Shown: positions 1-64,000 of the stretch, piece after piece
How positions within the stretch are numbered: position 1 is the stretch's first letter
How the letters are laid out: every line of letters begins with the position of its first letter
Assembly (NCBI RefSeq): GCF_024502345.1
Contig: NZ_JALDNN010000001.1
Strand: one strand, 5' to 3'
DNA length: 64,000 bases
DNA from: Escherichia coli
GTDB lineage: Bacteria > Pseudomonadota > Gammaproteobacteria > Enterobacterales > Enterobacteriaceae
Program-made: the position numbers and the translations under genes
The notes under the pieces: generated by a model
What the model was told of the DNA's origin: nothing
Databases searched by the model: none
What the model saw: only the letters and a program-made list of their open reading frames with translations

Positions 1-547
1 GCCGTTTCAGCCACCAGCGCACGCCCACCACCAGAACCACGACCAGAATCAACCAGACCCAGTGCTTCAAATGCTGGTCGAGATTGTGCAACCACGGCGC
101 AATCACCTGACCACCAGCGTAACCAATAGTGGTAAAAATCAACGCCCAGGCAAATGCGCCGAGAATATTCAGCGGCAGAAAGATTTTCGGCGGCAGCTGG
201 CTGGCACCAATCAGCGTCGGGCCAATCACCCGAAAGCCATACATAAAGCGCGTACCAATGACAAACAGATACGGATGGCGTTGGATAAGTTTCTGCGCCC
301 GCTCAATTTTATCCTGATGTTTCGAGAAACGGCGTAACAGCTTGCCGCCAAACCGCCGCCCGCACAGATAAAGCACCTGGTCGCCAATCATGCCGCCAAG
401 CGCCACAGAAAGTACCACCAGCGGGAACTTTAATAGCCCCTGATGTGCCGCAACGCCTCCCAGCAAAGTCACGGTTTCACCTTCCGCCAGGCTACCGATC
501 ACCAGCGCGGCATAACCATATTGTGAGATGAGTGTATTGAGATCCAT
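1..547 (-). CDS. yohD: DedA-family inner membrane protein, C-terminal end cut by window edge
   Basis: Minus-strand translation from ATG at 547 reads MDLNTLISQYGYAALVIGSLAEGETVTLLGG..., multi-pass membrane protein; position next to yohC. Confidence 0.8.
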   Translation of the reverse strand, partial: MDLNTLISQYGYAALVIGSLAEGETVTLLGGVAAHQGLLKFPLVVLSVALGGMIGDQVLYLCGRRFGGKLLRRFSKHQDKIERAQKLIQRHPYLFVIGTRFMYGFRVIGPTLIGASQLPPKIFLPLNILGAFAWALIFTTIGYAGGQVIAPWLHNLDQHLKHWVWLILVVVLVVGVRWWLKR

Positions 548-716
548 AGGCCAGTCTGTCTCCCTTTGGTTGCCTGTAAGCATACACCCTGGAAATCATT
601 CACGCTGAAAAAGGACATACATCAGACGGTGCAAATTACATGGATGAACAAAAAATAATCACAAGCTGACTTATACTTGAACTGTCAGGTTCATGAACTC
701 ACAACAAGGGGGCGGT

Positions 717-1304
717 ATGAGCCATGTCTGGGGACTGTTTTCCCATCCCGATCGTGAAATGCAGGTGATTAATCGCGAAAACGAAACGATTTCTCACCAT
801 TACACCCACCACGTTTTGCTGATGGCGGCGATTCCGGTGATTTGCGCCTTCATTGGCACTACACAGATTGGCTGGAATTTTGGCGATGGCACTATCCTGA
901 AGTTATCCTGGTTTACCGGACTGGCGCTGGCTGTCCTGTTTTATGGCGTTATGCTGGCTGGGGTTGCGGTAATGGGGCGGGTCATCTGGTGGATGGCGCG
1001 TAATTATCCGCAGCGTCCGTCACTTGCGCACTGCATGGTCTTCGCGGGCTACGTTGCAACTCCGCTGTTTTTAAGCGGTCTGGTGGCGCTTTATCCGCTG
1101 GTCTGGTTGTGTGCGCTGGTCGGCACGGTGGCGCTGTTTTACACCGGCTACCTGCTTTACCTTGGTATTCCGAGCTTCCTGAATATCAACAAAGAGGAAG
1201 GCCTTAGCTTCTCTAGTTCGACGCTGGCGATTGGCGTGCTGGTACTGGAAGTGCTGCTCGCCCTAACCGTTATACTATGGGGCTACGGTTATCGTTTGTT
1301 CTAG
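717..1304 (+). CDS. yohC: inner membrane protein YohC
   Basis: ORF 693..1304; likely start at MSHVWGLF giving 195 aa; hydrophobic helices; synteny. Confidence 0.8.
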   Translation: MSHVWGLFSHPDREMQVINRENETISHHYTHHVLLMAAIPVICAFIGTTQIGWNFGDGTILKLSWFTGLALAVLFYGVMLAGVAVMGRVIWWMARNYPQRPSLAHCMVFAGYVATPLFLSGLVALYPLVWLCALVGTVALFYTGYLLYLGIPSFLNINKEEGLSFSSSTLAIGVLVLEVLLALTVILWGYGYRLF

Positions 1305-1477
1305 AAAGTTCTTTGACGTTGCATTGCTGGCGTAAATGTCAGCAATGCAGCATTTCCTCACGATTCTCCTTTGACGATCGCACTTTTTGCTCGTTATGAT
1401 GGCGTCGCTAGCCTCAGTAAATCCTTACTCCGGCGGTGCGCAACCCGTGCGCGTGAACCACTATCTGAATGCTCATC

Positions 1478-2410
1478 ATGCCGAAATTTCGAGTTTCTTT
1501 ATTTAGCCTGGCCCTGATGCTGGCTGTGCCTTTGGCACCGCAGGCCGTTGCGAAAACGGCAGCCGCTACCACCGCTTCACAACCGGAAATTGCCTCCGGT
1601 AGCGCGATGATTGTTGATCTGAATACCAACAAAGTGATCTATTCGAACCACCCGGATCTGGTGCGTCCGATTGCGTCTATCAGCAAATTAATGACCGCGA
1701 TGGTTGTGCTGGATGCACGACTGCCGCTGGATGAAAAACTAAAAGTGGATATCAGCCAGACGCCGGAGATGAAAGGGGTCTATTCGCGCGTACGACTGAA
1801 TAGCGAAATCAGCCGTAAAGATATGCTGTTGCTGGCGCTGATGTCTTCAGAAAACCGCGCGGCGGCAAGCCTTGCGCACCATTATCCCGGTGGTTACAAA
1901 GCCTTTATTAAGGCAATGAATGCGAAAGCGAAATCGCTCGGAATGAACAACACGCGCTTTGTTGAACCTACCGGATTGTCGGTGCATAACGTTTCAACTG
2001 CCCGTGACTTAACCAAACTGCTCATTGCCAGCAAACAATATCCGTTGATCGGGCAGTTAAGTACTACCCGGGAAGATATGGCAACCTTCTCTAACCCGAC
2101 GTATACGCTGCCGTTCCGCAATACTAATCATCTGGTGTATCGCGATAACTGGAATATTCAGTTAACCAAAACCGGCTTTACCAATGCGGCGGGCCATTGT
2201 CTGGTGATGCGTACGGTTATCAATAATAAACCGGTGGCGCTGGTAGTGATGGACGCGTTTGGCAAATATACCCATTTTGCCGATGCCAGCCGCCTGCGTA
2301 CCTGGATTGAAACCGGTAAAGTGATGCCTGTGCCGGCAGCAGCGTTGAGCTATAAAAAACAAAAAGCCGCCCAAATGGCGGCGGCGGGGCAGACGGCACA
2401 GAACGATTAA
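1478..2410 (+). CDS. pbpG: D-alanyl-D-alanine endopeptidase PBP7
   Basis: ORF with signal peptide and SxxK-like active-site region (ASISKLMTA); start trimmed to MPKFRVSLF; synteny with dld. Confidence 0.9.
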
Positions 2411-2447
2411 GTGAATTCGGATGGCGATACTCTGCCATCCGTAATTT

Positions 2448-4163
2448 TTACTCCACTTCCTGCCAGTTTTTCCGTTTACTGGTTTTACCGATCCCCGGAT
2501 TCATGCTGTTGGTCGGATCGTTCTCGCGATAGAACTTCTGCAACGTCTCCGGTGCTTTATACAAATGACCGACGTTATGCTCGGCAGGGTACTGCGCGCC
2601 GCGCTGCTGTAGCAGTTCCAGCATCTGTTCTTTTAACGCATGCACATCCACGCCTTTTTTCACTATGTAATCCTGATGGAAGACATAGCACATAAAATGG
2701 CCGTAATAGAGCTTGTGCACCAGCTGGCTGTCGATCTCCGGCGGTAAATGCTCATACCACTCGGTGTCGTTACGCCGCAGAGCGATATCCAACGCCAGAA
2801 TGTCTTCGACTTCATCGGAATGCACCGCCTGATAACGAATTGCTGCGCCCGCAGCGGCGAAACGGTGTAAAAACGCTTTGCTGCCTTCCTCCGGCGTACA
2901 GACAAAGAAATCGCCTTCGGCCTGTTTGAAATAATCTACCAGCCACGATTTGGCTTCACCGACGCCATCGCCCGCCATTTTTAACAGCAGATGATGCTCG
3001 TATTTATCGCGCCAGTTTTTCATGCGCGGCGGTAAATGGCTGGGGAACAGGTGACCGAATTTTTGCATCGCACGGTCAGTAAAATGCGGACGGAAGAATT
3101 TCACTTTCTCCAGCATCGCATCGGTGCGTCCCTTGAGATTAAAGAAGAACGGCATCTTGTCGGTGCCTAACTTATCAATCATCAGGAAGGTGTCTTTGCC
3201 GTATTTTTCCGCAATATCGTAGATATCCCGGTGCATATATTCCCCGGCAACCGGCAGATTTTCGAAGTTAGCCAGAATATGACGGCGGATTTCGGTCAGC
3301 ACTTCCGGCTGGTTGGTGCCGATATAAAACACCTGCTGATTTTTTTCCGCCTCGAAGGTATCAAGACGTACTGCAAAGACGGCCAGCTTCCCGGCGCAAC
3401 CAGAAGATTCAAATAACCGATCCGGATCGGCGTTATAACGTGCGGGCGTGTCGGCTTCAATATCACGAACGCGGTGGACATAGTCATAATCGTGGGCGTG
3501 ACGACCATCGTGACGCACATCGTCATCTTTGATGCGATCATCATCCAGCTTGCTAAGGATCTGCTCCGGCGTTTCGCCCAGATCAATCCCCAGATGGTTC
3601 ACCAGCGTCAGTTTGCCGTCTTCATTTATACGCGCGAATAACGACATTTCGGTATACGCCGGGCCACGTTGCACCAGCGAGCCGCCGGAGTTGTTACAAA
3701 TACCACCGATGACCGATGCGCCTATACACGATGATCCAATCACTGAGTGCGGTTCGCGTCCCAGCGGTTTGAGGGCTTTTTCCAGCGAATAGAGCGTGGT
3801 GCCCGGATAGGCCAGCACCTGTTCGCCCTTGCCGAGAACGTGCAGCTTGTCGAGACGCAGGGTGCTGATGATCACGATATCGCGATCATAGTCGTTACCG
3901 TTTGGCGTCGATCCTTCGGTCAGGCCTGTATTGGCAGCCTGCATCAGAATAATTTTGTCGGCGGTGACGCAGGCTTTCAGCACCCGCCACAATTCCAGTA
4001 GTGAGCCAGGGAAAACGACAGCCAGCGCGTCGCCCTGACCAGAACGGAAGCCCTTGCGATAGCGAGCCGTTTTTGCGGGATCGGTGAGCAGGTGTGAATG
4101 ACCGACCAGACGGGCAAGTTCATTCAAAAAGGCTTTATTATCAGTTGTTGTCATGGAAGACAT
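2448..4163 (-). CDS. dld: FAD-dependent D-lactate dehydrogenase
   Basis: ORF 2448..4196 minus; start trimmed to MSSMTTTDNKAFLNEL (571 aa); synteny. Confidence 0.9.
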   Translation of the reverse strand: MSSMTTTDNKAFLNELARLVGHSHLLTDPAKTARYRKGFRSGQGDALAVVFPGSLLELWRVLKACVTADKIILMQAANTGLTEGSTPNGNDYDRDIVIISTLRLDKLHVLGKGEQVLAYPGTTLYSLEKALKPLGREPHSVIGSSCIGASVIGGICNNSGGSLVQRGPAYTEMSLFARINEDGKLTLVNHLGIDLGETPEQILSKLDDDRIKDDDVRHDGRHAHDYDYVHRVRDIEADTPARYNADPDRLFESSGCAGKLAVFAVRLDTFEAEKNQQVFYIGTNQPEVLTEIRRHILANFENLPVAGEYMHRDIYDIAEKYGKDTFLMIDKLGTDKMPFFFNLKGRTDAMLEKVKFFRPHFTDRAMQKFGHLFPSHLPPRMKNWRDKYEHHLLLKMAGDGVGEAKSWLVDYFKQAEGDFFVCTPEEGSKAFLHRFAAAGAAIRYQAVHSDEVEDILALDIALRRNDTEWYEHLPPEIDSQLVHKLYYGHFMCYVFHQDYIVKKGVDVHALKEQMLELLQQRGAQYPAEHNVGHLYKAPETLQKFYRENDPTNSMNPGIGKTSKRKNWQEVE

Positions 4164-4358
4164 TTTCCACTCCTTGTGGTGGCGAAAAAATATCACAAAC
4201 TAGAATAGCGCCTTGTATGACAATTCAGCGAGTGAATATTTTGAAAATTCAGACAATAAACTGAGCATTCTTTTTCTCTCTCCATCATGCTTATGGCAAA
4301 CTACGGTTTTTGCACCATTTTCGCTGCCTCGTCGGGCAACAGAGGAAGAAAAATCCAT

Positions 4359-6656
4359 ATGAAATGGCTATGTTCAGTAGGAATCGCGGTGAGTCTGGCC
4401 CTGCAGCCAGCACTGGCGGATGATTTATTCGGCAACCATCCATTAACGCCCGAAGCGCGGGATGCGTTCGTCACCGAACTGCTTAAGAAAATGACAGTTG
4501 ATGAGAAAATTGGTCAGCTGCGCTTAATCAGCGTCGGCCCGGATAACCCGAAAGAGGCGATCCGCGAGATGATCAAAGACGGTCAGGTTGGGGCGATTTT
4601 CAACACCGTAACCCGTCAGGATATCCGCGCCATGCAGGATCAGGTGATGGAATTAAGCCGCCTGAAAATTCCTCTTTTCTTTGCTTACGACGTGCTGCAC
4701 GGTCAGCGCACGGTGTTCCCGATTAGCCTCGGTCTGGCCTCGTCTTTTAACCTCGATGCAGTGAAAACGGTCGGACGTGTCTCTGCTTATGAAGCGGCAG
4801 ATGATGGCCTGAATATGACCTGGGCACCGATGGTCGATGTCTCGCGCGATCCGCGCTGGGGACGTGCTTCCGAAGGTTTTGGCGAAGATACGTATCTCAC
4901 CTCAACAATGGGTAAAACCATGGTGGAAGCGATGCAGGGTAAAAGCCCGGCAGATCGCTACTCGGTGATGACCAGCGTCAAACACTTTGCCGCATACGGC
5001 GCGGTAGAAGGCGGTAAAGAGTACAACACCGTCGATATGAGTCCGCAGCGCCTGTTTAATGATTATATGCCGCCGTACAAAGCGGGGCTGGACGCAGGCA
5101 GCGGCGCGGTGATGGTGGCGCTGAACTCGCTGAACGGCACGCCAGCCACCTCCGATTCCTGGCTGCTGAAAGATGTTCTGCGCGACCAGTGGGGCTTTAA
5201 AGGCATCACCGTTTCCGATCACGGTGCAATCAAAGAGCTGATTAAACATGGCACGGCGGCAGACCCGGAAGATGCGGTGCGCGTGGCGCTGAAATCCGGA
5301 ATCAACATGAGTATGAGCGACGAGTACTACTCGAAGTATCTGCCTGGGTTGATTAAATCCGGTAAAGTGACGATGGCAGAGCTGGACGATGCTGCCCGCC
5401 ATGTACTGAACGTTAAATATGATATGGGGTTGTTTAACGACCCATACAGCCATCTCGGTCCGAAAGAGTCTGACCCGGTGGATACCAATGCCGAAAGCCG
5501 CTTGCACCGCAAAGAAGCGCGTGAAGTGGCGCGTGAAAGCCTGGTGTTGCTGAAAAACCGTCTCGAAACGTTACCGCTGAAAAAATCCGCAACCATTGCG
5601 GTGGTTGGCCCGCTGGCAGACAGCAAGCGTGACGTGATGGGAAGCTGGTCGGCGGCAGGTGTTGCAGATCAATCCGTGACCGTGCTGACCGGGATTAAAA
5701 ATGCCGTCGGTGAAAACGGTAAAGTGCTGTATGCCAAAGGGGCGAACGTTACCAGTGACAAAGGCATTATCGATTTCCTGAATCAGTATGAAGAAGCGGT
5801 CAAAGTCGATCCGCGTTCGCCGCAAGAGATGATTGATGAAGCGGTGCAGACGGCGAAACAATCTGATGTGGTGGTGGCTGTAGTCGGTGAAGCACAGGGG
5901 ATGGCGCACGAGGCCTCCAGCCGTACCGATATTACTATTCCGCAAAGCCAACGTGACTTGATTGCGGCGCTGAAAGCCACCGGTAAACCGCTGGTGCTGG
6001 TGCTGATGAACGGGCGTCCGCTGGCGCTGGTGAAAGAAGATCAGCAGGCTGATGCGATTCTGGAAACCTGGTTTGCGGGGACTGAAGGCGGTAATGCAAT
6101 TGCCGATGTGTTGTTTGGCGATTACAACCCGTCCGGCAAGCTGCCGATGTCCTTCCCGCGTTCTGTCGGGCAGATCCCGGTGTACTACAGCCATCTGAAC
6201 ACCGGTCGTCCGTATAATGCCGACAAGCCGAACAAATACACTTCGCGTTATTTTGATGAAGCTAACGGGGCGCTTTATCCGTTCGGCTATGGTCTGAGCT
6301 ATACCACTTTCACCGTCTCTGATGTGAAACTTTCTGCGCCGACCATGAAGCGTGACGGCAAAGTGACGGCCAGCGTGCAGGTGACGAACACCGGTAAACG
6401 CGAAGGGGCCACGGTAGTGCAGATGTACTTGCAGGATGTGACGGCTTCCATGAGTCGTCCGGTGAAACAGCTGAAAGGCTTTGAGAAAATCACCCTGAAA
6501 CCGGGCGAAACTCAGACCGTTAGCTTCCCGATTGATATCGAGGCGCTGAAGTTCTGGAATCAACAGATGAGATATGACGCCGAGCCTGGCAAGTTCAATG
6601 TCTTTATCGGCACTGATTCCGCACGCGTTAAGAAAGGCGAGTTTGAGTTGCTGTAA
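4359..6656 (+). CDS. bglX: periplasmic beta-glucosidase (GH3)
   Basis: ORF 4287..6656; start trimmed to MKWLCSVGIAVSLALQPALA signal peptide (765 aa); GH3-type sequence. Confidence 0.9.
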   Translation: MKWLCSVGIAVSLALQPALADDLFGNHPLTPEARDAFVTELLKKMTVDEKIGQLRLISVGPDNPKEAIREMIKDGQVGAIFNTVTRQDIRAMQDQVMELSRLKIPLFFAYDVLHGQRTVFPISLGLASSFNLDAVKTVGRVSAYEAADDGLNMTWAPMVDVSRDPRWGRASEGFGEDTYLTSTMGKTMVEAMQGKSPADRYSVMTSVKHFAAYGAVEGGKEYNTVDMSPQRLFNDYMPPYKAGLDAGSGAVMVALNSLNGTPATSDSWLLKDVLRDQWGFKGITVSDHGAIKELIKHGTAADPEDAVRVALKSGINMSMSDEYYSKYLPGLIKSGKVTMAELDDAARHVLNVKYDMGLFNDPYSHLGPKESDPVDTNAESRLHRKEAREVARESLVLLKNRLETLPLKKSATIAVVGPLADSKRDVMGSWSAAGVADQSVTVLTGIKNAVGENGKVLYAKGANVTSDKGIIDFLNQYEEAVKVDPRSPQEMIDEAVQTAKQSDVVVAVVGEAQGMAHEASSRTDITIPQSQRDLIAALKATGKPLVLVLMNGRPLALVKEDQQADAILETWFAGTEGGNAIADVLFGDYNPSGKLPMSFPRSVGQIPVYYSHLNTGRPYNADKPNKYTSRYFDEANGALYPFGYGLSYTTFTVSDVKLSAPTMKRDGKVTASVQVTNTGKREGATVVQMYLQDVTASMSRPVKQLKGFEKITLKPGETQTVSFPIDIEALKFWNQQMRYDAEPGKFNVFIGTDSARVKKGEFELL

Positions 6657-6665
6657 TGCTTTAGT

Positions 6666-6688
6666 AAGGGCGTGACATTTGCGCCCTT
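6666..6688 (+). terminator. hairpin after bglX
   Basis: aagggcgtgacatttgcgccctt inverted repeat immediately after bglX stop. Confidence 0.5.
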
Positions 6689-6727
6689 TGCCTGATGTTC
6701 ATATCTTAACTTGCTGAATTTTCGCCC

Positions 6728-6776
6728 TTTGTAGGCCGGATAAGGCGCTCGCGCCGCATCCGGCAGGAAACGCCGG
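6728..6776. repeat. REP-type palindromic element
   Basis: gccggataaggcgctcgcgccgcatccggc motif typical of E. coli REP/BIME. Confidence 0.6.
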
Positions 6777-6907
6777 ACCGAATATGCCTCTTAAGTATTT
6801 ATCTGATTCTGCAACTGAATCCGTCCGCTCAGGCTAATCCCGCCATTATCAACTATGCTTTTCTCTTAATTCGCTGAAAACAACAGTAAAAGAATGAGGA
6901 AAGCATC

Positions 6908-7825
6908 ATGCCACTCTCAAAGGTCTGGGCAGGTTCACTGGTTTTGTTGGCAGCCGTGAGCCTGCCGCTGCACGCGGCTTCCCCCGTTAAAGTCGGTTCA
7001 AAAATCGATACTGAAGGCGCGCTGCTCGGCAATATCATTTTGCAGGTACTGGAAAGCCACGGCGTACCGACGGTCAATAAAGTGCAACTCGGAACGACTC
7101 CTGTGGTGCGCGGGGCGATTACTTCCGGTGAACTGGATATCTATCCGGAATATACCGGCAATGGCGCGTTTTTCTTTAAAGATGAAAACGATGCAGCGTG
7201 GAAAAACGCGCAGCAAGGTTACGAGAAAGTCAAAAAACTTGATGCAGAGCAAAACAAGTTAATCTGGCTGACGCCCGCACCTGCAAATAACACCTGGACC
7301 ATCGCCGTGCGTCAGGATGTGGCAGAGAAAAACAAACTCACTTCGCTTGCTGACCTGAGTCGTTATCTGAAAGAGGGCGGCACCTTCAAACTGGCAGCCT
7401 CGGCAGAGTTTATCGAACGCGCCGATGCCTTACCCGCGTTTGAAAAAGCCTATGGCTTTAAGCTCGGTCAGGATCAGTTGCTGTCACTGGCTGGTGGCGA
7501 CACGGCGGTGACGATTAAAGCCGCTGCCCAGCAAACTTCTGGCGTTAATGCCGCAATGGCTTACGGCACTGACGGTCCGGTCGCGGCGCTGGGGCTGCAA
7601 ACCTTAAGCGATCCGCAAGGCGTGCAACCTATCTACGCGCCTGCACCAGTGGTGCGTGAGTCAGTGCTGAAAGAGTATCCGCAAATGGCACAGTGGCTAC
7701 AGCCAGTCTTCGCCAGCCTCGATGCAAAAACATTGCAGCAACTGAATGCCAGCATTGCAGTGGAAGGACTGGATGCCAAAAAAGTGGCTGCCGACTACCT
7801 GAAACAAAAAGGGTGGGCGAAGTAA
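6908..7825 (+). CDS. osmF: glycine betaine ABC transporter periplasmic binding protein
   Basis: 305-aa ORF with signal peptide; first gene of osmF-yehYXW operon. Confidence 0.85.
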   Translation: MPLSKVWAGSLVLLAAVSLPLHAASPVKVGSKIDTEGALLGNIILQVLESHGVPTVNKVQLGTTPVVRGAITSGELDIYPEYTGNGAFFFKDENDAAWKNAQQGYEKVKKLDAEQNKLIWLTPAPANNTWTIAVRQDVAEKNKLTSLADLSRYLKEGGTFKLAASAEFIERADALPAFEKAYGFKLGQDQLLSLAGGDTAVTIKAAAQQTSGVNAAMAYGTDGPVAALGLQTLSDPQGVQPIYAPAPVVRESVLKEYPQMAQWLQPVFASLDAKTLQQLNASIAVEGLDAKKVAADYLKQKGWAK

Positions 7826-7831
7826 TTTCCC

Positions 7832-8989
7832 GTGACTTATCTACGTATTAATCCTGTTCTGGCGCTGCTGCTGTTGCTGACGGCAATCGCAGCAGCGCTG
7901 CCGTTTATCAGCTACGCGCCTAATCGTTTAGTCTCGGGTGAAGGGCGTCATCTCTGGCAACTGTGGCCGCAAACGATCTGGATGCTGGTGGGCGTTGGTT
8001 GCGCCTGGCTGACAGCCTGTTTTATTCCCGCTAAAAAAGGCAGCATTTTTGCACTCATTCTGGCGCAATTCGTCTTCGTATTGCTGGTGTGGGGAGCTGG
8101 AAAGGCGGCGACCCAACTGGCGCAAAATGGCAGTGCGCTGGCGCGTACCAGCCTCGGCAGTGGTTTCTGGCTGGCTGCGGCGCTGGCATTGCTGGCCTGT
8201 AGCGATGCCATCCGCCGAATCTCCACGCATCCGCTGTGGCGCTGGTTGTTGCATATGCAGATTGCCATTATTCCGCTGTGGTTGCTTTACTCCGGCACGC
8301 TTAACGATCTCTCGCTAATGAAAGAATACGCCAACCGTCAGGATGTGTTTGACGACGCGCTGGCTCAACATCTGACGTTGCTGTTTGGTGCGGTGCTGCC
8401 TGCGTTAGTGATTGGTGTGCCATTGGGCATCTGGTGCTACTTTTCCACCGCGCGGCAGGGGGCGATTTTTTCTCTGCTCAATGTCATTCAGACCGTGCCT
8501 TCGGTGGCGCTCTTTGGCCTGTTGATTGCGTCGCTTGCCGCGCTGGTGACGGCCTTTCCGTGGCTGGGGAAGCTCGGCATAGCAGGAACCGGAATGACAC
8601 CCGCACTGATTGCGCTGGTGCTCTATGCCTTGCTGCCGCTGGTGCGCGGCGTGGTAGTAGGCTTGAACCAGATCCCGCGCGATGTGCTGGAGAGCGCCAG
8701 AGCGATGGGGATGAGCGGGGCGCAGCGATTCCTGCATGTTCAGTTACCGCTGGCGTTACCGGTATTTCTGCGCAGCCTGCGGGTGGTGATGGTGCAAACT
8801 GTAGGCATGGCGGTGATTGCGGCGTTAATCGGCGCAGGCGGTTTTGGTGCGCTGGTTTTCCAGGGGCTGCTAAGCAGCGCCATTGATTTAGTGTTGCTGG
8901 GGGTGATCCCGGTAATTGTTCTGGCGGTGCTGATCGATGCGCTGTTCGATTTACTTATCGCACTGTTGAAGGTGAAACGTAATGATTGA
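7832..8989 (+). CDS. yehY: ABC transporter permease
   Basis: 385-aa polytopic membrane ORF; operon position. Confidence 0.85.
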
Positions 8990-9908
8990 ATTTAGCCATG
9001 TCAGCAAACTGTTTGGCGCACAAAAAGCCGTTAACGATCTCAATCTCAATTTTCAGGAAGGGAGTTTTTCGGTGCTGATTGGCACATCTGGCTCCGGCAA
9101 ATCCACCACCCTGAAAATGATTAACCGCCTGGTGGAACATGACAGCGGAGAGATCCGCTTTGCCGGAGAAGAAATTCGCTCGCTGCCAGTACTGGAGTTG
9201 CGCCGCCGTATGGGCTATGCCATTCAATCTATTGGCCTGTTTCCCCACTGGAGCGTGGCACAAAACATTGCCACCGTGCCGCAATTACAAAAATGGTCGC
9301 GGGCGAGGATTGACGATCGTATCGACGAATTAATGGCGCTACTGGGGCTGGAGTCAAATTTACGTGAGCGTTATCCGCATCAGCTTTCCGGTGGTCAGCA
9401 GCAACGTGTGGGAGTAGCGCGCGCACTGGCTGCCGATCCGCAAGTCTTACTGATGGATGAACCTTTTGGCGCACTGGACCCGGTAACGCGCGGCGCGTTG
9501 CAACAAGAGATGACGCGCATTCACCGTTTGCTGGGGCGTACCATTGTGCTGGTCACTCATGATATTGATGAGGCGCTACGGCTGGCAGAACATCTGGTAT
9601 TGATGGATCACGGTGAAGTGGTGCAGCAGGGGAATCCGCTGACGATGCTGACTCGTCCGGCGAATGATTTTGTCCGCCAGTTTTTTGGACGTAGTGAACT
9701 GGGTGTGCGCCTGCTTTCGTTACGTAGTGTGGCGGATTACGTGCGTCGCGAAGAACGGGCAGAAGGTGAGGCACTGGCAGAAGAGATGACGCTGCGCGAT
9801 GCGCTCTCCCTGTTTGTCGCGCGGGGATGCGAGGTGCTGCCGGTGGTGAACACGCAGGGCCAGCCTAGCGGCACGCTGCATTTTCAGGATCTGCTGGAGG
9901 AGGCGTAA
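8982..9908 (+). CDS. yehX: ABC transporter ATP-binding protein
   Basis: Walker [13 protein letters not shown] signature LSGGQQQRV, Walker B LLMDEP. Confidence 0.9.
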
Positions 9909-9912
9909 GCGT

Positions 9913-10644
9913 ATGAAGATGTTGCGCGATCCGCTGTTCTGGCTCATTGCTTTGTTTGTGGCACTGATTTTCTGGCTGCCTTACAGCCAGCCGCTGTTTG
10001 CTGCCTTGTTCCCACAACTGCCACGACCCGTTTATCAGCAAGAAAGTTTTGCCGCTCTGGCACTGGCTCATTTCTGGCTGGTGGGAATTTCGAGTTTGTT
10101 TGCGGTGATCATTGGTACTGGTGCCGGAATTGCTGTCACTCGCCCGTGGGGCGCGGAATTTCGCCCACTGGTGGAAACTATTGCCGCCGTTGGACAGACT
10201 TTTCCGCCCGTCGCAGTGCTGGCGATCGCCGTTCCGGTGATCGGGTTTGGTCTGCAACCAGCGATTATCGCCTTGATCCTTTACGGTGTGCTGCCCGTCC
10301 TGCAGGCGACACTTGCCGGGCTGGGAGCGATTGATGCCAGCGTGACAGAAGTTGCGAAAGGTATGGGAATGAGTCGTGGTCAGCGACTGCGTAAGGTCGA
10401 GCTACCGCTGGCGGCTCCGGTGATTCTGGCGGGCGTGCGAACTTCGGTGATTATCAACATTGGTACGGCGACGATCGCCTCAACGGTAGGGGCCAGCACG
10501 CTGGGTACGCCCATCATCATCGGGCTTAGCGGATTTAATACCGCGTATGTGATCCAGGGGGCGTTACTGGTGGCACTGGCGGCGATCATCGCAGACCGCC
10601 TGTTTGAAAGGCTGGTGCAGGCGCTTAGCCAGCACGCAAAATAA
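9913..10644 (+). CDS. yehW: ABC transporter permease
   Basis: 243-aa membrane ORF; operon position. Confidence 0.85.
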
Positions 10645-10732
10645 AGGTATAACCTGCGAGCATGACGCCACCAATTCCGCCTAACGCCATAAACAGGAAC
10701 AGGGCGATGACCCCAATTTTAGCTATGCGCAT
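10625..10732 (-). CDS. yohO: small membrane protein (35 aa)
   Basis: Minus-strand ORF translated by hand: [35 protein letters not shown]; not in the supplied ORF track because under 60 aa; overlaps yehW 3' end. Confidence 0.6.
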
Positions 10733-10791
10733 AATGCACTCCTTATGTTAACGAAAGGATTGTACAGTAAAGCGCATTTGTTAACGAATCA

Positions 10792-11523
10792 TTAAATGCC
10801 GAGTGGGAAAATATCATAGCCTTGTTCTTGCCAACTGGTGAGTTGCTGTTGTTGGGCGGAGGTTCGATTTTCACCGCACCACACCAGCAATGTACGGCCT
10901 TCGAACAGTTCAGGGCGTAGTTGATTGAGCGAGTGGGCGAGGACATCAATGCGCCATCCTTGTTGACTGGCAATCCAGCCCTCCAGCCACAGACGGGTGG
11001 TATCGTGAATATTCCAGCCAACCACCAGCGCATCTTTACCCTGTTTTTTACGTGCCGAAGCCAGACAGATGGCGATGTAGTTGATCAGTACGCCGTCGAG
11101 GATCGCCAGCAGCGCCTGGAGAGTCGGTTGTTGGCACTGAAGCCGTCGACGCAGAGGAATAAACAAATGCGTGGTGAGCGTCTGGGCGGGGTAATCCTGA
11201 CCGCGCTCTTTGATCCACGTTCGCAGGCTATGCAGATTGCCGCTTTGCAAGTAAGTCAGTAATGTTTCTTGCTGATCGCGCCAGCCGTTCTGCACATCAA
11301 CATTTTCATTACTGAGCAGCATTTTAACTTTGCTGACCTGCACGCCGTTGTCGATCCAGCGTTTGATCTCGCGGATCCGGTCAATATCGGCATCGTTGAA
11401 CAGCCGATGACCGCCGTCTGTCCGTTGCGGTTTCAGCAATCCGTAACGCCTCTGCCACGCGCGTAACGTGACAGGGTTAATATCACAAAGCAACGCCACT
11501 TCACCAATTGTGTAAAGCGCCAT
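10792..11523 (-). CDS. mlrA: MerR-family transcriptional regulator of csgD
   Basis: 243-aa ORF, N-terminal MerR-type HTH (MALYTIGEVALLCDINPVTLRAWQRRYGLLKPQRTDGGHRLF). Confidence 0.9.
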   Translation of the reverse strand: MALYTIGEVALLCDINPVTLRAWQRRYGLLKPQRTDGGHRLFNDADIDRIREIKRWIDNGVQVSKVKMLLSNENVDVQNGWRDQQETLLTYLQSGNLHSLRTWIKERGQDYPAQTLTTHLFIPLRRRLQCQQPTLQALLAILDGVLINYIAICLASARKKQGKDALVVGWNIHDTTRLWLEGWIASQQGWRIDVLAHSLNQLRPELFEGRTLLVWCGENRTSAQQQQLTSWQEQGYDIFPLGI

Positions 11524-11744
11524 CGTCTCACCCTTGCTCGCGAGGTCCCGGTTTAACTTTAGACGCAGTTTTGCGAACCAGGTAGTTTTGCCCGTTTTTT
11601 GTGCATTTATAGGGTGATTTTATTTTTGCCAGGCGATTTTGAGTGATCGTACTCACGAATTCTCATTTTTCTGCAAGAGTTCAAAGAAAGTTAAACGCAG
11701 GCAATGTATGTTACGCGTTTTAAAGGGAAGTGTGGTTTGCGGGT

Positions 11745-13430
11745 ATGTACGATTTTAATCTAGTGTTGCTGCTGCTTCAGCAGATGTGCGTTTTTTTAGT
11801 CATTGCATGGTTAATGAGTAAAACGCCATTATTCATACCGTTAATGCAGGTCACGGTTCGTCTGCCGCATAAATTTCTCTGCTACATCGTCTTTTCCATC
11901 TTCTGCATCATGGGCACCTGGTTTGGGTTGCACATTGACGATTCTATTGCCAATACCCGTGCGATAGGCGCGGTAATGGGCGGCTTACTCGGCGGTCCGG
12001 TCGTCGGTGGGCTGGTTGGCCTGACCGGCGGGTTACATCGATATTCGATGGGGGGCATGACCGCGCTAAGTTGCATGATCTCGACCATCGTTGAAGGATT
12101 GCTCGGCGGCCTGGTACACAGCATCCTGATCCGTCGCGGGCGCACTGATAAAGTCTTTAACCCCATTACCGCCGGTGCCGTCACGTTCGTCGCTGAAATG
12201 GTGCAAATGTTGATCATCCTGGCGATCGCCCGACCTTATGAAGATGCGGTGCGTCTGGTGAGTAATATTGCTGCGCCAATGATGGTCACCAATACCGTCG
12301 GCGCGGCGCTGTTTATGCGTATATTGCTCGATAAACGCGCGATGTTTGAAAAATACACTTCGGCTTTTTCTGCCACTGCGCTGAAAGTGGCTGCCTCGAC
12401 GGAAGGCATTTTGCGCCAGGGGTTTAACGAAGTGAACAGCATGAAAGTGGCACAGGTGCTGTATCAGGAGCTGGATATTGGTGCAGTCGCGATTACCGAT
12501 CGAGAGAAATTGCTGGCCTTTACCGGAATTGGTGACGACCACCATTTACCCGGCAAACCGATATCTTCGACTTACACCTTAAAAGCGATTGAAACCGGTG
12601 AAGTGGTCTACGCTGATGGCAACGAAGTACCTTATCGTTGCTCTTTGCATCCGCAATGCAAACTGGGGTCGACGCTGGTAATTCCGTTGCGTGGTGAAAA
12701 TCAGCGGGTGATGGGCACCATCAAATTGTATGAAGCCAAAAACCGTTTATTCAGTTCAATCAACCGCACGCTGGGCGAGGGGATTGCGCAACTGCTTTCG
12801 GCGCAGATCCTCGCCGGGCAATATGAGCGGCAAAAAGCGATGCTCACCCAGTCAGAGATCAAACTGCTTCACGCCCAGGTGAACCCCCATTTTTTGTTTA
12901 ATGCGCTTAACACCATTAAAGCGGTGATCCGTCGCGACAGCGAACAGGCCAGCCAGCTGGTGCAGTATCTTTCCACTTTTTTCCGCAAAAACTTAAAGCG
13001 GCCTTCGGAGTTTGTTACTCTCGCCGACGAAATTGAACATGTGAACGCTTATCTGCAAATTGAAAAGGCGCGCTTCCAGTCGCGGTTGCAGGTCAACATT
13101 GCTATTCCGCAAGAATTATCCCAGCAGCAATTGCCCGCGTTTACCCTGCAACCGATAGTGGAAAACGCCATTAAACATGGGACATCACAACTGCTGGATA
13201 CAGGGCGAGTGGCAATCAGCGCCCGACGTGAGGGGCAACATTTGATGCTGGAGATCGAAGACAATGCCGGTTTGTATCAACCGGTAACCAATGCCAGTGG
13301 GCTGGGGATGAATCTGGTGGATAAGCGTTTACGTGAACGGTTTGGCGATGACTATGGGATAAGCGTCGCCTGTGAGCCTGATAGTTACACCCGAATAACC
13401 TTACGACTACCATGGAGGGACGAGGCATGA
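11745..13430 (+). CDS. btsS: LytS-type sensor histidine kinase (pyruvate sensing)
   Basis: N-terminal membrane domain plus GAF and histidine-kinase region; start trimmed to MYDFNLVLL; adjacent to LytTR regulator. Confidence 0.85.
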
Positions 13431-14146
13431 TTAAAGTCTTAATTGTCGATGATGAACCGTTAGCACGGGAGAACCTGCGCGTATTTTTGCAGGAGCAGAG
13501 CGATATTGAAATCGTTGGTGAGTGTTCAAACACCGTGGAAGGGATCGGCGCGGTGCATAAACTGCGCCCGGATGTGCTGTTTCTCGATATCCAGATGCCG
13601 CGCATCAGTGGTCTGGAAATGGTGGGGATGCTCGACCCGGAACATCGTCCGTATATTGTTTTTCTCACCGCGTTTGACGAATACGCCATTAAAGCCTTTG
13701 AAGAACACGCCTTTGATTATCTGCTGAAGCCAATTGATGAAGCGCGACTGGAGAAAACGCTGGCGCGTTTGCGGCAGGAACGCAGCAAGCAGGATGTTTC
13801 GCTGTTACCAGAAAATCAACAGGCGCTGAAATTTATCCCTTGTACTGGGCATAGTCGGATTTATTTGCTGCAAATGAAAGATGTGGCATTTGTCAGCAGT
13901 CGGATGAGCGGTGTCTACGTTACCAGCCACGAAGGGAAAGAGGGCTTTACCGAATTGACATTACGTACCCTGGAAAGTCGTACACCACTACTGCGCTGCC
14001 ATCGTCAGTATCTGGTTAACCTCGCGCATTTACAGGAGATTCGTCTGGAAGATAACGGCCAGGCCGAGTTGATTTTGCGTAATGGCTTAACCGTGCCGGT
14101 CAGCCGCCGTTATCTGAAAAGCTTAAAAGAGGCGATTGGCCTGTAA
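13427..14146 (+). CDS. btsR: LytTR-family response regulator
   Basis: Receiver domain ([16 protein letters not shown]...) plus LytTR C-terminus; overlaps btsS stop. Confidence 0.85.
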
Positions 14147-14192
14147 AAGACTGCTAAAATGGCTTTTTGCCTCATCAACACCTGAAGGCCTC

Positions 14193-14663
14193 ATGCTAAG
14201 TAACGATATTCTGCGCAGCGTGCGCTACATTTTGAAAGCCAATAATAATGACCTGGTGCGTATTCTGGCGCTGGGTAATGTCGAAGCCACCGCGGAACAG
14301 ATCGCCGTCTGGCTACGTAAAGAAGACGAAGAGGGTTTTCAGCGTTGTCCGGACATTGTTTTGTCGTCATTCCTCAATGGCCTGATTTATGAAAAACGCG
14401 GCAAGGATGAGTCTGCTCCGGCACTGGAGCCGGAACGTCGCATTAATAACAACATCGTGCTAAAAAAATTACGCATCGCGTTTTCGCTGAAAACCGATGA
14501 CATTCTGGCGATCCTCACCGAACAGCAGTTCCGCGTTTCGATGCCGGAAATTACGGCGATGATGCGTGCACCGGATCATAAAAACTTCCGCGAATGCGGC
14601 GATCAATTTTTACGTTATTTTCTGCGTGGACTGGCAGCGCGCCAGCATGTGAAGAAAAGCTAA
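14193..14663 (+). CDS. yehS: DUF1456 protein YehS
   Basis: ORF 14136..14663; likely start MLSNDILRSV; synteny. Confidence 0.7.
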   Translation: MLSNDILRSVRYILKANNNDLVRILALGNVEATAEQIAVWLRKEDEEGFQRCPDIVLSSFLNGLIYEKRGKDESAPALEPERRINNNIVLKKLRIAFSLKTDDILAILTEQQFRVSMPEITAMMRAPDHKNFRECGDQFLRYFLRGLAARQHVKKS

Positions 14664-14672
14664 GACGGGTAT

Positions 14673-14697
14673 GGCGGCCATGCGAAACATGGCCGCC
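14673..14697. terminator. bidirectional hairpin between convergent yehS and yehR
   Basis: ggcggccatgcgaaacatggccgcc perfect inverted repeat. Confidence 0.6.
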
Positions 14698-14703
14698 GAC
14701 AGA

Positions 14704-15165
14704 TTATTTCACTTCTTTAAAACCAGCGGCTTTCATCACCAGTTCCATTTGCGCCATAGTGATACCTTTTTTGGCATCTTCAGCAGAAACGTTGATTCCT
14801 GAAATACCCTGCAGGGCTTTAAAATCCACTTTTTCCATATCGATAGTCACGTTTTCCTGCGCGTAGGTATCGGTATAGGTTAATTTTTCTTCAACACCCG
14901 CGATGTTTTTGTATTTGGCGCTTAACGGCTCAAGTGTCTTGGCAGCGTCTTCTTTGGTGGTTGCACCAATAGAGGCAAATTGAATTTTGGTTTCTGAAGA
15001 TTGCTTAAGCACCTTGTCACCTTTGTAGACATAGGTAATGGCAATTTCAGTGCCGTTCAGATTGGCGCTGAATTTCTTCGATTCTTCTTTGTCACCGCAG
15101 CCAGCAAGAGAGAAAACCAGAACAGATGCAACAACAAGGGAAAACAGCTTATTGAAAGCCTTCAT
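14704..15165 (-). CDS. yehR: lipoprotein YehR
   Basis: Signal peptide with lipobox LAGC; start trimmed to MKAFNKLFSL. Confidence 0.8.
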   Translation of the reverse strand: MKAFNKLFSLVVASVLVFSLAGCGDKEESKKFSANLNGTEIAITYVYKGDKVLKQSSETKIQFASIGATTKEDAAKTLEPLSAKYKNIAGVEEKLTYTDTYAQENVTIDMEKVDFKALQGISGINVSAEDAKKGITMAQMELVMKAAGFKEVK

Positions 15166-15289
15166 GTAAAACTCCATTTTATTTAATCAAGGAACTGGTG
15201 ACTCTCACCAGGGGCTATATAGGATATGCCTAATACCGTGGTGTGAGCAGTCCGGAACTGGAGTAGAACTCTTAGTAAAAAGCACTATT

Positions 15290-17293
15290 TCATCCTTGTT
15301 GCTGAAGCATGGGGAATAATTGTTCGCACAGCAAAACGCAGTTATTCATTGCTTCTACCCGTGCCTCGCTTTCTGTATTACGAAATTGTCCCAATACATG
15401 TGCCAGCCGATAAAAAACCACCGCGGTGAGGTCATTCGCCAGCAACTCTGCCTGACCAATAGCACTCTGTTCCTGATAGCGCCAGCCGTTATGGAGCAGT
15501 TGAATAAGTAATGCCTGGCAGCGCATCAGCAACTGATGAGCAGTAGACGGCACAGGCAGAACGCTGACAGAAGGTAGTGATGCCACCACAGGCGCAGTTT
15601 CTGCGTCCAGCGCCCAGGCACGAGTCTTTGTCATCATTACCTGTGGTTCCAGTGTCAATTGCCCATCAACAAAACTGACAAAGCCAGAAACCAGACACAC
15701 GGGGTCGTCTGTTTGTTGCAAAAGCGCCGCCATGCGTTCAATGGCATAAGGCGCGCTGGCTGAGGCTGGCAGTGATAACGTCAGCAGATTATCTTCACCT
15801 TCGCCGCTGATTACCTGCGCATCCAGCGTCTGGCGGCTGCTATCCCAACCGAGCGAAATACACTCAGCGACCGGCAGAATAAATAAGTTATCGACCTGAT
15901 TAAGAGGCCGTATGCAGGAGGGGGGACGCTGGCGTAAATATTCCCGCAAAGCCACAATGCCCGGCTGGCGTAACGGCGCGCTCAACATTTGCCAGGCATC
16001 AGGCGACAGCGGCACAACGCTGCTTAAGCGGTTGCGGGTAGCTAACAGCAGCTCGCCATCGGCACTGCGTTTTGCTGCTTGTGAAACAATTTGCCCACCC
16101 GCCAGTGCGCCAGCCTGAAAACTAAACAGCCGACGCGTAGCTGCCGGTGAGTTTTCCTGTTCACTTCGCGGCCAACTGCGCGAAAGGTGCAAAATACTGC
16201 CGGTGTCGGGATCGGTAAACCAGATGCGTAAACCATAATGCTCAATATCCTGCCAGCAACGCATACCTAAAGACACCAGCCGCAGATGATCAAGCTTTGC
16301 TTCTCCGGCAATGCCAGAGCCAACGACCGTGCGCCACGGCACAGGAGGAACTTCACCAACACTGTCGCGCCGCGCCATCTCTTGTGCGCAATTTAATCGA
16401 CTGTTTAATGCCGCAAGCTGACGTAAGCATTCTCCGGCATGATAGTGGCTGGCGCGGGCGTGGAAGGCATCAACGCTGGCGCGCAGTTGCCGTAGCGATT
16501 CACTCACCCATCGCCAGTTGCAGCGTTCCGCTGCTTGCTGCGCGCGGCTGAAAGCGGCCTCGTAGTGAATAAGCGGCTGGCTGATGCCGCCCAGCCATAA
16601 TGCCTGGCTTAGTTGCTGAACATATTGACGACACGTTTTGCCTTCTTCGCTGGCAAACAGATCGTCAGATGATGTGACGTGTTCGCTGCGCATCTGCCAG
16701 ATTAAATGAGTCAATTCCGGTTGCTGCGCTTTTGCCTGGACAAAGGCCTGTACTGCCAGTACGACATGTTCGCAAAGTGTGCCTTCAATACAATCACAAC
16801 GGGCGAAACGAATGCTGCTACGGGAATAAAAACGCACATCGCTCATCGGTAAGCGGGCAGAGGGAATTTCGCCCGGCGTACAGAACAACTCAATGGTGAT
16901 GCCTTTAGCGACCAGCGCCTGCGCGCGTTTGCGGGTGGCATCGGGCAGGGTAGCCAGTTCTTCCAGCCAGATTGCCGGATCCCACTCTTCTTCTTTTTCT
17001 GTGGGCTGGACGGTGGCACAAAGTCGTTGATAACTTAACACCAGCATCACGCGATGACGGCACATGCCGCTGGCCCCGCAGCTGCACTGAGCCTCTTTCA
17101 GTGCCTGGCCGTTCGCCAGCTGGGTACGGACACCGTCACTGAAGGTGGCGATTAAAGCGCCGTTCTCATGGCTGATCTCCGGGACGTTGCCATTTTCCAG
17201 TTCCTTAAGACTGCGCTTAACAAAACCGGCATTGCTTAACGCTGTCAGGGCCTGCGGTGTCAGTTCTAATAATTCCGGACGTAGTGAATTCAT
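15290..17293 (-). CDS. yehQ: SWIM zinc-finger protein YehQ
   Basis: Large ORF with CxC...CxH SWIM-like motif (AQCSCGASGMCRHRV); ATG overlaps yehP stop in ATGA arrangement. Confidence 0.75.
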   Translation of the reverse strand: MNSLRPELLELTPQALTALSNAGFVKRSLKELENGNVPEISHENGALIATFSDGVRTQLANGQALKEAQCSCGASGMCRHRVMLVLSYQRLCATVQPTEKEEEWDPAIWLEELATLPDATRKRAQALVAKGITIELFCTPGEIPSARLPMSDVRFYSRSSIRFARCDCIEGTLCEHVVLAVQAFVQAKAQQPELTHLIWQMRSEHVTSSDDLFASEEGKTCRQYVQQLSQALWLGGISQPLIHYEAAFSRAQQAAERCNWRWVSESLRQLRASVDAFHARASHYHAGECLRQLAALNSRLNCAQEMARRDSVGEVPPVPWRTVVGSGIAGEAKLDHLRLVSLGMRCWQDIEHYGLRIWFTDPDTGSILHLSRSWPRSEQENSPAATRRLFSFQAGALAGGQIVSQAAKRSADGELLLATRNRLSSVVPLSPDAWQMLSAPLRQPGIVALREYLRQRPPSCIRPLNQVDNLFILPVAECISLGWDSSRQTLDAQVISGEGEDNLLTLSLPASASAPYAIERMAALLQQTDDPVCLVSGFVSFVDGQLTLEPQVMMTKTRAWALDAETAPVVASLPSVSVLPVPSTAHQLLMRCQALLIQLLHNGWRYQEQSAIGQAELLANDLTAVVFYRLAHVLGQFRNTESEARVEAMNNCVLLCEQLFPMLQQQG

Positions 17294-18426
17294 GACTGAA
17301 GATTCTCCGCAAGCCATGATGCCAGTTCGCCCGGTGTCATGGCGGCTATTTGTGCGCCGACATTAACCAGCGCCTGGGCCGTATCGCGGTCATAGCAAGG
17401 CGTTGCTGTGCTATCGAGCGCCGCCAGTCCCAGCACTTTGATGCCGCTCTGGACACACTTTTTCACCTGATGCGTCAGCAATGATGATGAACCCCCTTCG
17501 TAAAAATCGCTCACGAGGATAATGACGCTTTTTGCTGGTTGTTCAATAAGTTGCCGACCATATTCCACGGCACTGGCGATATTGGTCCCGCCGCCCAACT
17601 GTACTTTCATTAATAACTCTACCGGATCGGCAACGTCTGCCGTGAGATCAACGACGCTTGTGTCAAACGCCACCAGATGGGTACGAATGCCGGGTAACTG
17701 CCACAAACAGGCCGCCATCACCGCAGAGTGGATCACCGAGTCCACCATCGATCCGCTTTGATCAACCAGTAAGACCAGTTGCCATTGTTCACTGTGGCGT
17801 TTAATGCGGCTGTTAAAGCGGGGGGATTCGATATACAACTTGCCGTGTTGCGGGTGCCAGTGTTGCAGGTTGGCGCGCAGAGTACTTTTGAAATCAAAGT
17901 TTCGCGCCAGTGGAATAAATGAGCGGCGACGGCGATCGCGGACACCAGAAAAAGCCTGACGAACTTCCTTTGCCAGTCGAGCCATAATTTCTTCAACAAC
18001 CTGGCGCACTATCCGGCGGGCGGCAGCCAGTACTTCGGGGTTCATCAGATGTTTGGTGTGCAAAACGGCGCGTAGCAGACTTTCAGAAGGCTGCATACGT
18101 TCCAGCACGTCGAGATTCGTCACCACATCTTCAATGCCGTAGCGCAGTACGGCATCGCTTTCCAGCCGCTCAATCACCTGTTGCGGAAACAGCGTGTGAA
18201 TACTGTTGATCCACTCAGGGGTGGTGAGATTTGAGCTACCTAATCCACCGGAACGTTCACCACGCTGGAGCCGTTCAGGATCGCGCCCATACAGCCACTC
18301 CAGCGCGTGGTCTATCTGCCGGGCGTTGTCATCCAGCCCACAAAGCGTCGTTTCTGCCGCTTCGCCAAGAATTAATCGCCAGCGTTGTAGCTCACGGGTG
18401 GTCAGAAGATCGTTCAGTTCAGACAT
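17290..18426 (-). CDS. yehP: von Willebrand factor A domain protein YehP
   Basis: vWA/MIDAS-like motif LVLLVDQSGSM; start trimmed to MSELNDLLTT (378 aa). Confidence 0.8.
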   Translation of the reverse strand: MSELNDLLTTRELQRWRLILGEAAETTLCGLDDNARQIDHALEWLYGRDPERLQRGERSGGLGSSNLTTPEWINSIHTLFPQQVIERLESDAVLRYGIEDVVTNLDVLERMQPSESLLRAVLHTKHLMNPEVLAAARRIVRQVVEEIMARLAKEVRQAFSGVRDRRRRSFIPLARNFDFKSTLRANLQHWHPQHGKLYIESPRFNSRIKRHSEQWQLVLLVDQSGSMVDSVIHSAVMAACLWQLPGIRTHLVAFDTSVVDLTADVADPVELLMKVQLGGGTNIASAVEYGRQLIEQPAKSVIILVSDFYEGGSSSLLTHQVKKCVQSGIKVLGLAALDSTATPCYDRDTAQALVNVGAQIAAMTPGELASWLAENLQS

Positions 18427-20698
18427 GGAAAACTCCCCAGTTTTGCAGCGATGCCAGTGCCTGCTGTTCGAGTTGTTGATGATGTGCAATGGCTTGTGGT
18501 GGACAATGCAACGGCATTTGCAGCGCCGAAACGGGAAGTTGCGCCAGTTGATAATGCTCAAGCACCTGATGCGCCAGCGTCCCGCGTTCTCGTGGTGGTA
18601 GCCAGGCCATCGCCGCGCGTAAATCGGGCAGGGCATTGATAAAATTGGCATCACTCAGTTGATTTAAATGACTGCTGAAACCGGCGATAAATGCCGGCTG
18701 ACAGGCCAGTTGATGGCGGGCCAGCGCCAGCAAACCGTGCAGCGCTTCGCCGGATTGTGCCGGGGATAACTGCGCCAGCATCGTCAGCGCCGCTTCGGCA
18801 CTAGCGTTGGGATGTTCCAGACGCATCAGTGCGCCAAGAGCCGCGCCGCGATCCAGCGCCGGGGCATGGATTGCCTGACTGCGTCGCTCCAGTAAGGCTA
18901 CCGCCGCAGAAAGAGAAACGCCGGGTAAATTAACGCCGCTATATAGATCGCGCAGGATATGGCAAAGCGCCTGCCAGCTATGCATGTGAGCGTGAAACTC
19001 CTTTTCATCTGGTCTGCCGTTAGATTCACACAGCCACAGCGTGCGATCGATAGCCGCGCATAACGTCGTTTGTAATATCTGCGCGCCTTGCATACCGCTA
19101 ATTTCATCCAGCCGCCATAAGGCATATAGCACTTCCAGCGCCTGGCCCATTTCGGCAAATTGATTTTCCTGGGCGATTAATAATGTGAGTTGCTCCAGTA
19201 ATTGTTGACTGAAGGACGCCAGACCCGCTAACGCCGCCTGGCTAAGACATGTGGTGATACTGCCGATTCCACCCGCGTCCAGCATATCGGTTTCTAATTT
19301 ATGGCGTGCGGCTTCCTGGAGTGTGGCACCAAAGCAGGCGGCCTCAATCAATGCCGCATGCTGGCTAAGCGGGCGGGTTAATTTCCAGCGTTCTTCACCG
19401 TTGCCTGCAAGTGTCAGTGTGCTTCCCTGCTGGCGTACAATCCCTGGGATCTCCAGTATTGCCAGCCGATGTAACACCTGACTTTGCGCTAGTCCATTGG
19501 GGTTAAAGCGATTTAAGGTAAGCTCCGCCGGAAGAGAGATTGCGGTACGTTCCAGTTCGCAGGTGACATCTTTTGGCAGAGGCGGTTGTGGCGTAGAAGG
19601 GGCAAGTTTACCGAATCCGTCACCCGCTAATGTGTCTATCAACGTTAGCAGAATCGGATCGGTATCGGGATGAATAACGCCGCGATAGCTCCATGGCAAC
19701 GGCGCATTCAGGGATTCTTTAATCAGCGAGCCTGCTAAGGCATCCAGCCAGTCAGTGCGTAACGGTAGTGTATGACCGCGCAACTGTGCCAGCGCCATCG
19801 CATGCAGATGAGCGGCAGCCATATCCGCGGTCGAAGCAGGCAAGTGGTGTTGGCGCAAACGGGTAAGAACCGTTTTTAGCAGTTGTTCTCCCGCCTGCTG
19901 TAAGCCCCACTGCCAGCACCAGCTTTGCCAGACCGGGGCAGGCATTCCTGAAAGGTATCCTGCCAGCACATCAAGGCGCTTTTCACTGTAGGGTGTGAGA
20001 TAACAACCTGTAACGGCATCTGCCAGCGAGGGCAATTCTGGCTTGTTAATGTCCTGCGGACATTCGCGCCACATTTTTGCCAGTGCCGGAGCGTGCCAGC
20101 CACCGCAGACGACTAACACGTCGCCATTGTTTTGCTGCATCGCCCATGCAATCCAGCGGGCCATGAAGGCTTCGCGCTGACGATTGAGAGCATCTCCGGG
20201 GGAATCGCCCCGCAGTTGTGCAAAATAGTGCGCCAGCGCAGAGGGTAATGCAGTTTGCTGGCTTTCATCTTCGAATAAGTGATCCCACAGGGTATCGCTG
20301 TTATCCATGCGGGTGGCACGCAGCAGTAAGGTCTGGCTTTCATCTTGCGTATCAGGCGAATCGTTCTCTTCTTCACTCTGCGCCCAGCAAGGCAAATCGA
20401 TGAAGTAAGTTTATGCCTGAATACGACGTGCGGCTTGTAGCGCCTGCCACTCCGGCGAAAATTCAGCAAATGGCGTCCAGGCACCACGCCCGGGGGCCGC
20501 ACCGTCCTGATACTGGCAATAACTGTAAATAGCTACCGGAAGCTGGTGGGCTAAAAACAGTTCGTCTACCCGGTCATTAAAATCAGCCGGGCCTTCAATC
20601 AACACGTATCGTGGCCGCTGGCTTTCGATTAATGATTTGACCAGCCGGGCGCAGGCCGGGCTATGATGCCGGATGCCGACAATTAACGGCTCGCTCAT
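18419..20698 (-). pseudogene. yehM: yehM interrupted by an in-frame TAA stop at 20411..20413
   Basis: ORFs 20411..20866 and 18419..20395 are in the same frame separated by one TAA; read through they give 759 codons from MSEPLIVGIRHH. Confidence 0.7.
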
Positions 20699-20708
20699 GC
20701 ATCTTTCC

Positions 20709-21797
20709 TCACGGCAGGCGGTGGCGGGCTTGATAATAAGCCTGCCAGTGAGCTTCTTTATGTGTGGCGACACGCTGTTCGAAGTAACGGCGCAGACGAG
20801 CGCGATCTTCTTCGTTATCTTTGACGATGGTTCCGGCAATACAGTCCACCAGATCGGCTGGCTCACCTGCGCGATTCGCTAAAAACCAGGCGCGGACGCC
20901 CACAGCGTGGGCCACGTTCACGGCTTCAGCGGTGGACATAATCGCTGTTAGTGTATCCATTGACGTTTTCTTTTCGCCGTTGGCACGCAGATCGCGGAAG
21001 GTGCGGACCAGTAACTCCAGTACCGCGTCAGGCACTTTATGCGGAATACCGCTATGGGCCAGCAAACGCGCCGAAGCACTGGCGACAAGCTCCAGCTCCT
21101 GGGCGAAATCCATAATCGGAAAGACAGTTTCAAAATCGAAGCGACGCTTTAGCGCAGCACTCATTTCATTGACGCCGCGATCGCGGGTATTGGCAGTGGC
21201 AATAATATTAAAGCCTTCTCGCGCATAGAGCTGACTGGCTTCACCAGTGAGTTCCGGCACCGTCATCACCCTGTCAGAAAGCATACCTAACAGACAGTCT
21301 TGCACTTCCAGCGGTGTACGCGTTATCTCTTCAAAACGGACGATTTTGCCGTCGCGCATTCCCTGGTAAAGCGGGGCAGGGACCAGCGCTTCCGTTGATG
21401 GACCATGATTGATAAGCAGGGCGTAGTTCCAGCCGTACTTGATTTGATCTTCGGTAGTAGATGCGCCGCCCTGGATGGTTAACCCGGCATCGCCGCTAAT
21501 AGAGGTTGCCAGTAATTCAGACAGGAGAGATTTTGCGGTGCCAGGTTCCCCCACCAACATCAAACCGCGTCCGGTGGCAAGAGTGACTAACATACGTTCG
21601 ACAGCGGAGGGACTAATCACCACTTTACGGCTAATATTTTGCGCGCTATCGCCAAGGATAAAAGCACGGGCCGCAGGCAAACTTAACTGCCAACCGGGCG
21701 GGCAAGGTGCGTTATCATTTTGTTTTAATTTTGCCAGTTCATCGGCGTATAACACAGCAGCAGGCGGACGCTGCAGATGATTATTCTGCGGTGACAT
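20709..21797 (-). CDS. yehL: MoxR-like AAA+ ATPase YehL
   Basis: Walker A GEPGTAKS; start trimmed to MSPQNNHLQRP (362 aa). Confidence 0.85.
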   Translation of the reverse strand: MSPQNNHLQRPPAAVLYADELAKLKQNDNAPCPPGWQLSLPAARAFILGDSAQNISRKVVISPSAVERMLVTLATGRGLMLVGEPGTAKSLLSELLATSISGDAGLTIQGGASTTEDQIKYGWNYALLINHGPSTEALVPAPLYQGMRDGKIVRFEEITRTPLEVQDCLLGMLSDRVMTVPELTGEASQLYAREGFNIIATANTRDRGVNEMSAALKRRFDFETVFPIMDFAQELELVASASARLLAHSGIPHKVPDAVLELLVRTFRDLRANGEKKTSMDTLTAIMSTAEAVNVAHAVGVRAWFLANRAGEPADLVDCIAGTIVKDNEEDRARLRRYFEQRVATHKEAHWQAYYQARHRLP

Positions 21798-21904
21798 ATA
21801 TTCATCCCTGAAATGTATTAATGAAATAAACGATATTTTACGCGCAATAAATGTTTGGCGCATTAGTTGTTTGAGCGAAAAATATCTGGAAAGCAGATCA
21901 CAGT

Positions 21905-22000
21905 AAATAAAAAAACCTGCTGGTGAGGCAGGTTCTTTTATTTACTATTTTCAGGCCTAACACCACAGCCTGTGCAACATCGTGTTCCAACGAACGAATT
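21905..22000 (-). ncRNA. orzO: putative Orz-like antitoxin sRNA, copy 1 (ends approximate)
   Basis: Minus-strand intrinsic terminator (stem aacctgc/gcaggtt at 21914..21934 followed by U-run on minus strand); 20-nt region 21972..21991 repeated directly in the zor leader at 22138..22157, as expected for a divergent base-pairing sRNA. Confidence 0.45.
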
Positions 22001-22229
22001 ATAACCACGGCTGGACCCCGTTGCAATTAAGATAATGAGATTTATAATCCTGACTGTTGGGACGTTGCGCCGGATCGAACCTATTTCAAGTCCTGGCTAC
22101 CGGACGGGGGGTGCTGCAGGTAGTGCCCTGATCCGGAGTGCAACATCGTGGTCCAACATACGTAAACCAGTATCGACAGGCAGTGTAAGGGTAAGGTGCT
22201 GGTGTTGCGCTCCTTAATAAGGAGAGCGG

Positions 22230-22319
22230 ATGGACTCGCTGACACAAAAGTTAACCGTGCTCATTGCTGTACTGGAGCTATTAGTGGCTCTGTTACGGTT
22301 GATTGATTTGTTGAAGTAA
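22230..22319 (+). CDS. zorO: type I toxin, 29-aa hydrophobic peptide MDSLTQKLTVLIAVLELLVALLRLIDLLK
   Basis: Hand-translated small ORF with SD aaggagag upstream; matches recalled Zor toxin of E. coli O157; followed by hairpin gggggaaaaccgcttccccc. Confidence 0.75.
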   Translation: MDSLTQKLTVLIAVLELLVALLRLIDLLK

Positions 22320-22511
22320 CGGGCAAATTGAAACGCATCTAAGGGGGAAAACCGCTTCCCCCTTTAATAAAATGATTACTGTTTTTATTAATTCATCATA
22401 TAACTCATTTTTATTTATAAATTCATCGATTTTATATTCAACGCACCATTTGACCGGGATGTGAATATTTATGTTGGGCTATTGGCAAAAAATATCTGGA
22501 AAGTAGATCGC

Positions 22512-22610
22512 AGAAAATAAAAAAACCTGCTGGTGAGGCAGGTTCTTTTATTTACTACAGTGACGCTAACTTGCTGATTGTGCAACATTTCGTACCAACG
22601 AATAAATTAT
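22512..22610 (-). ncRNA. orzP: putative Orz-like antitoxin sRNA, copy 2 (ends approximate)
   Basis: Same terminator hairpin at 22524..22544; region 22580..22600 repeated in the copy-2 leader at 22746..22766. Confidence 0.45.
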
Positions 22611-22837
22611 ATCCATATCCACACTCCATTGCAATTCAGTGAGTGAGATTTATAATCCTGCCCGTTGGGAGGTTGTGCCGGATCGGACCAATTTTAAGTC
22701 CTGGCTGCCGGACGGGTGGTGCCGCAGGCGGTGCCCTGATCCGGAGAGCAACGTTTCGTACCAACATACGTAAACCAGTATCAACAGGCAGTGTAAGGGT
22801 AAGGTGCTGGTGTTGCGCTCCTTAATAAGGAGAGCGG

Positions 22838-22927
22838 ATGGACACGCTGACACAAAAGTTAACCGTGCTCATTGCCGTACTGGAGTTATTAGTGGCTCTG
22901 TTACGGTTGATTGATTTGTTGAAGTAA
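22838..22927 (+). CDS. zorP: type I toxin, 29-aa peptide MDTLTQKLTVLIAVLELLVALLRLIDLLK
   Basis: Second small ORF, one residue different from copy 1 (T3 vs S3); same SD and terminator; O/P naming of the two copies is my guess. Confidence 0.75.
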   Translation: MDTLTQKLTVLIAVLELLVALLRLIDLLK

Positions 22928-23036
22928 CGGGCAAATTGAAACGCATCTAAGGGGGAATACCGTTTCCCCCTTTAAGAAAGCTATACTCGTCATACTTCAA
23001 GTTGCATGTGCTGCGACTTTAATTATCTAGAGTATA

Positions 23037-23354
23037 TTATTCTATTTCTTGGTTGAATATATTCTGTAGTTCACGATTAAAAATTGCTATTACAGTTTCA
23101 GGTGATTCACCTCGTAATTTCCGCTCATCAATACACTCATCTCTTATATAAATCAACGCATCATTTATTAGCGGGTCAGCATCTTCTCGATCACGTTGAT
23201 GAAATGTTGGATGTAGCCGGAATCGCTCCAGTCGATAGACGGAACCTGTAAATAATTCAGAGCATTTATGGATCTCAAGTCTGAAGGAAAACGGATCTTC
23301 AGGTACAGGGACCTCATAATCGTAAATAGCAACTAGCTCTTTTTGCACGATCAT
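23037..23354 (-). CDS. yehK: uncharacterised protein YehK
   Basis: 105-aa ORF; synteny between yehL and yehI. Confidence 0.7.
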   Translation of the reverse strand: MIVQKELVAIYDYEVPVPEDPFSFRLEIHKCSELFTGSVYRLERFRLHPTFHQRDREDADPLINDALIYIRDECIDERKLRGESPETVIAIFNRELQNIFNQEIE

Positions 23355-23414
23355 CGCTTTCCCCGCTGGTAAGTCGTGTAGATAACGGGCAGTCGCATCA
23401 CTGCCCGCTGTGTT

Positions 23415-25622
23415 TTAATGGAAAATGACGTCAGGTGCGCTTAACGCCTCACTCAAATCAAACACATCAAGTTCGGCAAAAGTGACGGATTTATTGTCAC
23501 GGTACACTCGAAGAGAACGGAAGCTCATTAGCGCTTTGCTATCAACATTGTAGTGGTTAAAACCGGGTGAAAACTTAAGGACCAGCCGGTACTCGCCCAG
23601 GTCATAGACAAATGCATCCTCATAGCCTGACTCCCAGCCTTTGTATCGCATTCCCATAAGCTGCCCAACGGTAGCGGATTTACCTTCCCAGCGAGTCAGG
23701 CTGTTACTGGTTGACTCGTCAGGTGTGAGCAGCACCGTGCACCGCGCCAACTGGCGAAAAGGCGGCATAATTTCGTAATCGGCAAAAAGCTGTGCAAATT
23801 CACTGCGCATTTCTACTGTCATTTCTAACGGGTGGGCAATGCCAATCAGAGCGTCCGCAGGCAGGTCAATTGGCTCATCTTGCGCATTGCAGAACTCCCC
23901 CTCTGCGGCCACACGAAAGGCGTTGAGTAAACAACGCGGTTCATTTGCCGGATAAGCCCCCCATATTAATCGCTGGGTAACCAGACGGGTAAAGGGATGA
24001 TTAACAAACAGAGAATGAAAATCTGCCAGCGACCAGCGTCGGGTGGTACGTAGGGCCGTTTCAAGACGCGGGAGCAGGTTTTTGCTCACCTGAGTGGCAT
24101 CTTTTTTTAGCCCTTTTAGTCGGGCCAGTGCCTCGGGCGCTTTCAGTTGATCGTCATCGGCGCGCAACCGGGGAACGCTTTTCTGGCGAACGTTTTGCTG
24201 ATCAAAGATAACCGGGTTGAGGTTTTCATCGAAGCGAACGGTAAACTGCCGGGGACCAAAATCAAAACTCAACGCCTGCGGATCATCAAGGCCCAGGGTT
24301 GGGACTAATCTGTCCGCTAGCTCTTCCTGGCTTAGCCCGCGATTTTCTGCGACCACCTGAAGAAATTCCGCCGCGTTATCACGTAAGGGGCGGGATTTCG
24401 CCCGTTGCGATATATGATGCAGCTGTATCAGCGCCATATCATTATTCATCAGGGTAAGGATGTTCAGGCCACTGACAGCACGGGCAGATTTGCCTTCTTG
24501 TGGCCAGCCGAGGATCTGTGTCGTTAGATCCCGTGCCGTGCTTTCGTCACCAAAGAGACTTAACGCCAGAAATGCCCAGTTGTCTTTTACGGGGGCACCA
24601 GCTTGTTGCCACGCAGTGAAGAGATCCCAGGCAAAAGCTGCCAGCGTTTGTGGCTGGCAGAACGTTTTCAGTTGTTCCAGCCCGCTATAAAAACGTCCCC
24701 CCTGGGTAAAGCGCAGCATTTCGCCGATAATTTCCAGAGCGTCATCGGTAACAGGTTGATTATTAGTGATAAGGCGCGGCCTGGACCACATTTGCGGATG
24801 CCAGAAATCAGGGGCTTTTGGAATGCGTGCCGGGTAAATCTCTATTGGACTCTGTTTAAGTAATTGTTCCAGGGCAGGCCATAGATCTGTACGCTGCCAA
24901 CGATTGGCTACAGTTTGTAGCAATTCGCCATGCCCATGTTCGTAAAGTAAACGCAGGGCAAGTAATGCAGCTTCGCTTTTATCGCTAGATTTGGTGAAGA
25001 CAAGAGGGATAAGTGCAGTAGCCGTATGTTCCGGCCATTGTAAAATCCACTGGCGAGCCAGATTACGCTGGCCCGCAAAACGCTGCCAGCAGCTTTCCTC
25101 TGCCAGAGAGAGATGCTTACGCAGTCGGAGATCGAATTCGTTATAGGTTTCTGAGCGATAACCATAGCCATAATCCTCGTCCTGATACTGCAATGTCACT
25201 ACCAGAGGATCACTCTCATAACACCGCGCAATAAACTGGCGTGCAATCACCACCTCAGTCGCATATTCCAGCCCCTCTTGTTGGACGATTTCGTCGAGCA
25301 ACTGTTGGCTGTCATTTTGCGCGATACAGGCTAGCGCCGCCATTGTCCGGGGCGGGATTGAGGGTTTGTGTTCGCCGATCAAGTTGATGGCCTGCGTGAT
25401 GGCGGACTGCCACTCCAGTGAAAAATTTTCATAACGCCAGACAATGTTTTTTTTCTTCTCAGCTTTTTGTAGCAATTCATCACCCAGTGTCTGAATGATG
25501 CTTTCAGTGATAACAGGCACTGGTTCGCCCGGCCAATTGCGATGGCTGAGTGGTGTTTTACCATTTTTATATTTCAGTTCCAGTTGGGCGTTATCAGCCA
25601 GCCACGGTAATTCCTTGTCCAT
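23415..25622 (-). CDS. yehI: DUF4132-type protein, paralog of MolR C-terminal region
   Basis: 735-aa ORF sharing long blocks with the adjacent 1264-aa ORF (LRLRKHLSLAEES; FAWDLFTAW...GPRQFTV). Confidence 0.75.
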   Translation of the reverse strand: MDKELPWLADNAQLELKYKNGKTPLSHRNWPGEPVPVITESIIQTLGDELLQKAEKKKNIVWRYENFSLEWQSAITQAINLIGEHKPSIPPRTMAALACIAQNDSQQLLDEIVQQEGLEYATEVVIARQFIARCYESDPLVVTLQYQDEDYGYGYRSETYNEFDLRLRKHLSLAEESCWQRFAGQRNLARQWILQWPEHTATALIPLVFTKSSDKSEAALLALRLLYEHGHGELLQTVANRWQRTDLWPALEQLLKQSPIEIYPARIPKAPDFWHPQMWSRPRLITNNQPVTDDALEIIGEMLRFTQGGRFYSGLEQLKTFCQPQTLAAFAWDLFTAWQQAGAPVKDNWAFLALSLFGDESTARDLTTQILGWPQEGKSARAVSGLNILTLMNNDMALIQLHHISQRAKSRPLRDNAAEFLQVVAENRGLSQEELADRLVPTLGLDDPQALSFDFGPRQFTVRFDENLNPVIFDQQNVRQKSVPRLRADDDQLKAPEALARLKGLKKDATQVSKNLLPRLETALRTTRRWSLADFHSLFVNHPFTRLVTQRLIWGAYPANEPRCLLNAFRVAAEGEFCNAQDEPIDLPADALIGIAHPLEMTVEMRSEFAQLFADYEIMPPFRQLARCTVLLTPDESTSNSLTRWEGKSATVGQLMGMRYKGWESGYEDAFVYDLGEYRLVLKFSPGFNHYNVDSKALMSFRSLRVYRDNKSVTFAELDVFDLSEALSAPDVIFH

Positions 25623-25631
25623 GCTCTTTCC

Positions 25632-28600
25632 TTATTCAAACAGGGCTTCAATATCGTTAATTAGCTCGCTGGCGGTGATGGCATCGAGTACGGAGAGCTG
25701 CGCTTCCTGTGTTGAATTACTCCCCCAGCCATAGCTTTCCGCTTTGCCTTCCCATAGCCACAGCTTGCTTAAGAGCTGCTCAGCGCTAAGTTCGGCTGGT
25801 GACATACCCACTGCAAAGCCTTCATCGATTTCCATGATTAACGACCAGCGGCCCAGAGGTTTGATCATCCAGCCGATCCAGCCTCCATCCTGTGGTTCGC
25901 CCTTTATCCAGCCTTTATTCGCCAGCCCCATTACCCGACCGCTCGGGCATTTTCTGCTTGCCCAGCGGGTCAGTTCGCTGGCATTGCGCTCGGTTTCTGT
26001 CAGGGCGTAACTGTTACGGTCGAGCTGGCGGAACGGCGGTAGCAGTTCGTAGTCGGCAAAAAGCTGCCCAAATGCGGCGGCATCCGTCGGTGATATTTCC
26101 AGAACGTGAGGAATACCAACAGAGATATCGCCTTCCGGCAGGGTGAAAAGATCATCGTCAGCGGTGCTGTAGCTGTTATCTTCCGCTACGCGAAAGCAAG
26201 CCAGTAGCTGGTTTTCGGCGCTATAAACACCCCAAATCAGACGGCGGGTTAAGTGGCGAACCAACGGATGCTCAACCAGGAAGAGCTGGAAGTTTTCCGG
26301 CGACCAGCGGCGGCGCAGGCACATGGCGGATTCCAGCCTTGCTACCTGCTGGGCGGCGACGGTACGCGCATCTTTTTTCAGCAATTTGTAGCGGTTAACC
26401 GCATCGTTCGCCTGTGATTCATCATCGCTTTTATTGGGTTTAGGTAAGTCTTTCAGGCGGCTGCCGGAAACATCACGCACAAACGGTTTTAAGGTTTCAT
26501 CAAAGCTGACGGTGAACTGGCGTGGGCCAAAATCCAGCAGCAACGAACCGTTATCATCCAGACCGAGATCCGGTGCTAACCGATCTTCAAGCTCCGCCAC
26601 TGTCAGTTCGCGACTTTCGGCAATGTCGGCAATTTTCTCTTTCGCCCGCTCCTGTAATGCTTTGAATTTCAGTTTCTGGGCAATGCCGTTAAGCTGCATC
26701 AGGGCGATATCACTACCGATAGCGGCGAGAATATCCAACCCAACGGTGGCGCGTTTATGCTGAGATTCGCCAGGCCAGGCGCGGATTAATGGCGTCAGTT
26801 TGCGGGCGGTGTCATCGTTGCCGAGAACACCTAACGCAATGAACGCCCAGCTTTCTTTCGATGGCGCGCCCGCAGTCAGCCAGGCGGTAAACAGATCCCA
26901 GGCAAATTCAGCCAGTGAGTCGGCGGTACAGGCATCTTTCACCTGCAATAATCCCGGATACAGAGCCTCTTCCTGAGGGAAGCGGAGCATTTCACCGAGG
27001 TGCTGGAGTGCGCTATCGGGCAGTGATTGGGCGTTTGCTTTTAATACCGGGCGCGTCCAGAGCGATGGCTGATAAAAGGCCGGAAGAGTGGGGATTTTTG
27101 TCGGGTGATTATCTAAGGGATCGAGCGCAAGCAGAGCGTTCACCGCGTCTGTTACTTCCGGCTGGTTATAACGCCGGGCGATTTCTTGCAGTAATGGCTG
27201 ATGACCATTTTCGGTAAGCATACGCAAGGCAGCGCGGGCGTTATCCTGTGCTTCACCGGCTTTGCCGAGCGCCGCAGGCAGCAGGCCGGTAAGGGCATGT
27301 TCCGGGTATTTCAGCAGCCAGGTGCGGGCGTCTTGTCGTAGGGTTTTGAGTTTGTTGAAGGCGCGGGCGACGGCAGGAGCTAGCTCACTCGCTGCGAAGT
27401 AATTCGTGATGGGCAAGGCTTCCTGCGGATAGCGTGTAATTGAGTTAACTAAACCAGGTAAACCTTTGAGTCCAAAATGTAACATGGCGTATTCGGTATC
27501 GGTATGTGGAGATAGAGTAAGGGCATTCCATGCTTTTACTGCTTTCTCCAGCGGCAATGTTGTCAAAATCCCCAAATGCCAATAATGCCCGGTAGGTGAA
27601 TGAAACACCTTAAATTCACTTATTAAGGTTGAATAATCTTCATTTAGCCATGCCTCAACTACCGCTTCGGGAGCTTTAATATATGTACCAGCGATCCGTC
27701 GTTGAAAACCCATCCTTGCCAACAGGTTGGTAGTACTTTCTTCATGGCTAACCGTGATGTGTTGTGAATACCAGATATATTTCGCCAAAAGTTGATTACT
27801 GATTTCTTCTGTCATATAACAGATTGGCTCAATGCCTAATGGCGCTAAATCCAGCACCGGAATCGGCGATTTTTTCTTTTTCGAAAGCCATGGTGGGGAG
27901 ACTACTATGGCAGGCAGTAGATCGGCGCAGGCATGGTTTGAGGGCTGTGTCAGTTGTTGCTGGCATGATTTCAGTACGGCAACTGCGGGTGTCGAGAGCC
28001 AGGGAAGGACCTGTTCTGCCAGTGCTGGTTGTGAGATAAGCATTGTCATTAGCATAATGCGCCAACTGTTCTCTTCTTTTTGCCCAAGAAGTTCCGTCAG
28101 TGCCGCCATTGCTGCATGTGGGAACGCAGCAATGGCTTTCGTCATCCGATCGTGACAGCGTTTAGTTTGCCCGGCTACACGTATAAGCAGTGTCAATGCG
28201 ACCGGATGATTGATATGACGCAACACATCGGCGCAGTAGTCACTTGCGGCATAGGGAGCAAATCGGGGCAGGGCTGCAACACCTTGCTCCTGTAATACGG
28301 TGGCTGACCATATCGCACCACAATAGTAATCATCAAAAATGGCATATGGCTCGTGATATTTTTCTAATGAGGCAAGAATGTGCTCATCAGTCGCCACTAT
28401 TTTTAACCACTCAAGCGAGGGTAATTTTTTTTGCCCCAGTAGACGCTGGGCAATTTCATGTGCAATTTCTGGTTTTTCGGGTAATAACAAAGCAATTAAT
28501 GGTTGCCGCCATTCTGGAATATGTGGAATTGCGGCAATAAGTTTTTGTGCACATTTTTGCCAGAGAGACTCTTCCGCCAGTGATAAATGTTTACGTAGGC

Positions 28601-29426
28601 GTAATTCAAATCTGGAATATTGCTCCAAGTAGTTAGGTGCAATGCCAGACGGCAGAATAATAATGACATTATTCGCATAATCCCATTCAATATCAATCTG
28701 TTGAAGGTGTATTATTACATCAGTAGCATATGCCAGACCGCCTTCCTGGACGATCTGATCCATAACATCCTCACGCACTTTATATCTTGTGCATTTCATT
28801 TCAAGTGCCGTGAGTACAGCCATTACTGGTGATGGTAACTGTGTTGTTTTCAGGCCGTCGATCTGACTGATCGCCTGGGCGACGGTGTTTTGCCATTCTA
28901 AAGAACAGGCGCTGAAGTCAAATGTGGCTGTTTTATTATCCCGTTGCGACACACTACAGGCTAAGCGACGTAAGTGGGTCAATTTGTCTGCTTGCTGAAC
29001 AGGAACTTCGGGAAAGCGGCGATGGCTTAACGTGGTGTGTACAACTTCGGGCGGAAAAACGACAGCAATATCTTTCGCCAGCCACGGTAAAACAGCATCT
29101 GTATTTTTGTCAGCCGCACGGGTTTCTGCTACGAAAGAGGGTTGTTCCTGAATAATGGTGGATAAGTCCGCTACCTTGAGAGAGCCCGTTACCGTTTGGG
29201 AAGGTTGCAAAGAATTATCCTTCGCTTGCTCCATATATCCCTTCTTCACCTTCTCCGCAATCAGCTTCAGTTCCGCTTTTGCCGCCGCTGCAGCATCTGC
29301 AAAGCTTTTTACCTGACTTTGCCCGTTAGTGCCGACTTTACCCCAGTTGATATGCAGCTCGTTGTCTTGCTGCTCCACCGCCCAGAATTTATGTGATTTT
29401 TCGTCCTGATAGATATAACTCTTCAT
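25632..29426 (-). CDS. molR: WGR-domain/DUF4132 protein MolR, intact
   Basis: 1264-aa uninterrupted ORF; N-terminal WGR-like motif (KFWAVEQQDNELHINWGKVGTNGQ); next to metG. Confidence 0.8.
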   Translation of the reverse strand: MKSYIYQDEKSHKFWAVEQQDNELHINWGKVGTNGQSQVKSFADAAAAAKAELKLIAEKVKKGYMEQAKDNSLQPSQTVTGSLKVADLSTIIQEQPSFVAETRAADKNTDAVLPWLAKDIAVVFPPEVVHTTLSHRRFPEVPVQQADKLTHLRRLACSVSQRDNKTATFDFSACSLEWQNTVAQAISQIDGLKTTQLPSPVMAVLTALEMKCTRYKVREDVMDQIVQEGGLAYATDVIIHLQQIDIEWDYANNVIIILPSGIAPNYLEQYSRFELRLRKHLSLAEESLWQKCAQKLIAAIPHIPEWRQPLIALLLPEKPEIAHEIAQRLLGQKKLPSLEWLKIVATDEHILASLEKYHEPYAIFDDYYCGAIWSATVLQEQGVAALPRFAPYAASDYCADVLRHINHPVALTLLIRVAGQTKRCHDRMTKAIAAFPHAAMAALTELLGQKEENSWRIMLMTMLISQPALAEQVLPWLSTPAVAVLKSCQQQLTQPSNHACADLLPAIVVSPPWLSKKKKSPIPVLDLAPLGIEPICYMTEEISNQLLAKYIWYSQHITVSHEESTTNLLARMGFQRRIAGTYIKAPEAVVEAWLNEDYSTLISEFKVFHSPTGHYWHLGILTTLPLEKAVKAWNALTLSPHTDTEYAMLHFGLKGLPGLVNSITRYPQEALPITNYFAASELAPAVARAFNKLKTLRQDARTWLLKYPEHALTGLLPAALGKAGEAQDNARAALRMLTENGHQPLLQEIARRYNQPEVTDAVNALLALDPLDNHPTKIPTLPAFYQPSLWTRPVLKANAQSLPDSALQHLGEMLRFPQEEALYPGLLQVKDACTADSLAEFAWDLFTAWLTAGAPSKESWAFIALGVLGNDDTARKLTPLIRAWPGESQHKRATVGLDILAAIGSDIALMQLNGIAQKLKFKALQERAKEKIADIAESRELTVAELEDRLAPDLGLDDNGSLLLDFGPRQFTVSFDETLKPFVRDVSGSRLKDLPKPNKSDDESQANDAVNRYKLLKKDARTVAAQQVARLESAMCLRRRWSPENFQLFLVEHPLVRHLTRRLIWGVYSAENQLLACFRVAEDNSYSTADDDLFTLPEGDISVGIPHVLEISPTDAAAFGQLFADYELLPPFRQLDRNSYALTETERNASELTRWASRKCPSGRVMGLANKGWIKGEPQDGGWIGWMIKPLGRWSLIMEIDEGFAVGMSPAELSAEQLLSKLWLWEGKAESYGWGSNSTQEAQLSVLDAITASELINDIEALFE

Positions 29427-29532
29427 CCGCGTTTCCTGTATTTATATCCAGTTATAAGCGGATGCTAGCAGTTAATGAAAAAAATTAAGAGCGTTGAACA
29501 AACAAGAAAACAACTTTAGGAATTTATAAAGA

Positions 29533-29559
29533 AAAGGCGCTGTCGATGCAGCGCCTTGA
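29533..29559 (-). terminator. metG terminator hairpin
   Basis: aaggcgctgtcgatgcagcgcctt inverted repeat just past metG stop, T-run on minus strand. Confidence 0.6.
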
Positions 29560-29566
29560 AGGGGGA

Positions 29567-31600
29567 TTATTTCACCTGATGACCCGGTTTAGCACCAGCA
29601 TCCGGGCTTAGCAGGAAAATATCTTTCCCGCCAGGACCGGCAGCCATCACCATGCCTTCGGAGATACCGAAGCGCATTTTACGTGGTGCCAGGTTAGCCA
29701 CCATAATGGTGTGACGACCAATCAGTGCCTGCGGATCCGGGTAAGCAGAACGAATGCCGGAGAAGACATTACGCTTTTCGCCGCCGAGATCCAGCGTCAG
29801 GCGTAGCAGTTTGTCAGAACCTTCAACAAACTCTGCGTTTTCAATCAGCGCCACGCGCAGGTCAACTTTGGCGAAGTCGTCAAAGGTGATGGTTTCCTGA
29901 ATCGGATCATCTGCCAGCGGGCCAGTTACCGGCGCGGCAGCTGCTTTCACTTCTTCTTTAGACGCTTCCACCAGTGCTTCAACCTGCTTCATATCTATGC
30001 GGTTATACAGCGCCTTGAACGGATTCACTTTATGGCCCAGCAGCGGTTGCTGGATACCATCCCAGGTCAGTTCCGTATTAAGGAATGCTTCTGCGCGCTC
30101 GGTCAGTTTCGGCAGTACCGGCTTCAGGTAAGTCATCAGCACGCGGAACAGGTTTATGCCCATTGAGCAAATTGCCTGCAGGTCGGCATCGCGGCCTTCC
30201 TGTTTCGCTACCACCCACGGAGCCTGTTCATCGACATAGCGGTTAGCCAGATCAGCCAGCGCCATGATTTCGCGCACTGCTTTACCAAATTCGCGGCTTT
30301 CCCACGCTTCACCAATCACTTCAGCGGCATCAGTGAAGGTTCTGTACAACTGCGGGTCAGCCAGTTCGCTTGCCAGCACGCCGTCAAAACGCTTGTTGAT
30401 AAAGCCCGCGTTGCGGGAGGCCAGGTTAACCACTTTGTTCACGATATCGGCATTCACGCGCTGAACGAAATCTTCCAGGTTGAGATCGATATCATCAATG
30501 CGCGAAGAGAGTTTCGCAGTGTAGTAGTAACGCAGGCTGTCGGCGTCAAAATGATTCAGCCAGGTGCTGGCTTTAATAAAGGTACCGCGAGACTTAGACA
30601 TCTTCGCGCCGTTCACCGTCACATAGCCATGAACAAACAGGTTGGTCGGCTTGCGGAAGTTGCTGCCTTCCAGCATTGCTGGCCAGAACAGACTGTGGAA
30701 GTAAACAATATCTTTACCGATGAAGTGGTACAGCTCGGCGGTGGAGTCTTTCTTCCAGTATTCATCGAAGCTTACGCTGTCGCCGCGCTTGTCGCACAGA
30801 TTCTTGAAAGAACCCATATAGCCAATCGGCGCATCTAGCCAGACGTAGAAATATTTACCCGGCGCGTTCGGAATTTCAAAACCGAAGTACGGCGCGTCGC
30901 GGGAGATATCCCACTGTTGCAGGCCAGATTCAAACCACTCCTGCATTTTATTTGCCACCTGCTCCTGCAACGCACCGCTGCGGGTCCATGCCTGCAACAT
31001 TTCGCTGAAAGAGGGCAGATCAAAGAAGAAGTGTTCAGAATCACGCATTACCGGCGTAGCGCCAGAAACCACCGATTTCGGCTCGATCAATTCAGTCGGG
31101 CTGTAGGTCGCGCCGCAGACTTCGCAGTTATCGCCGTATTGATCCGGGGATTTACATTTCGGGCAGGTGCCTTTTACAAAACGGTCCGGCAGGAACATGC
31201 CTTTTTCCGGATCGTACAGCTGAGAGATGGTGCGGTTTTTAATAAAACCGTTTTCTTTCAGGCGAGAGTAGATAAGTTCTGACAACTGGCGGTTCTCTTC
31301 GCTGTGCGTCGAGTGATAGTTGTCATAGCTGATGTTAAAGCCTGCGAAATCAGTCTGATGCTCCTGACTCATTTCGCCAATCATCTGCTCCGGGGTGATA
31401 CCAAGCTGCTGAGCTTTCAGCATGATCGGTGTACCGTGGGCATCGTCGGCGCAGATGAAGTTGACCTCGTGGCCGCGCATTCGCTGGTAACGGACCCAGA
31501 CATCAGCCTGGATGTGCTCCAGCATATGGCCGAGGTGGATTGAGCCGTTAGCGTACGGCAGTGCGCACGTCACCAGAATTTTCTTCGCGACTTGAGTCAT
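29567..31600 (-). CDS. metG: methionine--tRNA ligase
   Basis: HIGH motif ([11 protein letters not shown]), KMSKS motif, zinc knuckles CPKC...CEVC; start trimmed to [10 protein letters not shown]. Confidence 0.95.
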
Positions 31601-31731
31601 AGTAGGCATTACTTCTTAATAGTGAAAAGGGGTTAGATAGTACCAAATGGGAAAATGTTAAGTAAGTACTTCTCTATATTCTTCAGGTAAACTATCAGCT
31701 GATGGTTTATCTATACAAAAAAGGAGTCGGG

Positions 31732-32841
31732 ATGAACGAACAATCCCAGGCCAAATCACCAGAAGCCTTGCGCGCAATGGTCGCCGGGACACTGGCCAAT
31801 TTTCAGCACCCAACCCTGAAGCATAACCTCACCACGCTGAAAGCGTTGCACCATGTCGCCTGGATGGACGACACGTTGCATGTGGAACTGGTTATGCCAT
31901 TCGTCTGGCATAGCGCGTTTGAAGAGTTAAAAGAGCAATGTAGCGCCGAACTGCTGCGTATCACCGGGGCGAAAGCTATCGACTGGAAACTGTCGCACAA
32001 TATCGCCACCTTAAAACGCGTGAAGAATCAGCCGGGTATTAATGGCGTGAAGAACATCATTGCGGTCAGTTCCGGTAAAGGCGGCGTGGGTAAATCCTCC
32101 ACGGCGGTAAACCTGGCGCTGGCACTGGCGGCGGAAGGGGCGAAAGTCGGCATTCTGGACGCCGATATCTACGGCCCATCAATTCCCACCATGCTGGGCG
32201 CAGAAAATCAGCGTCCAACTTCGCCGGACGGTACCCATATGGCACCGATTATGTCTCATGGCCTGGCAACCAATTCAATTGGTTATCTGGTCACTGACGA
32301 CAATGCGATGGTGTGGCGTGGACCGATGGCGAGCAAGGCGTTAATGCAGATGCTGCAGGAAACCTTGTGGCCGGATCTCGACTATCTGGTGCTTGATATG
32401 CCGCCAGGCACCGGTGACATTCAATTGACGCTGGCGCAAAACATTCCAGTAACTGGTGCAGTCGTGGTCACCACCCCGCAGGACATCGCGTTGATCGATG
32501 CGAAAAAAGGCATTGTGATGTTCGAGAAAGTCGAGGTTCCGGTGCTCGGTATTGTCGAGAACATGAGTGTGCATATTTGCAGTAACTGTGGTCACCATGA
32601 ACCGATTTTCGGTACCGGTGGTGCAGAGAAACTGGCTGAAAAATACCATACACAGCTGCTGGGGCAGATGCCGTTACACATCTCCTTACGTGAGGATCTC
32701 GATAAAGGCACGCCAACGGTTATCAGCCGTCCGGAGAGCGAATTTACCGCTATCTACCGCCAGCTGGCTGACCGCGTTGCAGCTCAGCTCTACTGGCAGG
32801 GTGAAGTCATTCCAGGCGAGATTTCCTTCCGCGCGGTCTAA
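31732..32841 (+). CDS. apbC: Fe-S cluster carrier ATPase (Mrp/NBP35 family)
   Basis: P-loop GKGGVGKSS and CxxC (CSNCGHH); start trimmed to MNEQSQAKSP. Confidence 0.9.
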   Translation: MNEQSQAKSPEALRAMVAGTLANFQHPTLKHNLTTLKALHHVAWMDDTLHVELVMPFVWHSAFEELKEQCSAELLRITGAKAIDWKLSHNIATLKRVKNQPGINGVKNIIAVSSGKGGVGKSSTAVNLALALAAEGAKVGILDADIYGPSIPTMLGAENQRPTSPDGTHMAPIMSHGLATNSIGYLVTDDNAMVWRGPMASKALMQMLQETLWPDLDYLVLDMPPGTGDIQLTLAQNIPVTGAVVVTTPQDIALIDAKKGIVMFEKVEVPVLGIVENMSVHICSNCGHHEPIFGTGGAEKLAEKYHTQLLGQMPLHISLREDLDKGTPTVISRPESEFTAIYRQLADRVAAQLYWQGEVIPGEISFRAV

Positions 32842-33103
32842 CGCCTATTAACCATTCTGGTTATTCTTCATACACCGCAGAGATGTTATATTGATGCGGT
32901 GTATTTGTTTTTGCCGCATTAATGAACACTTATTTAATACTGCGAATATTCTGCGGACCTTCGTCCGAAACTCTACAAAGTCGATTGATCGTACAGGCAA
33001 TGCTTCATTATCATCCTTCGTGGCTGTGTAGTGGATGTACAGCTATAGTTTGTTATGCACTCATTCTATCCAGGCATAACCTTTACTACAGGGATAACGT
33101 TCA

Positions 33104-33385
33104 ATGAATAAGTATTGGCTGTCAGGAATTATTTTTCTTGCCTATGGATTGGCTTCTCCCGCGTTCTCTTCAGAGACTGCAACATTAACCATCAATGGCA
33201 GAATTAGTTCCCCTACATGCAGTATGGATGTTGTTAATAATCATCTTCAGCAACGTTGTGGGCAGTTGTTACAACGAGTTGAAACCAACTATCGTGCTTC
33301 TTCTACTGCAAAAGGCGTTACGACAGAAGTGGTAACTGTGGGTAATAACGACAAACGCAAAATCGTGTTAAATCGCTACGATTAA
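33104..33385 (+). CDS. yehE: small secreted protein YehE
   Basis: 93-aa ORF with signal peptide; upstream of the yeh fimbrial genes. Confidence 0.65.
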   Translation: MNKYWLSGIIFLAYGLASPAFSSETATLTINGRISSPTCSMDVVNNHLQQRCGQLLQRVETNYRASSTAKGVTTEVVTVGNNDKRKIVLNRYD

Positions 33386-33683
33386 TTTGCCAACACCGTT
33401 TTAAGCATTAAGCATATTTAAAAAGCCAAAATCATTCCTATGAATGATTTTGGCTTTTTTATTCACCTCATGAATGTTATTTACGGTAATTTACGGTAAT
33501 TAATCAGTTTCAAAAATGTTTGTTATAGCGAATTATTTGTTGTATTTATATCGCATTAGTTAATTTGTTTTAAATCAACAAAACAATATGTTTACATTGC
33601 GGCAACTTTTTTGATGTGAGAAATTTGTTTCCAAGAGATACAGACTCTTAACAAAACAAAATAAACTTATTAAGGAATGCATC

Positions 33684-44058: not shown

Positions 44059-44298
44059 TTATAACTTCGTGGTATCAAGTCCGGCGGCTTTGAGTCGCTC
44101 GGTAAGATTTCTCATTTTGCTGAACTCTGTAGCAAAGCTGGCTTTAAGTCCTACACCTTCGCAAAACTCTTTTGCCGTGACGTTTTTCAGATGGTCAGCG
44201 TATTTGATCATCTGGAGGTGCATTTCCATCGTTTGGCTATTTCGTGGTGCGCTGCTAATGGCTTGCTTAATGTTCTCGTAGATCTGGGTTTCTGTCAT
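44059..44298 (-). CDS. hypothetical 79-aa protein (may start 6 codons earlier at 44316)
   Basis: ORF with SD-like ggtgag before MTETQIYENIKQ...; no signal peptide; no family recognised. Confidence 0.5.
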   Translation of the reverse strand: MTETQIYENIKQAISSAPRNSQTMEMHLQMIKYADHLKNVTAKEFCEGVGLKASFATEFSKMRNLTERLKAAGLDTTKL

Positions 44299-44499
44299 TT
44301 TTATCTCACCTATCAAATTTAGATAAATAATATAAATTAGCTAATTAAGATAGTCTACAGTTTTTACCACCTGAATGATGGGTGTGAATTGTTTCTTTTT
44401 CATTACTGATATGGGGTACACAGCGAAGACGTAATGAATGGAGGCGAGCTTGCATCTGCAAGCCTCTTCCCCTAAGCTGGCACAAAATATAGAGATTCA

Positions 44500-44625
44500 A
44501 CCAAACGACTCGGGGTGCCCTTCTGCGTGAAGGCTGAGAAATACCCGTATCACCTGATCTGGATAATGCCAGCGTAGGGAAGTCACGGACCACCAGGTCA
44601 TTGCTTCTTCACGTTATGGCAGGAG
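44500..44625 (+). promoter_or_regulatory. TPP (thi-box) riboswitch of thiMD
   Basis: ccaaacgactcggggtgcccttctgcgtgaaggctgagaaatacccgtatcacctgatctggataatgccagcgtagggaagtc directly upstream of thiM. Confidence 0.9.
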
Positions 44626-44631
44626 CAAACT

Positions 44632-45420
44632 ATGCAAGTCGACCTGCTGAGTTCCGCGCAATCTGCGCACGCGTTACACCTTTTTCACCAACATTCCCCT
44701 CTTGTGCACTGCATGACCAACGATGTGGTGCAAACCTTTACTGCCAATACCTTGCTGGCGCTCGGTGCATCGCCAGCGATGGTTATCGAAACCGAAGAGG
44801 CCAGTCAGTTTGCGGCTATTGCTAGTGCGTTGCTGATTAACGTTGGCACGCTGACGCAGCTACGCGCACAGTCGATGTGTGCCGCCGTTGAGCAAGCAAA
44901 AAGCTCTCAAACACCCTGGACGCTTGATCCAGTAGCGGTTGGTGCACTCGATTATCGCCGCCGTTTTTGTCTGGAACTTCTGTCTCATAAGCCAACCGCC
45001 ATACGTGGTAATGCTTCGGAAATCATGGCATTAGCTGGCATTGCTAATGGTGGACGGGGAGTGGATACCACTGACGCCGCAGCTAACGCGATACCCGCTG
45101 CACAAACACTGGCACGGGAAACTGGCGCAATCGTCGTGGTCACTGGCGAGATGGATTATGTTACCGATGGACATCGTATCATTGGTATTCACGGTGGCGA
45201 TCCGTTAATGACCAAAGTGGTAGGAACTGGCTGTGCATTATCGGCGGTTGTCGCTGCCTGCTGTGCGTTACCAGGCGATACGCTGGAAAATGTCGCATCT
45301 GCCTGTCACTGGATGAAACAAGCCGGAGAACGCGCAGTCGCCAGAAGCGAGGGGCCAGGCAGTTTTGTTCCACATTTCCTTGATGCGCTCTGGCAATTGA
45401 CGCAGGAGGTGCAGGCATGA
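44632..45420 (+). CDS. thiM: hydroxyethylthiazole kinase
   Basis: 262-aa ORF downstream of thi-box; overlaps thiD start. Confidence 0.9.
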
Positions 45421-46217
45421 AACGAATTAACGCTCTGACGATTGCCGGTACTGATCCGAGTGGTGGTGCGGGGATTCAGGCCGATCTTAAAACCTTCTCG
45501 GCACTTGGCGCTTATGGTTGCTCAGTTATTACTGCACTGGTGGCGCAAAATACCCGTGGCGTACAGTCGGTGTATCGCATTGAGCCTGATTTTGTCGCCG
45601 CCCAGCTCGATTCGGTGTTCAGCGATGTGCGAATCGACACCACTAAAATCGGTATGTTGGCGGAAACCGATATTGTTGAAGCGGTGGCAGAACGGTTGCA
45701 ACGGTATCAGATCCAAAACGTGGTACTCGACACCGTTATGCTGGCAAAAAGCGGCGACCCGCTGCTTTCACCTTCGGCGGTTGCTACGCTGCGCAGTCGA
45801 TTATTGCCACAGGTTTCATTAATAACGCCAAACTTGCCCGAAGCTGCCGCCTTGCTCGACGCGCCACACGCGCGCACCGAACAGGAAATGCTGGAACAAG
45901 GGCGATCGCTGTTGGCGATGGGCTGTGGCGCAGTGCTAATGAAAGGTGGTCATCTGGATGATGAGCAAAGCCCGGACTGGCTGTTTACCCGCGAGGGTGA
46001 ACAACGGTTTACCGCACCGCGCATTATGACCAAAAACACCCACGGCACTGGTTGTACGCTCTCTGCGGCGTTGGCTGCACTACGCCCGCGCCATACAAAC
46101 TGGGCTGACACCGTACAGGAGGCAAAAAGCTGGCTTTCATCAGCATTAGCCCAGGCCGACACGCTGGAAGTTGGTCACGGTATTGGTCCGGTTCACCACT
46201 TCCACGCCTGGTGGTGA
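45417..46217 (+). CDS. thiD: hydroxymethylpyrimidine/phosphomethylpyrimidine kinase
   Basis: 266-aa ORF, ribokinase-like fold motifs; synteny. Confidence 0.9.
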
Positions 46218-46281
46218 GCACCGTACTATAGCTGCTTTGGTTATTGTCAGCCTTTGGCACTGACATTCAGGGATGAAACCA

Positions 46282-47100
46282 ATGCAGCTAAGAATTACCA
46301 GTCGAAAAAAACTCACCTCTCTATTATGCGCTCTTGGGCTAATTTCCATCGTTGCAATTTATCCGCGTCAGACGGTGAATTTTTTCTATTCGACAGCAGT
46401 TCAGATTACAGACTACATCCATTTCTACGGTTATCGCCCGGTTAAATCTTTCGCTATTCGCATTCCTGCCAGTTACACCATTCACGGAATAGATGTTTCT
46501 CGCTGGCAGGAGCGGATCGACTGGCAGCGGGTGGCAAAAATGCGCGACAACGGTATCCGCTTATAATTTGCTTTTATTAAGGCGACGGAAGGCGAAAAGC
46601 TGGTGTACCCGTATTTTTCGCGTAACTGGCAACTAAGCCGCGAAAATGGCCTGCTGCGCGGGGCGTATCATTATTTCTCCCCGTCGGTAGCAGCGCCGGT
46701 TCAGGCACGATTATTTCTGCAAACGGTGGATTTCTCACAAGGCGATTTCCCTGCGGTGCTGGACGTAGAAGAACGGGGAAAATTGTCGGCAAAAGAATTA
46801 CGCAAGAGGGTAAGTCAGTGGCTAAAAATGGTCGAAAAAAGTACGGGGAAAAAGCCGATTATTTACTCAGGAGCCGTTTTTTATCACACCAATCTGGCGG
46901 GCTATTTCAATGAATATCCGTGGTGGGTAGCTCACTACTATCAACGTCGTCCGGACAATGACGGCATGGCCTGGCGCTTCTGGCAGCATTCCGACCGTGG
47001 ACAGGTAGATGGCATCAATGGTCCGGTGGATTTTAATGTGTTTAATGGCACGGTGGAGGAGTTGCAGGCATTCGTTGATGGGATTAAAGAAACGCCTTAA
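46282..47100 (+). pseudogene. yegX: GH25 lysozyme-like protein with in-frame TAA stop at 46564..46566
   Basis: ORFs 46273..46566 and 46603..47100 share a frame; stop falls in ...RDNGIRL*FAFIKATEGEKL..., a conserved GH25 block; read through gives 272 codons from MQLRITSRKK. Confidence 0.7.
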
Positions 47101-47151
47101 ATAAGAAGCAGTGATATACTCCCACCAGACTCCCTGGCAGGAAAAAGACAA

Positions 47152-47898
47152 ATGGAACAAGCGCATACCCAGCTGATTGCCCAACTTAACGAGCGTATTT
47201 TAGCGGCGGATAACACGCCGCTTTATATTAAGTTTGCCGAAACGGTAAAAAATGCCGTGCGCAGCGGGGTGCTGGAGCATGGCAATATTTTGCCCGGTGA
47301 GCGTGATTTAAGTCAGTTAACCGGCGTTTCACGCATTACGGTGCGCAAGGCGATGCAGGCGCTGGAAGAAGAGGGTGTGGTGACGCGTTCGCGCGGTTAC
47401 GGCACGCAGATCAACAACATCTTCGAATACTCGTTGAAAGAAGCGCGAGGTTTTTCTCAGCAGGTGGTATTGCGCGGGAAAAAGCCCGATACGCTATGGG
47501 TTAACAAGCGTGTCGTGAAATGTCCCGAAGAAGTCGCGCAGCAGCTGGCGGTCGAAGCGGGAAGTGATGTCTTTTTGCTTAAGCGTATTCGCTATGTCGA
47601 TGAAGAAGCGGTATCGATTGAGGAATCGTGGGTTCCGGCGCATTTAATTCATGATGTTGATGCCATCGGAATTTCTCTTTATGACTATTTCCGCAGCCAG
47701 CACATTTACCCACAACGTACACGTTCCCGCGTTAGCGCCCGGATGCCAGATGCCGAGTTTCAGTCACATATTCAGTTAGATAGCAAAATACCGGTGCTGG
47801 TGATCAAGCAAGTGGCGCTTGACCAACAGCAACGGCCTATTGAATACAGCATTAGCCACTGTCGCAGCGATCTATACGTTTTTGTGTGCGAGGAGTAG
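47152..47898 (+). CDS. yegW: GntR-family transcriptional regulator
   Basis: N-terminal GntR-type HTH plus UTRA-like C-terminal domain; 248 aa. Confidence 0.8.
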   Translation: MEQAHTQLIAQLNERILAADNTPLYIKFAETVKNAVRSGVLEHGNILPGERDLSQLTGVSRITVRKAMQALEEEGVVTRSRGYGTQINNIFEYSLKEARGFSQQVVLRGKKPDTLWVNKRVVKCPEEVAQQLAVEAGSDVFLLKRIRYVDEEAVSIEESWVPAHLIHDVDAIGISLYDYFRSQHIYPQRTRSRVSARMPDAEFQSHIQLDSKIPVLVIKQVALDQQQRPIEYSISHCRSDLYVFVCEE

Positions 47899-48837
47899 TT
47901 CCTCGCGCGTTGGCGCACAATCACCGCCCCGATGCCCGACAACCCACGACGCCACTGCATTGCCCAGTAATACGGCATCCGCCAGTGGCAGACCAGAGGC
48001 CAGCCCGGCAAGTACGCCACCGGCATGACTGTCGCCCGCCCCAATGGTGTCGACAACTTGCGTTGGAAATGCCGGAATGCAGCCAGAAGCGTCGTTGCTG
48101 AAATACCATGCGCCTTCTTTATCGAGACGAACGATCAACGGCGCGGCAAATTTCTCCTGCCATTGCTTGCCAAGTGTTGTTATCTCTGCGGATAAAGCAA
48201 AACGTTCGGCGGCAATCTCAGCCTCTTGACGATTGAGTGACACTAAAGGTCGACAGGCCATGATCCGCGCCAGTAATGCGTCCGGGATATCGCCAATACG
48301 TGGGCCAAAATCGATAAACGGCGTCACGTCTTGCAGCTCTTCCAGCCATTCCACTAACAATTCGCCGCAGGGCGAGGCCAGTTGATAACCGGAAAAATAG
48401 AGCAGGCTGCCAGGCGCAACGGTTAATCGCGCCAGCCACTGGCGATTCCACTGATTTTCCACACCGCTGAATGACATAAAAGTACGTTCGCCATCCGGCT
48501 CAACCAGCGCCAGACACCAGCCGTTATCGCCTTCGGCGTTATCGATCAGGCTGATTAACCCCTCTTTCGCCATCCGGTTGCGAATAATCTCCGCCCATAC
48601 CCCCTGACCGAGCGGCAAGGCATTACCCGCTTCGATGCCGAGGCGCTTTAACGCCACGGCAATATTCAGTGCGCAGCCGCCAACGTTAACGCTCTGCTGT
48701 TTCAGTTCGATATCGCACCCACGCCAGGGGAGGGCATAAGCGTCGGCGATCACGTCAATGACCGCCGCGCCGACGACCATCACCGACTGACGCGTGGTTA
48801 ATTCAGGCAGCAGCGTGTGTAATCGAGCGCCGCTCAT
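47872..48837 (-). CDS. yegV: PfkB-family sugar kinase
   Basis: 321-aa ORF with ribokinase-type motif DTIGAGDSHAGGVLAG. Confidence 0.8.
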   Translation of the reverse strand: MSGARLHTLLPELTTRQSVMVVGAAVIDVIADAYALPWRGCDIELKQQSVNVGGCALNIAVALKRLGIEAGNALPLGQGVWAEIIRNRMAKEGLISLIDNAEGDNGWCLALVEPDGERTFMSFSGVENQWNRQWLARLTVAPGSLLYFSGYQLASPCGELLVEWLEELQDVTPFIDFGPRIGDIPDALLARIMACRPLVSLNRQEAEIAAERFALSAEITTLGKQWQEKFAAPLIVRLDKEGAWYFSNDASGCIPAFPTQVVDTIGAGDSHAGGVLAGLASGLPLADAVLLGNAVASWVVGHRGGDCAPTREELLLAHKNV

Positions 48838-49838
48838 ACCGCCTCCCGTTGTTGACGATATTTCGCCAGCGCTGTGGCATAGCGGTTGAAATCAAGCTGA
48901 TTTACCGCATCCAGCTCCGCCTTTAACGCAGGATCGATAGCGTTAATGCCATGCAACGCGCCGCAGATTGCCGTCGCCATAGCACCGATGGTGTCTGTAT
49001 CGCCGCCAAGGTTAGCGCAGAGGACGGCGCAACGGTTCGGGTCGGTTTGTGCCAGTTCAACCAGCGCAATGGCGCACGGAACGGACTCGATAGTGCTGGT
49101 ACCTGCGCCAACGACCTGATACAGCTGTTCGCTGGCGGATTCAGTGCCGTCGGCATTGCGCACAATTTTCAGCGCAATCTCCAGCCGCGCCGCCAGTGAG
49201 GCGCTGAACGTGGTGGTGCGTTTTTGCTGTGCATGTCGCGCAATTGAAGGCAATGAATCAACAATCGCTGACCAGCTTTCTCCGTCAATAGCACGAGAAA
49301 TCGCCCATGCGATGACTACCGCGCCCGCAACCGCCAGATCGGATTTATGGGTCGGGCTGGACGCCAGCGCCACATCATCAATAAAGGAATCAACATCGTG
49401 CGCCGGAAGCAAACAACCTAATGGCGAGACGCGCATCGCTGCGCCGTTGGTCACGCCGTTGTTTTCCAGTTCAGCAACGGGTTTACCGTCGCGAATGGCG
49501 TTGAGAGCAATCTTCGAGGTCGGACCTAGTACGTTTTTGTTAAAGGCGTCGAAACGCAGCGCCCAGTCGAGAATATTACGCCCAATCAGATTCGGGTCGA
49601 TCTTGCCTTCACGTTCCAGTAACGCATCCGCCAGACACAGCGCCATCGAGGTATCGTCGGTGAATTCGGCGCGGTTAAAATAACAGGCCGCGTTATTCTC
49701 CTTTGGTCCAGGCAGAAAACGGTCAATCCAGCCAAAGTGTGCTTTAACGCGGCTGCGTGGCCAAAGCTCGGAGGGCATCCCCATCGCATCCCCTAACGCC
49801 TGCCCATAAAGAGCACCGAGAATACGTTCTGTTTTCAT
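48834..49838 (-). CDS. yegU: ADP-ribosylglycohydrolase family protein
   Basis: 334-aa ORF; synteny yegT-yegU-yegV. Confidence 0.75.
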   Translation of the reverse strand: MKTERILGALYGQALGDAMGMPSELWPRSRVKAHFGWIDRFLPGPKENNAACYFNRAEFTDDTSMALCLADALLEREGKIDPNLIGRNILDWALRFDAFNKNVLGPTSKIALNAIRDGKPVAELENNGVTNGAAMRVSPLGCLLPAHDVDSFIDDVALASSPTHKSDLAVAGAVVIAWAISRAIDGESWSAIVDSLPSIARHAQQKRTTTFSASLAARLEIALKIVRNADGTESASEQLYQVVGAGTSTIESVPCAIALVELAQTDPNRCAVLCANLGGDTDTIGAMATAICGALHGINAIDPALKAELDAVNQLDFNRYATALAKYRQQREAV

Positions 49839-51112
49839 TTAACTTCCCCTTGTGTCAACGCAATATCGCGATCATCGACCTTGATAGCCGTAATTTCGTT
49901 GTCGGATTCGCGGAAAAAAATCATGAACAGCACGGCGATAATGGCAATCATCACCGCGCCGAAAGTCCACATCCCGGACCAGTTGAAAGTCAGTCCGTTT
50001 ACCGGTTCCTGATAAGCGAACATCTTTTCCATCATCACACCGCCAAGACGATAGCCGAGCAAACTGCCGAAGCCCTGGCAGCAGAGCGTGATCAGCCCCT
50101 GCGCGGCGGTACGCATATGCACGGGGGCTTTTTTATCGACATAGATGTAAGCGGTAACGTAGTAAAAATCGTAACTTACGCCGTGAAGCAAAATACCGAG
50201 GAACAGTAACGCGTAGGTGAAATATTCATCCGCACTACCGTAAATAAAGAAGCCATAGCGGATCGCAGCGGTGATCAGACCAAGCAATAATACCTTTTTG
50301 ATACCAAAGCGTTTAGTGAAAAACGGCAATGCCAGCATAAAGAATATTTCAGAGAACTGGCCGAGCGTCATCCAGCCAGTGGCGTTTTTCATACCGACTT
50401 CGGTCAGATAACCGTTGGCAAAGATGTAATAGAACGCCAGTGGCATCGCAAACAGGAATGAACAGAAGAAAAAGACGAGGAAGTTTTTATCGCGCAGCAG
50501 GATCAGCGCATCCAGGCCGAGCATGACTTTAATGTCCATTTTGCCGGTGCTTTTGGGCGGCGTGTCGGGCAGGAAAAACGCAAACACACCGAGCAGAGCA
50601 GAACTTCCGGCGGTAATCAGCAGCGGGATGTTAGTCGGTGAGATATCGGCATACCCCAGCATTTGCGGCAAGAATCCACATGCCAGACCGGAGGCAATCC
50701 AACCGATAGTGCCCATCACACGAATGCGCGGGAAATCACGCTCAACATCCGGCACGTTGGCAAAAGCGATGCTGTTAGTCAGCGCAATGGTCGGCATATA
50801 GGTTAGCGAGTAGGCCAGCAGTAACGGGAAGAACCCGGCAAAAGTGGTCTGTTGCGCGGCGAAATACATCAGCAGCGCGCCTGCGAACATCAATACCGCC
50901 AGCACTTTCTGCGCCGAGAAAAAGCGGTCAGTGATGGAGCCAACCAGAATTGGCGACAGGATCGCCGCAATGGCTGTGCAGGCATACGACCAGCCAATTT
51001 CTCCGGCACTAAAACCGCTTTTACTTAACCACAACCACAATGGCACAAACCACGCGCCCCAGATAAACCATTCAACAAACATCATGAACGACAGCTTTGC
51101 TGTTGTTTTCAT
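49835..51112 (-). CDS. yegT: MFS nucleoside transporter
   Basis: 425-aa 12-helix-type membrane ORF. Confidence 0.8.
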   Translation of the reverse strand: MKTTAKLSFMMFVEWFIWGAWFVPLWLWLSKSGFSAGEIGWSYACTAIAAILSPILVGSITDRFFSAQKVLAVLMFAGALLMYFAAQQTTFAGFFPLLLAYSLTYMPTIALTNSIAFANVPDVERDFPRIRVMGTIGWIASGLACGFLPQMLGYADISPTNIPLLITAGSSALLGVFAFFLPDTPPKSTGKMDIKVMLGLDALILLRDKNFLVFFFCSFLFAMPLAFYYIFANGYLTEVGMKNATGWMTLGQFSEIFFMLALPFFTKRFGIKKVLLLGLITAAIRYGFFIYGSADEYFTYALLFLGILLHGVSYDFYYVTAYIYVDKKAPVHMRTAAQGLITLCCQGFGSLLGYRLGGVMMEKMFAYQEPVNGLTFNWSGMWTFGAVMIAIIAVLFMIFFRESDNEITAIKVDDRDIALTQGEVK

Positions 51113-51368
51113 CTTTTAATTCCTTCATGACAGGTAATGTAAGGTACGCGATGACAATACCACTTAATAATACCTTTTAAATACCTTTGCGGTGAAAACT
51201 TGACCGCGCTAACATTTTTTCTGATGAATCGAGCCAACAGAAAACGCTGAAAAAACATCCAAAAGATGGAAAAACTCGCCCGTAACGACCAGGATTATGA
51301 TTGCCCGCAAAAGGCGGGCCAGGACAATCCATAGCCGATATCCAATCGGAATTTACGGGAGCATAGTA

Positions 51369-52421
51369 ATGACAGATATTGCGCAGTTGCTTGGCAAAGA
51401 CGCCGACAACCTTTTACAGCACCGTTGTATGACTATTCCTTCTGACCAGCTTTATCTCCCCGGACATGACTACGTAGACCGCGTGATGATTGACAATAAT
51501 CGCCCGCCAGCGGTGTTACGTAATATGCAGACGTTGTACAACACCGGGCGTCTGGCTGGCACAGGATATCTTTCTATTCTGCCGGTTGACCAGGGCGTTG
51601 AGCACTCTGCCGGAGCTTCATTTGCTGCTAACCCGCTCTACTTTGACCCGAAAAACATTGTTGAACTGGCGATCGAAGCGGGCTGTAACTGTGTGGCATC
51701 AACTTACGGCGTGCTGGCGTCGGTATCGCGGCGTTATGCGCATCGCATTCCATTCCTCGTCAAACTTAATCACAACGAGACGCTAAGTTACCCGAACACC
51801 TACGATCAAACGCTGTATGCCAGCGTGGAGCAGGCCTTCAACATGGGCGCGGTGGCGGTTGGTGCGACTATCTATTTTGGCTCGGAAGAGTCACGTCGCC
51901 AGATTGAAGAAATTTCTGCGGCTTTTGAACGTGCGCACGAGCTGGGCATGGTGACAGTGCTGTGGGCTTATTTGCGTAACTCCGCCTTTAAGAAAGATGG
52001 CGTTGATTACCATGTTTCCGCCGACCTGACTGGTCAGGCGAACCATCTGGCGGCAACCATAGGTGCAGATATCGTCAAACAAAAAATGGCGGAAAATAAC
52101 GGCGGCTATAAAGCGATTAATTACGGTTACACCGACGATCGTGTTTACAGCAAATTGACCAGCGAAAACCCGATTGATCTGGTGCGTTATCAGTTAGCTA
52201 ACTGCTATATGGGGCGCGCAGGGTTGATAAACTCCGGCGGCGCTGCGGGCGGTGAAACTGACCTCAGCGATGCAGTGCGTACTGCGGTTATCAACAAACG
52301 CGCTGGCGGAATGGGGCTGATTCTTGGACGTAAGGCGTTCAAGAAATCGATGGCTGACGGCGTGAAACTGATTAACGCCGTGCAGGACGTTTATCTCGAT
52401 AGCAAAATTACTATCGCCTGA
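51369..52421 (+). CDS. fbaB: class I fructose-bisphosphate aldolase
   Basis: ORF 51297..52421; start trimmed to [14 protein letters not shown] (350 aa). Confidence 0.9.
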
Positions 52422-52429
52422 TACGAACG

Positions 52430-52560
52430 GCACTACCCCGTAGGACGGATAAGGCGTTTACGCCGCATCCGGCAACCTATGCCTGATGCGACGCTGAAGC
52501 GTCTTATCATGCCTACGCAGCGCTGCCACATATGTTTACACCGCATCCGGCATAAAAACA
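52430..52560. repeat. REP/BIME palindromic element cluster
   Basis: Repeated gccggatgcggcgtaaacgcc / gcctgatgcgacgc type palindromes between fbaB and gatY. Confidence 0.6.
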
Positions 52561-52705
52561 CGCACACTTCGTTACGGCTTCCCCCGGGAGGCCGTCTTTT
52601 TTGCCTGTCATTCTGGCTTAATTTTCATATTGTCGTTTTTGTGATCGCTATCTCGACATTTAAAAACAAATCATTTCATTATATTTTGAAATCGAAAACA
52701 AATGA

Positions 52706-54863
<2,158 letters not shown>

Positions 54864-54872
54864 GGACGGTAT

Positions 54873-55325
54873 ATGACTAACCTGTTTGTTCGTAGCGGAA
54901 TTTCTTTTGTCGATCGTAGCGAAGTTTTAACCCATATCGGTAATGAGATGCTCGCCAAAGGTGTGGTTCATGATACCTGGCCACAGGCATTAATTGCCAG
55001 AGAAGCAGAATTCCCTACCGGGATAATGCTTGAGCAGCACGCCATTGCAATACCGCATTGTGAGGCGATTCATGCTAAGTCGTCAGCCATTTATCTGTTA
55101 AGGCCAACAAATAAAGTTCATTTTCAGCAAGCGGATGATGATAACGACGTGGAGGTATCGTTGGTTATTGCGTTGATTGTGGAAAATCCGCAGCAGCAAT
55201 TGAAACTTTTACGCTGTTTATTTGGCAAGTTACAACAGCCCGATATCGTCGAGACACTAATCACTCTTCCTGAAACCCAGTTAAAGGAATACTTCACAAA
55301 GTATGTTTTAGATTCAGACGAATAA
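54873..55325 (+). CDS. gatA: galactitol PTS EIIA
   Basis: 150-aa ORF, operon position. Confidence 0.9.
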   Translation: MTNLFVRSGISFVDRSEVLTHIGNEMLAKGVVHDTWPQALIAREAEFPTGIMLEQHAIAIPHCEAIHAKSSAIYLLRPTNKVHFQQADDDNDVEVSLVIALIVENPQQQLKLLRCLFGKLQQPDIVETLITLPETQLKEYFTKYVLDSDE

Positions 55326-55355
55326 ATCCCTCTGTAACAATAAAAAGGACTATTT

Positions 55356-55640
55356 ATGAAACGCAAGATTATTGTCGCTTGCGGAGGCGCGGTTGCGACC
55401 TCTACGATGGCGGCGGAAGAAATTAAAGAGTTGTGTCAGAATCATAATATTCCTGTTGAATTAATCCAGTGTCGGGTTAATGAAATAGAAACCTATATGG
55501 ATGGTGTGCATTTGATATGCACCACTGCCAAAGTGGATCGTAGTTTTGGCGATATTCCGTTAGTTCACGGCATGCCTTTTATTTCTGGTGTCGGTATCGA
55601 AGCATTACAAAATAAAATTCTGACTATCTTACAGGGGTGA
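55356..55640 (+). CDS. gatB: galactitol PTS EIIB
   Basis: 94-aa ORF with Cys near N-terminus ([11 protein letters not shown]). Confidence 0.9.
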
Positions 55641-55643
55641 CCT

Positions 55644-56999
55644 ATGTTTTCAGAAGTCATGCGTTATATTCTCGACCTCGGCCCTACGGTGATGCTTCCG
55701 ATTGTCATCATTATTTTTTCTAAAATATTAGGCATGAAGGCAGGCGATTGCTTTAAAGCGGGTCTGCATATCGGGATTGGCTTTGTTGGCATTGGCCTTG
55801 TGATTGGCTTAATGCTGGATTCCATTGGTCCGGTGGCGAAAGCGATGGCGGAAAATTTCGACCTGAATCTGCATGTGGTCGATGTCGGCTGGCCGGGCTC
55901 TTCACCAATGACCTGGGCGTCGCAAATTGCGCTGGTGGCGATTCCGATTGCGATTCTGGTTAACGTGGCGATGTTACTGACCCGTATGACGCGGGTGGTA
56001 AATGTTGATATCTGGAATATCTGGCATATGACCTTCACCGGCGCGTTGCTGCATCTGGCAACCGGTTCATGGATGATAGGGATGGCAGGTGTGGTAATTC
56101 ACGCGGCGTTTGTTTATAAGCTCGGCGACTGGTTTGCCCGCGATACCCGAAATTTCTTTGAGCTGGAAGGTATTGCTATTCCGCACGGTACGTCGGCGTA
56201 TATGGGGCCGATTGCGGTGCTGGTCGATGCTATCATCGAGAAAATCCCAGGCGTTAACCGAATTAAATTTAGCGCCGACGATATTCAGCGCAAATTTGGT
56301 CCGTTTGGCGAGCCTGTCACCGTGGGTTTTGTGATGGGGCTGATTATCGGCATCCTCGCGGGTTACGATGTCAAAGGTGTATTGCAGCTGGCGGTAAAAA
56401 CAGCGGCGGTGATGCTGCTGATGCCACGGGTGATTAAACCCATCATGGATGGTTTAACGCCCATCGCTAAGCAGGCCCGTAGTCGTTTACAGGCGAAGTT
56501 CGGCGGTCAGGAGTTCCTGATTGGCCTGGATCCCGCATTACTGCTGGGGCATACGGCGGTGGTATCGGCAAGCCTGATTTTTATCCCGCTCACCATTTTA
56601 ATTGCTGTTTGTGTGCCGGGTAATCAAGTGCTGCCGTTTGGCGATCTTGCCACTATCGGCTTCTTTGTGGCGATGGCGGTCGCGGTGCATCGTGGAAATC
56701 TGTTCCGCACCTTAATCTCGGGTGTCATCATTATGAGCATCACCCTGTGGATCGCGACGCAAACTATTGGTTTGCACACCCAACTGGCGGCTAATGCTGG
56801 GGCGTTAAAAGCCGTGGGTATGGTGGCTTCAATGGATCAGGGCGGTTCTCCCATTACCTGGTTACTGATTCAGGTTTTCTCCCCGCAAAATATTCCCGGT
56901 TTCATTATTATCGGCGCAATTTATCTTACCGGTATTTTCATGACCTGGCGTAGAGCGCGTGGCTTTATTAAACAAGAGAAAGTCGTTCTCGCAGAATAA
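55644..56999 (+). CDS. gatC: galactitol PTS EIIC
   Basis: 451-aa polytopic membrane ORF. Confidence 0.9.
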   Translation: MFSEVMRYILDLGPTVMLPIVIIIFSKILGMKAGDCFKAGLHIGIGFVGIGLVIGLMLDSIGPVAKAMAENFDLNLHVVDVGWPGSSPMTWASQIALVAIPIAILVNVAMLLTRMTRVVNVDIWNIWHMTFTGALLHLATGSWMIGMAGVVIHAAFVYKLGDWFARDTRNFFELEGIAIPHGTSAYMGPIAVLVDAIIEKIPGVNRIKFSADDIQRKFGPFGEPVTVGFVMGLIIGILAGYDVKGVLQLAVKTAAVMLLMPRVIKPIMDGLTPIAKQARSRLQAKFGGQEFLIGLDPALLLGHTAVVSASLIFIPLTILIAVCVPGNQVLPFGDLATIGFFVAMAVAVHRGNLFRTLISGVIIMSITLWIATQTIGLHTQLAANAGALKAVGMVASMDQGGSPITWLLIQVFSPQNIPGFIIIGAIYLTGIFMTWRRARGFIKQEKVVLAE

Positions 57000-57046
57000 T
57001 TTTTACCTGAGGGGGAGGTTATCCCCCTTAACAATCAGGAGTTTTT

Positions 57047-64000: not shown

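Follow-up and report, generated by a model that had tools for sequence, protein, structure and literature searches.

The yehM gene of the Escherichia coli strain studied here carries a premature ochre codon (Q96*), and this change is a real, inherited and rare C>T nonsense mutation of a small E. coli sublineage. The best explanation, taken as a whole, is an inherited nonsense inactivation of yehM within a decaying locus, to which we assign a probability of about 85%. The features of the locus are listed in Table 1; positions refer to the window, the stretch of 64,000 nucleotides that was analyzed.

Table 1. Features of the yeh locus in the window
Feature	Position	Strand	Description
yehQ	15290..17293	(-)	open frame; 667-aa SWIM zinc-finger protein; Pfam SWIM PF04434, 7e-8, residues 56-88
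yehP	17290..18426	(-)	intact 378-aa VWA (CoxE-like) protein; Pfam VWA_CoxE PF05762, 4e-72
yehM	18419..20698	(-)	759-codon DUF5682 gene; pseudogene in the studied strain
premature ochre codon, yehM Q96*, CAA>TAA	20411..20413	(-)	reads 'tta' on the plus strand
yehL	20709..21797	(-)	intact 362-aa MoxR-type AAA+ ATPase, YehL subfamily; Pfam AAA_5 PF07728, 1e-33
yehI	23415..25622	(-)	DUF4132 paralogue; 735 aa here vs 1210 aa in K-12
yehH (molR)	25632..29426	(-)	intact 1264-aa protein; Pfam WGR + DUF4132
LexA-box-like CTGGATATAAATACAG	29436..29451	(-)	10 nt upstream of the yehH ATG

The premature stop codon in yehM

A preliminary description of this DNA had reported an in-frame TAA in an otherwise open 759-codon yehM frame, and the minus-strand translation bore this out: the translation of 18419..20866 reads ...AARRIQA*TYFIDLPCWAQ..., and with the ATG at 20698 as the start, the TAA is codon 96. 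The gene is thereby split into a 95-aa N-terminal ORF and a 658-aa ORF (18419..20395) starting at TTG. The alignment to K-12 that had been proposed for identifying the original codon was performed and gave CAA (Gln), which is also the codon in the nearest complete genome, that of E. coli MLI023K1. One base was changed, C>T on the coding strand and G>A on the plus strand, at position 20413. The other 88 yehM homologues in the alignment were all full-length single chains across codon 96.

A 66-mer spanning the Q96* site had no identical match among approximately 4,900 complete E. coli genomes. Beyond the window, only two datasets with Q96* were found, GCA_050022275.1 and the Logan assembly of SRR24000611, and both had this TAA and were likewise annotated with separate 95-aa and 658-aa genes. 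Elsewhere, each had a single SNP relative to the window (at 22526 in the former and at 17343 in the latter), indicating that they are not copies of one sequence; the two carriers are independent in the sense of non-identical sequences and may be related isolates of one study.

The stop, past residue 95, falls inside the N-terminal alpha/beta domain of YehM, which was compact over approximately residues 1-260 in an AF2 model (pLDDT 93, pTM 0.90). The 95-aa fragment retains the family-invariant H11 and E35, together with H12 (kept in at least 90%), and lacks the invariant D101, R175, and G199-G200-x-H202. No Shine–Dalgarno-like sequence was found ahead of the TTG or of any in-frame ATG or GTG in the 160 codons past the stop; from this lack of a Shine–Dalgarno-linked restart, we infer that the Q96* allele is null for YehM. 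Downstream effects may also be expected. Because yehP begins (ATG..TGA) within the last 8 nt of yehM, and yehQ within the last 4 nt of yehP (ATGA), the 2 kb of untranslated yehM message would reduce both YehP and YehQ, by Rho polarity and by the loss of translational coupling. The claim that all four genes are translationally coupled held for these two junctions but not for yehL and yehM, which are 10 nt apart. The range 17290..21797, to which yehL, yehM, yehP, and yehQ had been assigned, contained only the first three of them.

The preliminary description had left the choice between inactivation in the strain and a base-call error, and the same TAA in GCA_050022275.1 and SRR24000611 favors inactivation. 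A sequencing or assembly error, with yehM intact in the organism, would agree with the single base that separates the site from the nearest genome and with the absence of the 66-mer from the complete E. coli genomes. However, the same base and the same split gene calls recur in two further public datasets that differ from the window at one other position each and hence are no re-deposit, and a C>T transition is atypical of homopolymer or indel-type errors, making this explanation highly improbable. It is just as hard to credit that yehM remains functional, whether as two polypeptides (one of 95 aa and a re-initiated C-terminal one) or because the ochre codon is read through or suppressed. At the TTG, 15 nt past the stop, gene callers start a 658-aa ORF, and the frames of yehL, yehP, and yehQ have been kept open; yet besides the missing Shine–Dalgarno-like sequence, the break falls between beta-sheet strands of a single compact domain and parts H11 and E35 from D101, R175, and H202, and 88 of 88 other full-length homologues are a single chain at this point. 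The window also contains no tRNA gene, although a suppressor could sit elsewhere in the genome. Readthrough is further disfavored in that UAA is not known to serve for recoding in E. coli.

Probable stepwise decay of the yeh locus

The inherited nonsense mutation in yehM looks like one step in a stepwise decay of the whole locus. Only two window-derived changes were present in 6.5 kb, the yehM nonsense codon and YehQ G626V (codon 15416..15418). The latter is derived relative to MLI023K1 and K-12, with V in the window and G in 66 of 66 homologues. G626V is common to strains with an intact yehM, indicating that it is older than Q96*. On the G626V background, separate strains carried Q96*, a 2-bp yehM deletion, or a 64-bp yehP deletion, an order of mutations that rests on a handful of contigs, and the sister 2-bp and 64-bp deletions could be assembly artefacts. 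In addition, yehI was shortened by an in-frame internal deletion of 1425 bp (475 codons), and an identical 735-aa product was called in GCA_050022275.1.

Lesions were also found in other lineages. K-12 cannot serve as an intact reference for the full operon, given the internal stop in its yehQ, and it also carries a frameshift in molR. A 73-aa YehM fragment was present on 95 contigs from S. flexneri and E. coli accessions, yehM and yehL are deleted in S. sonnei lineages 2 and 3 (PMC12795559), and ST131 L1a carries the transposon TnMB1860 in the DUF4132/yeh region (PMC9334617). The operon was nevertheless kept at a coverage of at least 80% in 5,202 of 5,426 complete genomes. Like the lineage-specific yeh pseudogenes of E. 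coli and Shigella, Q96* is a single-nucleotide nonsense change in a dispensable gene; unlike the known lesions of the locus, it was absent from the approximately 4,900 complete genomes compared and was found in two other datasets only. As the system is broken in many other E. coli and Shigella lineages too, Q96* represents ordinary gene decay. The YehQ substitution, the yehI deletion, the K-12 yehQ stop, and the extension of the system to yehH and yehI had been missed by the preliminary description.

It is unlikely that the inactivation was adaptive, that is, that the system is costly or toxic, especially when unbalanced by G626V, and that yehM and yehP nulls were selected. Such selection would be consistent with the sole two window-derived changes being a nonsense codon and the change of an invariant glycine, with three different yehM/yehP lesions on the G626V background, and with repeated loss or breakage in K-12, S. 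flexneri, S. sonnei, and ST131. However, these numbers are tiny, and the retention of the operon in the great majority of complete genomes speaks against it. Moreover, yehL and yehM were reported to be silenced by H-NS, and a dispensable, H-NS-silenced locus equally predicts recurrent loss (PMC3686432).

Composition and conservation of the yeh system

The domains assigned in the preliminary description agreed with the Pfam matches, namely AAA_5 in YehL, DUF5682 in YehM, VWA_CoxE in YehP, and SWIM in YehQ, and both motifs quoted there were present (GEPGTAKS at residues 83-90 of YehL and DQSGSM at residues 222-227 of YehP). The former, Walker A, was kept in 77 of 81 homologues, and the Walker-B-like RFEEITR was kept in 73 of 81; in the YehL subfamily, Walker B has E-E throughout rather than D-E. 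The closest solved relatives of YehL were the AAA domains of midasin (5e-10). One of the seven MoxR subfamilies is named after YehL, to which no role was assigned (PMC3893208), in line with the earlier view of a MoxR-VWA module that lacks an assigned role. YehP carries the DxSxS MIDAS motif as D222-Q-S-G-S226. YehQ contains two CxCxnCxH motifs, at residues 70 and 166, and C70, C72, C78, and H80 were invariant among homologues.

For YehM, DUF5682 was the sole Pfam match at E<=10, the TraB, ChaN, and Ere models being unmatched, and a profile search of PDB sequences found no member of the TIKI/TraB/ChaN/Ere superfamily. DUF5682 had no mention in the literature searched, which comprised roughly 8 million papers. 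According to the structural model, the N-terminal domain is a TIKI/TraB/ChaN/erythromycin-esterase fold with a parallel beta-sheet core, a link made by fold only. The TIKI superfamily site is 2His/2Glu (PMC6254334). Where RRSP has E-x-H, YehM has R-H-H, so that the first Glu position is non-acidic and at most three of four catalytic positions are matched. Compared with TIKI1/2, RRSP, EreA-C, ChaN, and HopBA1, YehM adds a helical C-terminal region of approximately 500 residues. Given the modeled fold, the domain is possibly hydrolytic.

Genes yehL, yehM, yehP, and yehQ adjoin WGR/DUF4132 genes of the yehH/yehI type in the same order across four phyla, and this order was kept in 71 of 80 loci. 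A YehL homologue was adjacent upstream of YehM in 79 of the 80 and a YehP homologue came next in 78, whereas a DUF4132 gene was present in 73 across phyla, upstream and on the same strand in 69. The DUF4132 paralogues are tandem and diversified, with 1-4 per locus. Natural DUF5682-VWA_CoxE fusion proteins exist in some species, and the cluster is occasionally plasmid-borne. The gene molR (yehH) is among the E. coli genes listed with a known SOS box (PMC6590174, Table 1), and Klebsiella grimontii has a CTG-N10-CAG box at a position equal to that of CTGGATATAAATACAG; no exact LexA or Cheo boxes were found upstream of the cluster in other taxa. In E. coli, the SOS box is thus that of yehH and not of yehL.

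With an AAA_5/MoxR YehL and a VWA YehP that is encoded two genes downstream and has a complete DxSxS MIDAS, the system resembles RavA-ViaA, CbbQ-CbbO, NorQ-NorD, CoxD-CoxE, BchI-BchD, and eukaryotic midasin, but it has obligatory DUF5682, SWIM, and WGR/DUF4132 partners beyond these pairs. Another likeness was found in Deinococcus, where the locus was identified as ddrTUVWX through a 78-aa ORF between ddrV and ddrW (PMC9510100). DdrV, DdrW, and DdrX are full-length homologues of YehL (41% identity, E 9e-78), YehM (28% identity, E 3e-36), and YehP (33% identity, E 4e-67), respectively. They occur in the matching order, and the same Deinococcus operon encodes a SWIM protein. The arrangements differ in that the Deinococcus SWIM gene comes first, followed by DUF5691, AAA, DUF5682, and VWA genes, whereas the E. 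coli set ends with the SWIM gene, has DUF4132 genes upstream, and includes no DUF5691 gene. The hhalign comparison of YehQ with DdrT and DdrU was not significant, and no profile similarity was observed outside the SWIM motif. The ddrTUVWX operon is part of the IrrE/DdrO radiation-desiccation regulon. Induction by radiation has been shown in Deinococcus only (PMC5552922).

Possible functions of the intact system

By analogy with CbbQ-CbbO, NorQ-NorD, RavA-ViaA, and midasin, we tentatively propose a mechanism for the intact system, in which a YehL AAA+ hexamer would remodel a client via YehP as its MIDAS-bearing VWA adaptor. YehM would supply a TIKI-type His/Glu hydrolase or a substrate-binding module, and recognition of nucleic acids or targets would fall to the SWIM protein YehQ and to YehH and YehI with their WGR/DUF4132 domains. 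The best-supported guess is that the system may act after DNA damage, on account of the homology of YehL, YehM, and YehP to the radiation-induced DdrV, DdrW, and DdrX and of the SOS box of yehH (molR). A more speculative and rather doubtful extension is that the yehH-yehQ cluster and ddrTUVWX are two forms of one widespread, undescribed DNA-damage-response machine. In such a machine, the YehL/DdrV ring and the YehP/DdrX adaptor would drive the YehM/DdrW hydrolase onto targets recognized by the SWIM and WGR/DUF4132 proteins; for example, proteins trapped on damaged DNA would be removed or proteolysed.

Alternatively, the cluster could be a conflict system, for example one directed against phages, and neither a DNA-damage nor a chaperone module. 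The tandem diversification of its DUF4132 paralogues, its MoxR-VWA core, its predicted hydrolase, its occasional carriage on plasmids, its silencing by H-NS (PMC3686432), and its patchy loss among lineages would all be consistent with this possibility, and DNA-damage induction would suit a sensor of prophage induction too. Nevertheless, YehL, YehM, YehP, and YehQ had no match in PADLOC-DB v2 at E<=0.01, the locus is near-core, syntenic, and chromosomal in E. coli and is not an island, and the literature searched contained no experimental report of a defence phenotype; this alternative is quite improbable.

With regard to E. coli itself, Q96* adds one lineage to the list of E. coli and Shigella with a broken yeh locus, and the stop itself matters little. 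The repeated breakage in these bacteria speaks for the system being dispensable both in the gut and in the laboratory. However, E. coli has only two MoxR systems, of which this locus is one, and as K-12 is defective (yehQ stop and molR frameshift), knock-out screens in K-12 would have shown no phenotype. Several leads now make the locus approachable, namely a module of at least five components including WGR/DUF4132 proteins, the ddr homology, and the TIKI/TraB-type domain predicted in YehM. The Q96* lineage provides a natural yehM null, and if the yeh and ddr clusters are indeed two forms of one DNA-damage-response machine, the null alleles of this E. coli lineage would be ready test material.

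Layout of the yeh operon and origin of the stop in yehM

The genes yehL, yehM, yehP, and yehQ are consecutive on the minus strand. Their Pfam matches (AAA_5, VWA_CoxE, and SWIM) agreed with the MoxR-type ATPase, vWA, and SWIM identities of the preliminary description, YehM was assigned to DUF5682, and the quoted motifs GEPGTAKS (YehL) and DQSGSM (YehP) were both present. All four genes had been placed in 17290..21797; yehL, yehM, and yehP lie inside this interval, but yehQ lies just below it. The four had also been described as translationally coupled, which is supported by the overlaps of yehM/yehP (8 nt) and yehP/yehQ (ATGA) but not by yehL and yehM, which are 10 nt apart.

Features of the yeh region and of the rest of the window
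Feature	Coordinates	Strand	Product or size	Basis or remark
yehQ	15290..17293	-	667 aa	ORF listing and translation; Pfam SWIM
yehP	17290..18426	-	378 aa	ORF listing and translation; Pfam VWA_CoxE
yehP frameshift cassette	17553..17568			
yehM	18419..20698	-	759 codons	ORF listing and translation; Pfam DUF5682
yehL	20709..21797	-	362 aa	ORF listing and translation; Pfam AAA_5
Tandem zor-orz loci	21898..22930			between yehL and yehK
OrzO-P sRNA	21909..21984	-		Rfam match
ZorO-like ORF	22230..22319	+	29 aa	
OrzO-P sRNA	22519..22592	-		Rfam match
ZorO-like ORF	22838..22927	+	29 aa	
yehI (DUF4132)	23415..25622	-	735 aa versus 1,210	in-frame 1,425-bp internal deletion, junction about 25079..25089
yehH/molR	25632..29426	-		WGR and DUF4132; with yehI, the DUF4132 partners in the window
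LexA-box-like sequence	29436..29451	-		upstream of yehH/molR
IS1 in chaperone gene yehC	about 34449..35215		~768 bp	InsB ORF 34698..35201
IS903/IS5-family element in usher gene yehB	about 36839..37895		1,057 bp	transposase ORF 36871..37839
Peptidase-S11 RNA motif	1393..1473			Rfam; upstream of pbpG
TPP riboswitch	44501..44597			Rfam; upstream of thiM
naRNA4	52443..52513			Rfam

Translation of 18419..20866 (minus strand) gave AARRIQA*TYFIDLPCWAQ, which bore out the in-frame TAA reported at 20411..20413 and placed it at yehM codon 96. In the alignment, both a K-12 derivative and MLI023K1, the nearest complete E. coli genome, carried CAA (Gln) at this codon, indicating that one C>T transition in the coding strand produced the lesion (Q96*); the comparison with K-12 proposed earlier thus recovered the original codon.

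The preliminary description had left a choice between inactivation of the system and a base-call error. No identical copy of the 66-mer around the stop was found in the ~4,900 complete RefSeq E. coli genomes carrying the segment, among which the best matches reached at most 98.5% (at least one mismatch), and the closest complete genome over the whole operon, MLI023K1, differed at 6 of 6,574 positions. Carriers were sought by look-up of both gene-caller products of the broken yehM (95 aa and 658 aa). The 658-aa C-terminal product occurred in exactly two records, a 37-kb contig of GCA_050022275.1 and the SRR24000611 Logan assembly, both with TAA at the site and the 95-aa product. Compared with the window, the former differs at 22526 and the latter at 17343 (yehP codon 362). 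Neither of the two carriers is identical to the window, so Q96* is a heritable allele of a small clone and cannot be put down to a base-calling artefact in one assembly, which settles the choice in favor of genuine inactivation. The presence of the 95-aa fragment in 59 collection blocks was rejected as a count of carriers after contig inspection: among the ten places listed, eight were contigs that break off at codon 95/96 and read wild-type C or CA past it, and only two carried TAA.

Conservation of the system and the predicted effect of Q96*

The role of MoxR-vWA pairs in this setting had been called uncharacterised, and this view stands: YehL is one of two K-12 MoxR ATPases and the eponym of one of seven MoxR subfamilies, and the work cited here assigns it no function (PMC3893208). 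Its closest solved relatives are midasin AAA modules. A scan of the YehM alignment against species-representative genomes yielded 80 loci spanning Enterobacterales, Burkholderiales, Xanthomonadales, Myxococcota, and Actinomycetota, with the order [WGR/DUF4132 protein, one to four tandem copies], YehL, YehM, YehP, YehQ. YehL was directly upstream of YehM in 79 of the 80 loci, YehP and YehQ were downstream in 78 and 76, a DUF4132 gene was present in 73, and all five components occurred together in 71. In Actinomycetota loci, as many as four DUF4132 paralogues stand in tandem ahead of the YehL homologue; WGR is present in some and absent from others, which suggests that this component has diversified. 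Natural fusions of a YehM-like DUF5682 domain with a YehP-like VWA_CoxE domain (P0087, P0143, and P0172; ~1,120-1,180 aa) argue that YehM and YehP may act together physically.

Clustered at 50%, the DUF5682 family had 2,266 representatives in a set of 1.84 billion proteins, and neither DUF5682 nor DUF5691 was mentioned in the literature searched. In an 89-sequence alignment, R10, H11, P14, E35, H51, E83, D101, R175, G199, and H202 were invariant within the first 260 positions of YehM, and H12, S13, and G200 were retained in >=90% of the sequences. In active enzymes of the TIKI/TraB/ChaN/Ere superfamily, GxxH...E...GxxH elements form a His/Glu (2His/2Glu) site (PMC6254334). YehM G8-x-x-H11(H12), E35, and G199-G200-x-H202 match this pattern, whereas the first Glu of the site has no counterpart. 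Pfam at E<=10 gave no TraB, ChaN, or Ere match to the N-terminal domain, a YehM profile against the PDB gave only chance helical matches, and none of YehM, YehP, and YehQ matched a PDB chain in sequence searches. Because no profile links DUF5682 to these families, the N-terminal domain is assigned to the TIKI superfamily at the fold level only, as a predicted relationship, with enzyme activity putative.

The stop falls between helix 82-92 and strand 96-101, inside one domain, and splits H11 and E35 from D101, R175, and H202. No Shine-Dalgarno-like (SD-like) sequence preceded the TTG at codon 102 or later in-frame starts over the 160 codons scanned, and translation restart past the stop was therefore rejected. 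A suppressor tRNA in the window was also rejected, as no tRNA genes were found there. To our knowledge, UAA is not used for recoding in E. coli. We infer that Q96* is a null allele for YehM; since the starts of yehP and yehQ overlap the preceding stops, it may also lower YehP and YehQ expression.

The yehP gene was listed by FSscan with a +1 ribosomal-frameshift cassette, GTGGAGTATGGTCGGC, in which one position of the SD-like GGAG is variable (PMC2790909). The cassette in the window reads GTGGAATATGGTCGGC, with GGAG changed to GGAA at that position.

Probable decay of the locus in this and other lineages

The six operon differences between the window and MLI023K1 comprise four derived in MLI023K1 and two derived in the window, namely yehM Q96* and YehQ G626V. 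Codon 626 of yehQ (15416..15418) is GTT (Val), and Gly occupies this position in 66 of 66 other homologues (67-sequence alignment, Enterobacterales to Actinomycetota, four phyla); in the predicted model (pLDDT 91.8) it falls in the turn joining two helices of the C-terminal bundle. The exact G626V protein was found on six contigs, with five places listed. SRR24000611 also carries Q96*, yehM is intact in SRR13336925, and SRR30190356 is a partial contig. SRR31599313 has an intact yehM (CAA at codon 96) and a 64-bp yehP deletion (window 17363..17417 plus a 9-bp repeat) giving a 338-aa product, and GCA_054852445.1 has CAA at codon 96 and a 2-bp yehM deletion (window 18516..18517, about codon 728). 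Because carriers retain an intact yehM or bear other lesions, G626V is probably older than Q96*, with at least three different lesions arising later in separate strains, although deletions in draft assemblies may be artefacts. Q96* looks like part of a stepwise decay of the whole yeh locus. The two alignment segments at the yehI deletion junction overlap by 11 bp, and the same 735-aa yehI product was called in GCA_050022275.1.

Damage was also found elsewhere. The annotation of the K-12 derivative marks yehQ as a pseudogene with an internal stop (1044..3044 in that record) and lists both a frameshift and an internal stop for molR, the DUF4132 gene upstream (11875..12321); the system thus lacks an intact reference in K-12. 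A 73-aa YehM fragment was called on 95 contigs from S. flexneri and E. coli accessions. In S. sonnei lineages 2 and 3, yehM, yehL, and zorO are deleted (PMC12795559), and in ST131 sublineage L1a the transposon TnMB1860 lies within the DUF4132/yeh region (PMC9334617). The operon was nevertheless kept at >=80% in 5,202 of 5,426 complete genomes. This pattern fits a dispensable, usually retained locus. H-NS silencing of yehL and yehM has been reported (PMC3686432).

Two side observations concern the surroundings. Tandem type I toxin-antitoxin loci (zorO-orzO, zorP-orzP type) form a ~930-bp insert that is absent from K-12, and the yeh fimbrial operon is disrupted by two insertion sequences, each flanked by 9-bp duplications in comparison with MLI023K1.

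Relation to ddrTUVWX and a possible mechanism

With YehM as the query, tblastn against plasmids hit a locus on a Deinococcus taeanensis megaplasmid in the order SWIM, DUF5691, AAA ATPase, 78-aa ORF, DUF5682, VWA. This locus is ddrTUVWX, whose published description for that strain includes an additional 78-codon gene separating ddrV from ddrW (PMC9510100). YehL matched DdrV (41% identity, full length; 9e-78), YehM matched DdrW (28%; 3e-36), and YehP matched DdrX (33%; 4e-67), whereas hhalign of the YehQ family with DdrT and DdrU was not significant and YehQ is not demonstrably orthologous to either. In D. deserti, ddrTUVWX is among the strongest radiation-induced, IrrE/DdrO-controlled operons (PMC5552922, PMC6300522), and in D. 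radiodurans DdrO also controls WGR and DUF4132 proteins (bioRxiv 10.1101/2021.07.07.451423). In the literature searched, where queries with yeh gene names were drowned by author names, no publication was found that links the yeh operon to the ddr operon.

A published list of E. coli genes with known SOS boxes includes molR (yehH) (PMC6590174). In the window, the LexA-box-like sequence CTGGATATAAATACAG is found 10 nt before the yehH/molR ATG; in Klebsiella grimontii, a CTG-N10-CAG box occupies the corresponding position within diverged surroundings. Across the 80 loci, neither exact LexA boxes (CTGT-N8-ACAG) nor exact Cheo boxes (GAAC-N4-GTTC) were enriched upstream of the cluster, with none in other taxa; the SOS link is thus not general, and the E. 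coli box is that of yehH, not of yehL.

By analogy with CbbQ-CbbO, NorQ-NorD, RavA-ViaA, and midasin, we tentatively propose, at a probability of roughly 0.3, that a YehL hexamer would take hold of a client via the YehP MIDAS site, and that YehM, fused or bound to YehP, would supply a hydrolase or binding domain of TIKI type. Nucleic acid or the target would be recognised by YehQ (SWIM) and YehH/YehI (WGR/DUF4132), and at least two phyla would show expression linked to DNA damage. The cluster could instead be a putative anti-phage or conflict system, for which the tandem diversified paralogues and patchy loss are suggestive, but a PADLOC scan of YehL, YehM, YehP, and YehQ returned no match; another reading makes it a putative purely chaperone-like assembly factor.

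As a lineage-specific pseudogene within a catalogued operon, yehM Q96* is unremarkable. The remaining interest lies in the uncharacterised system itself and not in the nonsense codon. In practical terms, K-12 itself is defective at the yeh locus, and strains like that of the window are natural nulls.

What the first reader, a model, noticed from the sequence alone, without database searches (positions are those of the whole stretch)
21870..22975. Tandemly duplicated zor-orz-like type I toxin-antitoxin locus (absent from K-12 as far as I recall)
Two units about 608 bp apart each encode a 29-aa hydrophobic peptide (MDSLTQKL... and MDTLTQKL...TVLIAVLELLVALLRLIDLLK) with a long leader and, divergently, a minus-strand intrinsic terminator marking a small RNA. 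The peptide matches the Zor toxins described in E. coli O157:H7, where Orz sRNAs repress them by pairing to the 5' UTR. This is a known system type, but it is accessory content here.
Basis: partly seen in the sequence, partly recalled or inferred. Interest (0 to 1): 0.55.

Follow-up and report, generated by a model that had tools for sequence, protein, structure and literature searches.

The report
Known zorP-orzP/zorO-orzO toxin-antitoxin tandem

Summary
Window 21870-22975 holds two ~608-bp tandem units between yehL and yehK. Each unit has a 29-aa hydrophobic ORF on the + strand. Each also has a divergent minus-strand small RNA that matches Rfam OrzO-P (RF02083) above its gathering score.

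The whole intergenic region differs from E. coli O157:H7 SS17 at only seven positions. None of these falls in a promoter hexamer, pairing site, ribosome binding site or amino acid.

Unit 1 is zorP-orzP (peptide MDS..., V1 triplet ACG). Unit 2 is zorO-orzO (peptide MDT..., V1 triplet GAA). Predicted promoters give 174-nt leaders, as published. OrzO pairs over 18 nt with +85..+102 of zorO, inside the published EAP (Exposure After Processing) region. Non-cognate pairing falls below the published threshold for repression.

- K-12 lacks the toxins but keeps an intact orzP, published as OrzPmg.
- The locus is hardly accessory. About 96% of complete E. coli genomes have at least an orz here, about 63% have at least one toxin and about 33% have this tandem.

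Everything is already published (Fozo 2010; Wen 2014, 2017; the 2024 mSystems paper PMC11264685). Novelty: already known. Interest: low.

The parts
21906..21991 (-). orzP antitoxin sRNA gene (predicted 86 nt, 5'-GUUGGAACACGAUGUUGCAC..., V1 = ACG at +9..+11)
   Evidence: Rfam RF02083 covers 21909..21984 at 99.9 bits. The start is placed 7 nt downstream of the -10 hexamer, and the 3' end is the terminator hairpin 21914..21934 plus its U run. The V1 triplet ACG is that of OrzP in PMC3919570. The sequence is identical in MG1655.
21998..22048 (.). Divergent promoter block of unit 1: orzP -10 at 21998..22003 (minus strand), shared palindromic -35 TTGCAA at 22021..22026, zorP -10 at 22043..22048 (plus strand)
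   Evidence: The consensus scan scores both promoters 10 of 12. The same hexamers are tabulated for zor and orz in PMC11264685.
22056..22229 (+). zorP 5' UTR (174 nt predicted), with the OrzP pairing site at 22138..22157 and the RBS AAGGAG upstream of the ATG
   Evidence: Promoter position and leader length. 19 of 20 nt pair with the OrzP 5' end, with one internal mismatch. A 174-nt UTR is published for zorO (PMC5397157).
22230..22319 (+). zorP toxin ORF, 29 aa, MDSLTQKLTVLIAVLELLVALLRLIDLLK
   Evidence: ORF list. ZorP is ZorO with T3S (PMC11264685). There is one synonymous difference from O157:H7 SS17.
22341..22364 (+). Hairpin after zorP (AAGGGGGAAAACCGCTTCCCCCTT); probable zorP terminator with a weak T tract
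   Evidence: Palindromic sequence (I1 arms) and a 9-bp stem in the predicted fold. It was not called by the terminator scan, so the 3' end is inferred.
22516..22599 (-). orzO antitoxin sRNA gene (predicted 84 nt, 5'-GUUGGUACGAAAUGUUGCAC..., V1 = GAA)
   Evidence: Rfam RF02083 covers 22519..22592 at 88.8 bits. The V1 triplet GAA is that of OrzO.
22606..22656 (.). Divergent promoter block of unit 2: orzO -10 at 22606..22611 (minus strand), shared -35 TTGCAA at 22629..22634, zorO -10 at 22651..22656 (plus strand)
   Evidence: The consensus scan scores both promoters 10 of 12.
22664..22837 (+). zorO 5' UTR (174 nt predicted), with the OrzO pairing site at 22748..22765 (+85..+102, inside the published EAP region +73..+102)
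   Evidence: 18 contiguous pairs including one G-U, duplex energy -31.3 kcal/mol. EAP region defined in PMC5397157. The site lies 73-90 nt upstream of the ATG, as in PMC2887945.
22838..22927 (+). zorO toxin ORF, 29 aa, MDTLTQKLTVLIAVLELLVALLRLIDLLK, containing the ALLRL motif (residues 20-24)
   Evidence: ORF list. Identical DNA in O157:H7 SS17. ALLRL is required for toxicity (PMC6669753).
22949..22972 (+). Hairpin after zorO (AAGGGGGAATACCGTTTCCCCCTT); probable zorO terminator
   Evidence: Inferred, not called by the scan.

Best explanation
The region is the chromosomal zorP-orzP plus zorO-orzO tandem, a type I toxin-antitoxin locus sitting between yehL and yehK.

How each unit works:
- It transcribes a toxin mRNA of about 317 nt with a 174-nt leader, and, divergently, an sRNA of about 85 nt.
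- The full-length leader folds so that translation is poor.
- Removing the first 28 nt exposes the region +73..+102 (EAP), which boosts translation of the 29-aa membrane peptide.
- The first 18-20 nt of the cognate Orz sRNA pair with the 3' part of that exposed region. This blocks translation and triggers RNase III-dependent decay.
- A 3-nt variable patch (V1) keeps OrzO specific for zorO and OrzP specific for zorP.
- If made in excess, the peptide inserts into the inner membrane, depolarises it and depletes ATP.

Shown here: sequence identity, anatomy, pairing and typing.

Taken from experiments on EDL933: toxicity, rescue by the sRNA, RNase III dependence, leader processing and membrane action. 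These were not tested on this strain.
For: - Both sRNAs match Rfam RF02083 over the full model, at 99.9 and 88.8 bits against a gathering score of 60.
- The 1173-nt yehL-yehK intergenic region differs from O157:H7 SS17 at seven positions: 21890, 22122, 22286 (synonymous), 22474, a 1-nt A-run indel near 22487, 22612 and 22783. None lies in a -35 or -10 hexamer, the pairing site, V1, the RBS or a changed codon.
- The V1 triplets are ACG (unit 1) and GAA (unit 2), exactly those of OrzP and OrzO.
- The peptides are ZorP (T3S) and ZorO.
- Predicted promoters give 174-nt leaders, as published.
- OrzO x zorO forms 18 contiguous pairs at +85..+102. OrzP x zorP pairs 19 of 20 nt with one mismatch. Non-cognate combinations reach only 8-9 contiguous pairs and weaker duplex energies (-20 and -24 against -31 and -35 kcal/mol). 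This fits the published thresholds of at least 15 continuous or 17 discontinuous pairs.
- Folding the window's own sequences puts the mRNA 5' end (GUUGG) on the CCAAC of the Orz site in the full-length form. Removing 28 nt raises the mean unpaired probability of the site from 0.35 to 0.47 for zorO and from 0.29 to 0.49 for zorP, while the RBS is unchanged. That is the direction reported from structure probing.
- The genomic position matches the original description.
Against: - Nothing in the sequence argues against it.
- No expression or toxicity data exist for this particular strain.
- Transcript ends are inferred from consensus promoters and hairpins.
- The zor 3' hairpins have weak T tracts and were not called by the terminator scan.
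- In-silico support for the processing switch is modest.
- NCBIfam has no model for the peptide, and RefSeq leaves the locus unannotated in nearly all genomes listed. Family membership therefore rests on DNA identity, the Rfam match and the literature.
- The physiological role of the locus is unsettled even in EDL933. The reported growth benefit in aminoglycosides needs extra copies and is independent of ZorO toxicity.
Confidence: 0.96

Rival explanations
1. The locus is present but is a decayed, non-functional remnant in this strain, as happens at this site in K-12-like genomes.
For: Deletion derivatives are common at this site. About a third of genomes keep only an orz (5232 genomes with any match minus 3394 with a toxin part; PMC11264685).
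Against: Both units are complete here. The promoters, 174-nt leaders, RBS, 29-codon ORFs, pairing sites, sRNAs and terminators are all intact. The seven differences from O157:H7 avoid every defined element.
Confidence: 0.02
2. The Orz sRNAs have, besides or instead of toxin control, a trans-acting regulatory role on other mRNAs. On this reading the toxin genes are dispensable passengers.
For: Orz-only loci are widespread, conserved and expressed in MG1655 without any toxin target. An orphan antitoxin that is maintained suggests another function. The Orz promoter and sequence are as well conserved in orz-only loci as in full loci (Table 3 of PMC11264685).
Against: No other target has been reported in the papers read. 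The first 18 nt of OrzO suffice for zorO repression, and the pairing co-varies unit by unit. That co-variation shows selection on the toxin-antitoxin interaction where both are present.
Confidence: 0.1
3. The 29-codon ORFs are not translated, and the repeats are only a duplicated non-coding RNA locus.
For: The peptides are very short, have no protein-family model and are unannotated in RefSeq.
Against: [quoted passage not shown] The ORF length is conserved in 99.5% of loci and the RBS in 99.8%. Within the ORF, the only difference from SS17 is a synonymous change in zorP at 22286, and the zorO ORF is identical.
Confidence: 0.01

Closest known systems
zorO-orzO / zorP-orzP of E. coli O157:H7 EDL933 (z3289/z3290; Fozo 2010, Wen 2014, Wen 2017)
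   Same: Same chromosomal site (yehK-yehL), the same two-unit order and the same peptides. The V1 triplets, promoter hexamers, 174-nt leaders and pairing sites are also the same. There are seven nucleotide differences in 1173 nt against an O157:H7 genome.
   Different: Only neutral-looking SNPs. One lies directly upstream of the orzO -10 hexamer (22612), and two lie in the leaders at +67 of zorP and +120 of zorO. I compared with O157:H7 strain SS17, not with the EDL933 record itself.
OrzPmg, the orphan orzP of E. coli K-12 MG1655 (PMC11264685)
   Same: The window's predicted 86-nt orzP sRNA sequence is identical to that in MG1655.
   Different: MG1655 has lost everything from about +35 of the zor leader to just before yehK, which corresponds to window 22090..23017 (928 bp). 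That stretch holds zorP, orzO and zorO.
tisB-istR-1 and shoB-ohsC of E. coli
   Same: A divergently encoded sRNA antitoxin with only about 18-21 nt of pairing to a long, structured, processed 5' UTR at a site far upstream of the RBS. A standby-type mechanism is proposed.
   Different: The sequences and peptides are unrelated. zor-orz is tandemly duplicated and has no LexA control reported in the papers read.
dinQ-agrB
   Same: The 2024 paper reports 71-74% identity between about 113 nt of the zor leader and plasmid-borne dinQ leaders.
   Different: Different toxin ORF and antitoxin. I did not test this similarity.

Membership tests
zor-orz type I toxin-antitoxin family | 29-aa hydrophobic Zor peptide (ZorO, or the ZorP T3S variant) with the ALLRL motif | tested here: met
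   ORFs at 22230..22319 and 22838..22927. Variant definitions and the ALLRL motif. The DNA encodes the same two peptides as O157:H7 SS17.
zor-orz type I toxin-antitoxin family | Divergently encoded Orz sRNA matching Rfam RF02083 at or above its gathering score | tested here: met
   99.9 and 88.8 bits against a gathering score of 60, full model 1-76, minus strand.
zor-orz type I toxin-antitoxin family | The 5' end of Orz pairs with the zor 5' UTR, with at least 15 continuous or at least 17 discontinuous pairs | tested here: met
   OrzO x zorO has 18 contiguous pairs. OrzP x zorP has 19 of 20 with one internal mismatch. Thresholds.
zor-orz type I toxin-antitoxin family | V1 discriminator at +9..+11: GAA in OrzO, ACG in OrzP | tested here: met
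   Unit 2 has GAA and unit 1 has ACG. Definition. Non-cognate pairs reach only 8-9 contiguous pairs.
zor-orz type I toxin-antitoxin family | Promoters TTGCAA / TATAAT, a leader of about 174 nt, and the RBS AAGGAG | tested here: met
   compared. The transcription starts are predicted here; they were mapped only in EDL933.
zor-orz type I toxin-antitoxin family | Chromosomal position between yehK/yehI and yehL | tested here: met
   yehL lies at 20709..21863 (-) and yehK at 23037..23354 (-). The same flanks occur in O157, O103 and K-12.
zor-orz type I toxin-antitoxin family | Peptide toxic on overproduction, and rescued by the cognate Orz in an RNase III-dependent way | not testable with these tools
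   Shown for the EDL933 alleles. Inferred here from sequence identity.
zor-orz type I toxin-antitoxin family | Leader processing (delta-28) exposes the EAP region that holds the Orz site | tested here: inconclusive
   In-silico folding moves in the published direction, but only modestly: the unpaired probability of the site rises from 0.35 to 0.47 and from 0.29 to 0.49. The experimental basis is.

The most novel reading that the evidence does not exclude
In both units the divergent toxin and antitoxin promoters use one and the same palindromic -35 hexamer (TTGCAA at 22021..22026 and at 22629..22634), with predicted starts 65 bp apart. RNA polymerase bound for one direction should then exclude polymerase bound for the other. 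Toxin and antitoxin transcription would be coupled by competition at the DNA level, a control layer on top of the RNA pairing. The papers I read tabulate the same hexamer for both genes, with identical conservation figures. However, in the text I could search they do not discuss sharing or promoter competition.
Probability: 0.15. Interest if true: 0.3.

Novelty: already known. Interest (0 to 1): 0.07.

Why it matters
It matters little as a discovery. The system was found in 2010, proven in 2013, dissected mechanistically in 2016-2017, and surveyed across 2,212 E. coli assemblies in 2024. That survey included the copy-number states and the K-12 orphan antitoxin.

The result has two practical uses:
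- It shows that the first-stage reader can recognise a short-peptide type I locus from raw sequence.
- It shows that RefSeq leaves both the peptides and the sRNAs unannotated in almost every genome examined, so scans relying on annotation will keep flagging this site as empty.

Tried and rejected
- **NCBIfam search of both peptides:** no family at E <= 1. The library simply has no model for them, so this says nothing about identity.
- **Terminator scan:** it listed the Orz hairpins only on the + strand. The hairpin is flanked by A and T runs on both sides, and the Rfam match fixes the functional strand as minus.
- **Apparent 95.9% identity to O157:H7:** this megablast figure came from joining pieces of a repeated query. 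A global alignment shows seven differences in 1173 nt.
- **Sub-threshold Rfam hits:** those to STnc370, Thr leader and Trp leader overlap the Orz terminator, and the isrH hit lies at 22982..23036. All are far below their gathering scores, and I treat them as chance or terminator-like matches.
- **'Accessory island' reading:** considered and rejected, because the flanks are collinear with MG1655, there are no mobility genes nearby, and the locus is present in most genomes.
- **IS66 check:** the IS66 insertion seen in yehR of the closest genome (O103 RM8385) is not present in the window, which is collinear with MG1655 across 6719..22089.

Full report
**Observation**

- Two 29-codon ORFs lie on the + strand: 22230..22319 (MDSLTQKLTVLIAVLELLVALLRLIDLLK) and 22838..22927 (MDTLTQKL...).
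- They sit inside direct repeats of 300 nt (86% identity) and 73 nt (95% identity), with a period of 608-610 bp.
- Upstream of each ORF is a G+C-rich hairpin flanked by A and T runs, at 21914..21934 and 22524..22544.
- Rfam places full-length OrzO-P (RF02083) matches on the minus strand at 21909..21984 (99.9 bits) and 22519..22592 (88.8 bits), against a gathering score of 60.

**Identity**

The locus lies between yehL (20709..21863, minus strand) and yehK (23037..23354, minus strand). The original description gave the same site, naming yehI and yehL as the flanks (PMC2887945).

A global alignment of the whole intergenic region with E. coli O157:H7 SS17 shows seven differences in 1173 nt.

| Position | Location |
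|---|---|
| 21890 | Beyond the orzP 3' end |
| 22122 | zorP leader, +67 |
| 22286 | Synonymous Val codon in zorP |
| 22474 | Inter-unit spacer |
| Near 22487 | 1-nt indel in an A run |
| 22612 | The base just upstream of the orzO -10 hexamer |
| 22783 | zorO leader, +120 |

None touches a promoter hexamer, the pairing site, the V1 patch, the RBS or an amino acid.

**Typing of the two units**

PMC3919570 defines V1 (+9..+11 of the sRNA) as GAA in OrzO and ACG in OrzP. PMC11264685 defines ZorP as ZorO with T3S.

I placed the sRNA starts 7 nt downstream of the predicted -10 hexamers.

| | Unit 1 | Unit 2 |
|---|---|---|
| sRNA 5' end | GUUGGAACACGAUGUUGCAC | GUUGGUACGAAAUGUUGCAC |
| V1 triplet | ACG | GAA |
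| Peptide | MDS... | MDT... |
| Assignment | zorP-orzP | zorO-orzO |

In window orientation the order is yehL, orzP, zorP, orzO, zorO, yehK.

**Anatomy and mechanism**

*Promoters.* In each unit two consensus promoters (each 10 of 12) face away from each other and use the same palindromic -35 hexamer TTGCAA, at 22021..22026 and at 22629..22634.

*Transcript sizes.*
- The predicted zor starts give leaders of exactly 174 nt in both units, the published value for zorO.
- The predicted sRNAs are 86 and 84 nt, against about 85 nt on northern blots of EDL933.

*Pairing.*

| Pair | Pairing | Duplex energy (kcal/mol) |
|---|---|---|
| OrzO x zorO | 18 contiguous pairs (one G-U) at window 22748..22765 = +85..+102 | -31.3 |
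| OrzP x zorP | 19 of 20 nt, one internal mismatch, at 22138..22157 | -34.8 |
| OrzO x zorP (non-cognate) | 9 contiguous pairs | -24.4 |
| OrzP x zorO (non-cognate) | 8 contiguous pairs | -20.2 |

- The zorO site is 73-90 nt upstream of the ATG and lies inside the published EAP region, +73..+102.
- The non-cognate values fall below the experimentally determined requirement of 15 continuous or 17 discontinuous pairs. This fits the published lack of cross-talk.

*Folding.*
- In the full-length form, the mRNA 5' end (GUUGG) sits on the CCAAC of the Orz site.
- Deleting 28 nt raises the mean unpaired probability of the site from 0.35 to 0.47 (zorO) and from 0.29 to 0.49 (zorP).
- The RBS is unchanged.
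- This is the direction of the published probing result, but the computed effect is modest, so I count it as consistent rather than as proof.

*Taken from EDL933 experiments, not tested here.*
- Toxicity, rescue by OrzO and RNase III dependence.
- Inner-membrane location, depolarisation and ATP depletion.
- Dependence on the ALLRL motif, which both window peptides carry at residues 20-24.

**Distribution and the K-12 statement**

| State | Genomes (of 5426 complete E. coli) |
|---|---|
| Any match to the region | 5232 |
| A toxin-bearing part (5224 places; median 2, highest 4 per genome) | 3394 |
| This inter-unit spacer | 1801 |

These counts imply roughly 33% tandem, 29% single, 34% orz-only and 4% none. 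The published survey of 2,212 assemblies gave 42%, 25%, 30% and 3%.

MG1655 keeps an orzP whose predicted 86-nt sRNA sequence is identical to the window's, followed by the zor promoter and about 35 nt of leader. It lacks window 22090..23017. This RNA is published as the expressed orphan OrzPmg. It is not a feature in NC_000913.3.

'Accessory' is better put as a widespread locus of variable copy number at a fixed site.

**Comparison and verdict**

Every sequence-testable defining feature of the zor-orz family is met. The functional features are known from nearly identical alleles. The closest analogues in architecture are tisB-istR-1 and shoB-ohsC.

Nothing here departs from the literature. The finding is real, correctly interpreted and already known.

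The only point I could not find discussed is that the toxin and antitoxin promoters share one palindromic -35 hexamer, which could make them compete for RNA polymerase. I give this a low probability of being both functional and unreported.

**Dead ends**
- NCBIfam has no model for the peptides.
- The sub-threshold Rfam hits at the Orz terminators (STnc370, Thr leader, Trp leader) and the isrH hit at 22982..23036 are noise.
- The 95.9% identity to O157 reported by megablast was an artefact of piece-joining on a repeated query.

Noticed in passing
window 22021-22026 and 22629-22634: In both units the divergent zor and orz promoters share a single palindromic -35 hexamer, TTGCAA, with predicted starts 65 bp apart. 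The papers read list the hexamer for both genes with identical conservation percentages. In the searchable text they do not comment on the sharing or on possible promoter competition.
   Followed up: partly
window 22056-22062 / 22664-22670 versus 21985-21991 / 22593-22599: Each zor mRNA and its Orz sRNA start with the same GUUGG. In the predicted full-length fold, the mRNA's own 5' end pairs with the CCAAC that Orz also targets. The 28-nt leader piece therefore acts like a cis copy of the antitoxin seed. This is consistent with the published EAP model.
   Followed up: partly
L004/L007 (MG1655 2204290-2204595) versus window 21864-22089: MG1655 carries an orzP sRNA sequence identical to the window's, plus a zor promoter stub, in the yehK-yehL spacer. 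The curated NC_000913.3 record lists no feature there. RefSeq also shows 'none' under the match in nearly all genomes listed. The RNA is published as OrzPmg.
   Followed up: yes
window 23415-25622 (-) and 25632-29426 (-): The yehI ORF is only 735 aa here, against 1210 aa in MG1655 and O103 RM8385. The window lacks about 1.4 kb corresponding to MG1655 2200823-2202236. The next ORF is an intact 1264 aa where K-12 (yehF/yehH) and RM8385 have pseudogenes. NCBIfam gave no match for the 735-aa product.
   Followed up: partly
window 42225-44497: A 2.27-kb segment lies between rcnR and the thiM TPP riboswitch. It is absent from MG1655 and O103 RM8385 and is present at 80% coverage or more in only 339 of 5426 E. 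coli genomes. It holds small ORFs annotated elsewhere as hypothetical protein, outer membrane protein and HTH-like protein. The three ORFs tested had no NCBIfam match. This is rarer accessory content than the zor-orz locus.
   Followed up: partly
window 60855-64000: Collinearity with MG1655 ends where K-12 has the cryptic P2-like remnant PR-X (ogrK) next to cyaR. The window instead has a 337-aa ORF that looks like a phage integrase (60943..61956, minus strand), followed by small divergent ORFs suggesting a repressor/Cox-type switch. This is probably the end of a fuller P2-like prophage. That reading rests on my recollection of P2 Int and on the K-12 context; I ran no family search.
   Followed up: no
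window 34452-35213, 36839-37898, 39320-40287: Three stretches within the yehD-yehA fimbrial operon have no match to MG1655 in the BLAST comparison, and neighbouring stretches are only 84-90% identical. This points to divergent alleles of the fimbrial genes.
   Followed up: no
window about 58490: The window lacks the IS3E insertion that splits gatR in MG1655. The alignment jumps from MG1655 2171429 to 2170170 without a gap in the window.
   Followed up: no
window 22975-23017: The stretch between the zorO hairpin and yehK (GCTATACTCGTCATACTTCAAGTTGCATGTGCTGCG...) is part of what K-12 has lost. It gives a weak sub-threshold isrH hit. From memory it resembles one end of an ERIC/IRU repeat; I did not test this.
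   Followed up: no
window 1393-1473, 44501-44597, 52443-52513: Other Rfam matches above gathering score are all ordinary: the Peptidase-S11 RNA motif (near pbpG by synteny with MG1655), the TPP riboswitch before thiM, and naRNA4.
   Followed up: no

What the first reader, a model, noticed from the sequence alone, without database searches (positions are those of the whole stretch)
21972..22766. Copy-specific sRNA/leader pairing segments differ between the two zor-orz units
Within each unit a 20-nt segment of the putative sRNA gene is repeated directly in the toxin leader (copy 1: gtgcaacatcgtgttccaac at 21972..21991 vs gtgcaacatcgtggtccaac at 22138..22157; copy 2: gtgcaacatttcgtaccaacg at 22580..22600 vs gagcaacgtttcgtaccaaca at 22746..22766). 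A direct repeat in DNA is what a divergently transcribed, trans-pairing antisense RNA needs. The two copies differ at several positions inside this segment while the rest of the unit is nearly identical, consistent with each antitoxin being matched to its own toxin mRNA.
Basis: seen in the sequence. Interest (0 to 1): 0.45.

Follow-up and report, generated by a model that had tools for sequence, protein, structure and literature searches.

The report
Known zorP-orzP / zorO-orzO antitoxin specificity segments
The two repeated 20-base segments are the pairing sites of the already published E. coli zorP-orzP and zorO-orzO toxin/antitoxin-RNA pairs, so this is a correct reading of an ordinary, already explained feature: each small RNA is matched to its own toxin mRNA.

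Summary
Copy 1 is zorP-orzP and copy 2 is zorO-orzO, the tandem type I toxin-antitoxin locus between yehL and yehK of many E. coli. Both sRNA genes match Rfam RF02083 (OrzO-P) at 99.9 and 88.8 bits against a gathering score of 60. The toxins are exactly the published 29-residue ZorP and ZorO.

The repeated segment is the first 20 nt of each minus-strand Orz RNA and its target 73-92 nt upstream of the zor start codon. All four bases that differ between the two sRNA seeds have matching differences in the leaders. Predicted duplexes are -34.0 and -31.3 kcal/mol for the cognate pairs, against -18.9 and -24.4 for the non-cognate pairs. Across four alleles from E. coli and related Escherichia, 5 of 20 pairs show compensatory double changes.

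Wen, Won and Fozo (NAR 2014) showed experimentally that OrzP cannot repress zorO. They traced this to Orz nt +9 to +11, which are GAA in OrzO and ACG in OrzP, exactly as here. A 2024 mSystems survey covers the population variation.

One clause is overstated. The rest of the unit is not uniformly near-identical: the middle of orz is only 33% identical between copies.

Verdict: already known, low interest. The only part I found untested is the reciprocal case with zorP as target.

The parts
21909..21991 (-). orzP antitoxin sRNA gene (about 83 nt). The 5' end is GUUGGAACACGAUGUUGCAC. The 3' end is a 12-bp terminator hairpin followed by U7.
   Evidence: Rfam RF02083 at 99.9 bits over 21909-21984. 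The promoter -10 ends at 21998. +1 is placed at 21991 because the published V1 ACG at +9 to +11 fits only that start (plus the sequence). Fold.
21972..21991 (-). OrzP seed (nt +1 to +20). It pairs with the zorP leader in a 6(1)13 pattern: 19 pairs with one A/G mismatch at +7.
21998..22026 (-). orzP promoter: TTGCAA, 17-nt spacer, TATAAT. The -35 hexamer is shared with zorP.
   Evidence: the same hexamers are reported as conserved in PMC11264685
22021..22048 (+). zorP promoter: TTGCAA, 16-nt spacer, TATAAT.
22056..22229 (+). zorP 5' UTR (174 nt). Nt +1 to +18 are predicted to pair in cis with +78 to +102. The SD AAGGAG at +164 to +169 lies in a hairpin.
   Evidence: The UTR length and the RBS position +164 to +169 agree with PMC5397157.
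22138..22157 (+). OrzP binding site in the zorP leader (+83 to +102).
22230..22319 (+). zorP ORF, encoding the 29-aa toxin MDSLTQKLTVLIAVLELLVALLRLIDLLK.
   Evidence: ZorP is ZorO with T3S according to PMC11264685.
22341..22364 (+). zorP terminator hairpin AAGGGGGAAAACCGCTTCCCCCTT.
22519..22599 (-). orzO antitoxin sRNA gene (about 81 nt). The 5' end is GUUGGUACGAAAUGUUGCAC.
   Evidence: Rfam RF02083 at 88.8 bits over 22519-22592. Promoter. V1 GAA falls at +9 to +11 (plus the sequence).
22582..22599 (-). OrzO seed (nt +1 to +18): 18 continuous pairs with zorO, including one G-U.
   Evidence: PMC3919570 states 18 nt of continuous pairing.
22606..22634 (-). orzO promoter: TTGCAA, 17-nt spacer, TATAAT.
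22629..22656 (+). zorO promoter: TTGCAA, 16-nt spacer, TATAAT.
22664..22837 (+). zorO 5' UTR (174 nt).
   Evidence: PMC5397157
22748..22765 (+). OrzO binding site in the zorO leader (+85 to +102, at the 3' end of the published EAP region +73 to +102).
22838..22927 (+). zorO ORF, encoding the 29-aa toxin MDTLTQKLTVLIAVLELLVALLRLIDLLK.
22949..22972 (+). zorO terminator hairpin.

Best explanation
The window carries the tandem type I toxin-antitoxin locus zorP-orzP (copy 1) and zorO-orzO (copy 2) of E. coli.

Each unit makes two transcripts from back-to-back sigma-70 promoters that share one palindromic -35 hexamer:
- a plus-strand zor mRNA with a 174-nt leader and a 29-codon membrane-toxin ORF;
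- a minus-strand Orz sRNA of about 81-83 nt.

The first 18-20 nt of Orz pair in trans with leader positions +83/+85 to +102. Published work on zorO-orzO shows that this pairing blocks a ribosome standby region (EAP), which is exposed after the first 28 nt of the leader are removed. It also triggers RNase III-dependent decay.

The conserved flanks of the duplex (GUUGG/CCAAC and GUUGC/GCAAC) are common to all alleles. The central core, Orz +5 to +11, differs between the copies and co-varies with the cognate leader. Each antitoxin therefore recognises its own toxin mRNA and not the neighbour's.

Shown here: the anatomy, the complementarity, the covariation and the predicted energy gap. Shown in the literature, for zorO as target: repression, its V1 dependence and the failure of OrzP. 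Inferred: that zorP-orzP works in the same way, and that OrzO does not effectively repress zorP.
For: - Rfam OrzO-P hits at 99.9 and 88.8 bits against a gathering score of 60.
- Divergent TTGCAA/TATAAT promoter pairs.
- Toxin ORFs identical to ZorP and ZorO.
- Exact segments, each unique to its own partner.
- Seed-site duplex energies: cognate -34.0 and -31.3 kcal/mol, non-cognate -18.9 and -24.4.
- Net energy after opening costs: -17.8 and -15.8 against -3.6 and -7.9 with the full-length mRNA; -23.0 and -20.9 against -8.7 and -13.1 with the mRNA lacking its first 28 nt.
- Register-locked pairing patterns: P x P 6(1)13 and O x O 18 continuous. The non-cognate pairs reach only 15-16 pairs in the 18-20 nt register, with several interruptions. 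That is below the published threshold of 15 continuous or 17 discontinuous pairs.
- Covariation over four alleles: 95% of cells paired, 5 of 20 pairs with changes on both sides, and a covariation score of 0.40 against 0.19 in shuffles (0 of 500 reach it). Sliding the register drops pairing to 26-40%.
- Published experiments (PMC3919570): OrzP does not rescue from zorO. OrzP with V1 changed from ACG to GAA does rescue. OrzO carrying the OrzP V1 does not, and a compensatory zorO V1 mutation restores repression.
- Predicted SD at +164 to +169 and site at +85 to +102 match PMC5397157.
Against: - Nothing contradicts the identification.
- I found no experimental test with zorP as target in the searchable literature.
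- The OrzO x zorP duplex is predicted to be fairly stable (-24.4 kcal/mol, 16 pairs), so insulation may be less complete in that direction.
- The energies are thermodynamic predictions, not measurements.
- The covariation sample holds only four distinct alleles.
Confidence: 0.95

Rival explanations
1. Redundancy or cross-talk: both Orz sRNAs repress both zor mRNAs, and the sequence differences have no functional effect.
For: The conserved flanks give 15-16 possible pairs in the non-cognate combinations. OrzO x zorP is still -24.4 kcal/mol. zorP as a target appears untested.
Against: OrzP fails to repress zorO experimentally although it is expressed at an equal level, and V1 swaps reverse the outcome (PMC3919570). 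The net predicted energies differ by 8-14 kcal/mol. Non-cognate pairings fall below the published 15-continuous or 17-discontinuous rule.
Confidence: 0.07
2. The within-unit direct repeat is a relic of how the unit arose, or is kept alike by local gene conversion. It does not reflect selection for RNA pairing.
For: The 5' ends of the orz and zor transcripts also resemble each other (GTTGG..AC..GTTGC), which hints at an inverted duplication around the shared -35 hexamer.
Against: Four alleles keep 95% pairing through compensatory changes at five positions. G-U wobbles are tolerated exactly where DNA identity is lost. A 20-nt tract is shorter than what homologous gene conversion usually needs (general knowledge). 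Compensatory mutagenesis shows that the pairing is functional.
Confidence: 0.03
3. The pairing is functional, but the copy-specific differences are neutral co-drift after duplication. They were not selected to insulate the two systems.
For: The most divergent parts of the unit are not the pairing segments. The middle of orz is 33% identical and the promoter spacer 62%, and the sRNA seed is no more diverged than the rest of orz (p = 0.74).
Against: In the leader the site is strongly enriched for differences (p = 2e-4). All 7 two-copy loci sampled carry two different alleles: P+O, P+Q or O+Q. The P and O alleles are identical in pairing sequence in three other Escherichia species, so they are old and stable, not drifting. 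None of this is decisive, and the sampled loci are not phylogenetically independent.
Confidence: 0.25
4. Orz acts as a cis-antisense RNA that overlaps the zor transcript.
For: None beyond the closeness of the two genes.
Against: The transcription starts are 64 nt apart and point away from each other (21991 minus against 22056 plus; 22599 minus against 22664 plus). There is no overlap.
Confidence: 0.01

Closest known systems
zorO-orzO / zorP-orzP of E. coli O157:H7 EDL933 (Fozo et al. 2010; Wen, Won, Fozo 2014, PMC3919570; Wen et al. 2017, PMC5397157)
   Same: Everything that could be tested. The toxin peptides are ZorP (S3) and ZorO (T3). The V1 bases at +9 to +11 are ACG and GAA. OrzO-zorO has 18 continuous pairs. 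OrzP gives 15 pairs to zorO, and 5(1)12 once its V1 is swapped. The leader is 174 nt with the RBS at +164 to +169. The hexamers are TTGCAA and TATAAT, and the units are in tandem.
   Different: Nothing of substance was found. The strain is not identical to any record searched: the best match for the locus is 99.8% (strain E2865).
zorQ-orzQ, the third allele described in the mSystems 2024 survey (PMC11264685)
   Same: Same architecture and the same conserved flanks of the duplex. It occupies the second slot in some E. coli (L005-L008).
   Different: The core of the seed and site differs (GGCATCT/GGCGACT), and it is predicted to be orthogonal to both P and O. It is not present in this window.
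tisB-istR1 and shoB-ohsC of E. coli
   Same: A divergently encoded trans-acting antitoxin sRNA pairs far upstream of a sequestered RBS. In tisB the target is a standby site exposed by 5' processing (stated in PMC5397157).
   Different: The sequences and toxins are unrelated. These loci are single-copy, so no discrimination between sibling pairs is needed. OhsC and IstR do not repress zorO.
Multicopy type I families with sibling discrimination (ibs-sib, ldr-rdl); from my own knowledge, not tested here
   Same: Several near-identical toxin/sRNA pairs sit in one genome, and each sRNA prefers its cognate mRNA through a few variable nucleotides.
   Different: Those sRNAs are cis-antisense and fully complementary to their targets. 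Orz is trans-encoded with only 18-19 pairs.

Membership tests
Zor-Orz type I toxin-antitoxin (Rfam RF02083 OrzO-P) | The sRNA matches the OrzO-P covariance model above its gathering score. | tested here: met
   99.9 and 88.8 bits against a gathering score of 60, with the full model length matched, on the minus strand.
Zor-Orz type I toxin-antitoxin (Rfam RF02083 OrzO-P) | A 29-aa hydrophobic Zor toxin ORF (ZorO, or ZorP which is T3S). | tested here: met
   ORFs at 22230-22319 (MDSL..., ZorP) and 22838-22927 (MDTL..., ZorO). The variant definitions come from PMC11264685.
Zor-Orz type I toxin-antitoxin (Rfam RF02083 OrzO-P) | Divergent, non-overlapping zor and orz genes with -35 TTGCAA and -10 TATAAT. 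| tested here: met
   Four promoter matches at 10 of 12 positions, in two back-to-back pairs that share the -35 hexamer. The hexamers are as in Table 3 of PMC11264685.
Zor-Orz type I toxin-antitoxin (Rfam RF02083 OrzO-P) | [quoted passage not shown] | tested here: met
   P x P has 19 pairs in a 6(1)13 pattern, at 73-92 nt upstream of the ATG. O x O has 18 continuous pairs, at 73-90 nt upstream.
Zor-Orz type I toxin-antitoxin (Rfam RF02083 OrzO-P) | The V1 discriminator at Orz +9 to +11 is GAA in OrzO and ACG in OrzP. | tested here: met
   Copy 2 reads GUUGGUAC-GAA and copy 1 reads GUUGGAAC-ACG (sequences; for the definition).
Zor-Orz type I toxin-antitoxin (Rfam RF02083 OrzO-P) | A long structured leader with a sequestered RBS, and a site that opens after removal of the first 28 nt. 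| tested here: met
   By prediction only. The probability that the SD is unpaired is 0.07 in the full-length mRNA of both copies. After removal of the first 28 nt it stays sequestered in zorO (0.08), as published, but rises to 0.36 in the zorP prediction. Site opening energy falls from 10.0 to 4.8 kcal/mol (copy 1) and from 9.0 to 3.9 (copy 2). This is consistent with the probing data in PMC5397157.
Zor-Orz type I toxin-antitoxin (Rfam RF02083 OrzO-P) | Zor overproduction is toxic, and the cognate Orz represses it in an RNase III-dependent way. | not testable with these tools
   Published for EDL933 zorO-orzO only. I found no report for zorP-orzP in the held library.
Zor-Orz type I toxin-antitoxin (Rfam RF02083 OrzO-P) | The same chromosomal position as in other E. 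coli. | tested here: met
   The locus lies between yehL and yehK in the window and in all 10 E. coli records fetched.

The most novel reading that the evidence does not exclude
Insulation between the two pairs may be asymmetric. OrzP is fully excluded from zorO (-18.9 kcal/mol, shown experimentally). OrzO keeps a fairly stable predicted duplex with zorP (-24.4 kcal/mol, 16 pairs) and might partly repress it, which would give a one-way hierarchy between the tandem systems. A related open point is the internal mismatch at Orz +7. It is conserved in the P and Q alleles, including in other Escherichia species, and is absent only from O. It might tune RNase III cleavage or the strength of repression instead of being merely tolerated.
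Probability: 0.15. Interest if true: 0.3.

Novelty: already known. Interest (0 to 1): 0.1.

Why it matters
The finding is a clean natural example of how a few nucleotides in an sRNA seed keep duplicated toxin-antitoxin modules from interfering with each other. That lesson was published in 2014 and surveyed at population scale in 2024.

For this window the practical value is annotation. The RefSeq records of related strains that I fetched annotate neither the zor toxins nor the orz sRNAs, so the 1.2-kb stretch between yehL and yehK looks empty there although it holds four genes.

Tried and rejected
1. A second, copy-specific interaction through the very divergent middle of the sRNA (nt 21-47). 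Duplex energies with the cognate and non-cognate mRNAs are no better than shuffled controls and show no cognate preference. Rejected.
2. Duplex prediction with the full-length RNAs and no intramolecular structure gives meaningless long duplexes (part B). I replaced it with seed-site duplex energy plus opening energies, and with cofolding.
3. NCBIfam has no model for the 29-aa toxin, so identification of the toxin rests on exact identity to the published peptides.
4. A scan of one genome per species for the SD hairpin GCGCTCCTTAATAAGGAGAGCG found only three other Escherichia species. The cross-species sample is therefore small, and I found no more distant homologues that way.
5. The sub-threshold Rfam hits in the region (STnc370, Thr and Trp leaders, isrH, CrcZ) all lie below their gathering scores. 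The STnc370 and Thr-leader alignments that were displayed rest mainly on the terminator hairpin. Rejected as chance.
6. A literature search for any test of zorP as a target found only the two Fozo-lab papers, and neither tests it.

Full report
**Observation.** The four quoted segments are at exactly the stated coordinates. With up to three mismatches allowed, each 20-mer matches only itself and its partner within the same unit in the whole 64-kb window. Shuffles give an expectation of 0.00-0.01. The copy 1 repeat differs at one position (T/G at position 14). The copy 2 repeat differs at two positions within the first 20 (positions 2 and 8). The 21st base quoted for copy 2 is a mismatch and lies outside the sRNA.

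**Anatomy.** The region between yehL (20709-21863, minus strand) and yehK (23037-23354, minus strand) holds a tandem duplication with a period of about 608-610 bp. Each unit has these parts:
- Two sigma-70-like promoters set back to back, which use the same palindromic -35 hexamer TTGCAA (22021-22026 and 22629-22634). A TATAAT box lies 17 nt away on the minus strand and 16 nt away on the plus strand.
- A minus-strand transcript that begins GUUGG at 21991 or 22599. It ends in a 12-bp hairpin followed by U7 at 21909 or 22519.
- A plus-strand transcript that begins at about 22056 or 22664. It has a 174-nt leader, a 29-codon ORF (22230-22319 or 22838-22927) and a G-rich terminator hairpin.

These start points place the SD AAGGAG at +164 to +169 and the target site at +83/+85 to +102. 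Those are the positions published for zorO (PMC5397157). The two transcripts of a unit start 64 nt apart and diverge, so the pairing is in trans.

**Identity.** Both minus-strand genes match Rfam RF02083 (OrzO-P antitoxin family) at 99.9 and 88.8 bits, against a gathering score of 60. The peptides are MDSLTQKLTVLIAVLELLVALLRLIDLLK (copy 1) and MDTLTQKLTVLIAVLELLVALLRLIDLLK (copy 2). These are ZorP (T3S) and ZorO as defined in PMC11264685. The published discriminator V1 at Orz +9 to +11 is GAA in OrzO and ACG in OrzP (PMC3919570). Copy 2 reads GUUGGUAC-GAA and copy 1 reads GUUGGAAC-ACG. Copy 1 is therefore zorP-orzP and copy 2 is zorO-orzO.

The published pairing bookkeeping is reproduced exactly by the window sequence (and direct reading):
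- OrzO-zorO has 18 continuous pairs.
- OrzP-zorO has 15 pairs.
- The OrzP V1 mutant pairs with zorO in a 5(1)12 pattern.

The same yehL-yehK position holds the locus in every E. coli record I fetched.

**Copy specificity.** The two seeds differ at Orz +6, +9, +10 and +11. The leaders differ at the four partner positions in the compensating sense, and also at the partners of +7, +13 and +19.

Seed-site duplex energies:

| sRNA x leader | Duplex energy (kcal/mol) |
|---|---|
| OrzP x zorP | -34.0 |
| OrzO x zorO | -31.3 |
| OrzP x zorO | -18.9 |
| OrzO x zorP | -24.4 |

Net energies after adding the cost of opening both partners:

| mRNA form | Cognate pairs (kcal/mol) | Non-cognate pairs (kcal/mol) |
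|---|---|---|
| Full-length | -17.8, -15.8 | -3.6, -7.9 |
| First 28 nt removed | -23.0, -20.9 | -8.7, -13.1 |

Cofolding gives the same ranking. The non-cognate pairings have only 15-16 pairs in the 18-20 nt register, broken by several interruptions. That is below the experimentally derived requirement of 15 continuous or 17 discontinuous pairs.

**Independent covariation.** I extracted 20 units from the window, nine further E. coli records and three other Escherichia species found by a scan for the SD hairpin. They fall into these classes:
- three main alleles, P, O and Q;
- one variant orz seed combined with a Q leader (L011);
- one P unit with a 4-nt deletion at the orz 5' end (L012).

On the four full-length alleles, 95% of cells are standard pairs and 5 of 20 pairs show changes on both sides (Orz +5, +6, +9, +10, +11). 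The covariation score is 0.40 against 0.19 in shuffles, and 0 of 500 shuffles reach it. Sliding the register by 1-3 columns drops pairing to 26-40%. The sample is only four rows, so these numbers are supportive, not strong.

The all-against-all matrix shows three mutually orthogonal alleles. Cognate energies are -31 to -34 kcal/mol and non-cognate energies are -16 to -24 kcal/mol. All seven two-copy loci carry two different alleles (P+O three times, P+Q three times, O+Q once). These loci are not phylogenetically independent.

**Mechanism.** Published experiments on EDL933 zorO-orzO show the following:
- ZorO overproduction is toxic.
- OrzO rescues the cells and needs RNase III to do so.
- The first 18 nt of OrzO are sufficient for repression.
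- OrzP does not rescue although it is expressed at an equal level.
- V1 swaps exchange the specificity, and a compensatory zorO V1 mutation restores repression.
[quoted passage not shown] This region becomes single-stranded after the first 28 nt of the leader are removed, and it acts as a likely ribosome standby site.

My predictions on the window sequence agree with this. In the full-length mRNA, nt +1 to +18 pair with +78 to +102. The SD is sequestered, with a probability of 0.07 of being unpaired. Removing the first 28 nt lowers the cost of opening the site by about 5 kcal/mol in both copies.

In the predicted structure the variable core of the site (+93 to +97) is looped out. The conserved flanks CCAAC and GCAAC pair with the mRNA's own 5' end GUUGG...GUUGC. 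My inference is that the flanks are constrained twice, by the cis partner and by Orz, and this may explain why allelic variation is confined to the core.

**What is overstated.** The claim that the rest of the unit is nearly identical holds for the orz terminator, the downstream leader, the ORF and the 3' end (94-100% identity). It does not hold for the middle of orz (33%), the orz promoter spacer (62%) or the upstream leader (88%). Differences are enriched in the pairing segment only on the leader side (p = 2e-4). The divergent middle of the sRNA does not provide a second cognate-specific contact.

**Novelty.** Both the observation and its interpretation are in the literature. PMC3919570 (2014) has a section headed 'Orz regulation is target specific'. 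[quoted passage not shown]

What I could not find tested is zorP as a target. The predicted OrzO x zorP duplex is the least disfavoured non-cognate pair, so one-way partial cross-talk is not excluded.

**Verdict.** This is a correct reading of an already known feature. Interest is 0.1.

Noticed in passing
window 22056-22073 and 22664-22681 (zor mRNA +1 to +18), pairing with 22133-22157 and 22741-22765: The 5' end of each zor mRNA (GUUGGGA.GUUGYGCC) resembles the 5' end of its Orz sRNA. In the predicted MFE it pairs in cis with the same site that Orz binds, and the allele-specific core (+93 to +97) is looped out. The two divergent transcripts thus start with related sequences on either side of a shared palindromic -35 hexamer, which hints at an inverted-duplication origin.
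   Followed up: partly
window 21985 / 22151 (Orz +7 and its partner); also L002, L004 and L005-L008: Orz +7 is a mismatch in the P, Q and Q-variant alleles and is paired only in the O allele. The P-type mismatch is identical in E. whittamii and in Escherichia sp. MOD1-EC7003, so it is old and conserved.
   Followed up: partly
window 21948-21971 against 22558-22579: The middle of the orz genes is the most divergent part of the duplicated unit: 33% identity and a 2-nt length difference. I found no cognate-specific complementarity to the zor mRNA there.
   Followed up: yes
window 22021-22026 and 22629-22634: One palindromic TTGCAA hexamer serves as the -35 box for both divergent promoters of each unit.
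   Followed up: partly
L012:1606-2016 (E. coli 82.0312): This single-copy P-type unit has a 4-nt deletion at the orz 5' end (the GTTG of the seed is lost), while the zor leader site is intact. The predicted cognate duplex drops from -34.0 to -28.8 kcal/mol.
   Followed up: partly
L011:1606-2018 (E. coli FDAARGOS_1301): A variant orz seed (GUUGGGGCGCCAUGUUGCAU) sits with a Q-type leader. It still gives 19 pairs and -32.9 kcal/mol, but it is also predicted to bind the P leader fairly well (-27.5).
   Followed up: partly
L001, L005-L013 (RefSeq E. coli records): None of the fetched RefSeq records annotates the zor ORFs or the orz sRNAs, so the interval between yehL and yehK appears empty. NCBIfam has no model for the 29-aa toxin. 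The toxin protein variant is also not tied to the pairing allele: most P-type units sampled encode the ZorO peptide (T3), not ZorP.
   Followed up: partly
window 21984-21991 and 22592-22599: The Rfam RF02083 model starts at Orz +8, so it leaves out the first 7 nt of the sRNA, which are part of the pairing seed.
   Followed up: no
window 23415-25622 (yehI), junction near 25079-25089: yehI is 735 codons here instead of 1210. It has an in-frame internal deletion of 1425 nt relative to the closest genome (NCTC9064, 99.9% identical on both flanks), with an 11-nt repeat at the junction.
   Followed up: partly
window 1393-1473, 44501-44597, 52443-52513: Other Rfam matches above gathering score: Peptidase-S11 RNA, the TPP riboswitch and naRNA4. 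These are ordinary E. coli features and I did not examine them further.
   Followed up: no
L013:1606-1790 (E. coli K-12 BW2952): The K-12 lineage keeps only the orz side of one unit (185 nt aligned, 96% identity) and has no zor ORF. This matches the published 'orz-only' OrzPmg locus (PMC11264685).
   Followed up: partly

What the first reader, a model, noticed from the sequence alone, without database searches (positions are those of the whole stretch)
44059..44298. 79-aa cytoplasmic ORF divergent from the thiM riboswitch
MTETQIYENIKQAISSAPRNSQTMEMHLQMIKYADHLKNVTAKEFCEGVGLKASFATEFSKMRNLTERLKAAGLDTTKL is probably all-helical with a possible HTH-like segment (VTAKEFCEGVGL). I cannot place it in a family from memory. 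It is at the thiM-proximal edge of the islet. Its promoter region would overlap the thiMD promoter and riboswitch, so its insertion could affect thiamine-gene expression.
Basis: inference. Interest (0 to 1): 0.4.

Follow-up and report, generated by a model that had tools for sequence, protein, structure and literature searches.

The report
Orphan RptR repressor beside thiM riboswitch
The 79-aa ORF is a real, conserved gene for an already described small repressor (RptR, which normally switches off phage-defence operons); here it is a leftover at the edge of a decayed mobile island that inserted into the thiM thiamine riboswitch and replaced the native thiM promoter.

Summary
The ORF (44059-44298, minus strand, 79 aa) is real. 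It matches Pfam HTH_73 (105 bits; cut-off 27) and is about 68% identical to EPEC RptR (PDB 9R2Z), a dimeric repressor of a type I restriction/DarTG island. The same protein (WP_000141034.1) is already listed as an RptR homologue in that 2025 paper's supplement, so its identity is not new.

All published DNA-contact and dimer residues are present. Its promoter (TAGACT-17-TATATT) carries two predicted RptR operators, TAGCTA and TATCTA, flanking the -10 box. I infer that it still represses its own promoter.

It has no cargo. In E. coli B the gene at this position heads the operon of the type IV restriction enzyme EcoBLMcrX. Here that gene is absent and the next 1 kb is decayed. A near-invariant Gly56 is Ala.

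The islet (42225-44497) is the stump of an integrative island. Intact copies in E. coli, Klebsiella, Enterobacter and Cronobacter sit between two copies of the thiM TPP aptamer, with a tyrosine integrase at the far end.

Foreign DNA ends exactly at the riboswitch. The K-12 thiM promoter is absent, and a conserved island-borne block stands in its place. The rptR promoter does not overlap the riboswitch.

The ORF is ordinary. The riboswitch-targeting island is the more interesting by-product.

The parts
44059..44298 (-). rptR homologue CDS (79 aa; WP_000141034.1)
   Evidence: ORF. Pfam HTH_73 E=1.8e-30. 9R2Z E=1.5e-31. AF2 model matches 9r2z at TM 0.93. dN/dS 0.04-0.09.
44305..44311 (-). Shine-Dalgarno AGGTGAG, 6 nt before the ATG
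   Evidence: Read from the sequence.
44319..44344 (.). Array of three abutting direct-repeat units. Predicted RptR operators are TAGCTA (44338-44343; -45 to -40) and TATCTA on the gene strand (44320-44325; -27 to -22). The middle unit is non-binding and holds the -10 box.
   Evidence: Site definitions come from PMC12255303. This is the only pair of separate sites within 30 bp in the 64-kb window. The array is conserved in relatives with 1-4 sites.
44329..44357 (-). rptR promoter TAGACT-17-TATATT
   Evidence: The only promoter-like site found in 43900-44700. TATATT is kept in most relatives listed.
44368..44384 (+). Hairpin followed by a T-rich tail (terminator-like), between the rptR promoter and the thiM leader
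   Evidence: Function not tested.
44411..44421 (+). One copy of the ATGGGGTACA motif. It is repeated 2-3 times in intact right arms and occurs again at the int start in left arms. I read it as an integrase arm-type site.
   Evidence: Alignments. The site assignment is inference.
44448..44500 (+). Island-derived block directly before the riboswitch: palindrome GCTTGCAtcTGCAAGC (44448-44463) and the conserved run CTTCCCCTAAGCTGGCAnAAAnTATAGAGATTCAA. Candidate replacement thiM promoter TTGCAT-17-TAAGCT (44450-44478).
   Evidence: Nearly invariant in 8 right arms from E. coli and Klebsiella. Coordinates. It did not pass the tool's promoter threshold. Promoter function is inferred.
44498..44579 (+). 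82 bp of the TPP aptamer that is duplicated at both ends of intact islands (att repeat). The shared core is 44532-44579.
   Evidence: 100% match to the rcnR-side copy in ATCC 8739, AHM9C68I and ETEC1732. Alignments.
44501..44597 (+). thiM TPP riboswitch aptamer
   Evidence: Rfam RF00059, 71.2 bits, gathering score 54.3.
43685..43924 (+). Pseudogene remnant of an 81-aa island gene, convergent with rptR. There is a stop in the N-terminal part.
   Evidence: tblastn: 77% identity over 66 aa to the intact Tig207 gene. Translation.
42660..43007 (-). 115-aa secreted-looking protein, a backbone gene of the island family
   Evidence: Homologues lie beside the resolvase gene in ETEC1732, ATCC 8739 and Klebsiella islands.
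42336..42650 (-). 104-aa secreted-looking protein (annotated 'outer membrane protein'), partner of the 115-aa gene
42225..44497 (.). The whole islet (36.7% GC): an island stump lacking attL, integrase, cargo and resolvase
   Evidence: Homology with K-12 ends at 42224 and resumes at 44498. GC. Mapping onto the intact ETEC1732 island.

Best explanation
The ORF encodes a member of the RptR family. RptR is a 9-kDa, four-helix homodimeric repressor that places the N-terminal ends of its two helix-4 copies into one major groove and reads 6-bp palindromes of the TAGCTA type. In this window the gene sits at the right (thiM-side) end of the stump of an integrative, satellite-like defence island that had inserted into the thiM TPP riboswitch. 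In intact relatives rptR is the first gene of a short defence operon; in E. coli B it is rptR-ecoBLmcrX, a type IV restriction enzyme. Here the cargo gene is absent, so the repressor is an orphan. The most likely present activity is negative autoregulation. Dimers would bind TAGCTA (-45) and TATCTA (-27), which bracket the -10 box TATATT of its own promoter, and so keep its own transcription low. There is no obvious cis target beyond itself. Shown: family membership, fold, conserved contact residues, presence and conservation of the operators, absence of cargo, island origin, and loss of the native thiM promoter. Inferred: that this copy, which carries G56A, still binds DNA and represses.
For: Family: Pfam HTH_73 scores 105 bits against a cut-off of 27. 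Full-length match to RptR 9R2Z at E=1.5e-31. The AF2 model (pLDDT 94) superposes on 9r2z at TM 0.93 and rmsd about 1 A. The accession is listed as an RptR homologue in PMC12255303 Supp. Tables 6 and 9. Residues: E25, T57, E58, S60, K61, L69, A72 and L74 are all present. Operators: two sites sit on either side of a non-binding 9-mer. The paper reports that this arrangement, which it calls DR1/s/3, gives wild-type-like repression and that two sites are necessary and sufficient. Promoter: TAGACT-17-TATATT with the -10 between the sites. Selection: dN/dS 0.04-0.09 against Tig207, AHM9C68I, BL21, Pantoea and Buttiauxella copies. Operon in relatives: rptR then DUF6998 in BL21, AHM9C68I, ETEC1732, Klebsiella, Enterobacter and Cronobacter. 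Transposon insertions in the E. coli B gene ECD_02033 abolish EcoBLMcrX restriction by polarity (PMC5487053). Orphan status: no ORF of 30 aa or more in 43496-44058 and no tblastn trace of McrX. Island origin.
Against: Gly56 is found in 118 of 120 homologue cluster representatives and directly precedes the DNA-contact stretch 57-61. It is Ala in this copy. A sister islet (E500002) still has Gly, so the change arose after orphaning and may weaken binding. One ancestral operator has been lost: relatives have TATCTA at about -56, the window has TATCTT. The -35 is weaker here (TAGACT) than in relatives (TTGACT or TTGATT). No expression, binding or repression data exist for this copy. The 339 genomes with this islet are 97.4-100% identical, so purifying selection on the orphan itself cannot be measured.
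Confidence: 0.8

Rival explanations
1. The gene is a functionless relic. It is intact only because the islet is young, and it no longer binds DNA usefully.
For: The cargo is absent and the neighbouring island genes are decayed. G56A at a 98%-conserved position arose inside the orphan lineage. One operator is lost. In ATCC 8739 a cargo-less copy shows dN/dS 0.64, an altered N-terminus and one remaining site.
Against: The reading frame, SD, promoter and two operators are intact in all listed genomes with the islet. Solitary rptR copies in Pantoea and Buttiauxella elements keep four operators and low dN/dS, so a solitary copy need not be useless.
Confidence: 0.25
2. The orphan acts in trans. It silences or buffers RptR-controlled defence operons elsewhere in the genome or on incoming elements, through the shared TAGCTA-type operators.
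For: Recognition residues and operators are almost invariant across the family. RptR supplied in trans abolishes defence by the EPEC island. Solitary, well-conserved copies exist at the integrase end of capsid-bearing elements.
Against: No second operator cluster occurs in the 64-kb window. I did not establish whether these strains carry another RptR-controlled operon. There is no experimental hint.
Confidence: 0.12
3. It is a recombination directionality factor or architectural protein for island excision, like P2 Cox, which is both a repressor and an excisionase.
For: It is a small DNA-binding protein with an array of direct repeats, located about 65-95 bp from the putative integrase arm-type repeats and about 190 bp from the att core. 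In Buttiauxella and Pantoea the gene lies right next to an integrase.
Against: Pfam gives only HTH_73 and no excisionase family. The EPEC type member is in an IS-flanked island and acts as a promoter repressor. The integrases next to rptR in the two element types are only 26% identical, so there is no co-evolving pair. The window has no integrase and no attL.
Confidence: 0.05
4. It directly regulates thiMD by binding in the shared intergenic region.
For: The gene is divergent from thiM and shares a 333-bp intergenic region.
Against: Both predicted operators lie at 44320-44343, more than 100 bp upstream of the conserved block before the riboswitch. No RptR site occurs between 44344 and 44631.
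Confidence: 0.03

Closest known systems
RptR of EPEC E2348/69 (WP_000343040.1; PDB 9R2Z; PMC12255303)
   Same: The two proteins have the same length (79 aa), about 68% identity, the same four-helix fold, the same contact and dimer residues, and the same type of operator (TAGCTA-type palindromes in 9-bp direct repeats over the -10 box of its own promoter).
   Different: The EPEC gene heads a type I RMS-DarTG2-M48 operon and has three perfect TTTAGCTAA repeats at -58 to -31. The window gene has nothing downstream, two sites (TAGCTA and TATCTA) at -45 and -27, and Ala instead of Gly at position 56.
ECD_02033 of E. coli B / BL21 (WP_001318412.1), upstream of EcoBLMcrX (PMC5487053)
   Same: It occupies the same chromosomal position, at the island edge next to the thiM riboswitch. 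The two proteins differ at five of 79 residues, and the operator array is of the same type.
   Different: In E. coli B the gene is followed after 46 bp by ecoBLmcrX (Pfam DUF6998), and insertions in it abolish restriction. The window copy has no such gene.
Controller (C) proteins of type II restriction-modification systems
   Same: Both are small autoregulated DNA-binding proteins encoded as the first gene of a restriction operon, and both set its expression.
   Different: C proteins are Xre-type HTH proteins that bind roughly 35-bp operators across adjacent major grooves. RptR is a different fold and reads a 6-bp palindrome in one groove. The window protein is not a member.
Genomic islands and satellites that integrate into tRNA, tmRNA or small-RNA genes
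   Same: The parent island has a tyrosine integrase next to one att copy, direct repeats made of a conserved structured-RNA sequence, and it carries a replacement for the part of the target it displaces.
   Different: The target here is a cis-regulatory riboswitch aptamer. What is replaced is the 5' side (promoter plus leader and the 5' half of the aptamer), not the 3' end of an RNA gene.

Membership tests
RptR / Pfam PF24718 (HTH_73) | Profile match above the curated cut-off over the whole domain | tested here: met
   105 bits against 27, residues 2-71 on profile positions 1-70 of 71.
RptR / Pfam PF24718 (HTH_73) | Full-length similarity to the characterised type member (9R2Z) | tested here: met
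   E=1.5e-31 over residues 1-77. 68% identity in the structural alignment. The accession is listed at 68.35% identity in the paper's tables.
RptR / Pfam PF24718 (HTH_73) | Four-helix monomer with a long C-terminal helix 4 | tested here: met
   AF2 model with pLDDT 94.4 and helices at 3-16, 19-32, 42-49 and 53-71. Foldseek against 9r2z_A/B gives TM 0.93-0.94 and rmsd 0.9-1.1 A; the next hit has E about 0.9.
RptR / Pfam PF24718 (HTH_73) | DNA-contact residues T57-K61 (E58 and K61 invariant, S60 functionally tested) and dimer residues E25, L69, A72, L74 | tested here: met
   All are present. Caveat: the adjacent, nearly invariant G56 is Ala.
RptR / Pfam PF24718 (HTH_73) | At least two TAGCTA/TAGATA/TATCTA/TATATA sites in direct repeats at the -10 box of its own promoter | tested here: met
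   TAGCTA at -45 and TATCTA at -27 flank TATATT.
RptR / Pfam PF24718 (HTH_73) | Homodimer in solution, sequence-specific DNA binding, repression in vivo | not testable with these tools
   This needs SEC, a gel-shift assay and a reporter assay.
RptR-controlled defence operon (RMS-proximal arrangement) | A restriction or other defence gene immediately downstream on the same strand | tested here: not met
   No ORF of 30 aa or more in 43496-44058. No McrX trace. The next feature is a convergent pseudogene. So this is a family member without the system.
Intact tyrosine-integrase island at the thiM TPP riboswitch | Integrase next to one att copy, and direct repeats of the aptamer at both ends | tested here: not met
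   The window has only the thiM-side copy. The rcnR stop codon is fused directly to islet DNA, with no int and no native promoter. Intact examples are ATCC 8739, AHM9C68I, ETEC1732 and Klebsiella L014. The window holds a stump only.
Canonical HTH regulators (Xre/cI, C proteins) and excisionases | Match to an HTH or excisionase profile | tested here: not met
   Pfam returns only HTH_73. NCBIfam and PADLOC return nothing. Foldseek hits to sigma region 4 and similar have E of about 1 or worse.

The most novel reading that the evidence does not exclude
The islet is the stump of a family of 9-11-kb, satellite-like integrative islands. They occur in E. coli, Klebsiella, Enterobacter, Cronobacter and Citrobacter. 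Their tyrosine integrase uses the conserved core of the thiM TPP riboswitch aptamer as its attachment site. The islands carry their own promoter-like block and 5' aptamer half, so thiMD keeps a riboswitch after insertion. In about 8% of complete E. coli genomes, O157:H7 included, the native thiM promoter is absent and thiMD must be transcribed from island-derived DNA. In intact islands RptR heads the EcoBLMcrX operon, which would extend RptR control from type I to type IV restriction. A more speculative extension is that the integrase, which always sits 65-70 bp behind an aptamer copy, is itself influenced by thiamine status. I found no description of this attachment site in the paper library. 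The probability given covers both being correct and being undescribed.
Probability: 0.55. Interest if true: 0.55.

Novelty: already known. Interest (0 to 1): 0.3.

Why it matters
For the ORF itself it matters little. It removes an 'unknown' from the O157:H7-type islet by assigning it to a family with a solved structure and a tested mechanism. It also shows that this copy is a cargo-less orphan carrying a suspicious G56A change.

The context has wider use in three ways.
- It links two separate papers. The 'transcription regulator' upstream of EcoBLMcrX (2017) is an RptR (2025), so RptR probably also controls a type IV restriction enzyme.
- It shows a riboswitch aptamer serving as an integration site for a defence-carrying mobile element in several enterobacterial genera.
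- It shows that thiMD in a sizeable minority of E. coli has lost its native promoter. This is relevant to anyone who uses the E. coli thiM riboswitch or compares thiamine-salvage regulation between strains.

Tried and rejected
- NCBIfam and PADLOC gave no hit for the ORF. PHROGs gave only families of unknown function.
- I looked for a remnant of EcoBLMcrX, or of the 239-aa HTH_36 island gene, downstream of rptR by tblastn. None was found; only the 81-aa gene remnant turned up.
- The consensus scan did not find a sigma-70 promoter for thiM in the island-derived DNA at its threshold. TTGCAT-17-TAAGCT is my own weak candidate. A sigma-54 reading of CTGGCAC was rejected because no TTGC follows at the right distance.
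- I tested whether the integrases next to rptR in the Buttiauxella/Pantoea elements and in the thiM islands are the same family. They are only 26% identical in the catalytic domain, so rptR is a portable module and not tied to one integrase.
- Literature searches for the thiM riboswitch as an att site, or for this hotspot, found nothing relevant except the EcoBLMcrX paper. No follow-up RptR paper is held.
- I considered TPP control of the integrase through the attL aptamer copy. Its P1 helix is weakened (two non-standard pairs and a deletion) and the thiM expression platform is not included, so I left this as speculation.
- I did not use the search of protein representatives, the metagenome or genome-contig scans, or a second structure job. 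The answer did not depend on them.

Full report
**1. Observation**

The window around the finding is E. coli: rcnA (41009-41833, minus), rcnR (41954-42226, plus), then about 2.3 kb of low-GC DNA, then thiM (44632 onward), thiD, yegX and yegW.

An ORF on the minus strand ends at 44059. It has an AGGTGAG Shine-Dalgarno 6 nt upstream. The longer TTG start (85 aa) is not used by homologues, which are almost all 79 aa.

It is a real gene.
- 734 homologue clusters have E <= 1e-3, the listed ones all carrying Pfam PF24718.
- dN/dS against diverged copies is 0.04-0.09.
- RefSeq annotates it as WP_000141034.1, and that protein is identical to the window protein.

**2. What the protein is**

Pfam places it in HTH_73 (PF24718) at 105 bits against a cut-off of 27.

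A search of PDB sequences gives a full-length match (E=1.5e-31) to 9R2Z. That entry is RptR, the 'RMS-proximal transcriptional regulator' of enteropathogenic E. coli (Zhang et al., NAR 2025, PMC12255303). The paper reports the following.
- RptR is a homodimer of four-helix subunits.
- It represses the promoter of a type I RMS-DarTG2-M48 defence island.
- It binds three 9-bp direct repeats (TTTAGCTAA) that overlap the -10 box.
- The minimal site is TAGCTA, and TAGATA, TATCTA and TATATA are also tolerated.
- Residues T57-K61 at the start of helix 4 are modelled to contact the bases, and the S60G mutant binds poorly.
- E58 and K61 are invariant, and E25, L69, A72 and L74 serve dimerisation.
- Two sites are necessary and sufficient, even when separated by a non-binding repeat.

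The window protein has every one of these residues. An AlphaFold2 model (pLDDT 94.4; helices 3-16, 19-32, 42-49, 53-71) superposes on 9r2z at TM 0.93 and about 1 A. Nothing else in the PDB comes close.

The accession WP_000141034.1 is itself listed among the 117 RptR homologues in that paper's Supplementary Tables 6 and 9, at 68.35% identity. The identity of the ORF is therefore already in the literature.

**3. Its control region**

The only sigma-70-like site in 43900-44700 is TAGACT-17-TATATT on the minus strand, at 44357-44329.

In gene orientation the upstream sequence reads TAGACTATCTTAA TTAGCTAA TTTATATTA TTTATCTAA, followed by 20 nt and then ATG. That gives TAGCTA at -45 to -40 and TATCTA at -27 to -22. 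Between them lies a non-binding repeat that contains the -10 box. This is the arrangement the paper calls DR1/s/3 and found to repress like wild type.

In the whole 64-kb window this is the only place where two separate sites lie within 30 bp of each other.

The array is conserved in relatives:

| Copy | Predicted sites |
|---|---|
| Buttiauxella, Pantoea | 4 |
| AHM9C68I | 3 |
| BL21 | 2 |
| Window and O157:H7 | 2 |
| ATCC 8739, Tig207 | 1 |

TATATT sits between the sites in most of these copies. The window lost the distal site by a point change (TATCTA to TATCTT).

**4. What is, and is not, downstream**

In EPEC, rptR is followed by hsdM. Here nothing follows.
- There is no ORF of 30 aa or more in 43496-44058.
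- The region is 30-34% GC.
- Its only recognisable content is a convergent pseudogene (43685-43924). It is 77% identical over 66 aa to an intact 81-aa gene in strain Tig207, with a stop in the N-terminal part.

Other E. coli carry diverged versions of rptR at the same locus. In BL21, AHM9C68I and ETEC1732 the gene is followed after about 46 bp by a DUF6998 gene. That gene is ecoBLmcrX (ECD_02034), the type IV modification-dependent restriction enzyme of E. coli B. [quoted passage not shown] 2017, PMC5487053). ECD_02033 is the RptR homologue.

So in this island family rptR heads a two-gene restriction operon, and the window copy is a cargo-less orphan. tblastn finds no trace of McrX in the window.

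**5. Where the foreign DNA begins, and the fate of the thiM promoter**

Against K-12, homology ends at 42224, inside the rcnR stop codon, and resumes at 44498, the first bases of the TPP riboswitch. Rfam places the TPP aptamer at 44501-44597.

The 90 bp that K-12 has between these points are absent from the window. They contain a good promoter-like TTTACA-17-TACCAT, which is my reading of the K-12 sequence.

That 89-bp native segment is found in 5011 of 5426 complete E. coli genomes. About 415 therefore lack it. 339 genomes carry this islet at 80% coverage or more.

In place of the native segment stands island DNA. Its last 50 bp are GCTTGCAnnnnGCAAGC..CTTCCCCTAAGCTGGCAnAAAnTATAGAGATTCAA. This block is almost invariant in eight right arms from E. 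coli and Klebsiella. I infer that it supplies the thiMD promoter; the candidate is TTGCAT-17-TAAGCT at 44450-44478. It did not reach the scan threshold and needs start-site mapping.

The rptR promoter is 141 bp from the riboswitch and does not overlap it.

**6. The islet is the stump of an island that integrates into the riboswitch**

In ATCC 8739, AHM9C68I and ETEC1732 the locus reads as follows:

rcnR, the native 91 bp, TPP aptamer copy 1, a tyrosine integrase, cargo, a resolvase, the 104-aa and/or 115-aa secreted-protein genes, small genes, an HTH_36 protein or similar gene, (mcrX), rptR, about 200 bp, TPP aptamer copy 2, thiM.

The cargo differs between islands: GmrSD in ATCC 8739, HNH in AHM9C68I, and a TIR-domain protein in ETEC1732.

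- Copy 1 matches window 44498-44579 at 100% over 82 bp, and then diverges at ...GCGTAGGG|GGCC.
- K-12 is the exact empty site.
- In AHM9C68I the thiM-side copy has a different 5' half with a compensated P3 stem. It scores higher than the native aptamer (73.6 against 71.2 bits). The element therefore brings its own 5' aptamer half, and the crossover must lie in the 47-bp core at 44532-44579.

Integrases about 80% identical occur in Enterobacter hormaechei, Klebsiella pneumoniae, Cronobacter sakazakii and Citrobacter koseri.
- In all four genera a TPP hit lies 68 bp upstream of int.
- In Klebsiella the second aptamer copy, rptR, mcrX and thiM close the island 8.9 kb away.
- The C. koseri element also carries a capsid gene, Phage_cap_E. 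So do the Buttiauxella and Pantoea elements that hold the closest rptR relatives next to a different integrase. The family looks satellite-like.

The window's left part (42290-43093) maps just to the right of the resolvase gene in the ETEC1732 island. The islet therefore arose by deletion of the native promoter, attL, int, cargo and resolvase.

Strain STEC388 shows a further stage. There an IS1-associated deletion leaves only about 190 bp of island DNA in front of the riboswitch.

**7. How it most likely works here**

Shown: the gene encodes an RptR with intact contact and dimer residues, behind a promoter bracketed by two predicted operators. There is no cis cargo.

Inferred: dimers bind the two sites and shut down their own promoter. 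The result would be a low, self-limited level of a repressor that has nothing else to control in cis.

Caveat: Gly56 is Ala in the window and in O157:H7. Gly occupies this position in 118 of 120 homologue representatives, and it directly precedes the contact stretch. A sister islet (E500002, 97.4% DNA identity) keeps Gly. The change therefore arose after the gene was orphaned, which fits relaxed constraint.

Rivals:
- a functionless relic;
- a trans-acting silencer of other RptR-controlled operons, since the paper shows that RptR supplied in trans abolishes defence;
- an excision accessory factor;
- a direct thiMD regulator, which is unlikely because no site lies within 100 bp of the block before the riboswitch.

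**8. Comparison, novelty and verdict**

The ORF is a member of a known, structurally and functionally characterised family, and it is already catalogued as such. What it lacks is the defence operon that defines the 'RMS-proximal' arrangement. As a finding it is ordinary, and I score it low.

Three things seen on the way appear not to be described in the paper library I could search.
- The regulator upstream of EcoBLMcrX is an RptR.
- A TPP riboswitch aptamer serves as the attachment site of a multi-genus island family that rebuilds the 5' side of its target.
- The native thiM promoter is replaced in about 8% of complete E. coli genomes.

These are well supported by comparative sequence evidence but are untested experimentally. 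My literature search was limited to open-access text.

Noticed in passing
window 44498-44579; L011 (ATCC 8739), L012 (AHM9C68I), L014 (K. pneumoniae), L017 (ETEC1732); L013, L015, L016: A family of 9-11-kb integrative islands lies between two copies of the thiM TPP aptamer. A tyrosine integrase starts 65-70 bp after the rcnR-side copy. The same integrase-behind-aptamer arrangement is seen in five genera, and K-12 is the exact empty site.
   Followed up: yes
L010 5511-6228 (BL21); L009, L013-L015, L017: The RptR homologue at the thiM locus is ECD_02033, the gene upstream of the type IV enzyme EcoBLMcrX (Pfam DUF6998). This links the 2017 McrX paper with the 2025 RptR paper and suggests that RptR also controls type IV restriction. 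BL21 keeps only two predicted operators.
   Followed up: partly
window 44131-44133 (codon 56 of the ORF): Ala replaces a Gly that is present in 118 of 120 homologue representatives, directly before the DNA-contact residues 57-61. The sister islet in strain E500002 still has Gly, so the change arose in the orphan lineage shared with O157:H7.
   Followed up: partly
L012 28180-28276 (AHM9C68I, thiM-side aptamer): The island-borne 5' half of the aptamer differs from the host's (GCCCCATCAATGATGGGC against GCCCTTCTGCGTGAAGGC) but keeps the P3 pairing. It scores higher against Rfam TPP than the native aptamer. In the window and in ATCC 8739 the 5' half is host-like, which implies different crossover points or later conversion.
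   Followed up: partly
L012 19290-19384; L011 9166-9261; L013-L016 9837-9933: The aptamer copy left in front of the integrase still passes the Rfam threshold (57-64 bits), but its P1 helix is weakened and it lacks the thiM expression platform. Whether thiamine status affects integrase expression is open.
   Followed up: no
window 42336-42650 and 42660-43007 (minus strand): Two small genes with signal-peptide-like N-termini (104 and 115 aa) have no Pfam family. Homologues of the 115-aa gene lie beside the resolvase gene in E. coli and Klebsiella islands, so it belongs to the island backbone. ETEC1732 has both genes. Function unknown.
   Followed up: partly
window 44411-44421; right arms in L007-L010, L014, L017, L018; left arms at the int start: The motif (A/T)GGGGTACA is repeated 2-3 times in intact right arms and occurs again over the integrase start codon in left arms. 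These are probably integrase arm-type sites. Only one copy remains in the window.
   Followed up: partly
L018 (STEC388) 4198-5187; NZ_LR134315.1 (NCTC9064): IS1 activity is visible at this locus. In STEC388 an IS1 lies about 195 bp from the riboswitch, with yehC to rcnR and most of the island absent. NCTC9064 has an IS1 inside an otherwise 100% identical islet. The 2017 paper notes that spontaneous loss of McrX restriction in E. coli B gave thiamine-requiring strains, and attributed this to probable IS1-mediated deletions extending to thiM.
   Followed up: no
window 21909-21984 and 22519-22592 (minus strand): Two Rfam OrzO-P antitoxin RNA hits (99.9 and 88.8 bits), which points to a tandem zor-orz type I toxin-antitoxin locus.
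   Followed up: no
window 1393-1473 (+) and 52443-52513 (+): Rfam hits to Peptidase-S11 RNA (72.8 bits) and naRNA4 (68.3 bits).
   Followed up: no
window 52194-52201: A second TTAGCTAA octamer is present, a single site with no partner within 30 bp. About one such octamer is expected by chance in 64 kb.
   Followed up: no
L003 8001-8240; L004, L005 8001-8240: The closest rptR relatives outside E. coli (86-87% identity, Pantoea and Buttiauxella) are solitary genes close to an integrase gene (DUF6538 + Phage_integrase), directly after it in Buttiauxella. They sit at the edge of capsid-encoding elements, have four operators and show low dN/dS. Solitary RptR copies on mobile elements may have a role of their own.
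   Followed up: partly

What the first reader, a model, noticed from the sequence alone, without database searches (positions are those of the whole stretch)
46282..47100. yegX (GH25 lysozyme-like) carries an in-frame TAA within a conserved motif
The stop at 46564..46566 interrupts ...RDNGIRL*FAFIKATEGEKL..., a conserved GH25 block. It is the third in-frame nonsense codon in this window, after yehM and yehB, in genes that are intact in K-12 by length. Together with the two IS insertions, this is an unusual density of inactivating lesions for 64 kb, suggesting a lineage under relaxed selection or a consistent sequencing problem.
Basis: seen in the sequence. Interest (0 to 1): 0.35.

Follow-up and report, generated by a model that had tools for sequence, protein, structure and literature searches.

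The report
Inherited stop codon inactivating yegX
A putative cell-wall-cutting enzyme gene (yegX) of this E. coli strain is a genuine, inherited pseudogene killed by a premature stop codon; this is ordinary decay of a dispensable gene, not a sequencing error and not a new biological system.

Summary
yegX (46282-47100, +) has an in-frame TAA at 46564-46566 (codon 95 of 272), early in its GH25 muramidase domain. It separates catalytic Asp71 from Asp162/Glu164.

The stop is real and inherited. Four independently sequenced complete E. coli genomes (UK NCTC, Mali x2, Tanzania) carry a 100% identical allele, which RefSeq already annotates as a pseudogene with "internal stop". The two fragments also occur on about 180-230 public contigs.

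An intact ancestor allele differs only in codon 95 (CAG) and already carries D109Y. The missense therefore came first, followed by two substitutions in one codon.

The yehM (Q96*) and yehB (W189*) stops, IS1 in yehC and IS903B in yehB are also real and reproduced in other assemblies. They are younger and private to the window's sub-lineage. A 1.4-kb deletion in yehI is a further lesion.

A sequencing artefact is refuted. "Relaxed selection" is only weakly supported:
- Private SNPs occur in neutral proportions, but the sample is small.
- The genes hit are dispensable and recurrently broken elsewhere. At least 5% of complete E. coli genomes carry a different +4-bp frameshift in yegX.

Low interest; already known in kind.

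The parts
46282..47100 (+). yegX pseudogene (GH25 putative muramidase, 272 codons including one internal stop)
   Evidence: It lies between thiD and yegW, as in K-12 and all relatives. Pfam PF01183 covers residues 70-245. PGAP marks the identical allele 'pseudo, internal stop' in 4 genomes.
46564..46566 (+). Premature stop TAA (codon 95; the ancestral codon is CAG, Gln)
   Evidence: The ancestor-like contig L027 differs from the window's yegX only at 46564 (C) and 46566 (G). Only 4 of 5,426 complete genomes carry this allele.
46606..46608 (+). D109Y missense (GAC->TAC) at a mostly conserved GH25 Asp; it predates the stop
   Evidence: The residue is Asp in 2wag, 4kru and 1jfx and Ser in 6zm8. 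Intact Q95/Y109 alleles exist on two metagenome contigs.
46282..46566 (+). Residual N-terminal ORF (94 aa): hydrophobic N-terminal anchor or signal segment plus the first GH25 strand with Asp71. It lacks Asp162 and Glu164.
   Evidence: The exact product P0001 is on 228 contigs.
46603..47100 (+). Residual C-terminal ORF (165 aa from a GTG). It has no export signal and no Asp71, so it is presumed non-functional.
   Evidence: The exact product P0016 is on 179 contigs. Catalytic residues were mapped.
18419..20698 (-). yehM pseudogene. Q96* (CAA->TAA) at 20411-20413 is the only difference in 2,280 nt from the intact MLI023K1 allele.
   Evidence: Reproduced in L008 (GCA_050022275.1) and L009 (SRR24000611).
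23415..25622 (-). yehI remnant (735-aa ORF) with a ~1.4-kb internal deletion. The junction at ~25079-25089 lies between 11-bp near-repeats.
   Evidence: K-12 yehI is 3,633 nt. The same 735-aa product is in GCA_001484085.1 and GCA_050022275.1.
34314..35764 (+). yehC (fimbrial chaperone) split by IS1 (34449-35216), with an 8-9-bp target duplication (C)AGGGAAAC
   Evidence: The junction is reproduced in GCA_001484085.1 (L007), and contigs L029 and L030 start inside the IS1.
35780..39326 (+). yehB (fimbrial usher) pseudogene: W189* (TGG->TAG) at 36344-36346, plus an IS903B insertion at 36839-37895 with 9-bp duplication GGTGCGAGC
   Evidence: The stop without the IS occurs in L029-L032, and the stop with the IS junction occurs in L033.

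Best explanation
yegX in this strain is a true, vertically inherited pseudogene.

In an ancestor of a small human-gut E. coli clade, the gene first acquired D109Y, a change at a mostly conserved GH25 residue. Codon 95 then changed from CAG (Gln) to TAA through two substitutions. The order is either CAG->CAA->TAA or CAG->TAG->TAA; no intermediate was seen.

Translation now ends after residue 94. The product keeps the N-terminal hydrophobic segment and catalytic Asp71 but lacks Asp162 and Glu164 and most of the barrel. Any re-initiation at the GTG at 46603 would give a fragment with no export signal and no Asp71. Muramidase activity is therefore lost. This last step is inferred and was not tested.

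The gene is dispensable, so the null allele persisted and spread with the clade.

The other lesions arose later in the window's own sub-lineage: yehM Q96*, yehB W189*, yehC::IS1 and the yehI deletion, with yehB::IS903B last. They are ordinary neutral decay and IS activity in cryptic or non-essential genes. The three separate hits in the yehCB fimbrial operon show that it was already dead.
For: Shown directly:
- The stop and its reading frame.
- A 100% identical 951-bp allele in NCTC9064, MLI023K1, MLI023K2 and PRO_A-1412-6M-A_ESBL, from the UK NCTC, Mali and Tanzania. PGAP flags it 'internal stop'.
- Only 4 of 5,426 complete genomes carry it. The fragment proteins are on 228 and 179 contigs.
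- Contig L027 has the same yegX allele, including Y109 and all synonymous sites, with CAG at codon 95.
- GH25 membership and catalytic mapping: D71, D162 and E164 align with cellosyl D9, D98 and E100.
- The nearest intact allele differs by 8 synonymous and 1 missense change, so the gene was under purifying selection before its loss.

Dispensability:
- A Keio yegX deletion mutant was screened, so it is viable (PMC11502571).
- There are independent null alleles elsewhere: a +4 TTTA duplication in at least 276 of 5,426 complete genomes, annotated 'frameshifted'; an IS1 insertion in WP2-S18-ESBL-08; and 24-aa in-frame deletion alleles.

Timing of the other lesions:
- The relatives have yehM, yehB and yehC intact.
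- yehM differs from the MLI023K1 allele by 1 nt.
- The IS903B target site is empty in four datasets that already carry W189*.
Against: - No expression or activity data exist for either fragment.
- All clade members are identical over yegX, so there is no post-inactivation drift to prove relaxed constraint within the clade.
- The intact Q95/Y109 alleles come from metagenome or Logan contigs, which can be chimeric. L026 carries Y109 on a different synonymous background, so Y109 could be a tolerated polymorphism rather than a first damaging hit.
- An ochre suppressor elsewhere in the genome cannot be excluded from a 64-kb window. No tRNA gene lies in the window.
Confidence: 0.93

Rival explanations
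1. Sequencing or assembly artefact: the three stop codons are base-calling errors in this assembly.
For: Nothing positive. It rests only on the a-priori suspicion raised by several lesions in one window.
Against: All three are substitutions, not homopolymer indels. The yegX TAA is identical in 4 complete genomes from different laboratories and on ~200 contigs. yehM Q96* is in GCA_050022275.1 and SRR24000611. yehB W189* is in at least 6 datasets. The IS junctions, with their target duplications, are reproduced.
Confidence: 0.01
2. The window's lineage is undergoing genome-wide accelerated gene decay. This would mean relaxed or inefficient purifying selection with IS expansion, as in early host restriction or Shigella-like evolution, and the yegX stop would be one symptom.
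For: Five disrupted genes lie in ~58 non-prophage genes, against 2 in the same region of the relatives and 1 in K-12. Window-private SNPs are 14 non-synonymous to 5 synonymous, close to neutral. On my count, the sister MLI023K1 branch is 7 to 7. There are two private IS insertions in 47 kb. For a query containing IS1 and IS903B, the relatives have 18-38 matching places against a median of 11.
Against: The yegX stop predates the other lesions and is shared with relatives that have intact yeh genes, so it is not part of a recent burst. Three of the lesions are repeated hits in a single dead operon, yehCB. P(>=2 nonsense among 19 coding SNPs) is ~0.15 under neutrality. The 14:5 versus 7:7 contrast is not significant at this sample size. 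Ratios close to neutral are usual on very short branches. All targets are cryptic or dispensable genes that also decay in ordinary E. coli: yehH in K-12, and Yeh fimbriae disrupted in ~8% of strains (PMC3559732). No essential or core metabolic gene in the window is broken.
Confidence: 0.15
3. The stop is tolerated because the gene still works, either by translational read-through or suppression of UAA, or as a two-piece enzyme made of the N-fragment plus a re-initiated C-fragment.
For: A GTG at 46603 opens a 165-aa in-frame ORF 12 codons after the stop, with a weak purine-rich stretch (GGAAGG) upstream. The downstream frame has no further lesions.
Against: The UAA is followed by U, which is the strongest termination context known in E. 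coli (established knowledge). No recoding mechanism is known for UAA in E. coli. No suppressor tRNA lies in the window. The C-fragment would lack the export segment and catalytic Asp71, and the N-fragment lacks Asp162 and Glu164. The absence of further lesions is explained by the youth of the allele, since all copies are 100% identical. Other lineages simply frameshift or IS-disrupt the gene.
Confidence: 0.03
4. Loss of yegX is adaptive: there is convergent selection for null alleles rather than neutral decay.
For: At least four independent null alleles exist in E. coli: the TAA, the +4 duplication, an IS1 insertion and a 24-aa deletion. The TAA, the +4 duplication and the 24-aa deletion all lie within codons ~85-108. 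One of them reaches at least 5% of complete genomes.
Against: About 95% of genomes keep a full-length gene, and intact alleles differ mostly at synonymous sites (8 synonymous to 1 missense). The +4 and 24-aa events sit at short direct repeats (TTTATT; GGTGG), so they are explained by slippage hot-spots. The 5% figure may reflect a single clonal event. No phenotype data are available.
Confidence: 0.08

Closest known systems
RefSeq-annotated yegX pseudogene ('internal stop') in E. coli NCTC9064, MLI023K1, MLI023K2 and PRO_A-1412-6M-A_ESBL
   Same: 100% identical over 951 bp, including the TAA and D109Y, with the same thiMD-yegX-yegW synteny.
   Different: Those strains have intact yehM, yehB and yehC and no internal deletion in yehI, which is only frameshifted there. 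The window belongs to a sub-lineage with additional lesions.
The yegX +4 (TTTA duplication) frameshift allele, widespread in other E. coli (e.g. WCHEC020031; the protein look-up also names APEC O78)
   Same: The same gene is inactivated 12 nt downstream, in the same conserved FAFIKATEG block. It leaves a similar N-fragment (100 aa) and the same 165-aa C-terminal ORF. PGAP marks it as a pseudogene.
   Different: It is a frameshift by tandem duplication rather than a nonsense substitution. It has an independent origin on a D109 background and is far more common (at least 276 against 4 of 5,426 complete genomes).
GH25 muramidases with solved structures (B. anthracis 2wag; Streptomyces cellosyl 1jfx; clostridial autolysin 4kru)
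   Same: The repaired YegX aligns over the whole catalytic domain (E = 1e-26 to 1e-32), with the Asp / Asp-x-Glu catalytic residues conserved.
   Different: The window's copy is truncated at residue 95 and carries D109Y. E. coli YegX has an N-terminal hydrophobic extension of ~65 residues and no demonstrated activity or role.
Pseudogene and IS accumulation in cryptic E. coli loci (K-12 yehH pseudogene; disrupted Yeh chaperone-usher operons; extreme form in Shigella)
   Same: The neighbourhood and the lesion types are the same: nonsense, frameshift, deletion and IS1-type or other IS insertion in non-essential y-genes (PMC3559732).
   Different: There is no evidence here for Shigella-scale, genome-wide decay. 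Only a 64-kb sample is available, and no core gene is hit.

Membership tests
Glycoside hydrolase family 25 (GH25 muramidase/lysozyme) | Significant match to the GH25 domain profile over its full length | tested here: met
   Pfam PF01183, E = 1.2e-52, covering profile positions 1-180 of 180 at residues 70-245 of the stop-repaired protein. PDB hits are 2wag (3e-31) and 1jfx.
Glycoside hydrolase family 25 (GH25 muramidase/lysozyme) | Catalytic N-terminal Asp plus the Asp-x-Glu motif (cellosyl D9, D98, E100; residue numbers recalled from the literature and consistent with the alignment numbering) | tested here: met
   D71 (GIDVS) and D162/E164 (LDVEE) align with cellosyl D9 and D98/E100. They are encoded on opposite sides of the stop, so no single product has all three.
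Glycoside hydrolase family 25 (GH25 muramidase/lysozyme) | An intact, translatable ORF giving a complete barrel (i.e. a functional member) | tested here: not met
   In-frame TAA at codon 95 of 272.
Glycoside hydrolase family 25 (GH25 muramidase/lysozyme) | Demonstrated muramidase activity | not testable with these tools
   No biochemical data for YegX were found. The literature search returned only genome-wide screens.
Bacterial pseudogene (nonsense type) | A premature in-frame stop relative to full-length orthologues at the same syntenic locus | tested here: met
   K-12, DA33133 and ~95% of complete genomes have an 819-nt intact yegX between thiD and yegW. The window has the TAA at codon 95.
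Bacterial pseudogene (nonsense type) | The lesion is real, i.e. reproduced in independent sequence data | tested here: met
   4 complete genomes plus ~180-230 contigs.
Bacterial pseudogene (nonsense type) | The truncation removes parts essential for function | tested here: met
   178 of 272 residues, including D162 and E164, lie downstream of the stop. Loss of activity is inferred.
Bacterial pseudogene (nonsense type) | Relaxed constraint after inactivation (excess non-synonymous changes or further lesions) | tested here: inconclusive
   All TAA copies are identical, so the allele is too young to show drift. D109Y predates the stop.
Programmed stop-codon recoding / read-through gene | The stop is conserved across diverged lineages, with a recoding signal and a functional full-length product | tested here: not met
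   The stop is confined to one near-clonal allele, 4 of 5,426 genomes. The codon is UAA followed by U, and other lineages have a sense codon there.
IS1 and IS903B (IS5 family) insertions | A full-length element with terminal inverted repeats, a transposase and a target-site duplication, interrupting a gene that is contiguous in relatives | tested here: met
   IS903B is 1,057 bp, 100% identical to annotated IS903B copies, with a 9-bp duplication. Its transposase matches NF033579 (E = 6e-107), and the empty site is seen in L029-L032. IS1 is 768 bp with an 8-9-bp duplication, and relatives show the empty site.

The most novel reading that the evidence does not exclude
yegX may be a recurrent target of loss in E. 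coli. At least four independent null alleles exist, and three of them (the TAA, the +4 duplication and the 24-aa deletion) cluster within codons ~85-108. This could mean that losing this membrane-anchored GH25 muramidase is advantageous in some gut lineages. Alternatively, the window's sub-lineage could be in an early phase of genome-wide reductive evolution, given its neutral dN/dS, IS1 and IS903B activity and strongly AT-biased private mutations. Neither reading is excluded by a 64-kb sample.
Probability: 0.1. Interest if true: 0.35.

Novelty: already known. Interest (0 to 1): 0.07.

Why it matters
It matters little. The finding confirms that the assembly is accurate at these sites and that yegX should be annotated as a pseudogene in this strain, as RefSeq already does for its relatives.

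It adds a small worked example of stepwise decay. A missense change was followed by a nonsense change in yegX. In the yeh fimbrial operon, an IS1 insertion and a nonsense codon were followed by an IS903B insertion.

It also shows that yegX, an uncharacterised GH25 gene, is dispensable and repeatedly lost in natural E. coli. That is useful background for anyone trying to assign it a function.

Tried and rejected
1. Shigella or EIEC origin. I suspected this from the IS and pseudogene load. It was rejected because the closest genomes and all named protein matches are commensal-type E. coli from human stool.

2. Counting yehM Q96* carriers from the 95-aa N-fragment (27 contigs). This was misleading. 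Most of those contigs simply end at the variant site and contain no stop. Only L008 and L009 show a true split gene.

3. Looking for a CAA or TAG intermediate at codon 95. None exists among the complete genomes: the >=99% identity band holds only the four identical copies.

4. NCBIfam gave no family for YegX. Pfam and PDB did.

5. The promoter and terminator scan around yegX gave nothing above the shuffled background, so polarity on yegW cannot be judged.

6. The literature search for yegX returned only genome-wide screens and false positives.

7. A genome-wide pseudogene count for the strain was not possible. Its genome is not in the annotated collection; the best hits are 99.5-99.8% identical.

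8. Whether GCA_001484085.1 carries the yehM stop could not be settled. Pseudogene fragments may not be indexed for that record.

Full report
**Observation**

The window's yegX occupies 46282-47100 on the + strand, between thiD and yegW. This is the same position as in K-12 and every relative examined. Codon 95 is TAA (46564-46566). The translation reads ...RDNGIRL*FAFIKATEGEKL..., and the remaining 177 codons stay open and colinear with intact orthologues.

With the stop repaired, the protein matches Pfam GH25 (PF01183) over the full profile (residues 70-245, E = 1e-52). It also matches solved GH25 muramidases: 2wag at 3e-31, plus 4kru and cellosyl 1jfx. FAFIKATEG is identical in 2wag. The stop therefore sits at the edge of a truly conserved block.

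The alignment to cellosyl places its D9, D98 and E100 on YegX D71, D162 and E164. The stop separates the first catalytic Asp from the Asp-x-Glu pair.

**Is the stop real?**

Yes. A 951-bp query around the gene is 100% identical in four complete genomes, and the next best hit is 98.8% identical:
- NCTC9064
- MLI023K1 and MLI023K2 (Mali, stool)
- PRO_A-1412-6M-A_ESBL (Tanzania, faeces)

RefSeq/PGAP annotates yegX in all four as a pseudogene with 'internal stop'. An 83-bp query centred on the stop is matched exactly in only those 4 of 5,426 genomes.

The two residual ORF products occur as exact sequences on 228 contigs (94 aa) and 179 contigs (165 aa) from NCBI, ENA and Logan assemblies. The allele circulates in nature and is not a base-calling error.

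**Origin of the allele**

Relative to the nearest intact allele in complete genomes (DA33133), the window's gene has:
- CAG->TAA at codon 95, which is two substitutions
- D109Y (GAC->TAC)
- 8 synonymous differences

The 8:1 ratio of synonymous to missense changes shows the gene was under purifying selection before it was lost.

An exact look-up found an intact Q95/Y109 protein on two gut-metagenome-derived contigs. One of them (L027, SRR13378616) is identical to the window's yegX at every base except the two in codon 95. D109Y therefore preceded the stop.

D109 is Asp in three of the four best solved homologues, so this change may already have been damaging. That is an inference.

No CAA or TAG intermediate is present among the complete genomes.

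**Consequence (inferred)**

The 94-aa product keeps the hydrophobic N-terminal segment and D71 only. A product re-initiated at the GTG at 46603 would lack both the export segment and D71. UAA followed by U is the strongest E. coli termination context (established knowledge). No tRNA gene lies in the window. Loss of function is by far the most likely outcome.

**Dispensability and recurrence**

A Keio yegX deletion strain was screened, so the mutant is viable (PMC11502571). No functional study of yegX was found.

Other E. coli carry independent null alleles:
- A 4-bp tandem duplication (TTTA->TTTATTTA) lies 12 nt downstream of the window's stop and gives '...FAFIY*'. It is listed in ~9,900 index blocks of the contig collection. 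It is exact in at least 276 of 5,426 complete genomes, where PGAP calls it 'frameshifted'.
- An IS1 insertion occurs in WP2-S18-ESBL-08.
- In-frame deletion alleles lacking 24 aa also exist.

**The wider claim**

Translating NCTC9064's proteins against the window and comparing codons confirms the following:
- yehM Q96*: CAA->TAA on the minus strand at 20411-20413. It is the only difference in 2,280 nt from the intact MLI023K1 allele.
- yehB W189*: TGG->TAG at 36344-36346.
- IS1 in yehC: 34449-35216.
- A 1,057-bp IS in yehB: 36839-37895, with a 9-bp duplication. It is 100% identical to annotated IS903B copies.

I also found a ~1.4-kb internal deletion in yehI. It leaves a 735-aa ORF, against 1210 aa in K-12.

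All other genes in the window that could be compared with NCTC9064 (up to yegR) are full-length.

**Timing of the lesions**

The four relatives that share the yegX stop have yehM, yehB and yehC intact. Their yehI is merely frameshifted.

Closer relatives exist in public data:
- GCA_001484085.1 carries the yehC::IS1 junction and the yehI deletion.
- GCA_050022275.1 and SRR24000611 carry yehM Q96*, yehB W189* and yehC::IS1, at 99.98-100% identity.

Four datasets have W189* with an empty IS903B target site. One dataset (SRR32878073) has the IS junction, as the window does.

The order of events is therefore:
1. The yegX stop, shared by the whole clade.
2. The yehI deletion, yehC::IS1, yehB W189* and yehM Q96*.
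3. yehB::IS903B.

Three hits in one operon mark yehCB as already dead.

**Relaxed selection?**

Outside one recombined tract (~5.0-7.7 kb), the window differs from MLI023K1 by a few dozen SNPs. In the 8-48.7 kb stretch, 20 SNPs are private to the window: 5 synonymous, 12 missense, 2 nonsense and 1 intergenic.

Neutral expectation for 19 coding SNPs in these genes is about 5 synonymous and 0.7 nonsense. P(>=2 nonsense) is ~0.15. The private branch thus shows no visible purifying selection, but the excess of nonsense codons is not significant.

On my count, the sister MLI023K1 branch shows 7 non-synonymous to 7 synonymous changes. The contrast with the window is not significant at these numbers.

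All 16 polarisable private SNPs hit G:C pairs, and 11 of them are GC->AT. The sister branch is similarly biased (14 of 18, my count). This is the familiar signature of recent, unfiltered mutations.

The genes hit are all dispensable:
- Yeh fimbriae are 'functional but cryptic' and intact in 92% of strains (PMC3559732).
- A yehABCD deletion mutant of MG1655 was constructed, and the paper's abstract states that all 12 single-operon fimbrial deletion mutants grew better than wild type (PMC8174762).
- K-12 itself has a pseudogene (yehH) in this neighbourhood.

A genome-wide test for this strain could not be run.

**Verdict**

The finding is a correct observation of an ordinary, inherited pseudogene. 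Its kind is already known, and RefSeq already annotates this exact allele. The sequencing-artefact reading is refuted. The relaxed-selection reading remains possible, but these data do not require it.

Noticed in passing
window 21871-22371 and 22482-22979 (OrzO-P hits at 21909-21984 and 22519-22592, minus strand): There are two tandem ~500-bp copies (87% identical) between yehL and yehK. Each carries an Rfam OrzO-P antitoxin RNA hit (99.9 and 88.8 bits). This is a duplicated zor/orz type I toxin-antitoxin locus. Copy number differs between relatives: NCTC9064 has one, while MLI023K1 and the window have two.
   Followed up: partly
window 23415-25622 (-), junction ~25079-25089: yehI has a ~1.4-kb internal deletion between 11-bp near-repeats (AACG[C/G]TGCCAG), leaving a 735-aa ORF. 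The relatives NCTC9064 and MLI023K1 instead have a full-length but frameshifted yehI, and K-12 has it intact (1210 aa).
   Followed up: yes
window ~60863-64000 (integrase 60943-61956, minus strand): Homology to NCTC9064 ends at 60863, just after yegR. Beyond it lies a prophage whose integrase is identical in sequence to phage P2 Int (UniRef VINT_BPP2). From memory, K-12 carries a P2 remnant (ogrK/yegZ) at this site. yegQ, yegP and baeSR are not within the window.
   Followed up: partly
L018/L019/L022 (other E. coli), corresponding to window ~46573-46580: A 4-bp tandem duplication (TTTA) frameshifts yegX in at least 276 of 5,426 complete E. coli genomes and is listed in ~9,900 index blocks of the contig collection. 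It lies only 12 nt from the window's stop. 24-aa in-frame deletion alleles (P0019, P0021) remove codons ~85-108. Three independent lesions therefore cluster in one ~70-nt stretch, probably at slippage-prone short repeats.
   Followed up: partly
window 8000-48700 (private SNPs, e.g. 11762, 13532, 20413, 35982, 36345, 41566): All 16 polarisable window-private SNPs are at G:C pairs (11 GC->AT, 3 GC->TA, 2 GC->CG) in a region of 49% GC. Seven of the 20 private SNPs fall within the 4 kb of yehC-yehB, including four G->A changes within 434 bp. The sister branch is also AT-biased (14 of 18), so this is probably ordinary mutation bias plus neutral drift in a dead operon. The extremity of the bias remains unexplained.
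   Followed up: partly
L010-L017 (public metagenome/Logan contigs), ending at window 20414: Many public contigs end exactly at the yehM SNP site. They yield spurious '95-aa YehM' proteins without a stop codon in the protein collection. This is probably an assembly-graph break at a strain-variable site. It inflates the apparent number of carriers of the nonsense allele.
   Followed up: yes
window ~5000-7700 (bglX-osmF) and ~54000-60860 (gat operon to yegR): Differences are densely clustered in two stretches: ~70 SNPs against MLI023K1 in bglX-osmF, and 11-22 per kb against NCTC9064 in the gat region. The flanking sequence is near-identical. These look like recombination tracts rather than point mutation.
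   Followed up: no
L005 8724-9506 (NCTC9064), corresponding to window ~43700-43710: NCTC9064 carries an IS1 between the hypothetical gene and the HTH-like gene upstream of thiM. The window and MLI023K1 lack it. IS1 is therefore independently active in several members of this clade.
   Followed up: no
window 1393-1473 (+), 44501-44597 (+), 52443-52513 (+): There are three other Rfam hits above gathering score: Peptidase-S11 RNA upstream of pbpG, the TPP riboswitch upstream of thiM, and naRNA4 downstream of fbaB. All are expected for this E. coli region.
   Followed up: no
protein cluster 1: The 90%-identity cluster that contains the 272-aa YegX also lists 248-aa members named 'GntR family transcriptional regulator', which is the length and name of the neighbouring YegW. 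This looks like a clustering or naming artefact in the protein collection.
   Followed up: no
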